A DNA stretch of 45,278 nt, the filler included, from Jimgerdemannia flammicorona (Eukaryota), in assembly GCA_003990765.1 (NCBI GenBank). It is 2 parts of 2 records of this genome, joined end to end, with 100 filler letters (N's around TTAATTAATTAA, not from the genome) between each part and the next. Parts side by side here need not be neighbours in the genome. Positions count along the whole stretch, not along the records: positions 22,697 to 45,278 come from RBNJ01001243.1; 1 more part is not named here. One strand, 5' to 3'. The stretch's first letter is position 1. Each line of letters opens with the position of its first letter. The notes beneath the pieces are model-generated. The model ran no database searches and was not told where the DNA came from. It saw only the letters and a program-made list of their open reading frames with translations. Positions 1 through 45,278 of this stretch are shown one piece after another. The position numbers and the translations under genes are program-made.

Positions 1-65
1 TTTATAGTCCCTTGGACTCCATCTTTATTACCAGTCTATGAATAAGTATACAATATCACCACCCA

Positions 66-3000
66 CTATCCGATCCCCATCAAGGGGCCCCTCCCAACCT
101 CTTCACATATAAAGACCACTCTCTCACCAACAACTCCAACTCTTCCACCACTCTGACCACAGATTTTCACCACCAAGCGGTGCCTCTGACCCCCCTGCAG
201 CCCCCAACCAAGCCACCAGCCTATCAAGGTATTCTCCATAAGGCACTGCCACCATGATAACCAGCTCTCCAAGCTCTATTGTCTCCCCTCCTCAAATACA
301 AATAGCCAGTGACTGGCCAGCCCAACCCAAATAGCCAATGCCCAGTCTAAAGTAATCCACTCTTCCCCTACCCCTCCTATCAATCGATCCCTCAGGTCCT
401 CCCACCTCTCCTGTACATCATCACCCCTACACCTTACCCCCAAGCGGTCTCCAATGGCCTGCCAAAAGTCTCCCAACACCTCATACTCCCCTAGCCAATG
501 TTCCGGCATCTGTACAAATCCCCCTTCCTGCCCTACATTATGGCACTCCTCACAGTCAAAGCAACCCCCTACAACAAGGTGTCCTGAGCAGAAGTTAAGC
601 ATCATATTCCTCCTCAGCACATGCCACCAGACCACCCAGTACTTCGGTAGCAACTAATTTTTCACTGCGGCACTCTAGGTCCAAACCCCATGCCAGTCCC
701 ACTCCTCACCAATTCCAACTCCTTGCCAACCACTAGGCCACAGATCCTGGCCTGGTCTCTTTTGGCATTCGATGCCATCACTAATGTTGAACTCCAGTAA
801 AGACATGCCTCCCAGAAGAATGCCATTCCATCTCCACATCACTGGGCCCCAAGCCCTCTCCCCCTCATCCTCTTGCCAGCAAATACCAATGCAGTGTGCC
901 CCCATGGCTATCCCCCACCAGAAGCCTTTAAATCTCAGTTGCACAGTGTTCTGAAGCCCAACTAATGAAAGAAGATCACCAGTCAAGCCTCTTGATGATA
1001 TCTGCCTCTCCCATATCTTCTGCAGCAGGGAAACCCAGCCCCCTCCACGCAACTCCACCACCCTCCTCAGCCACCATGCCCTCAAGCAGTGTAGTCTTTT
1101 GGGGAAGTCCACCAGCCCAAGACCACCTCTCACCACTGGTAGGGACAAAGTCTCTCAACCAATCTGACTCCGTCTGCCAGCTCAAATCCATCTCTTGGCC
1201 ACCTTCACTAATCTCTTCACCACCCAGGCTGAGAAGTCCAGATAATAAGCCAAATACCATAGCTTCGGCAGCCAGTATACATTCAAAATTGAGATCCTTC
1301 CTGCCAGAGAGAAGTGTCTACCCCCCCAACCCTGCAGGTCCTCCTCCCAAATTCCAATCCTCTGCTCCCACCACAGCCTGGGCAAAACAGACCCATAGAT
1401 CAACAAATAGAAGCCCAAGTACCACACTGCCTCTCCGGTGGGGACAATTGTTCCAATAACTTCTCCACCCACCAGGCCATTGCCCAGCACTATTGTTTCA
1501 CACTTGTGCCAATTCAGCTTCACCCCAGAGTTCTCCTCATACTACTCTACTGTCTTCTGGAGCTCCTCGACATCCGCAGTCACTCCCAAACCAACCACCA
1601 TGTCATCTGCAAAGGCTCCAACCTTCCAGCCAACTCCATAGATAGAGAGCCCCACGATCCTCCACCGAATCCTGTCCATTAGAGGTTCCAAGGAAAGAGT
1701 ATACAAAATGGGGGACAGCGGGTCCCCCTGGGGCACTCCCCTACCCAGAGGGAATGCTACCCCTCGATGCCCATTACACACGAGTGCAGCCCTACTCCTT
1801 TCCAGTAGGCTGACCATCGCTGACTGAAATGGGACCAGAACTCTAATTCTATCTAATACTTTTGCCAGCCAGACTTGCTGCACTCAGTCATAAGCCTTCT
1901 CCTGGTCCAAGAAGACAAGATGCCCATCTAGTCCACAGGCTCGAGCACCTTCAATAACTCCATGTATCCAGGCCATGCTATTTCTAATAAGCTGACCCCC
2001 TATGAAGCCCCTCTGCTCAACACCCACAATTTGCTAGGCTACCTTCTGTAGCCTTGCGACCACCACCTTAGTCACCAACTTTCTGTCCATATCTAGCAAC
2101 ATTATTGGCCGCCAGTTCTTCCAATCCTCTCACCTTCCCTTGTTCTTATAAAGCAGCATCACCAGCCCAAGATCCTGCTCCCCCACCTATCTCCCTGACT
2201 GCAATATAGAGTCACACAGTGCTGTCAACTCCCCCAACATGCCTGGGACTCCAACCATTCACTTCCAGAAGTCCCAGGGGAGGCCATCCTCTCCAGGCGC
2301 CATATCCGAGGCTGTCACAGCAAGAACCTGGTAGATTTTGTCCTCCTTTACAGGCATCACCAGGTCACCTAGTCCCTCAGCTTGTAGTGGGTGCCAATCT
2401 TCTAATGTTTGGTCAATGGCTGTAGCATCTGCCCCACCCTCCTCCTCACTCCACAATCCACTCCATCACGCCTTCAGTATTCCAAGGATGTCCTGTACAC
2501 CATGCACTAGTACACCATCTGAGTCAAGTACCCCTTTCTACTGCTGCTGTACTCTTCTTGCTCGAAGTATCCTTGTGAGAAACTTGGAAGGCCTCTCCCC
2601 TTCCTCCAGCCCCTGCCAATGAAGCCATGCCACCAAGCCTTGCACCCTAGACTCTTCCTCTTCCTGCAGCACCTGTTGTAGTTCCCCAACCTCCATCTTT
2701 ACCCTCGTTATTCTCCAATCCTCTTCTCCCTCCACTACTGTCAGTCTCACCTACTCCTCCAGGAGTCTAGCCAATCTAGTAGAAGCCCAATGCACTCTCT
2801 GCCTTCGCTGCTTCCCAGCCACTCTGCCAGCCTCACTCCAATACATCCTGGTCATCTCTTTTATTCTCATCCACTGAACCCCAATCACAGCCCCTTCCTG
2901 CCGCTAATTCCCCACCTTCAGCTGAATGTCTTTTGCCCACTCCTCCCACTGGGACTCATCATCCAACAAAGAGGAATTTAGGCACTAATGTCCAGGCCCA

Positions 3001-3722
3001 TCACCACTTCTCCCAAAACACCCCTGTCCCAAGAGGCCCCAGTGATCTGACCATGGACACCATTCTATCTCTAGCACCTTCTAAACATTGTGGCCCCAAC
3101 AGTTGGCCATCAGAATCCAGTCAATCCTTGTCCCCAGACCTCCAGCCCAATGCGTATATACTCTCCTGTCCCCCCAGTACTCCCTACCAGCATCCACCAG
3201 TGCTCCTAGCCTTTCAACCTCCACCCACATCGCCAGCCCCCCACTCCTGCTCTCAGCACCCCATCCTCCATCAGTTCTATCCAGCCATACATCCCAAACC
3301 ATATTGAAATCTCCTCCAAGCATATCCAACCTAGCTTCAGCAAGGATCCCACTCTCCAGGAGCCCTTTTACCCAATCCACATGCTCCCCCCGTACAGCAG
3401 AGCAGTAACAGGAGCCAACTGTGACTGGCTCCCAATCTGCACGAATCCACTCACTCCAGACCAGTCTCTCCCCCCAGCTCCTCACATCCCTTATCTCCCC
3501 TCTGCCTTTCCGAACCAGAATCCCGACCTTACTGTTCCAAATCACCATGCTACCCCATTCCTTAGTCCATTTCATCCTATCAGAGTCATTCTTGCACCTG
3601 AAATCCTACAAGAGGAAGAGATCAGCCTCCAATCCCTTCAACCAAATAAAAATGTTCCTGCGTCTAACTGCACCCCTTAGCCCATTCACATTCAAAGAAA
3701 AAATGTTGGTTGTACTGTTCAT
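66..3722 (-). pseudogene. LINE1 ORF2 (APE endonuclease, reverse transcriptase, C-terminal CCHC), disrupted
   Basis: MNSTTNIFSLNVNGLRG start, LGGDFN and TRIDWI (APE); GVPQGDPLSP and AFADD (RT); RGGLGLVDF; CEEC-x12-H-x4 zinc motif; many premature stops. Confidence 0.93.
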
Positions 3723-3752
3723 AATGAAATATGGTTTGTTCTCAATCAATCC

Positions 3753-5783
3753 CTACTGCTCTATGCCCATCTCCTCCTGTGCCATATCCAGATTATGTTC
3801 AGCCATCACCTCCTCCTCTTCAGCCCTCTGAGCCTCCAGTCCAGCCAACAGCTCATTCATCTCCTCATCAGCCTTCTCCTCAAACTCCTCTTGGTACTCG
3901 ATGCAAGCCTCCTGCCAAAGCTGCAACCCATGATGCCTATTCCAACAGTACTCAGCCTTCTCCCCAGTGACAACTGCCAACTCTGCCTCCCTCTCCTTGT
4001 CCACCTCATACCCTTCCTCCTCCAGATACACCACAAGAATTTCTGCCTTCAGCACTATCACCACTCCTTCCCCCTGCAAAATTCTCATCCAGTACTCATC
4101 ACCCATCCCACGCAAGTCCACCTCCCCCAGCTCTTCTGCTGCCAGGTTATTCATCATCCGGCACATCCAAAGTAGGTTCCCCACCTCCTTCCCACCAGGG
4201 GTCGCCAGCCTCTCTCTGTCCAGCATCGTGGTATCAGCACCTGCACTTGCATACTCATCCCACACCTCCGGGACATCCACCAGTTCCTCCTCCCCAGCCA
4301 CCACTACTTGGTCCCCATCTATTACCTCTGGAATGCTGAATTTTACCTGCTGGGTCCCCAGCATTGTCACGTCCTCCCCAGACTTGTTTCTGGAAGCCGG
4401 GCCACACCTAATAAGAGGGGAAGGGGTGGGGGAGTTCTCCCAGACTTCATCCCAAACCTCCAAGGTACCATCAGCATATGGGTTGCTAATCTTCACCTCT
4501 TTAGCCTTCCCTGCCTTTGCCCCATCGTTCTCGCTCCTCTCACTAGCCCAGACACTCGCTCTGGTCCCTTCTGCACCTGTCTTCATGCTCGCGTCCTTCT
4601 GTGGTCCACCCCCCAGTTTAGCCAGCAGATCCTTCTGCCTCTTCCGCCCCTGAGCCCTTTCCCACTGCACCTTGTTCACTCGAATCCTCTTTCCATCCAC
4701 CACCTCCAGGTGCATCGACTCCTCAAAAGTCTTCCAGGCCTTAGCTCGCCATTCCACAGCCCCATCCAGCTCCTCCAGTGTTTCCAATAAATCTTTCTCC
4801 TCTTCTTCACTTCCTTTCACCCATATCATCTTGCACAGGAACACTCCCCAAACCATCACTGAAGGCCAGTCCCTCATCTTTCTAGTAGCCTCTTTTCCAG
4901 CCAGCCAAATTCTCACATCCACATCCCCAGTCCTGAGCATGGTCCCTTCCCAGACCTGGAATCTGATATCCACCACCTCTCCATACTCTGCCATGACATC
5001 CTCCACTCTCTTCCTTGTCTCCATCACCATCACCATGGGTACTCCTTTCACCAGCAGTTGGACCACCCTCGGATCCCACTTCAAACACCTCACCATCAGA
5101 ACACACATCTCCCCAACCACCAATCCAACCTTCAGTGCCTCCTCTAGTGGTTTAACCTCCTCAAATCCCACCTCCACCCCCTCCAGCCCCTTCAGAAACT
5201 TCACTGAAGCCACACCTGCCACCTGCTTAGCAATAAGCCCCAATACCATTTTTGCTGTCACTGCTAAGCCCCGGAAGTACAGTATGACTGCGAATGCTGA
5301 GATCGACTTCTTGAGTAATGGAGCCACCGACAGTCCCATTACACCATCCGCCAGGTCCCCAGGCCTTGTGCTCTTCCTACTGCTCAGCTCACCATCAGCA
5401 GTCCCATCTAGATTTTTTTCCAGATCGTCCATCACACCCCCATCAGCAGTCCCTGCCCCAGCTGCTACCCCCACAGCTCCACTCCTATGGCCCTCCAGAG
5501 AGGTACCTCCAAGAGGTTGCTGCCTGGAAGCCGTCACTGGTACCTTCCCCCCTCTCAGCCAGCTCTCCAGTCCAGCTCCCTGCCGACCCCCCTTCACTTT
5601 CTCTGCAAAGCTCACCCTGCCAGACCCTTGACCTCCAGCTCCGCCCCCTCCTCCACCACAGCCTCCTGCCAGCAGGCCCCTCATACTTCCCCCCAAGCCA
5701 GGGCCTCTCCCCACTTACTGTCATTCAAATGCTCCAGGGCCACCCTGCCCAGTACACACCTCTGGATGCTCGTTGGTCACTAT
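3753..5783 (-). pseudogene. LINE1 ORF1 (RRM-like core, acidic C-terminus); 653-aa open stretch, ancestral start mutated ATG>ATA at 5783
   Basis: ORF 3753..5714; SFAEKVK motif and two RRM-like blocks; N-terminus aligns with MATDRQPEV... of copy 6. Confidence 0.85.
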
Positions 5784-5866
5784 GATACTAGTAGCTTTTC
5801 TCCAGAAACTATGTTGAAAGTGTTGCCAAAAGATTGTGTAACCTGAATGTTACCAGAGAAAGGATG

Positions 5867-7225
5867 TCCCAGCTCCTTCCTTGCCTGCCTCCACCTCCCC
5901 TTCTTCTTTACTGGCCCAGACACTGGCTTTGATGCCCCTAGATACCTCAGCCCCATCTGCCTTCTTCTTAGCCCCACTGCTCATACTCACCAACAACTCT
6001 CTCTGCCACTTGTGCCCCTAGGCATGCTCCCACTGCCCCTTGTCAGTTTGAATTCTCTTTCCATCAACAATCTCCAGATGTATTGACTCCTCATACAACT
6101 TCCAGGCCTTTGCCCTCCTCTCAACAATACTACTCAACTCTTCCAGTGTCTCCAATAAGTCCTCTTCCTCCTCTTCATTCCCTCATACCCTTGACATCTT
6201 ATAGATAAAAGCCCCCCACATCAACACTGAGGGCCAGTCACTCATCTTTCCAGTAGCCTCCCTTCCTGTCAGTCGAATCCTTACCTCTACATCTCTAGTC
6301 CTAATAGAGCACACCTGGAAGCCGATATCCACCATATCACCAAAATCTACCATTACCTCCTCCACTCTCCTCCTAGTCTCCTCCTTCATCACCATAGGCA
6401 CCCCCTTCACCAGCAGCTACACCACCCTGAGGTCCCACCTCAGACAGCACATCATGGAGACTACCACCTCACAACCACCACTCCAGACTTCAGCACCTCT
6501 TCCAGTGGGCCCACCTACTCAAAGCCCACCTTGACTCCCTCCAGGCCCTTCAGGAACTTCACTGAGGCAGCCCCAGCTATCTGCTTTGAGACAAGCCCCA
6601 GGACCATCCTCACTGTCACTGTTAAGCCTCAGAAGCACAGTATCACCACAAACTCTGAAATCAACTTTCTGAGTAATGGTGCCACTGCTAGCCCCATCAT
6701 ACCATTGGCCAGATCTCCCTTCCACATCGGGAACCCCTGCCCCACACCACCATCAGCCATTACATCTCTTTTTTTTTCCTGATTGCCTATCACACTGCCA
6801 TCAGCAGTCCTATCCCCAGCCACTGCACCTCCAGCACCTATGCTTGCATTCCCCCCCTGAGTAACTCCCCCCCTCCCTAGGCTCGACTTGCCCTTCCCTA
6901 CTGCAGCACCAGCCCTAGTCCCAGCCAGCCACCCACTCTCCTTCACCTTATCCACAAAACTCGGGGGGCCAGATCTCTCTCCATGGCTACCCGACACCAG
7001 TCCACCTCCAGAACTCCTGCCACCCTTTGACCCTCCAAAGACCCCCATCTCCAGGCTATAATTCCTCCCTACATACTGCCAGCTAAAAGCTCCAGGTCCA
7101 CCTGACCTAGCACACCCAGCAGAACTCTTGCTCAATGACATTATAATAGTACCTTTCCTCCAAGTTGTGTTGAAAAACTATTGCTTGAAGTTGGTATAAT
7201 GTGAATTGTACTGGAGAAAGGTGTG
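5867..7225 (-). mobile_element. LINE copy 2 (subfamily A2): 5' UTR and first half of ORF1, interrupted by copy 1 and inserted in ORF1 of copy 3
   Basis: 5' motif CACCTTTCTCCAGTACAATTCACATTATAC; ORF1 from 7141 (MSLSKSSAG...LAVAPLLRKLISEF), close to copy 4. Confidence 0.9.
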
Positions 7226-9062
7226 TCTCCAACCTCTTCCTTGAACCCCACAAGTATGCTGCCCTGTCATTTACAATCCCTCAAAGTTCCTCCTCCCTCT
7301 GATCATCTACTTGATACTTCACTGATTCCAAGAGAACTGCTAGAATCTCATTCCTAACCTTCCTTGGCACCTCCTCTCTATAAAGAATTTTCTCCCAATA
7401 CCTATCATCCATAACTCAGAAGTCCTCTCTCTCCAGCTCCTCTACAGCCACCCTCTCCAGAGTCTTCCACAGCCACTTTTCCTCATTCACTGCCTCTGCA
7501 ACCCCCTGGATGACCTTTTCAACCCCAACCTCTGGGTCTACCAAAGTGCTCCTCTTCACCAACTCATCCTATTCCTCCTCTGGCATATCCAGTAGTTTCT
7601 TCTCACCCCTTGCCCTACTCAGGACACTATACCAAGAGTGGGCTTCCTTGCTCATTTCTGCATCTACCTCTATGCTCCCCTAACCCATCTCACCCAATCT
7701 ATTCTGGGCCCCACCTTGGGCCATCCTGTGCTCCCCAGCCCCGACACTCTCTCACAATTCTGCACTACCTTCTCCAGTACTACTACCTGCCCCACCATCT
7801 TCCAAATTCTCCAGCAGCTCCTTCTGGATTTGCCTCCCCTGCATCTTCTCTCAGGTTGTCTGATCTATTCTAATCCTCTTTCCATCAACAATCTCCACCA
7901 CTGTCTTGGCCTCATACTCCTTCCAAGCCAGTCTCCTCTTCTCAACTACTTCTGCCAGATCCTTCAGAGCCTCCAGCAAGTCCTCCTCTTTCTCAAGTAT
8001 CTCCTTTACTCTCAAAATCTTGTACTCTACCAGTCTCTACTTAAGAGTTGTTGGTCAGTCTCTTGTCTTCTCTGTGTTCTCCTTTCCAGCCAGCTACACC
8101 TGGACATCCACATTACCAGTTCAGAGCTCAGTACCCTCCTAGACCCTAAATCTGATATCCATGATCTCTCCATACTCCTTGACTGCCTCCACAATCAACT
8201 CTCTGGCCCTCTCCCACAATACCATAGAAAGGTCCAATACTATCAACTATACCACTTAGGGGTCCCAGCATATGTACCTGGCCATAGAGACCACCACTCC
8301 ATCCACCATTACTCTCTTCTCCATGGCTGCCAACAGTAACTCCTCTTTCTTGAACCCAACCTCGACCCCTTCTTTTCTCCTCAAGAACTTCACTGAAGCT
8401 GTCCCCTTTGCCTCCTGCACCACCAGCCCTAGGATCATCCTTGCAGTTACTACTAAGCCCCAGAAGCACAATGTGATAGTAAATTCCAACCTTGATTTCT
8501 TGAGTAATAGTGCTGACACTATATCTATCACACCATCTGTCAGGTCCCCAGGCCTTGTGCCCACCCCCTGTCCTGAACTACCAATCATCATCACATCTGG
8601 ATTTTTTTTCCAGATCTCTAGTCACAGCTCTATCAGCAGTCATATCTCCAGCCCCTACTCTCCCTCCTCTCCTACTGCCTGACCCTCTCAAGGGGGCCCC
8701 TCTCTGTCCCCCAACAGTAGCTGTCACTGCCTTCCTCAGGTCCAGCCAACTATCCAGACTAGACACCATTCTCCCTATCTTGACCTTGTCCACAAAGGTC
8801 ATCTGCTCCCCTCCTCATTGCCTCAGCCTGCCTCTTTCTCTACCACCAGCACCACAGCCAGCCATAGAAGACCCTGGCATTCCCAAACCATCACCCCTCC
8901 TCCTTCCTACATGCTGCCAATTGAAGGCACTACTGTCCTCCTGGCCAATATGCTCACCAGTATGTTCATTGCTGTCTATGTTACTAGTTGCCTTTCACTA
9001 AAAATGATGAAGAAAGTATTGTCTGAGTCTTGTGTTACTTGAATATTATTAGTGAAAGGTGC
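7226..9062 (-). mobile_element. LINE copy 3 (subfamily B): 5' UTR and most of ORF1, interrupted by copy 2 and inserted in gypsy A
   Basis: 5' motif GCACCTTTCACTAATAATATTCAAGTAACACAA; ORF1 LLKKSRLEF...VVQEAKG matches copy 5. Confidence 0.9.
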
Positions 9063-10713
9063 TATATATATCCTACACCTGGGACCTCTTCTGTCAACAA
9101 GCTTTTTAAGAACTCAAGAACTACCTGATCTATGCTCCAGTTCTACATAATGCAGATCAAGATCTAAAATTCATAGTTACTACTGATGTATTAAATTTTG
9201 CCATTAGAGCAGTCCTGTTACAAGATGAGAGTAAAGGATATTGCCCCATTGCTTTTGAGTCCTGCAAGTTGGCCTCAGCCAAACAAAAGCTAGCCACCTA
9301 TGAGAAGGAACTACTGACAATAATATATGCACTAGATCACTGGTAATGCTATCTAGAAGGTATTGAGTTTGATATCATTACTGACTATCAATCTCTCAAG
9401 TACATCAACACCCAATCTACTCTGTCACATCTATAAGCTAAGTAGAGCCTCAAACTTCAAACCTTCAACCTGACAATCATCTATAAGCCTGGCAAGACAC
9501 TTGTAGTATCAGATATCTTATCAAAATGTCCTGATCTCATCACAATCATATAAGTCATCTTGGTATCAGAATTTCTAAACCAAATCAGACAAGTTTATAA
9601 AGAAGACATAGTTACTATTAGAGTTTTCTCAAATGAGCTCAAGAATATATATACTGTCAAGAACAATCTGATCTATCATCAAGATCAAGTCTACTTATCT
9701 GAAAACATAAACCTATACTATAAGGTTTTGTAAGAACACTATGACTCTCTTCTTGCTAGTTACCTGGGAATTGATAAGACTGTCAAGAACATCCAATACT
9801 ACTATTATTAGTCAAGCATGGTCAAGGAAATCAAGAACTATGTTGCTAGCTATAATCTATATTAGTGTAACAAGTCTACCAACCAAGTACCAGCCAATTC
9901 ACTATAACTACTGCCAATTTCCACTAAGAAATTTGAGTAAGTTACCATGGACTTTATAACTCAACTACCATGAACTCAATCTGGTACTAATGCTATCATC
10001 ATATTTATTGACTGCCTGACCAAGACTATAGTTACTGAATCAACTACAACTAATACTACTATACCCAAGATTGCAAGAATCTTCTTCAAGTTCATCTTCT
10101 ATCACTATGGCCTGTTATAAGTAATTGTCAATAATTATGACCCCAAGTTCACCAGTCACTTCTGGTAAACTCTCTTCAAGACTCTGGGAATCCAATTGGC
10201 TATGTCCACTGTCTTTTACCTACAAACTAATGGACAAACTGAGTACATGAACAGAACTTTAGAATAAATACTTAGAAACTATATTTCTTATGAGCAAGAT
10301 AATTGGGACTACTATCTGACTTATGCAGAGTTCACATATAACAACACTGTCTAATCATCTACTGGTTTTTTCCCTTTCTAGTTACTCTACAGTCAAGATT
10401 CCAAGACCCTTATAAGTTTATTCTCTTTCAAGAAAAACAGTCAAATATAAGTTCCTACTACTAAGAGTCTTATAGACAAAATGAACAAACTCTACTGTGA
10501 ATCTTTAGAAGACTCAACAGCATCAAGCTAAGTATGCTGATAAGAAATACCATGATATCACTTACACTGTTGGAGATCAAATCCTACTATCTACCAAGAA
10601 TCTTAAAATATAATCTCAAGTCAACTATCCTTTAAACAAGTTCTAACCCAAATATATTAGACCTTTTGAGATTACTGAATAAGTCTCTGTATTCTTCTAC
10701 TGCCTAGCTATCT
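9063..10713 (+). mobile_element. Ty3/gypsy element A, heavily decayed pol fragment (RT connection, RNase H, integrase)
   Basis: YTW..CQQAF.ELK..L..APVL; FIVTTDV.NFAIRAVL; PIAFESCKL; YEKELL; decayed HHCC zinc finger (~9735-9870); VTMDFITQLP; AMST..YLQTNGQTE.MNRTL; KYIRPF (GPF motif). Confidence 0.92.
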
Positions 10714-10867
10714 TGTTGTAGAATACTTAAAAGAGACTTATAAGAAGAGGGTTGTTTATTATTGATTACAGAATATGTACTTTAATGTATGTTGATTGAT
10801 GATATAGTCAAGAATTGGCTGTACCACTGCATATTGAGATGTAACCCAAATTCTAGGAATTTCAACA
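10714..10867 (-). repeat. 3' LTR of older copia (154 bp, TGTTG...CAACA)
   Basis: Inverted termini TGTTG/CAACA, homology to the inner copia LTRs, decayed PPT adjacent. Confidence 0.88.
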
Positions 10868-11110
10868 CTCTTGCTCAATAAGATATACAAACTATAAAAA
10901 AAAAAAACTAAGCTATAATCTTTGCAAATCCCACTATAATGTTTGATTACTATCTAGAAACTGAAAAATACTCAAATTTCCTACTTATAGACTTGAAAAT
11001 AGGTTAAAAAAACAGTACAATAAATATATATAGATGATAAATATTGGTAGAAATTGTCAATGCAAAATCAATATTAGAAGAGAGATTTGCTACTGCTCTA
11101 TTATCCTATT

Positions 11111-11263
11111 TATTGTGGAATACTTGGAATGGAGGGAGAAGCATTCTGTTTATTGCTAATCCTTACATGCTTTTATGCATCGCAATTAGTGACGTTTACA
11201 TGATGATGTAGTCAAGGAAAGCTATGCCACCATATATCAAGTTGTAATCTACATATTTCAATA
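11111..11263 (-). repeat. 3' LTR of inner copia
   Basis: Gap-free alignment to 16028-16180 (21 mismatches in 153 bp). Confidence 0.95.
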
Positions 11264-11274
11264 CTCCCACTCAA
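11264..11274 (-). promoter_or_regulatory. Polypurine tract of inner copia
   Basis: TTGAGTGGGAG immediately before the 3' LTR on minus. Confidence 0.85.
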
Positions 11275-11521
11275 TGAGATATGCAAATTCCCAAACTGCA
11301 ATACTAAGCTATAACCACTGCAAATCTTGCTGTAATGTTCAGACTGCTATCTAGAAACCGAAAAAACACCTGAATTGCCTGCTTAAAGCTTGAAAAATAG
11401 GTTGAAAAGTAGAGATGTGAACATTCGTAGATGAGCAATGTTGGTAGAAATCACCAATGCAGGAATCAATGTTAAAGAAGCTTGCTGTTGCTCTATTATC
11501 CTATCTTATCCCGAATTGTCC

Positions 11522-14500
11522 TTAATTACCAGCGTAGAGTCCTGTAATATCCATTCCTTGCATGCATAAGTCAAACTTTGCCTTTGGAAGGGCTTTAGTC
11601 AATGAATCTGCTGTCATATATTCTGTTGGGGTGTATTCAAGGTGTATAGTGCCGTTTTCCATGCATTCACATATGAAATGATGCTGTATTTCAATGTGTT
11701 TCGTTCTGGCGTGATGTATAGGGTTCTTCGCCAAAGCAATTGTTGATTGGTTATCTTGCTAGAGTAGTGTAGAGTGCCATTGCTTGTATTCCAGCTCCTT
11801 TAACAGTTCTCAAAGCCAGATAGCCTCCTTTGTTGTCATTGACAATACTTGATATTCCACTTGCATAGAGGATATTACCACTAAAGATTGCTTATACGTT
11901 TGCCATGAAATGGCTCCATTGTTTACTTTAAAGATGTATCCAGTTGTAGACCTTCTGTCATCTAAGTCGCCAGCCCAATTGGCATCACAAGAACTGAGTA
12001 GGCATATAGTACTCCCGCTTTGCCCATTATTACTGCCCAAACTGAGCATATAGTCTGCGGTTCCTTTGATGTACCTGAAAATTCGCTTGATTGCTATCCA
12101 ATGGCTATTATCATAGCATGAAGAATACTGCATCGCTTTGTTTACTGCAAAAGAGATATCAGGTCTCATCCCTTACATAAGATATATAAGGGATCCCACA
12201 GCTTGTTGATAGGGAATATTGTTTCCCTCAGGCATAGTGTCAGACTTCTTTAGTTTCATGAATGTTTCCATAGGTGTCCCGACTGGTTTGCATTCACTCA
12301 TCCTGAATCGCTCAAGAATATTTCGAATATATGTGGCTTGCATTAGGTGTATAGTACGCTTGCGCCTGTTATGTGTAATCGATATTCCAAGGAGATAGGA
12401 CACTTCACCTAAGTCCATCATTTTGAATTCCTGGCATAGTGTAGCCTTTAAGTCATTGATTTCACTTGCTGTTCTGACTAAAATAATATTGTCAACCCAA
12501 ATTCCCAGGTATATCATTCCTGAGGATGTATGTCGGGTGTATATACATGGATCAGCTTCACAACGCTTGAATCTGTTGTCTAGAAGATATCCATCAATCT
12601 TTTGATTCCACAACCTTGCTGCTTGCTTGATTCTGTAGAGCCCTTTGTGTAATTTACATATGAGCTCATTTCCATCATTGTCATATAGTTCATATCCTTG
12701 TGGTTGAAGAACATATAGTTCGGTATCCACATCTCCATTTAGGAAGGCTATCTTAATGTCCATTTGATGTATCTCATAGTCATACTTGGCTCCAATTGTA
12801 AGAAGTATTCTAAGTGAAGTAAGCTTAAATACCGGGGAAAATGTTTCATTGTAGTTGACTCCAAAGTCTTGTGAATACCCCTTTACCATGAATCAGGCCT
12901 TGTATCATTCTATGCTGCTGTTGCTATCGTGTTTAATTTTATACACTCATCGAGATCCTATGGCTTGTCAATTTGCCGGAAGAGAGACCAAGTCCCACAT
13001 GTTATTCTCGATGAGTGAGTTATACTCCTCGTCTATAGCCTTTTTCCACTTCTTTTTATCGTTCAAATGAATGACTTCGTCATAGTGTGCTGGCTCACTG
13101 GTCATTGCTATGTAAGCACATTCGCAGGTGTAGTTCACGTGATATTGTTTGTGATGAGATGACTTGGGTAGGTTCCAGTAATTTCCCAGATCTGCTTGGA
13201 CTTCATTATCCATCCCAGATTTGCACTTCTTCTTACCCTTCGGAAAGGTATCCTCTTCATCATCCTCATCCATAATTTCTGTTATCCTTAGTTCTTGCAA
13301 CTTCATTTCCATTTGAATGGGTTGTGTTTTCGCTGGCATAGGTCCCAAGGATGTCTTTGGCATAGTCTTCAGTATTGTTCCGGGTGTAGATGTTGTTCCA
13401 CTAGCCTTTACAGTTGGCGTAGATGTTGCTGGCTGTACTGTCGAATTCACCATCAGATTTGAGATAGGAATTTCCATGTAAATTTCCTGCTTAGTCTCTT
13501 TGAACTATACGTCGCGTGAAATGATCATACATCATTTCTGCGGGTTTCAAAGTCTGTATTCCGCTCCATCGTATCCAAGGAATATATGCTTATCTGCCTT
13601 AGGTTCAAACTTGCCTCGGTTGCCACCTTTGTCCAGAATGTATGCCTTGCTTCCGAATATGCGTAAGTGTGAAATGTCAGGCTTGGATCCATTCCATAAT
13701 TCCTCAGGGGTAAGATTGCTGTCATTCCTGGATTGCTTGCCAGGATCCTTGCTTAGAGCTCAAGAGAAACAACGATTTCGAATATATGCTACCATATTCA
13801 CCACTTCCGCCCAAAAGGACTTCGGTAAGCCAGCTGTATTCATCATCATTCTAGCCATTTCCACTACCATTCGATTGAATTGTTCCGCCACACCATTTTT
13901 CTGAGGTGTATAAGGGGCTGTCATAGAGTGCTGTATACCATTCTTCTTCAAGAAGTGTCTGAAACCTTTGTTGACGTATTCTTTGCTATTATCTGAGCAT
14001 AGGGTTCATATTCTACATCCCGTCTCATTCTCTATGGCTGCCTTGAATTCCCGGAATTTGTCGAATGCCTCGTTTTTCTCCGCAATGAAATATATGTGGA
14101 CTTTGCATGTATAATCATCAATGAATGTAATAAAATACTTCTTCCCGGAGTGTGATGTCATTCACATAGGGCCACAAATATCCGTATGAATCAAATCGAG
14201 AATGCCAGCCACTTGCTTCGTTCATTCCTGAAAAGGTTGCTGGGAAGCCTTGTTTGCCATATATCTATCGCAAAAGAAATCCAGTGACATATAGTCCAGT
14301 AAACCATACACGGACTTGCTCCTTATCATCCATTCCAGGCTCATTTTACCAATATGTCCTAAGTGTTCATGCATTATATGCCAGAAATCCTCTCTTGTCG
14401 TAGTTGCAGAATATGCGGATGTAGCACCACTCAGCGTGCCGTTGATTGCATATAGATTCCCCTTTTTTGATGTATACATTAACTCCTTATTGTTCTTCAG

Positions 14501-15961
14501 ATTGATTACCGTTACACCGTTCGGGCGTATATTTACTCCTCTGTCCCCGCGAGCCATCATCTGGCCTATCGAGAAGAGGTTCTTGCCTATATCTAGAACA
14601 TATAGTACGTCCACAAAGGTGCCTGAAGATTCATCAATATTTTCATGTAGATGTATGCCTATATTGCCTTTCCCTTGAGTGTAAATGACGTTATTATCAC
14701 CTAGCTTGATTGGTATGGGATGCTTGAACTTCTCATATGTAGAGAACCACTCCCGGTGAGCCGTCATATGCTGTGTTGCACCCGAATCCATAAGCCAGAC
14801 CTCTTCGCTGCATGCATAAGCACTGTTCGGCGTATAGCTTACATTTGTGCTGGTGCCGACATTGATGTCACCATTTTTTGCTGTCTGAAAAGTGTTTTGT
14901 TGACCAGGATTTGTAGATGTCAAACTGGTGGAATTGCATCTGCAACTGGCATTGGTGGAACTGGCAGTTGGTTCCGAATTTCCTCCTATTTCAATGGTTT
15001 CTGCATATGGATAGGTCGCCACTTCTGCAAAGAATAGACCTCCGCCACCACTGTTTTCATTGTTGGCGTCCACTGTGTTTGCCTGCCGTTGTCCTTGCTG
15101 TTGGCCACCCTTTTCCTTCTTCTTGTGGTTGCAGTCCTACTCATGATGTCCATACTTATTACAGTAAAAGCATTTACTGTTGAATTTCTCACATTGCTGG
15201 CCTCGACCTTTGTTTGGCTTGCCTTTACCTCATCCACATGCTCCGCCGTAGAATGCTTTCTCGTCATATTCCTCATTGGCATTGTTGCTGCCTAGCCTTG
15301 TTTCCTCGTTTAAAAGGCTTATGACAATGTGCTTATAATCTGATAATCTGCCGGATTCCCTCATAGCAGCAACAACTATGTTGTATACTTCAGGAAGGCC
15401 TCATATAAGAGCCAGGACCTTGTCTTCATTCTAGATGGTGTCTGCCAGCATAGATGTAAGAGAATTCACTTGATTTGCCAGCTCGTTGACTTGATTGACA
15501 TAGTCCCAGATGCTCTCCTTGGACTTAATTCGAAGATTGAATAGTTGTGCCTTTAAGTGGAATCTGTTTGACATAGATGCCTGTTGATGGTGATTGTGTA
15601 AAATCTCCCAGGCTTCATTTGCCGTTGTAGCGTTGATTACCAGCTTCATTTGCGCATTCGAAAGGGTGAACATAATCTCCCTTAGTGCTTTGTGATCTTT
15701 CGCAGTGTCGTATGTCATTACTTGCGCATGTGGCTTCCAGTAGTCCTCCAAACTACATTCTTCTAGGAGATTCTTCATATGGTATGCCCATATGGTGTAG
15801 TTCTTACTGTCAAAGACAGGAATCATCCTCTTTACCATTGACATTGGTGCCACTGCCGGAATGTTCATCGTCATGGAAGCGAAACCCATTCTGGCAGTAT
15901 TTGTGTTCGTGTTACCAGAACTTGGTGATGCGCTGCTAGTACTGCTTGAACTAGTAGCCAT
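11522..15961 (-). pseudogene. Copia gag-pol polyprotein, several stops
   Basis: Gag NYTIWAYHM; CFYCNKYGH..DC knuckle; WLMDSGATQHMT (PR); LIHTDICGP and PYTPQKNGVAE (IN); KGYSQDFGVNYNETFSPV, QMDIKIAFLNG, WVDN (RT); DANWAGDLDDRRSTTGY, KHIEIQHHF, ADSLTKALP (RH). Confidence 0.95.
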
Positions 15962-16010
15962 TGTATAGCATAGTGTAGCGTATGTATAAGAGGAGTGTAT
16001 AGCCGCTAAC

Positions 16011-16024
16011 CGGGACTCATAACC
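16011..16024 (-). promoter_or_regulatory. Primer-binding site, half-tRNA-iMet type
   Basis: GGTTATGAGTCCCG, 3 nt inside the 5' LTR; resembles the GGTTATG(A/G)GCCC PBS of Drosophila copia and yeast Ty5. Confidence 0.8.
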
Positions 16025-16027
16025 TTT

Positions 16028-16180
16028 TGTTGTAGAATACATGGAATGGAGGGAGAAGTATTCTGTTTATTGCTAATCCTTATGTGCTTTTACACATTGC
16101 AATTAGTGATGTTTATATGATGACATAGTCAAGGAAGGCTGCACCACCATATATTGAGTTGTAACCTATATATTTCAATA
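16028..16180 (-). repeat. 5' LTR of inner copia
   Basis: TGTTG...TTCAATA, pairs with 11111-11263. Confidence 0.95.
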
Positions 16181-17140
16181 CTATTTTATCCTGAAATATC
16201 CTTATTATCAGTGTATAGCCCCATAATATTCATTCCTTGCATACATAAGTCAAACTTTGCCTTTAAAAGAGCTTTAGTCAATGAATCTGCTATTATATAC
16301 TCTGTCAGGGTGTATTTAAGATATATAGTTCCTTTTTCTACATATTTATATATAAAATAGTGCTGTATGTCAATATATTTCATTCTGACATAATGTATAG
16401 AGTTCTTTGCCAAAGCTATTGTCAACTGGTTGTCTTACTGGAGTAATATAGAGTGCTATTGCTTATATTCTAACTCCCTTAGTAGTTTCCAAAGCTATAT
16501 AGCTTCTTTTGTTACCATTGACAATACTTGATATTCTACTTATATAGAAGATGTCATCACTAAAGATTGCTTGTATATTTGCCATAAAATAGCTCCTTTT
16601 TCACTGATTTTAAAAAGATATCCAGTCATAGACTATCTATCATCCAGATCACTAGCCCAATTAGCATTACATATGCTAGAGAGATTCACAGTACTCTCAC
16701 TTTATTTCTTATTACTGTCTAAACTGAGTATATAGTATGCCATTTCCTAAGGATGTGCTTAACTGCCATCCAATATATATTATCATAGTATGACAAGTAT
16801 TGTACCACCTTGTTCATGGTATAAGATATATCAGGCCTCATCCTGAGCATAAGATACATGAGAGATTCTACAGTTTGTCAATAGGGGATATCATTGTCTT
16901 CAGGTATAGTATCAGACTTCTTTAACCTCATAGATATCTCCATAGGTATTTTAACTAATTTACATTCACTCATGCTAAATCATTTAAGTATAGTTTGAAC
17001 ATAGACTCCTTGGCTCAGATATATAGTCTACACACTCCTGTCATATATAATAGATATCTCAGCTTTCTCCACTATAATTCACATTACACACACTTTACAA
17101 CACACTTTCAAGGCGTTTATTGGAGAAAGTTATTAAGGAA

Positions 17141-19173
17141 ATGTCGACCAGCAAGTAAGCCGACATGCGTACTAGATCAGGTGGACCTGGGGCCTTCAAC
17201 TGGCAGCATGTTGGGAGAGGGTATGGACTGGGAATGGGGTCTTTCGATGGCTCAGGTGGGCAGGACAGCTTGGGGAGTGGAAGTGGCACTGGTGGGAGGG
17301 CTGGAGGGCAGCAGGGAAGGAGCTTTGTGGACATGCTGAGGACTGGGGGTTGGCCAACGGGATCCCGTGGTGGTCAGGCAGGAGGGAAGGGAAAGCAGAA
17401 GGACAGGGCTGCTATGGGAGCTGGGCCTTCACCAGGGGGAGGTGGTGGAAGTGGAGCAGCTGCTGGGGGTAGTGGCAGGACTGCTGATGGGGGCATGATG
17501 ATGAATCAGGAAAAAAAAAGAGATGTGATGGCTGATGGCCAGGGGGGGCAGGGGTTCCTGATGCAGAAGGGGGACCTGGTGGATGGTGTAATGGGGTTGG
17601 CAGTGGCCCCATTGCTCAAGAAGTTGATTTCGGAGTTCGCAGTCACCTTGTGCTTCTGGGGCTTGGCAGTGATGGCGAGGATGGTTCTGGGGCTGATTTC
17701 GAAGCAGGTGGTGGGGGCAGCCTCAGTGAAGTTCTTGAAGGGCTTGGAGGGGGTTGAGGTGGGTTTTGAGGAAGTGGGCCCACTGGATGAGGCCCTGAAG
17801 ACTGGAGTCATGATTGGAGAGGTGGTGGTACCTATGGTGCAGTGCTTGAGGTGGGACCCCAGAGTGGTGCAGCTTCTGGTGAGAGGGGTGCCACAGTGAC
17901 TAAGGAGGAGACTAGGAAGAGGGTGGAGGAGGTGATGATAGAGTATGGTGATGTGGTGGACATAGGCTTTCAGGTGTAGGAGGGGACTACAATCAGGACA
18001 GGTGATGTCGATGTCAGGATTCAGCTGGCAGACAAGGAGGCCACAGGGAAAACGAGTGACTGGCCTTCGGTGCTGATGTGGGGGGCTGTCATCTGCAAGA
18101 TGTCGAGGGTGAAAGGGAGTGAAGAGGAGGAGGAGGACTTGTTGGAGGCACTGAAGGAATTGGGTGGTACTGTGGAGAGGAGGGCGAAGGTCTGGAAACT
18201 GTATGAGGAGTCGATGCATCTGGAGGTTGTGGGTGGTAAGCATATCTGTATGGACAAGAAGCAGTGGGAGCAGGCCCAGGGATGCATGAGGCAGAGGGAG
18301 CTGTTGGCCAGTATGACAGGAGGGGTGGAGAAGAAATCAGTTGGAACTGGAGAGTCTGGAGGCGTTAAGGCCAGTGTCTGGGCTGGTAAAGGAGGAGAGG
18401 AGGTGGAGGCGAAGGAGGCAGAGGCAGGGAAGATACTGGACAAGAATACATTTGCAAACGGTACCTTCGAAGTGTGGGAGCCGGAGTTGGATGCCACCCC
18501 CCCCCCACTTATCAGGAGGGGCCTGGTTGGGAAGAGAGGGATGATGGAGGATACACAGATGCAGGGGGCCCAGCAGGTGCACTTTGGGGTCCCTGATGTA
18601 GCGCAAGGGGGTCAGGTGGTGGCGGTTGGCAAGGAGGAGCTGGTGGATGTCCCTGAGGAGAAGTGGGATGAGGCTGCCAGTGTAGGAGCAGATACCATAA
18701 TGTTGAATGCAGGGTGGCCAGGGACTCCAGGAGGGAAGGAGGTGGGGAACTTGTTGTGAATATGCAAGGTGATGGATAATCTTGCAGCAGAGGCGTTGGG
18801 GGAAGTGAACCTGCAGGCGATGCCTGAGGAGCATTGGGCACAGATTCTGCATAGTGATGGAATGGTGGAGGCACTGAAGGTGGAGATTCTGGCTATTTTC
18901 CTAGAGGAGGAGGGATATGAGATTGATGAGGTGAGGAAGGCAGATTTGGGGGTGGTTACTGGTGAGCGGGTGACATACTGTTGGGTGGAGCATCATGGTC
19001 TGAGGCTCTGGCAGGAGGCCTGTCTAGAGTATCAGGAGGACTTTGAGGAGCATGAAGATGGGGTGATGGTAGAACTTCTAGGGGTGTTGGCAGTGCGGGA
19101 AGCTGGGGAGAGGGAACTAGCTGCTGAACGTGACTTGGACTTGGTGCAGGAGGAGCAGAATGCAGACTTGTAG
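17141..19173 (+). pseudogene. LINE4 ORF1, stops and a frameshift
   Basis: Fragments 17165-17899, 18070-18759 and 18769-19173 align to copy 1 ORF1. Confidence 0.88.
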
Positions 19174-19204
19174 AGGATGGGACCATGATTTATCAGTATT
19201 CTTT

Positions 19205-22200
19205 ATGAACAGTACAACCAACATTTTCTCCTTGAATGTGAATGAGTTAAGGGGCTCTGGGTAGTGTAAGAACATTTTTACTTGGCTCAAGAGATTGGAG
19301 ACTGATCTCTTTTTACTACAGGATGTTTGGTGTGAGGATGAGGATAATCGGATAGAGTGGACTAGGGAATGGGGTGGGGCTACTGCTTGGTTTGGAAAGG
19401 TAGCAATTCTGGTGAGGAGGGGCAGAGGAGACTTGGGGGGTATCAGGAGTTGGGGCGATCACTTGGTCTGGGGAGATTGGCATCGACCAGGGTGGAAATC
19501 AGTAAAGGTGGGCTCTTGCTACTGCCCTGCTGTTAGGGGTGAGAGGACTGCATGGATTAGGGGGCTGCTGGAGGAGGGTATTCTCTTGGAGAAAGGGGTC
19601 GATGTTCTCAGTGGGGACTTTAATATGGTTCAGGATCAGCATCTGGACAGGACTGATGGAGGGAGGAGTGCCAGAGGTAGAAGTGGAGGTCTGGATGCAT
19701 GGGAGGAGGTGGAGACATTGAGCTCCTTGGGGGATATAGGTAGAATAAGGTGGGGTAATGCCAGGGTCTACACACATTGGATGAATAGCTTGGGCACCAG
19801 GATTGACTGGATTCTGATGGTGGAGTGCTGGGGTTCGGATATTTGAAAGGCATTAGAAGTGGAGTGGTGCCTATGGTCTGATCACTGGAGACTGTTGGGG
19901 CAGGGGCAGTTTGGGGGGAGTGGAGATGGACCTGGACATTGGCACCTTAACTCCTCCCTGCTGGCTGAGAAGGGGTTGTGGGAATTGTGGGTGGAGGACA
20001 TTCAGGCAAAAGTTTTGATCTGGAGGTGTGAGGGTCTGCCTGTGGCTGCCTGCTGGATGAGATTGAAAGAGGCTATGAGGGTTTATTGGGGAGGGGCTGG
20101 TAGAGAGACCAGGAGGCAGAGGAGGAGGCACATGAGATGTGCTTCCAGCAGGCTGAGGAGACTACAAATGGAGTGGGCAGATTTGCTCACTATTGTTGGA
20201 GTGGAGGATTGGAGGATTGAGAGGGCGAAATTGGAGATAGGGGAACTACAATAGGTGTTGAGAAAAGAGGAGGAGATGCATATGCGGGGTATGGCTGCCA
20301 GGCTATGGTGGCAGGGGCTTGAGGAGGGGGAGCGGCCTACTAGATACCTATCAAGACTTCTCAAGGCTAGGAGGGTGCGACATCGGTGGGATGGGGTCCT
20401 GGATGATGTTGGAGACATGGTATATGGCATACAACAAATATTGGGGGTTCTGAAGGAGAGATGGCAGGGCTTGTGGAGTGAGGGAGAAGGGGGTGCTGAT
20501 GAGGCAGAGATTGTGGATATACTGGAAGAGTGGGAGCCACCACAAGTAGCTGGTCTGGGAGACTTGATCTTACTGGTACAGGGTGAGGAGATCCAGAGTA
20601 TCCTGGTAGCAACTAAACTTGGGACAGCACCAGAGGAGAATGGATTACCATGGGACTTCTGGAAGAAGATGGTAAATGTCCCCGGAGTTTTGGATGAGAT
20701 GGCTGCTCTCTGTAACTATGTCCTTCAGAGCGGTGAGTGGGTTGGAGAGCAGGATCTTGGGTTGGTGGCCCTTTTGTACAAAGATAAGGGGAGGAGGGAA
20801 GACTGGAAGAACTGGAGGCCAATCATGCTTCTGGATATGGACAGGAAGATAGTGACGAAGGTGATTGTCGCAAGGCTGCAGAAAGTTGTCCAACAGGTGC
20901 TAGGAGAGGAGCAGTGGGGCTTTGTTGGGAGCAGACTTATTAGAGATGGGACTGCATGGGCTCATGGTGTCATTGAAGGGGCCTGGGCCTGTAGACTGGA
21001 TGGAAGGTTAGTCTTTTTGGACCAGGAGAAGGCCTACAACTATGTACGGCAGGTGTGGCTGGACAGGGTATTGGACCAAATTGGTGTGCCCACAAGATTT
21101 AGGGCCTCTATGTTGAGTCTGCTGAAAAGCAGTCAGGCAGCTCTGATGTATAATGGTCACTATGGGAGGGCATTTTTCTTGAGAAGAGGAGTTCCTCAAG
21201 GGGGACCCTCTGTCCCCTATTCTCTATACCCTTTCGCTGGAGCCCTTGATGGATAGGATTTACCGGAAGGTGGCAGGGCTCTCTTTATATGGTATAGTGT
21301 GGAAGGTGGGGGCCTTTGCTGATCATATGGTGGTTAGACTTGGGTCTGTGGCAGATGTAGAGGTACTTCAGGAGACTGTGAAATGGTATGAGGCTCACTC
21401 AGGGGCAAAGCTCAACTGGCATAAGTGTGAGACAATGGTGCTAGGGAATGGGCTAGTGGGTGGGGACGTCATTGGAACAATTGTCTCTACTGGTGAGGTG
21501 GTGTGGTATCTAGGCATCTTCCTGTCTGTATATGGTTCTGTCTTGCCCCGAGTATGGTGAGAGAGCAGGGTGAATATTTGGGGGAAGGCCCTTTGAGGTT
21601 GGAGAGGCCACCATATCTCTCTAGCAGGGCAGGTGTTGATCCTGAATGTATATTGATTCCCCAAGCTGTAGTATGTGGCATATCATCTCGACTTCTCAGC
21701 ATGGGTGGTGAAGAAGCTGACAAAGGTGGTTAGGGATTGGATTTGGGTGGAGAGGAGATCTCAGGTTAGTTGGGATACTCTTGTGAGACCAGTAGTCAGG
21801 GGAGGTCTTGGCCTGGTGGACTTCCCTAAGAGGCTGTACTGCTTGTGAGCTTAGTGGTTGAAGAGAGCAGTAGAACTGCAGGGAGGAGGTTGGGTGTCTC
21901 TGCTATAGAAGGTGTGGGAGATGTGAACATCCCCTTGAGGGTCCTTCAGAGATCTGCTCTCTTTGGTGAGATTGAATGGAATTCAGAGACTGCGGTTCAA
22001 GGGCTTTTAGTGGGGAGTGATTGATGGAGTGCACCGAATTGGCCTGCACTGGCAAGGCAATGAGGGGGAGGAGGTGTGGGGGCCTAATATGTGGCATTGG
22101 GATAGACTGCTCCTGGGGGGTGCTCCGCTGGCTATGTTCGATATTAGGGAGAGAGTGGAGTGTCAGCAGGGGCTTGGCCAGGATCTTTGGCCAAGTGGCT

Positions 22201-22596
22201 GGCAGGCAGCAGGGATTGGCGAGGAGTGGGATTGGGCAGGTATCTGGTCTTGGAGTGCAGAGGTGCAGAGGTGGCTTTCTCCCAAGTTCTGGGTGGTATG
22301 GTGGAGAATGTTGCAGAGGAATGTCATGCTGAATTTCCACACAGGGCATTTGGTAGAGGTTGGACAATTCGACTGTGAGGAGTGTTATGATGTTGGGTGA
22401 GCTGAGGGTCATGTACAGATGCCAGAACATTGGCTGGGAGAGTGTGAGGTTTTGGGGGAATTTTGGGCTGAAATAGGAGATAGACTGGGTGTGGAGAGGA
22501 GGCTGGGGGGGGAGGGAGATCGCTGGGGGGACTTGAGATCTTGGCTTGTGGGTGGGGTGGGTGATAGTTAGCTCACTGTAGGGTGGGTATTAGCAG
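19205..22596 (+). pseudogene. LINE4 ORF2 (APE-RT-CCHC), disrupted
   Basis: MNSTTNIFSLNVN, LSGDFN, TRIDWI, NWRPIMLL, FLDQEKAY, GVPQG, AFADH, CEEC...EHWLGEC. Confidence 0.92.
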
Positions 22597-22696
22597 NNNN
22601 NNNNNNNNNNNNNNNNNNNNNNNNNNNNNNNNNNNNNNNNTTAATTAATTAANNNNNNNNNNNNNNNNNNNNNNNNNNNNNNNNNNNNNNNNNNNN
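22597..22696. other. Synthetic assembly gap/linker (44 N + TTAATTAATTAA + 44 N)
   Basis: Exactly 100 bp and symmetric; the palindromic 12-mer gives stops in all six frames. Confidence 0.97.
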
Positions 22697-22707
22697 AAAA
22701 AAAAAAA

Positions 22708-23091
22708 GCAAGACTGGTAGGTTTAAAGGGACTCAGCAGAGATAGAGAGTGAGGTGAACCTCCTATAGGATGGAGATATTATAGCTGGAGTGAGCAGAGA
22801 TATTGGAGCTGAAAGATATAGAAGATTGGAGACTGAGATAGGCCTAGTTAAAAGTAGAGAAGCTGAAGAGAGTATTGAGAGAAGAGGAAGAAACTCATAT
22901 ATAAAGTATAGTAGCTCAGTTATAGTGGTAGGGGCTTGAGAAAGATAAGAGATCTACTAAGTATCTGTCTAGACTTCTTTTGGTGAGAAGGGTGGGATAG
23001 TAGTAGGATGATCAATAAGGAGAGTGCTCTAGTGAATAGGATGTAGAGAATCTTAGATTCTTTAAAAGATAGATGGGGTAGTCTGTTAAGT
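22708..23091 (+). pseudogene. Old LINE ORF2 relic, left part (host of copy 5)
   Basis: EDWRL...KLKRVLREEEETH...GLEKDKRSTKYLSRLL, homologous to the APE-RT linker; preceded by poly(A) at 22697-22707. Confidence 0.85.
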
Positions 23092-23173
23092 GCATCTTTC
23101 ACCAGTATCACTCAGGTGACACAAGACTTTGACAACACTTTCTTGACATTTTTGGTGACAGATGACTATTGAT

Positions 23174-25098
23174 ATGGATGGCAATGATCGAACTGGTGAG
23201 TATGCTGACCAGGGGAGCAGTGGTGCCTTTGGCTGGCAGTAGGTGGAGATAGTTTGGGGATGCCAGGGGCCTCAATGGCTGGCTGAGGCTCTGGAGGTAG
23301 TGGGAGGGGCAGCTTGAGGCAGCAAGGAGGGGAGAGGTTGACCTTTGCTGATAAGGTCAAGTTGGGGAAGATGGCCTCAGGTCTGGATGGTTGGCTGGGT
23401 CTGTGGAAGGCATTGATGGCTGATGCTGGGAGTCAGGGAGGAGTGCCCAGGGGAGTGTCTGGTGATAGAGGAGGGGGGGGAGTAGGGGCTGGTGATATGA
23501 CTGCTGATGGGGCTGTGATGGGGGTTCTGGAAAAAAATCCAGATGTGACAGTGGTTGATGGATCAGGACAGAGAGTAGGTACGAGGCCTGGGGACCTGGC
23601 AGATGGGGTGATGGGTATGGTGTCAGCAACATTACTCAAGAAATCAAGGTTGGAATACATCATCACAATGTGCTTCAGGGGCTTGGCAGTGACTACAAGG
23701 ATGATCTTGGGGCTGGTGGTACAGGAGGCAAAGGGGGCAGCATCAGTGAAGTTTTTGAAGGGGAAAGAAGGGGTTGAGGTGGGGTTTGAGGAAGAGGAAG
23801 CTCTGTTGGCCACTATGGAGAAGGGGGTGATAGTGGGTAGAGTTGTGGTCCTTATGGCCAGGTGCATGCACTGGGACCCCTGAGTGGTGCAGTTGACAGT
23901 GTTGGATCTCCCTACAGTGTCGAGGGAGAGGGCCAGGGAGTTGATCATGGGGGCAGTCAAGGAGTATGGGAAGATTATAGACATTGGGTTCAAGGTCTGG
24001 GAAGGAATGGAGCTCAGGACTGGTGATTGGATATCCAGGTGAGGCTGGCCAGAAAGGAGAATATGGGAAAGATGAGGGATTGGCCAGCGACTCTGAGGTG
24101 GGGACCAATCAAGTGCAAGGTCACATGAGTGAAGGGGACTCTGGAAGAGGAGGAGGACTTGCTTGAAGTGCTCGAGGACCTGGAGGGGGCTGTTGAGAGG
24201 AGGAGATTGGCTTGGCAGGAGTATGAAGCGAGGACAGTAGTAGAAATCACCAAGGGAAAGAAGACCAGGGTAGATAAGGTGACCTGGGAGAAGATGCAAG
24301 GGAGGTGAATCCAGAAGAAGCTGCTGGCGACATTGGGTGGAGGTGGGGATGGCAGGAGCACAGAGGATGGGATAGCAGGATTGCAGGTGAGTAACTGGGC
24401 AGGGGGAAATGGGATGGCCCAAGGTGGGGCACAGGTTGGACCAAGGGAGGAGACACAGGGCAGTTTGGAGGTGGATGTAGAGATTAGCAAAGGAGCCCAT
24501 CCTCGGTATAGTTTCCTATCCTCGGTATAGTTTCCCAGGGGGGGCAGAGGGTGAGGAGGAGTTGCTAGATGTCCCTGATGAGGAGTGGGATGAGTTAGTA
24601 AGGAAGAGCACTTTGGTGGACCCAGGGGTGGGAGATGGTCAGGTTGCCCAGGATATGGCAGAGGCAGTGGATGAGGAGAAGTGGCTGTAGAAGACTTTGG
24701 AAGGAGTGGCAGCAGAGGAGCTAGGGGGAGAGGACTTCTGGGTTTTGGAAGAAAGGCATTGGGAGGAAATCCTTAGAGGAGAGGAGGTGCTGAGGAAGAT
24801 TAGGAATGAGATCCTGGTAGTTCTATTGGAATCGATTGAATATCAGGTCAATGATCAGAGAAAGGAGGAACTCTGGAGGATTGCAAGTGACAGGGCAGCT
24901 TACTTGTGGAGATCAAGGAAGAGATTGGAGAAGTGGAGAGTAGTCTGTGCAGACTATCGGGCAGAGATGGAAGTGGTGGATGGGGTGGAATATCAGGAAA
25001 TCTTAGAGGCATTGGATGCTCAGGCTGTAGCAGAGGAGGATATGGAAGCAGAGTGGTGTTTGGATCTGGCTGGGGATGAGATGAGTATGGAATACTAG
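23174..25098 (+). pseudogene. LINE5 ORF1, disrupted
   Basis: MDGNDRTGE start; fragments 23314-23883 and 24697-25098. Confidence 0.85.
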
Positions 25099-25129
25099 GC
25101 TGGACTATCACATTCAAACATTATTCAAT

Positions 25130-28100
25130 ATGAATAGTATAACTAGAATATTCTCTTTGAATGTGAATGGGTTGAGGGGAGTGGCTCAGCATAGGCTCTT
25201 ATTTATTTGGCTCAAGGGACTAGATGTAGATCTATTCTTACTGCAGGATATATGTTATGAGGCAGATGTGGATTTTCAGGACTGGACTAGGGAGTGGGGG
25301 AGAGTGGTAGTGTGGTTTGGGCAGGTGGGTATCCTTGTTCGGAAGGGGATGGGGGACATTGGAGATATAGGACATTGGGGTAGTTGATTGGTGTGGGGAG
25401 TGTGGAAAAGACCTGGTTGGAGCCCTGTGATGGTTGGATCATGTTATTGCCTGGCAGAGAGGGGGGAGCAGGTGGACTGGATCAGGAATTTGCAAGAGGC
25501 TGGTGTCATGATTGAGGCTGAAATTGATTGCCTGGGGGGAGATTTCAATATAGTGAGAGACAATGAAGTGGACCGGACTGATGGTGGGAGAGGGATGAAG
25601 GGCTGAAGTGGCAGGTTGGAAGGTTGGATGGAGATAGAGAGATTGAGCTCTCTGGTGGACTCAGGGAGGCAGTTCTGGGAGAATCGTTGAATTTATACTT
25701 ACTGGGCGGCAGGGCTGGGTTCTAGAATTGACTGGATACTGACAGCAGAATGCTGGAGAGTGGGTGTCTGGGCCAGGCTGGAGGTGGTTTGGTGCCCATA
25801 GTCTGATCACTGGGGTCTGCTTAGAGGGGGGAGGTTTGGGGGTAGTGGAGATGGGCCTGGACATTGGTAGCTCAATTTCTCTCTGTTGGAGGAGGGTGAT
25901 TTATGGGCTGGCTGGGAGGCAGAGGTCATTGGAAAAATTGGTCAATGGTGGGAGCAGGGCCTGGCAATCGGAGATCATTGGCGACAGCTGAAATCAAGTG
26001 CTCAGGGATATTGGAGGGAGGCAGGGAAAGGGAGGAGTGCTCAGTGGTGGCGGAGAGTATGCTGGGCCTCACAGAGGTTGGCGATGCTCCTGGAGAGATG
26101 GGCAGGAGGGCTAGAAGATAGAGATATGGCAGACTGGCATATTGTGAGGATGCAAAAGGAGGTCAGGGAGCTTAAGGAGGTGCTACAATTGGAGGAAGAG
26201 GCTAAGTTGAAGGGGATGGTGGTAAGGTTGAGGTGGCAAGAGCTGGAGGAAGGGGAGCGGCCCATGTGGTTTTTATCACAGATGTTGCAAGTATGGAGAA
26301 CTAAGCAGTGGTGGGATGATGTCTTAGATGAGGATGGGGAGATGGTGGTGGGGACTCCAGTGATTTTGGGATTGCTAAAGTCCTGCTGGAAAGGCCTATA
26401 GAGTAAGGAAGAAGGGGGTGTAGATGCCTTGGACATTGAACAGCAGTTGGAGAGTTGGTATCCAAATCCAGCAATGGGTCTAGGGGCTCTGGAGGATCAA
26501 GTAAGTGGGGAGGAGGTTTGCAAGATCCTGGCTTCGACAAGCAAGGGGATGGCACCAGGGGAGGATGGGCTTCCCTGGGATTTTTGGAAAAAGATGGCCA
26601 GAGTGGAGGTGGTGTTGGAGGAGTTGACAGGGATGTGTGATGAGGTTCTTAGATCAGGAACTTGGATTGGGGGCCAGCATCTAGGGCTGGTCTCTCTGCT
26701 CTTTAAAGATAAGGGGAGAAGGGAATATTAGAAGAACTGGCAGCCGATTATACTCCTTGATATAGACCACAAACTGGTTACAAAGGTGTTGGTAGCTAGG
26801 CTGCAGGGGATCACTCAGCAAGTGCTGTAAGGTGAGCAGAGAGAGTTTGTTGGTGGGCAATTGATTCGAGATAGAACAGCCTGGGTCCATGGTGTGATTG
26901 AAGGGGCCTGGGCTGCTGGGGTGGATGGATGATTGGTGTTTCTAGATCAGGAGAAGGCTTATGATAGAGTGTGGAGGATCTGGCTAGATGGGGTGCTGAA
27001 ACAGGTGGGTGTTTCACCAGAGTTCTGGAGGTCATTAATTGGTCTATTGGAGGACAGTCAGACAGCCTTAGTGGTCAATAGACACAGGGGTATTACTTTC
27101 TCTCTGGGTCAGGGGGTACTGCAGGGCGACCCTTTATCACCCATCCTGTATGCCCTTTCCTTGGAGCCCCTATTGGACAGGATCAGACATAGAATTGGGG
27201 GTTTGGACATTTTGGGGATTAATTGGAAAGTGGGGGCCTTTGCAGATGATATAGTAGTTGGCTTGGATTCATTGGCAGATGTGGAGGAATTACAGCGGAC
27301 TGTGGAATGGTATGAGAGGGGCTCTGGTGCTAGACTCAATTAGCACAAATGTGAGACAATGGTATTAGGGGGAGGGATAGTAGGCGGTGATGTGATTGGG
27401 ACAGTAGTGCCAGCAGGAGATCCCATTTGCTACCTAGAGATCTACTTCTCTGTTTATGGGTCCCTCCTTCCTTATGCTTGGTGGGAGTAGCAGCTCATAG
27501 TATGGAGAGATGTGCTTTTACAGTAGGGTGGTCAGCACATTTCCTTGGCAGGAAGGGTGATGGTGCTGAATGTATATTGGCTGCCAAAGTTGTGGTATGT
27601 GGGATATTATCTGGATTTCCCAGCATGGGTGGTCAGGCATCTTCTGAAGATAGTGAGGACATGGATCTGGGCTGGGTGGTGGAGTCAGATAAGTTGGAAG
27701 ATGCTGACTCTACCTGTGGATGGTGGTAGACTGGGCTGGGTAGACTTCCTCAAATGCCTTCACTGCCTGCGAGTGTGGTGGCTGAAGAAGGCGAGTGAGC
27801 TAAGGAGACAGAAGTGGGTACCACTCATGCAAAGGGTGTGGGAGGCCCAGTATTCCCCCCACAGTGCATCTGGCAATTTACTTGCAATGGTGGCCCTAGA
27901 TGGGAGCGAGAGGATGCAGTATAAGGGCTTTTGGTGGGGGGTGGTGGATGGTGTCTGGAGAATTGATCTATAATGGCAGGGTGATGAAGGTGAGGGTGAT
28001 TGGGGACCACGAATGTGGCAATGGGATAGGCTCTTGTTAGGTGGCACTTTGGTAGAGGACTTTCAGCTGAGTGATGGTATAGAGTGCTTGCAGGGCTTAG

Positions 28101-28797
28101 GAGGGGATCTGTGGCCTACTGCATGGCAGAGGGTGGGGATTGGTGAGGGGTGGGACTGGAATGGGCTTTGGCCTTGGAGCAAGCAGGTGATGTGGTGGCT
28201 CTCCCCCAAGTTCTGAGTGGTGTGGTGGTGGTTTCTAAGGCAGAATGTGATGTTGAACTTTCAGTCTAGATACTTTGTAGAGGATAGCCATTATGAGTGT
28301 GAGGAATGTTTAGATGTTGGACAGGAAGGGGGAGTGATTCAAATGCCTGAACATTGGCTTGGGGAGTGTGAAATTCTGGGGGTTTTTTGGCACTGCATTG
28401 TGGCCAAGTTAGGGCTGCGAGCCCTGGTGGGAGGGGAAGGGGGGAGATAGGGAGAGCTCTAGTGCCAGTTAGTGGAGGAGGGTGGGGGACGAATGGCTGA
28501 CCCTGGGTTGGGCTCTGGCAAATTGGATTGGGCTGGCAGAGCATTGGTTGTATGTATGTATTCAAGGAGGGTTGGCAGATAGAGATTAGGGATAGGGTGG
28601 CATGGTGGGAATGGCTACTATTGGATATTTTGAATAGCTGGTGGCAGGAGTGGGGACCTGGTGGGGATAGACATCAGGGATTGGTGAAGTGTGTTTGTCA
28701 GAAAAGTAGGGGGCAGGTCTGGGTAGTGGGTGACTGGGTCATCTTCCAACAGAGGGGGGTGGAGGGGGGTGAGGGGGATCCGAGGGGTATTGGGTGA
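25130..28797 (+). pseudogene. LINE5 ORF2 (APE-RT-CCHC), disrupted
   Basis: MNSITRIFSLNVNGLRG, LGGDFN, FLDQEKAYDRV, QGDPLSP, AFADD, CEEC...EHWLGEC. Confidence 0.93.
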
Positions 28798-28895
28798 AGG
28801 GATGGGAGTAGTATTGTAGTATTATAATAGATTATGATAATAAAGAGAAGTCCAAGTGACTATAAAAAAAAAAAAACAAAAAACAAAAAACAAAA

Positions 28896-29072
28896 TAGCC
28901 TGTTAAGTAAGGAAGAAGGAAGTGCTGATGAGAAGACAATTGAGTGCTCTCTGGAGGATTGGTACTCTCCACAGATTGATAGTCTTAGGGACTTAGTTCT
29001 GTCAGTTTAGGAGGATAAAATTTTATATATCTTATACTATAAAATAGAGTATGGCTCTCAGTAAGAATGGCC
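28896..29072 (+). pseudogene. Old LINE ORF2 relic, right part; cut by the gypsy B LTR
   Basis: SKEEGSADEKTIECSLEDWYSPQIDSLRDLVL continues the 22708-23091 relic. Confidence 0.85.
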
Positions 29073-29997
29073 TGTAGATCTCTTGAATAATAATGGATAA
29101 CTTGAATAGTGTGGATTCTCCTGAATTGGTGGACCAGATAACTTGATAACTTAGATAACTTAGTAAACTTAGATGTTGCAGAATCTTCCTCAATTGGGAA
29201 ATAACTTGGATGGTGCAGATAACTTGGGTGACATAGATAACTTGATTTAGTGCAGATTCTCCTAAATTGGTGACTTTCTGAAAATATCAGATAACTTGAT
29301 ACTTTGAATAACTTGGATGATATGAATAACTTGGATGTCATGGATTCTTGATAAGTTATATTAAAGACTGATTTTATTTGTATGGGGTTACATCATAGAC
29401 TGGCTCCACTGTGAAGTTGTATCAGAAGACTGACTTATGGCAAGGTTCCTTAAGGCAGACTCTCTGGAAAAGGTGGATTCTCTTCAGACTTATCTGGCAA
29501 GTGATTCAAAATGTAGCAGACTTCTGGAAAGGTGGCTTATTTCTTAAGTAATAGATTACTCTTTAAATGGCAGTGAGGTTCTTTACTCAAACTTAGCAGT
29601 AAGTCTTCAGGCTTTGTATCAGAAAGTAGACCAGAGTGGGGGAAAAAAGAACCAATGATCATAATCTTTAGTGGCTTCTTTGGTTTGTACTTCAACTTTT
29701 CAGACTGAGGTTTATTCACTCTTGTCTCTGGGATATTTTATATAGTTGTAGTTGCTATCTGATTACTATATTGCTAATTATAGATTGCTATCTATGGTAG
29801 GTGTATCTGGATGATACAGTGTACTGAACTAGTATAGTATACCTACTACTGGACTGATATAGATAAATATACTGTTCCTCATATCTCTGGCTAATTATAT
29901 AGATTAGTTCTGTAAGGCAGTCTTGGTTACTTAGTGCACTAGATATGGTATGTAACTAATTTATAATTTTGGTGATACAATACTGCTACTCATCACA
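29073..29997 (-). repeat. Probable 3' LTR of gypsy B (~925 bp, TGTGA...CTACA)
   Basis: Preceded on minus by PPT-like TTTAGTGGGGGCTAA (29998-30012); ends in CA exactly where LINE relic homology resumes; partner LTR is not in the window. Confidence 0.72.
29095..29360 (+). repeat. Cluster of ~10 (G/A)ATAACTT motifs with a duplicated GATTCTCCT.AATTGGTG
   Basis: Read directly from the sequence. Confidence 0.8.
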
Positions 29998-30260
29998 TTA
30001 GCCCCCACTAAAGGATGGTACTATCCTTTAGTCATCATCTCAATATGTATAAGCATTTTCAGCATCAATATCTGAACTATTATCTTCATTTGGATCAGAG
30101 TTACTCCATTCAAGGGATTCTTCTTCTTCCTCTAGAAATAGGATTTTTAAATAGTTGATAATACTCAGATAGGTGGCAGGATTCATTTATTGTATATCAT
30201 TCAGAGATAACTGTACCTATATCAGTACTGGGGTGTTTTGTTTGTAGATTATATATAATC

Positions 30261-30329
<69 letters not shown>

Positions 30330-30388
30330 GTTACTTGGACTCTGCCTTTATTATCAGTCTATGAATAATTATACAACATTCCAACCCA

Positions 30389-33300
30389 CTATCCAATCCC
30401 CACCAGGGGGCCCCTCCCTGCTTCCTCACGAATGAAAATCACCCTTTCACCAATGACCCCCACTCTCCCCCCACTCTGCCTACAGATTTTCTCCACCAAG
30501 CAGCGCCTCCAACCACCCTGCATCCCCCAACCCAGCCACCAGCCAGTTAAGATGTCTTCCATAAGCCTATGCCATCACAGCAGCCAGTCCCCCAAGCTCT
30601 GCCTCCTCCCATCCTCAAAGACAAATAGCCAATGACTGGTCAACTCCACCCAAATAGCCAAAGCCCAACCTAACATGAGCCACTCCTTCCCTATCCCCCC
30701 TACCAATCTAACCCTCAGGTCCTCCCATCGCCCCTGTACTCCATCACTCCTACCCTGTACCCCTAAGCGATCCCCAATTGTCTGCCAAAAATTCCCCAAC
30801 ACCTCACACTCTCCTAGCCAATGTTCTGGCATCTGTACATAGCCCCCCTCCTGCCCTACATTATGGCACTCCTCACAGTCGAAGCAACCCCCTACAACCA
30901 GGTACCCTGAGTGAAAATTGAGCATAACATTCCTCCGCAGCATGCACCACCAGACCACCCAGTACTTTGGAGGCAGCCATGCTCTCACCACAGCACTCCA
31001 GGTCCAAACACTATGCCAGTTCCACTCTTCGCCAATTCCAACTCCTTGCCAACCGCTAGGCCACAGATCCTGGCCTGGTCCCCTTTGGCATTCTATTCCA
31101 TCACCAATGTCAAACTCAGCTAAAGGAGCACCACCCAGTAGTAAACAGTCCCATCTCCACATCACCGGGTCCCAATCCTCCTCACCTTCATTCCCTTGCC
31201 AATGAATACCAATACGGTGCACTCCTTCTACAATTCCCCACCAGAATTCTTTATATCATAGTTGGGCAGTGTTCTGAAGCCCAACCAAGGAGAGGAGATC
31301 ACCGGTTGAGCCCCTTGGCGACGTCCACCTCTCCCAGATCTTTTGTAACAGAGGAACCCATCCACCTCCTCTCAACTCCACCGCCCTCTTCAGCCACCAT
31401 ACTCTCAAGCAGTGTAACCGTTTCGGGAAGTCAACCAGCCCAAGACCACCTCTCGCCACTGGCAGGGACAAGGTTTCCCAACTGATCTGACTCCACCTAC
31501 CAGCCCAAATCCATCCTTTTGCTGCCCTCATCAATCTCTTCACTACCCAGGCTGAGAAGTCCAGATGATACACCAAATACCACAACTTTGGCAGCCAGTA
31601 GACATTCAAAACCGAGACCCTCCCTGCTAGAGAAAAATGTCTACCCCCCCAACTCCGCAGAGCCTCCTCCCAGATTCCAATCCTCTGCTCCCACCAAAGC
31701 TCGGGCAGAACTGACCCATAGACTGACAAGTAGATACCTAAGTACCACACTGCTTCACCAGTGGGGACAATTGTTCCTATGACCTCCCCTCCCACCAGGC
31801 CATTCCCAAGCACCATTGTCTCACACTTATACCAATTCAGCTTAGCTCCAGAATGCTCCTCATACCACTCCACAGTCCTCTTGAGCTCCTCAACATCAGC
31901 AATTGAACCCAGGCCCACCACCATGTCGTCAGCAAAGGCCCCAACCTTCCATCCTATTCTAAAGATAGAGAGCCCCACTATCCTCTGCCTAATCTGGTCC
32001 ATAAGTGGTTCCAGGGAAAGAGCATACAAAATGGGGGACAGTGGGTCCCCCTGGGGCACGCCCCTTCCCAAGGGGAATGCTACCCCTCTATATCCATTGC
32101 ACATGAGTGCAGCCCTACTCCCTTCCAGTAGGCTGACCATTGTTGACTGGAATTGGTGGTACCCCCATTCTATCCAGAACTTTCTCCAGCCAGGCTCTCC
32201 GCACCTGGTCGTAAGCCTTCTCCTGGTCCAAGAAAACTAGATGCCCATCTAGCCCACATGCTCTCGCCCCTTCGATGATGCCATGCACTCAGGCAGTGCC
32301 ATCCCTGATGAGCCGACCACCCACAAATCCCCTCTGCTCCATGCCAATGACTTGCTGGGCCACCTTCTGTAGTCTCGCCACCACCACCTTGGTTACCAAC
32401 TTTCTGTCCATATCTAGCAGCATTATCGGCTGCCAGTTCTTCCAATCCTCCTCCCCTCCTTTGTTTTTGTAGAGCAGCATCACCAGCCCAAGGTCCTGCT
32501 CTCCCACCCATCTACCTGTCTGTAGAATAAGGTCGCATAATGCTGTCATCTCTCCCATCACTCTTGGGACCTCAACCATTCATTTCCAAAAGTCCCAGAG
32601 CAGCCCATCCTCCCCAGGTGCCATACCGGACATTGTCACAGCAAGAACCTAGTGGATCTCACCCTCCTGTACAGACATCACCAGGTCCCCTAGCCCTTCA
32701 ACTTGTGGTGGGTACCAATCCTCCAATGTACGTTCAATTGCAGCAGCATCCGCCCCACCTTCCTCCTCACTCCACAATCCACTCCATCTCTCCTTCAGCG
32801 ATCCAAGAATGTCCTGAACACCATGCACTAGTACACCATCAGAGTCCAAGACCCCTTCCCACTGTTGCTGGACCTGCCTCACCCTAAGGGCTCTTGAAAG
32901 AAGCTTGGAAGGCCTCTCTCCTTCCTCCAGATCCTGCCAATAAAGCCGTGCTGCCAAGCTTTGTATCCTTGCCTCTTCTTCCTCCTGCAGCACCTGTTGA
33001 AGTTCCCCAACCTCCATTTTCGCCCTCAGTAATCTCCAATCTTCTTCTCCCTCCAACATCATCAGCCGTGCCCACTCCTCCAGGAGCCTCGTCAATTGAG
33101 CAGAGGCCCAGCACACCTTTTGTTTTCACTGCTTCCCTGCCTCCTTGCCAGCCTCCTTCCAGTAAATCCTGGCCATTTCCATCATCCTCATCCACCGAGT
33201 CCCAACTGCAACCCCTTCCTGCCTCCAGGTCTCCACCCTCAGCTGAATGTCTCTAGCCCACTCATCCCACCGGGTCTTGTCATCTAACAAAGAGGAATTG

Positions 33301-34044
33301 AGGCACCAATGTCCAGGCCCATCCCCACTTCCCCCAAAGCACCTCTGTCCCAAGAGCCCCCCAGTGATCCAACCATGGACACCATTCCACCTCTAATGAT
33401 TTCCAAACATCTAGGCCCCAGCAGCAAGCCATCAAAATCCAATTGATCCTAGTCCCCAGACCCCCTGCCCAATGTGTATAGACCCTCCTGCTCCCCCAGC
33501 ACTCCCTTCCAGCATCCAATAGCGCACTCAGCCTCTCGACTTCCTCCCATACCACCAGCCCTCCACTCCTGCCCTCAGCACCTCGTTCTCCATCTGATCT
33601 ATCCATCTGAATATCTCTAACCATATTGAAATCTCCCCCTAGCACATCCACCCCGGCCTCTGCAAATAATCCACTCTCCTGTAGTCCCTTCACCCAATCG
33701 ACCCTCTCACCCCATACCACAGGGCAGTAGCAAGAACCAACCGTAACTGGTTCCCAGCCTACCTGAATTCACTCTCCCCAGATCATTCTCTCCCCCCAGC
33801 ACTGCACATTCTGAATCTCCCCTCTGCCTCTCCTAACCAAGATCCCAACCTTGCTCCTCCAAATCACTGCACCTCCCCACTCCTTCGTCCATTCTAACCT
33901 ATCAGAGTCATCTTCGCACCGAACATCCTGCAAGAGGAAGAGATTGGCCTCCAATCCCTTCATCCAAGTAAAAATGTTCCTACATCGAGAAGCACCCCAT
34001 AACCCATTCACATTCAAAGAGAAAATGTTTGTTATACTATTCAT
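30389..34044 (-). pseudogene. LINE6 ORF2 (APE-RT-CCHC), disrupted
   Basis: MNSITNIFSLNVNGL, LGGDFN, GVPQGDPLSP, AFADD, CEEC...EHWLGEC. Confidence 0.93.
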
Positions 34045-34077
34045 ATTGATGATATATATGATGTCATCGAACTGCCT

Positions 34078-36103
34078 CTACTGCTCCATGCTCATCTCCT
34101 CCTGTGCCCTGTCCAAATTATGTTCTGCAGCCACCTCCTCCTCTTCAGCCCTCTGAGCCTCCAATCCAGCCAGTAGTTCATTCATCTCACCATCGGCCTT
34201 CTCCTCAAACTCCTCTCAGTATTCGATGCAGGCTTCCTGCCAGAGCTGTAGTCCATGTCGCTTGTTCCAGCAGTATTCAGCCCTTTCTCCAGCAACAACT
34301 GCCAACTCCTCCTCTCTCCCCTTATCCACCTCATATCCTTCCTCCTCCAGGTACACTGCAAGAAATTCTGCCTTCAATGCCTTTACCACGCCATCCCCCT
34401 GCAGTATTCCTGCCCAGTGCTCATCACTCATCACTTGCAAGTCCACTTCCCCCAACTCTTCCGCCGCCAGGTTATTCATCATTCGGCACGTCCAAAGCAG
34501 GTTCCCCACCTCTTTCCCCCCCAGAGTCGCCAACCTCCCTCCATCCAACATTGTGGTGTTAGCTCCAGCACTTGCAGACTCATCCCACACTTCCGGGACA
34601 TCCACCAGTTCCTCCTTGCCATCTGCCTCCACCTGTCCCCCATACGCTACCTCTGGAACTCCGAATTGCACCTGCTGGGCCCCTCGCATAGGCACATCTT
34701 CCACCACCTTATTCTGGGAAGCCGGGCCATGCCTGATGAGAGGGGTAGGGGTAGGGGAATCCACCCAGTCCTCCTCCCACACCTCCAGTGTACCATCCGC
34801 ATATAGGTTCCTCCCTGCCTTCTTCATATCCTCCCCCGCCTCCTTCTTGTCCTTCCCCTCCCCCTCGCTGGCCCAGACACTCGCTCCAGCTCTCCCTGTG
34901 CCCATCATCTTGCTTGCCTCTCCCAGTGGTCTGCTATCCAGCTTGGCCAACAACTCCTTCTGCCTCTTGCGCCTCTGAGCCCTTTCCCACTGCTCCTTGG
35001 TCACTCGAATCCACTTTCCATCCACCACCTCCAAGTGTGTCGCCTCTTCAAAAGCCTCCCAAGCCTTCGCTCACCTCTCCACAGCCCCCCCAAGCTCTTC
35101 GAGTGCTTCCAGTAAATCCTCCTCCTCTTCCTCACTCCCCTTCACCCTTGTCACCTTACACAGGATTGCTCCCCAGACCATCGCTGAAGGCCAATCCCTT
35201 GCCTTCCCCATGGCTTCCTTCCCAGCTAGCTGAATCCTCACATCCATGTCACCAGTCCTGAGCAAGGTCCCCTCCCAGACCCAGAACCCGATATCGACCA
35301 CCTCATCGTATTCTGCCATGAAATCCTCAACCCTCTTCCTTGTCTCCATCGCTGTCACCGTCGGCACTCCCTTCACCAGCAGTTGGACCACCCTGGGGTC
35401 CCACTTTAAGCACCGTACCATAGGAACACATACCTCCCCAACCACCAATCCAACCTTCAGTGTCTCCTCCAGTAGTGCTGCCTCCTCAAAACCCACCTCC
35501 ACTCCTTCCAGTCCCTTCAAAAACTTCACAGATGCTGCACCTGCCACCTGCTTAGCGATGAGCCCTAGCACCATTTTTGCCATCACCACCAGGCCCTGGA
35601 AGCATAGTGTGACCCCGAATGCCGAAATTGATTTCTTGAGTAATGGAGCCACTGCCAGACCCATTACACCATCCGCCAAGTCCCCTTGCTTTCTAAGCCT
35701 CAGCTGCTCAGCCTCGCCATCAGCCATCACATCTGGATTTTTTTCCAGATCGACAGTCCCAATACCATTAGCAGTCACACCCCCCCCCAGCCACTACTCC
35801 TGCAGCTCCACTGCCCCCCCTTCCAAGGGCTGCACCCCCCGGCACCATCTTCTCCTCGGTCCCCTTGCCCTTCTTCAGCCAGCCCTCCAGCCCCGACGCC
35901 TGCTGCCTCCCCTTCACCATCTCCATGAAGCTTGCCCTCCCAGATCCTGATCCTCCACCACCTCCTCCACCCCTTCCATGTCCACCCGCCAGCAGGCCCC
36001 TCATACTGCCCCCCAGGCCTGGCCCCCTCCCCACCTGTTGCCAGTCGAAAGTGCTAGGGCCGCCCTGCCTAGTATGCACCTCAGGTTGTCTGTCAGTTGC
36101 CAT
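34078..36103 (-). pseudogene. LINE6 ORF1, disrupted
   Basis: Fragments 35768-36103, 35071-35778 and 34216-35034 align to copy 1 ORF1. Confidence 0.88.
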
Positions 36104-36464
36104 ATTGTTAGTCTCTTTTTGCTGAAAATGTTGTCGAAAGTGCCTTCCAAAGGTTGTGTAACCTGAATGGTACTGGAAAGAGATATGATTATATATAATC
36201 TATATGCAGCAGTAGTGTTTTTCTGGATTAGGCCAGTGGAGTTCCTAATGTAGGTTAGGTCTGGGGCTAGAAGGTTCTGCAACTGCTCTCTAATTGCATA
36301 GTAGACCTGTAGCTAGTGGACTAGCAGTAGACATTTGGGCAAGGTGAGGTTCTCCTAATGCATCTGGATTTATTGGAGGGAGTTTTCATTGGCTTGGTGA
36401 AATTGTGGTAGGGGAACTAGAAGTGATTAGAATGAACTCAGGATAAGGGTCTGGAGACACTGGT

Positions 36465-37480
36465 CAATTGTCTGGTTTATAGTATAGAGAGAGGTATATC
36501 TTGAGGTGGTTGATATATACTAGTGTTCTCAGAGTTTGCTCATCCATACTTCTTAAATAGATGCTAGTTTCTCTGATATTGTATACAAGATAAGGTCCTT
36601 TCTATTAAGCTCTAGTTTTGTAGCAAAGTTTATTTTAATCATACTTCTCTAAACTGTACTTGATCTTTAATCTTGATCTTCTGATCCTTCTGCTTCTGAT
36701 CATAATACTTCTTTTGTCTTTCTTAGACCTTAATAACCTAGACTTGTACTTGATTATATAACTGTTCTGCTTTCTTAAAGAGGTCTCTGAGGTTCTTATG
36801 GTCAGCAGTTCTTGTTTTCTTAACAAACATCATCTCAAATAATTTTTGTTTGGTAGAGACAATAGGAGTGTTCTGAATTTCCATAGGATTTCAGATAAGC
36901 AGAGGTCCCAGTTGGTAGGATTGACTTGGACAAGTCCTTTCTTAATGGTCTAGTTGATTTATTCTATCATACCATGGTCTGAGGGTGGTATGATGTGGTC
37001 TGTTTAAGATGGATCTAATTGTATTATTGATGAATTCTGTGCCTCAGTCAGAGATGAGTCCTGGAGGTCTATATCTGAGTGTGAGTCCATAGAGAAGACC
37101 TACAATGGTCAAGGTATCTGCAATTTCTATTGGAAAAGCTTCAGGCCACTTGGTCAGATATTCTACAAATACTATGATGTACTTGTTTCTTCTTGGTATA
37201 TGTAACTGGTAGAGGTCTAATTACATCTACTCTCCATCTCTAAAAGATGTTGTCTGGTAGTACAATTGGTTGTAGTAGTGCTTGATAGTTCTTCCTTTCT
37301 TGATACTTCTAGCAGATGTTATATTTCTTGAGTATATCCCAGACTTGTGTTCTGAGATTGGGCCAATATTGGTATATTATTCATAGCTTTTCTTCTATAT
37401 TCACCTGTTCTTGGTAGGCTTTCTGGTGCTCTTTTCAGATGAGATCTTCTTGTACTTTGACAGTCTGAGGGGCTTCTTTT
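36465..37480 (-). pseudogene. Gypsy B integrase, decayed
   Basis: KYIIVFVEYLTKWPEAFP; TTSYHPQT; QKKYYDQK; KGPYLV (GPY/F); INHLKIY. Confidence 0.85.
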
Positions 37481-37559
37481 AGGGTGTAGTTCCTTGTTAT
37501 ATCCTTCTTCTGGTTCATTGGAGTTGGTGAGAAAGTATATCAACATTATTGTGAGCTTT

Positions 37560-38891
37560 CCCTGCTTTGTAGATAATGGTGATTTTGCAATCCTGAAGAA
37601 TAAGACTCTAGTGGGCTAGGATTCCAGTGAGTTCCTTATAGTTGAATTGCTATTTCAGGGCTATATAGTCAGTTACCAGAGTGAACCTTTTTCTAATGAG
37701 ATAATGCTTGAACAGAGTGACCACCCATATGACTGTAAGGCATTCTAGTTTGGTGCTACCATAATTGGTTTGCTGCTGATTAATTGCTTGGCTTGCATAA
37801 GCTATTACATAGTACTGTTGGTCATATCCTTCTTGGGCTAGAACTGCTCCAAGACTATCTTTGGAGGCATCTGTGTACAAGATGAATGGCTTCTGTAGAT
37901 TGGAGAATACAAGGATTAGTGCTGTAGTTATGCAGTGCTTGAGTTCCTTGAAGGCTAGTTCTGTGATTCTGTCCATTTGTAAGATACTTCTTTCTTGAGA
38001 AGGATTCAGATTGGGGTGGTAATTTGGGCAAAGTCCTTGATAAATCTTCTATAGTAAGATACTAGTATCAGAAATAATAGTGTTTTCTTTGGGGTCTTGA
38101 GTATTGGCCAATTGTGGATCTTCTCAGTTTTCTTTAGATCTTTATGAGTTCCTTTTTTCAAAACTATAAATCCAAGGAACTTAAGTTTCTGTTTTCCAAA
38201 GTAGTATTTCTTAGCATTGAGTCTCAGGTGATTTTTATGGGTGAGCTCAAAGAATTCTTCTAGGTAGTACAGGTGTTCCTTGAAATTTGCTGAATATATG
38301 TTAGAATTATCTATATATGTATATAATCAGGCAGTGGTGAATCAATAGACCATAGACTGAGTTCATCATTCTCTGAAAGGTGGGAAAGTCCAAAGGATAT
38401 TCAGAGATATTCAAACAGTTTTCCTAGAGCAAGAAAGATTGTTTTCTAAATGTTTTTGGAATCTATGGGGATCTCATGAAATCCTGTGAAAAGATCTATA
38501 CTACTGAAGTATCTGGCATCTTGTAACTGCCTAAGAGATCATTGGTTCTAGACAAAGGATAGGTATTCTTTTTGGTGACTGAATTGAGTTTCCTGTAGTC
38601 TATACAGAGTCTCCATTCTTCTTTCTTTGGTATAATAAATATAGGGCTGGCCCAGAGGCTAATAGAAGGTTGGATAACTCTATTGTCTATGAGTTCTTGA
38701 ATGTGTTCCTTTTCAAATATCTTTAGGTAATGGGGTATTCTGTAGAGTTTCTGCCAGATGGGTGTTGTATTTCCTATATTTATACTGTGGTAGTATGATA
38801 GATTATATGGCAGGTTGCCATAATCAGTGATGAAGATATCTTGATATTTGTTGAGGGGTTCTACTAGTTGTTGCTGTTGCTGGGGTATCAA
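37560..38891 (-). pseudogene. Gypsy B reverse transcriptase and RNase H, decayed
   Basis: WASPIFIIPKKEEWRLCIDYRKLNSVTKKNTYPL; YIDN (from YIDD); FILYTDASKDSLGAVLAQ; YGSTKLECL; LVTDYIALK. Confidence 0.93.
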
Positions 38892-39326
38892 TTCATCTCC
38901 AATATTGATAGAAGGCTTTACTGTCTCCTGGATTACACAGGGGCCTTTCCTTTCTTCTGAGATCTTTTGCCATTTTCTGATAAGTTTAGTTCATAAACTT
39001 CTCTGTAAGTTCAGTTGAGGAAGAGCACTAAATGTCCTATAATGGTTTCTTTTGGTAAGATAATGCTTTCCTGGCTCTTATTAGTTGCTCAGAGTATACT
39101 GGATTCATCTTGTCAGGGAATATATGTCCTTTAATGTCCAGATTCAGGATATCTTCATTGGGTTTGAAGAAGAGATTCCTGGGGTCTGTGGTGCAAAGAT
39201 TTCGAAGGTGATTTGCTTGCCAGGCTACAGGATGAGATTCTTGTACAATTTGACTGGTTGATGATATACTTGCTGAGGGGCATTCTTCTTGAGATAGTTG
39301 ACTTGAAGGAGATATACTTTCTTCAT

Positions 39327-39740
39327 ATCTGAGCTTCAAAATCCTTCAGCTTGCCTTATTTCTTTAGTTAGTTTAGAGACTTCTTATAATTGGGGGGTCT
39401 TGACTTTCATGAAGACTGCTTGAGCAATCTTCTGTCTTCTAATAATTTAGTACTATTCAGTATATTACTATTATGCAGGATGATCTTGATTTCACCTATA
39501 TATTCTGGGTCAATGGTTCCTCCTTTCACAGTTATTCTTTATCTGGCAAGTCAAGACCTTGAGGTCAGTTGGCTATAAGTTCCTTAAGGTGGCTGTATGA
39601 CTAGTCTAGTTCTGAATATCAGTGTTCTTCCAGGCTTGATGAGTTTATCCTCCAGACTGTAGAGATTATACCCTACATCTTCTTGGTGATCTTTGGTTGG
39701 GAGTTTGGCCTTGTGGTGTAGCAGAACATACTGGACAATA
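39327..39740 (-). pseudogene. dUTPase domain of gypsy B (between PR and RT)
   Basis: KAKLPTKDHQEDVGYNLYS (motif 1), SRS*LA (2), GGTIDPEYIGEIKIILHN (3), QKIAQAVF (4, after a frameshift), RQAEGF*SSD (5). Confidence 0.9.
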
Positions 39741-41029
39741 TCCTTGCTGAGTTCAGGCTATCCTTGGGCTGAAGCTTTACTGGCAGGAAGTCTCCATGCT
39801 CTGAGGTTGAGGAGTAGCTATCTGGCTCCAGTAGAGAGATCTTAGAGATAGTTGATTGCTCTTTTTCCTATAGAGTCTGGGCTTCCATGAAGTTGGTGGC
39901 ATCTTCTACCCATTCTCAGTGAGTTGTATGTCTGATGAGAGCTAGAATATCTTCTCTCAAATCATAGATCTTGAAAATCCTTCTTTCTGGTTTCTTAGTC
40001 TGGCTTTTTCAGATCTGAGTTCTGTTGTCTCCTCTCTTTAGAGTATAAACTACAACATTCTGACTGAGGTGAATCTTCTGGTATCTGCAGTCTCAGCAGT
40101 CTGGGTGTCTTCTATGGTTGCAATATTCCATTACTCAAAAATGCTGTTCCTGGTTATTGATCTCCTATTGTCTTGGGAATAGGGATCCATCTTAGTCATA
40201 GATTGAGAGAAGAGTGGCCAAGAGATATACTTCTGTTTGGGTAAAGAGACCTTGTCCTCTAAGTCAACTTTGTAATCTTGTGGTGACTACTTGGAAGGTA
40301 GTTGACTATACAACAGTAGTTGGAAGTTCTAATCTTTGGGGTCTCTATCTTTCTTGTTGATCCAGTAGATGGCACTGATAGCAGTAGTCTCAGAGAGAAT
40401 GGAAGATCATTTGATGTAGACATCTTCCTAGCCAAAAGGCTCTTTATTAGTATGTTTCTTACTTTGGAATAATAGAGATAGTGCTGGGTCCTTCTTCCAT
40501 ATTCCAGGAGTCATTATCTTTAGGTGGTATCTAGTGAGAATCATCCCAGGAAATGAGTTCAGGGATCTCTTTATCTTTCAATACTTCTTGTTCAGGAATC
40601 TCCTATTAAGGGGTTTCTTCTTCCTCAGATAATACTTGACCCCAGATTGCTTGTACTTCTGCAGCTTTGGCTGCAGGTGTCTCTGAAATATATCTGCATT
40701 TCTTCTTCCTTCTTCTGTACTCAGGGCAGGCTGTATCAGGTGAATTCCTTGTCCCAATGATCTTAGAGGAGTGCTTGGGGTATATGTGTCTCTTGAGACA
40801 GGTGGGGCATCCTTTGATCTGTCCTACAATAACTCTGATTGTGATAGGAATGGTGTTCCTGGCTTACATATTGTCTTCTGGACTGTTATCTACTAGGTTG
40901 ATTCAGGGATTAAGTCAGGGATCATTTTCAAGTTCAGATTCTTCTTCCTCTTCTGTAGTAGACTCTGTACTGCTGGCAGATTCTTCCTGAATGGTAACCT
41001 TCTTCTTCTTCTTCAATTACTCATAGCTG

Positions 41030-41232
41030 GTCATCTTAACTCTATACTTCTTGTCTCAGTAGTCAAACTTCAGTACTTGTTGACTAATATCAACAACTGT
41101 ATTCATTTCCTTCATCCAGTTGGTTCCAGAGGTTATATCATAGGTGACAGCTTTGATGATAACAGCTTTTGAGATAGAGAACTGAATGTGTCTAAGAGAG
41201 ATAGTATAAGAGGGTTTACTTTTTAGGGTAAC
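41030..41232 (-). pseudogene. C-terminal half of gypsy B aspartic protease
   Basis: YDITSGTNWMKEMNTVVDISQQVLKFDY (ILGxDW-type motif); the catalytic half is displaced by the insertion at 41233. Confidence 0.7.
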
Positions 41233-42695
41233 TGTTACACGGTTTTCTGGAAGTTCTGGATATTCTGGAAGACCGTTTTCTTAAGGTCAAGATCAATTTC
41301 ATATGGAGTATATCCTATATACTTATTGATTTCAAGATCAGGTTGACATCTCAACCAAGTCCTTTTTCGGACTAGTTCTGGATGTTCAGGATTTTCTGTA
41401 TTTCAGGAAGTTCAAGAAACTAAGGCCAGCTTAGTTGAATTGGCATATTGCTGCAGACAATACCCAATTAGGAAATTTCATGACAGGGTTAGGAGTGGGA
41501 TCTAATGGGGAGTGGATTTACTTAAGAATGGTTTGTGGGTTATTAAATAGGTTTATTCACTATTCATGATATTGCTATACTAGGAGTAGTTGTGTGAAGG
41601 AATATTGTGGGGAAGTGCTCAGGAGTTGTGTTTGGATTGTTCAAGTCTTCAAGTCTGAGATTCTGAGGTCTAGGGGAGGGTGTATTTATACTAGTAAGGG
41701 GCTATCTGGACTATACTAGATATGGATATAGTACTTAGTGCCTTGCTGAGTCAGAATGCAGTCACATAGTACAAATGTGATCTGATATATCAAGAGATTA
41801 TCTGACTGCTGAGTCAGTTCACAGTCACATTGTACAAGGCTAATCTAACTATACTATGACTGCTAAGCTATTTATAGATTGAGATACTATCTGGTTAGTC
41901 TTTGATGATATCACTATTGATGACATCATTGCTGGCAAAGTCTGAGCAGTTTTCTGACTTCTGACATCATCAGTTTCAAAGGTATCATCACTTCTATCTC
42001 TTATAAGATTAAGGCTGTCCTTGGTAGCAGTGGTTGTATAAGGATAACAGGTCTCGGTTCTCTTTTTTTTTGGTCTGCTGGTACATTTGCAAGGACTGGC
42101 CATCCTTGTCTAGGGCGAGGGCTCCCAATGTCATGGCTGGGGGTTCGAACCTCTTGGAAATGATATTTTCTATAATCCGAGGCAATTTCTAGTAGTAATA
42201 TCTGTCATGTGGATGGCTTGAGATTGGTTTCAATGATGTTGGCTTTCTTGAGTTCAGATGAAGCATCTGTCACTCTCCAATGGAGGTGACACAGATAGAG
42301 CGAACAGAGTTGTTCAAATGTATTTTACTTCTGCTAAGTAATGAGGTCTTGTATAGTCACAGTATATCTTGATCTTGAGTTGATAAGTGTAGTTCATGAA
42401 CCTTTTGATGGATAAGATAGGGTTCTTCTTGTCTTGGTTTGGTCTTGGTACTTTCGGTTCCCTTTTGTAATAGTACAGTATACTAAACTAGTTATAGAGA
42501 TTCAGAGTTGATCTTATGGTTATAGTACTTCTTCTGGTATTCTTGTATCTTGGCAGTGGGTTCTTATGCTTGCTGGCATATTTTGTGTAACCAGATGATC
42601 TCTTCAGTAACTTGTTTTGTAGTCTTGCATGTAGTTTCCAAATTAGTTCTGAGGATGACATGCGATTTTGGTGGCTTGGAGGTTGTGCACTTATA
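41233..42695 (-). repeat. Putative 3' LTR region of gypsy C (alternative boundary 41233-42049)
   Basis: PPT AAGAAGGGGAGAG then T(A<G)TAAG at 42695; ends GTGTAACA at 41233; TATAAATA at 41683-41690; a second TGTTA...TAACA pair bounds 41233-42049. Confidence 0.6.
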
Positions 42696-42779
42696 ACTCT
42701 CCCCTTCTTAGCTTTTGACATCCTCATTGGGATCTTCTAATTTGTTCTAGTGTTGTTGTACCATTTGGATGGTTCTTGT

Positions 42780-42860
42780 GGCCACATTTGTTGAGGATTT
42801 GTTCAACTTTGTATTCTTCTTGGTCATTAATAATGACAGATGCAGGTGGTTCTGTGGTTT
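42780..42860 (-). pseudogene. N-terminal part of a chromodomain
   Basis: PPASVIINDQEEYKVEQILNK matches the chromovirus PPPVII..EEYEVE.IL.K pattern. Confidence 0.75.
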
Positions 42861-43079
42861 GGTTCCGAAATATGTCTTAGACTTTCTGGAGCAGAGGTTT
42901 AACACAGCTATCAACTTTGGAAAAGTCTTCTTCAGAGTTCTTGGGTTCTCCTTTGGATGGGCAGATGGAAATGGCAAAGAGAGGGTATTTCTTGGCCAAT
43001 TTCTTGAGCTGTAGCTTATTGATGTGGGTGATCTTTGGTCCAGGGTTGCTAGAGCTGAGTGGGTCCTTTTCACCTTGCA

Positions 43080-43430
43080 GTTTGAAGTTATAGTGTCCTT
43101 TCTTGATGGTCAGAGAATGGTTTACCCAATCAATCATGAGGTTTTCTTGTTTTAACCATGGGGTTCCAAGGATGATTTCATTATCAGAAAGTGGTACAAT
43201 CTGAAGGGTAACATATACTCAGTAGTTACCAATTCAGAAGAGTAGATTACAGACTTCCTTGCTAATGACATGGGAGGTTCCATCAGCTGTGGCAACTGCT
43301 TGAGTTTGTTGTACTGGAGAGGTGAAGACCTTGAGTCTGTTGGCTGTTTCTTCATTGATAAAGTTGCCTGAGGCACCACTGTCTATCATAATTTTAACAG
43401 ATGCTCAGTTGACAAAAGCTTGAAGTGTAA
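43080..43430 (-). pseudogene. Gypsy C aspartic protease
   Basis: IMIDSGASGNFINEE...VATADG...IILGTPWLKQENLMIDW. Confidence 0.92.
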
Positions 43431-43650
43431 GTAGTTTGTCTGATCTAATGGTGGTAATTTTGGTTATAGGAGCTTTTCTTCTGTTGGTTCTTCTTTGAGC
43501 CAGTTCATTGATACAAGAGAAGCAATCATCGATTATTCAAGAAGAGTACATTCCAATACTGTGAGGGCATTGGCCACTTGGTATATATCTGTCTTCGATT
43601 TTCTTATAGAATTGTTCTTCTTTGCTCATGGTGGGTTGGGCTGGGGCCTT

Positions 43651-44064
43651 ATTTGATGAGCCAAATCCTTTGGATCCTCGGATAGTAGGTAGTAGTTCAG
43701 GGACTTCCTTGACTATCAGGGTTGACTCAATTTTTTTGAATAGGATCTGGGCAATGCAGAAACCAATGGAGATCTTGAAGGGTATCTAACTATGGTTTCA
43801 GATGAGGACAATAATTTCGCCTATATAATCTTCATCAATGACTCCTCCTTCTACTGAGAGTCCTTTCAATGCTAGACTGCTGCGACAGCATATTCTTCCA
43901 ACATGTCCTTCAGTGATTTGGATGCTAATTTCTGTGTAGACTTGCTTAACTTCTCAGTTGGAGACTGTAGCTTCTTTGGCTGCATACAGGTCATATTCAG
44001 CTGCCTTTTGACTTCCTTTGGTTGGGGCTTTAGCAGTTTGTCTTAACTTGACAAAGTCCAGTGT
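43651..44064 (-). pseudogene. dUTPase domain of gypsy C (between Gag knuckle and PR)
   Basis: AKAPTKGSQKAAEYDLYA, RSSLA, GGVIDEDYIGEI, IAQILF, RGSKGFGSS: all five motifs in one frame. Confidence 0.95.
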
Positions 44065-44129
44065 TCTGGTAGTCAGATTATTGAGGTGGTGCAGAGTAGT
44101 AACAGTTGCTCATGTTGCTGTTCAGGGTT

Positions 44130-45122
44130 TTTGGTTAGAGCAGGCACTGGCCATGTATCCTGTCTTTTGGCAATAGAAGTATACTCTGCTTCTTCGAAGT
44201 TCATTCCTTTCTCCTTCGGTGAGTTTCTTGAAAGTACTTGGTTGGGTGGGTTCATGATTTCTGGGTGTCTAAGAGGTGGATGTGGAGGGAGTTCAGCTTC
44301 ATGCTTGGGTTCCTCTTTCTTGGTCCAAGTCTTTTTCTTGTTGTTGAATTGTCTTTGGAGCAGAATTGGTCCAGCTGTTAGGATTCACTTGACCATAGTC
44401 TTGATTCTTACCAGGCACCATTGTTGATGGTCACAACCAACTGAGTGGCCTTGTTCTCAGATTTTTCTAGTAAGCTATTCAGGTAGTGCATCGAATAGAT
44501 GGTCTGCTCTTATACCATTTCGTGCTTTGTCATTGGCAATGTATCCTAGGGCAACAGTGTTCAGGAGTGACTCAAGTTTTGGACAGAAGGTTTCAAATTC
44601 TTCTTTGCCATATATATTGAATTTGAGGTTGCAGAGTTTGACTTGAGATTCAGCAATCATGGTTTTGCTGTAGTATTGAGCAATCATGAGTTGTTTCAGT
44701 CCAGGGGCTGCAGGATGGGCTCTATATCCTGGGGTATTGTTTGCTGCATTTTGAGTAACTACTGCAGGTCAGGTGTCCCATGTGAGGGGTTTCTCAGAAA
44801 GGGTTTGCCACCATTCTTCGGTGGATTCTTGGAAGAATGTAACAACTCAGTAGACATAGGCTATAGTAGTAGCAAAGAGTTGTTCCAGAGTGTGGTCTTG
44901 ATTATTTGTCAGAAGGCAGTCAGCAACTTACTCATTGGTCCATTGATTGGCTTCAAAGTTGTTGTCAACTATACTAATGAAGCTTTGGACTTCTTGTATA
45001 GTACCATTGAAGGTAGGTAGGCTCAGATTTTTGGTAGGTCAGGTCTGTTCAGCTAAGGTAGTAATGGTTGTTGTCATTATGGCTACTTGGGCTGTGAGGT
45101 CTAGAATCTGTTGGTTTGCCAT
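44130..45122 (-). pseudogene. Gypsy C Gag with terminal CCHC knuckle, decayed
   Basis: LPTFNGT..EVQSF; EEWWQTL; KLTEGERNELRR.RV(C>Y)FYCQKTG(H>Y)MASAC. Confidence 0.8.
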
Positions 45123-45278
45123 TGTTACTAGAGGTGGTTAGACTGCTGGTAGTAGTATTACTGGTACTACTTGAGGTACTGGTGCAGAGTGTGAGGGTGT
45201 TCTTTGGGTCTGTGTAAGTTGCTGGAGTAATAGTTGTGGGTCTGGAGTGAGGGCTCAATAGATAGCTGTTTTTTTTTT

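Follow-up and report, generated by a model that had tools for sequence, protein, structure and literature searches.

A probable dead copy of a dUTPase-bearing, chromodomain-type Ty3/gypsy retrotransposon with its reverse transcriptase-to-integrase block deleted, in Jimgerdemannia flammicorona

The element and its present state

The segment 45122..42697, on the minus strand of a stretch of Jimgerdemannia flammicorona DNA (assembly GCA_003990765.1; the whole stretch analysed, of 45,278 nucleotides, is called the window here), is very probably a dead copy of a dUTPase-bearing, chromodomain-type Ty3/gypsy LTR retrotransposon from which the block running from the reverse transcriptase (RT) to the integrase has been deleted. 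Intact members of the family are organised as Gag, dUTPase, protease, RT, RNase H, integrase and chromodomain. Internally deleted and decayed copies of LTR retrotransposons are common, and the finding adds one more, unremarkable deletion derivative to a kind already known. That the deleted form spread to further copies is given a chance just short of even.

The features on which this reading is built are listed below in the direction of the element. Pfam domains were found with the translation read through stops, and their DNA coordinates were converted from residue numbers. The comparison material consists of the proteins P0001, P0006, P0007 and P0015 and of contigs from four soil metagenome runs (X1, X2, X3 and X7), which were compared with positions 41500-45278 of the window and whose word shares were small, the best being 0.17.

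45268..45278, minus strand: run of ten A at the window edge (sequence; sibling copies diverge here)
45123..45267, minus strand: leader upstream of the gag ATG (common to sibling copies; an X3 contig covers 44760-45267)
44385..45122, minus strand: Gag frame, 246 codons long and interrupted by 7 stops (tblastn of P0001 onto the window)
44290..44300, minus strand: small deletion, owing to which Gag and the downstream block differ in frame (sibling contigs)
44140..44181, minus strand: decayed CCHC zinc knuckle, which reads YFYCQKTGYMASAC (alignment to residues 488-534 of P0001)
43654..44034, minus strand: dUTPase domain (PF00692, E 2.6e-31, profile positions 3-128 of 129)
43096..43467, minus strand: retropepsin-type protease with IDSGAS intact (PF13975, 1.1e-10; RVP_2, 2e-10)
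42868..43095, minus strand: protease-to-RT linker, ending in ...LLQKV*DIF (the P0007 and P0015 alignments both end at 42868)
42868..42869, minus strand: deletion junction, at which RT, RNase H and integrase are missing
42710..42867, minus strand: spacer, then the remains of a chromodomain that has small deletions inside it and shifts frame near 42770 (P0006 match and sibling contigs)
42697..42709, minus strand: 13 purines in a row, AAGAAGGGGAGAG, forming a candidate polypurine tract (sequence; function assigned from position only)
41500..42696, minus strand: repeated downstream sequence, presumed 3' LTR and/or post-pol region (X1, X3 and X7 contig coverage)

Coding regions upstream of the junction

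At the protein level, the Gag region (45125-44373) aligns with residues 206-456 of P0001 at 33% over 251 residues (tblastn, E 8e-36), and the Gag frame 44385-45122 gave no Pfam match. Further along the element, a second reading frame (window:42694-44349, minus strand) carries the remaining coding blocks. Residues 39-86 of this frame align with the zf-CCHC region of P0001, in which Pfam places zf-CCHC at 505-521, and in our own reading of that alignment two of the four ligands of the zinc knuckle are mutated in the window. The dUTPase match corresponds to residues 106-232 of the same frame and sits before the protease (Pfam).

The preliminary description had presented Gag, dUTPase and protease as fused in frame to the start of a chromodomain. 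This picture stands for the knuckle, the dUTPase, the protease and the linker, which do share a single frame, but not for Gag, which lies in another frame in this copy. Since insertions of T, GGAT or GGG are present at 44294-44295 in the contigs of siblings (counted as 1 or 4 additional bases at about 44295), the break between Gag and the downstream frame is read as decay rather than as a programmed frameshift.

The deletion junction and the RT-bearing relatives

The place of the deletion is set by a close relative. P0007, a protein of 537 residues encoded on a contig of 3.6 kb, aligns gap-free with 334 residues of the window at 88% identity, and the alignment ends exactly at ...LLQK(F/V)(R/*)DIF. 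Beyond DIF, P0007 reads PKKLPKGLPPKRAVDH... (PKKLPKGLPP...) and runs into RVT_1 (Pfam, E 5.2e-29), whereas the window reads RNQTTEPPASVIINDQEEYKVEQIL, with the frame unchanged. Because the match to P0007 stops exactly at DIF and P0007 then continues into the RT, the junction is placed at 42869|42868, thereby sharpening the earlier estimate of about 42868-42876, within which it falls. The same point is reached with P0015, of about 70% protein identity, whose tblastn match ends at 42868 and which reads PKKLPKGLPP... past DIF into the RT. In addition, one of the 26 X7 contigs matches the window as far as 42869 and carries 165 further letters without a match; their first 30 read PKKLLKGLPP in a hand translation, which is the RT-bearing form. 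As P0007 has RVT_1 directly after the linker, the family has an RT and the window copy has lost it.

The absence of RT, RNase H and integrase from this copy, already noticed in the preliminary description, was borne out by the lack of any Pfam match to these domains and by a tblastn search of the whole window with the RT part of P0007, in which no RT of the family was found and only an unrelated neighbouring element was matched (34%, 38380-38855). This neighbour is a gypsy element at about 36200-39745 on the minus strand with a dUTPase, an RT and an RNase H of its own (Pfam scan of 35500-42700, minus strand only), and it has no DNA similarity to the element at 42697-45122. The window also contains LINE-like repeats, a copia element and a further gypsy fragment, as well as a run of N at 22597-22696.

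The junction sequence occurs once in the window, and neither filler DNA nor a target duplication is visible at the join. We infer that both sides of it derive from one original element. Sized on the distant relative P0006, the missing segment would amount to some 890 residues, or about 2.7 kb, extending from the start of the RT to the spacer past the SH3-like domain of the integrase. A single deletion of about 2.7 kb would have removed RT, RNase H and integrase while happening to preserve the reading frame, the first breakpoint lying in the linker just before the RT and the second in the spacer between integrase and chromodomain. Its cause may have been a template switch of the RT during the replication cycle, or illegitimate recombination in the genome.

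Chromodomain remnant and element ends

Past the junction, a short stretch, EYKVEQILN-KCGHKNH, aligns to residues 1430-1446 of P0006 (BLASTP as a single comparison, 17 residues only, E 0.001). P0006 is a distant chromovirus polyprotein whose Pfam Chromo domain lies at 1431-1482, and the 16 residues that precede the match resemble by eye the proline-rich spacer of that protein. Searching all three frames of 42697-42867 with Pfam Chromo gave no match. Seven X1 contigs and one X2 contig follow the window up to 42770 and 42772, respectively, and then differ from it; their loose ends read (H/Y)PEYL(V/I)KWKG in a hand translation, the canonical core of the chromodomain, and the window itself has ...KWY... 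in a shifted frame. With the core present in siblings and KWY kept out of frame in the window, the chromodomain appears to have suffered small deletions instead of losing one half, and the earlier view that it lacks its C-terminal half is too simple.

Regarding the 5' side, contigs depart from the window at 45267-45269 both in X3, with 125 loose letters, and in X7, with 26, and are alike beyond that point. As they leave together and resemble each other, the 5' side of the element is taken to be interrupted or truncated at the window edge. In the leader, no primer-binding site was recognised. The leader, which counts 156 bases to the window edge, forms no repeat pair with the region downstream of the purine tract, the best local alignment between the two scoring 33 against 30.8 +/- 4.6 for shuffles. 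A second LTR copy was not found within the window, nor was a target-site duplication visible. That no LTR pair, primer-binding site or target-site duplication can be seen follows from the window ending 156 bases upstream of gag.

On the 3' side, the region 41500-42696 is repeated as well, since contigs of the same soil runs cover it. Relative to siblings, the window has about 40 extra bases at about 41930-41970. Loose ends at 41921-41929 (X2, X3 and X7) were considered as a boundary of the element and set aside, as on visual inspection an indel of about 40 bases between the window and its siblings accounts for them. The X1 depth, which is a sum over contigs and not a copy number, steps from about 500 to about 1900 at about 41877, and this step is an unproven candidate for the true start of the LTR. 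A translated comparison (tblastx) of 40800-42740 with the window returned nothing, giving no support for a post-pol or LTR-borne gene.

Mutational decay

The coding part holds 20 in-frame stops in 787 codons, 7 of them in the 246 codons of Gag and 13 in the 541 codons downstream. TGA accounts for 15 of the 20, TAG for 3 and TAA for 2, and five of the seven stops that face P0007 are one C>T or G>A step away from the P0007 residue. This agrees with the initial impression that the stops are mostly of the type left by C>T/G>A decay. The same tendency is seen among the 41 residues that differ from P0007: single C>T or G>A changes in the window copy account for 34 of them (15 in CpG context), changes in the opposite direction for 3 and other changes for 4. 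The CpG observed/expected ratio is 0.11 in the element, 0.17 downstream of it and 0.16 in the whole window. Following the deletion, the copy would then have lost its activity through small indels and through heavy C>T/G>A decay, for the most part at CpG.

Because of its 20 in-frame stops, the copy is unable to make protein. It had been suggested that the element builds its own dUTPase-loaded particles, and for this copy the suggestion does not hold.

Possible spread of the deleted form

With Gag and protease retained and RT, RNase H and integrase missing (Pfam and alignments), the copy has one of the features by which TR-GAG or GAG/PROT elements are recognised. The presence of Gag-dUTPase-protease coding sequence sets it apart from LARD and TRIM elements, whose internal region is without coding capacity.

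One reading, to which we grant nearly an even chance, is that the deletion arose once in a transcribed master and gave a spreading non-autonomous subfamily, of which the window holds one old and decayed member. At about the same level of likelihood, slightly under one half, the shortened Gag-dUTPase-protease RNA would have been packaged, and full-length relatives would have supplied the enzymes for its reverse transcription and integration, with the resulting loci sharing the junction. In principle, the deleted form keeps what such copying in trans by the RT and integrase of those relatives may need from it, namely Gag, protease and probably the cis signals (leader and purine tract), and the RT-bearing relatives seen here (P0007 at 88%, P0015 and one X7 contig) could serve as autonomous partner. 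The two breakpoints fall between domains, in linkers, and the reading frame is preserved across them, which is the layout expected of successful deletion forms. The existence of RT-bearing relatives and the abundance of the family point the same way. Repeats of the family abound in soil metagenomes, with 3150 contigs of X1, 136 of X3, 26 of X7 and 6 of X2 matching the stretch 41500-45278, those of X1 being at least 99% identical in 357 cases, 95-99% in 927, 90-95% in 1417 and below 90% in 449.

The share of X1 contigs that run on unlike the window for at least 20 letters is 0, and no X1 loose end lies at 42869 among the 23 of 161 loose ends listed. At best, this suggests weakly that many of the X1 copies run through the junction as the window does. 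Against a spreading subfamily, no contig of the four soil runs bridges 42868/42869 among the 30 of 3319 pieces listed, and no protein crossing the junction was met: the 98 residues across it, compared with 1.84 billion protein representatives, gave 2 matches, neither of which crosses the junction, and residues 455-552, which span it, gave 0 matches in a word-index search of short proteins. With P0007 as a query, metagenome contigs returned a single weak and irrelevant locus (L001), and viral contigs returned none.

A serious competitor, at a probability that we put somewhat below one half, is a deletion private to this locus. A full-length copy would have inserted and later lost its RT-to-integrase block through illegitimate or microhomology-mediated recombination, would never have moved since, and would owe its preserved frame to an accident expected one time in three. 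Every close relative that is readable at the junction (P0007, P0015 and the X7 contig) is of the RT form, in keeping with such a private loss, and similar local damage lies nearby, in the form of the small deletions of the chromodomain and at about 44295, the about 40 extra bases near 41930-41970 and the interrupted 5' end. Besides, the case was picked from many decayed elements, so that an occasional clean-looking accident would be expected. What speaks, weakly, against the private deletion is that no conspicuous RT-form loose end appears in X1 among those listed, despite some 3150 contigs.

Two truncated elements of the same or of related families may also abut here, one of them 3'-truncated and running from Gag to protease, the other 5'-truncated and running from chromodomain to LTR, although this is unlikely. 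The same low likelihood applies to the route, which would be a nested insertion plus a deletion, or unequal recombination between neighbouring copies. The region is indeed a pile of broken elements (the gypsy element at about 36200-39745, the LINE-like repeats, the copia element and the gypsy fragment), and the protein reference used for the part after the junction is the distant relative P0006. Nevertheless, the join is in frame and within linkers, with no filler DNA or target duplication, X1 contigs lie on both sides of the junction (which tells of presence only), and an X2 contig differs from the window at 1 of 72 bases over 42772-42843.

Finally, a join made during repeat assembly is very improbable. 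The window is repeat-rich and has its run of N, which would favour it, but a misjoin requires a sequence common to both sides, none being evident at the junction, and the flanks are continuous and decayed alike, as judged from the internal and downstream CpG ratios given above.

Comparison with known systems

A dUTPase has been described in chromodomain-bearing Gypsy elements of fungi, in the portions of PMC2864245 relied upon here, which name PosPlaTy3-3 from Postia placenta and elements of Phanerochaete chrysosporium and Tuber melanosporum. In PosPlaTy3-3, according to the same portions, the dUTPase stands at the amino-terminus of Pol, before the protease. Compared by description only, the present element has in common with PosPlaTy3-3 the Ty3/gypsy type and a dUTPase ahead of the protease, and probably also a chromodomain at the C-terminus of Pol. 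Unlike the fungal dUTPase Gypsy elements of those portions, which are full length, the window copy is without RT, RNase H and integrase and has been killed by mutation. In itself the finding is of little importance, deleted copies being common and dUTPase-bearing gypsy elements of fungi being already published (PMC2864245, same portions).

The preliminary description had pointed out that non-autonomous LTR elements with Gag and protease only (TR-GAG) are known from plants, and the excerpts of PMC13570524 used here confirm it. They report TR-GAG and GAG/PROT-only non-autonomous LTR retrotransposons in Coffea, Arabidopsis and Triticeae, as well as 28 GAG/PROT-only families in sugar beet, such elements being regarded as semi-autonomous. 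As far as these excerpts go, the element of the window is like them in that Gag, or Gag and protease, is kept and the replication enzymes are absent. The plant elements form multi-copy families with LTRs, whereas the present one is known from a single copy, and unlike them it keeps a dUTPase and a chromodomain stub. A superficial literature search yielded no description of such a Gag/protease-only form in fungi.

Should many loci prove to share the junction, a Gag-plus-protease-plus-dUTPase parasite of a full-length element would be documented in a fungus, and with it a naturally occurring experiment on the retrotransposon proteins that have to be provided in cis. Tentatively, and with rather more doubt than confidence, the deletion form may represent a multi-copy semi-autonomous lineage of an early-diverging soil fungus, with its own Gag, dUTPase and protease and a chromodomain stub, that borrows RT and integrase; it would then correspond, in fungi, to the TR-GAG and GAG/PROT elements of plants, and would be the first of this kind with an accessory enzyme retained.

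Region downstream of the main element

Over the repeated sequence that lies downstream of the decayed dUTPase-carrying gypsy copy (the main element), the summed contig depth of the soil metagenome run X1 reaches ~1900 at 41500-41877, compared to ~500 elsewhere on the main element stretch, corresponding to a ~4x difference. This same segment has a TATAAATA-like box at two places, and also contains an internal direct repeat that is imperfect. It may represent the true LTR, or else a portion common to other families. Contigs from three further soil metagenome runs, X2, X3, and X7, diverge from the window at 41921-41929, where one alternative sequence is common to all three runs; judged by eye, this fits with the window copy having ~40 additional bases (~41930-41970) beside a short duplicated motif. 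Finally, a 140-codon frame with one stop is found on the minus strand at 42314-42736, directly after the chromodomain remnant, and nothing similar to this frame was detected elsewhere within the window.

Second dUTPase-bearing gypsy element

Another dUTPase-bearing gypsy element, unrelated to the main element, was observed on the minus strand at 36200-39745, with the following parts:

~39321-39745, minus strand, dUTPase
~37985-38936, minus strand, RT
~37524-37964, minus strand, RNase H
beyond RNase H, minus strand, integrase-like translation

The two elements share no DNA similarity, and the CpG observed/expected ratio of this second one is 0.02. A LINE-like repeat adjoins it at ~36170.

Long repeat and composition of the window

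A long repeat is present in two copies, at 1-5853 and 30324-36173, whose mutual likeness is ~70-82%. Both display an extreme strand asymmetry, with a plus-strand GC skew of ~ -0.42 to -0.51, and their G-rich minus strand, when translated, resembles a non-LTR reverse transcriptase on visual inspection. Shorter pieces of this repeat lie in opposite orientation:

17505-17754, long-repeat piece
23479-23762, long-repeat piece

Throughout the window, CpG is strongly depleted (observed/expected 0.02-0.28) while TpG and CpA are in excess, being consistent with methylation-linked deamination of repeats. A run of N occupies 22597-22696, with 88 N in all.

Other retroelement fragments

Two further fragments lie in the window:

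11594-14197, minus strand, copia-type pol remnant
9074-10495, plus strand, gypsy fragment, RNase H to integrase

The copia-type remnant matches P0003 and P0005, two proteins that bear RVT_2, over ~540 residues at 23-24%, and the gypsy fragment matches residues 809-1316 of the distant chromovirus polyprotein P0006 with 29% identity.
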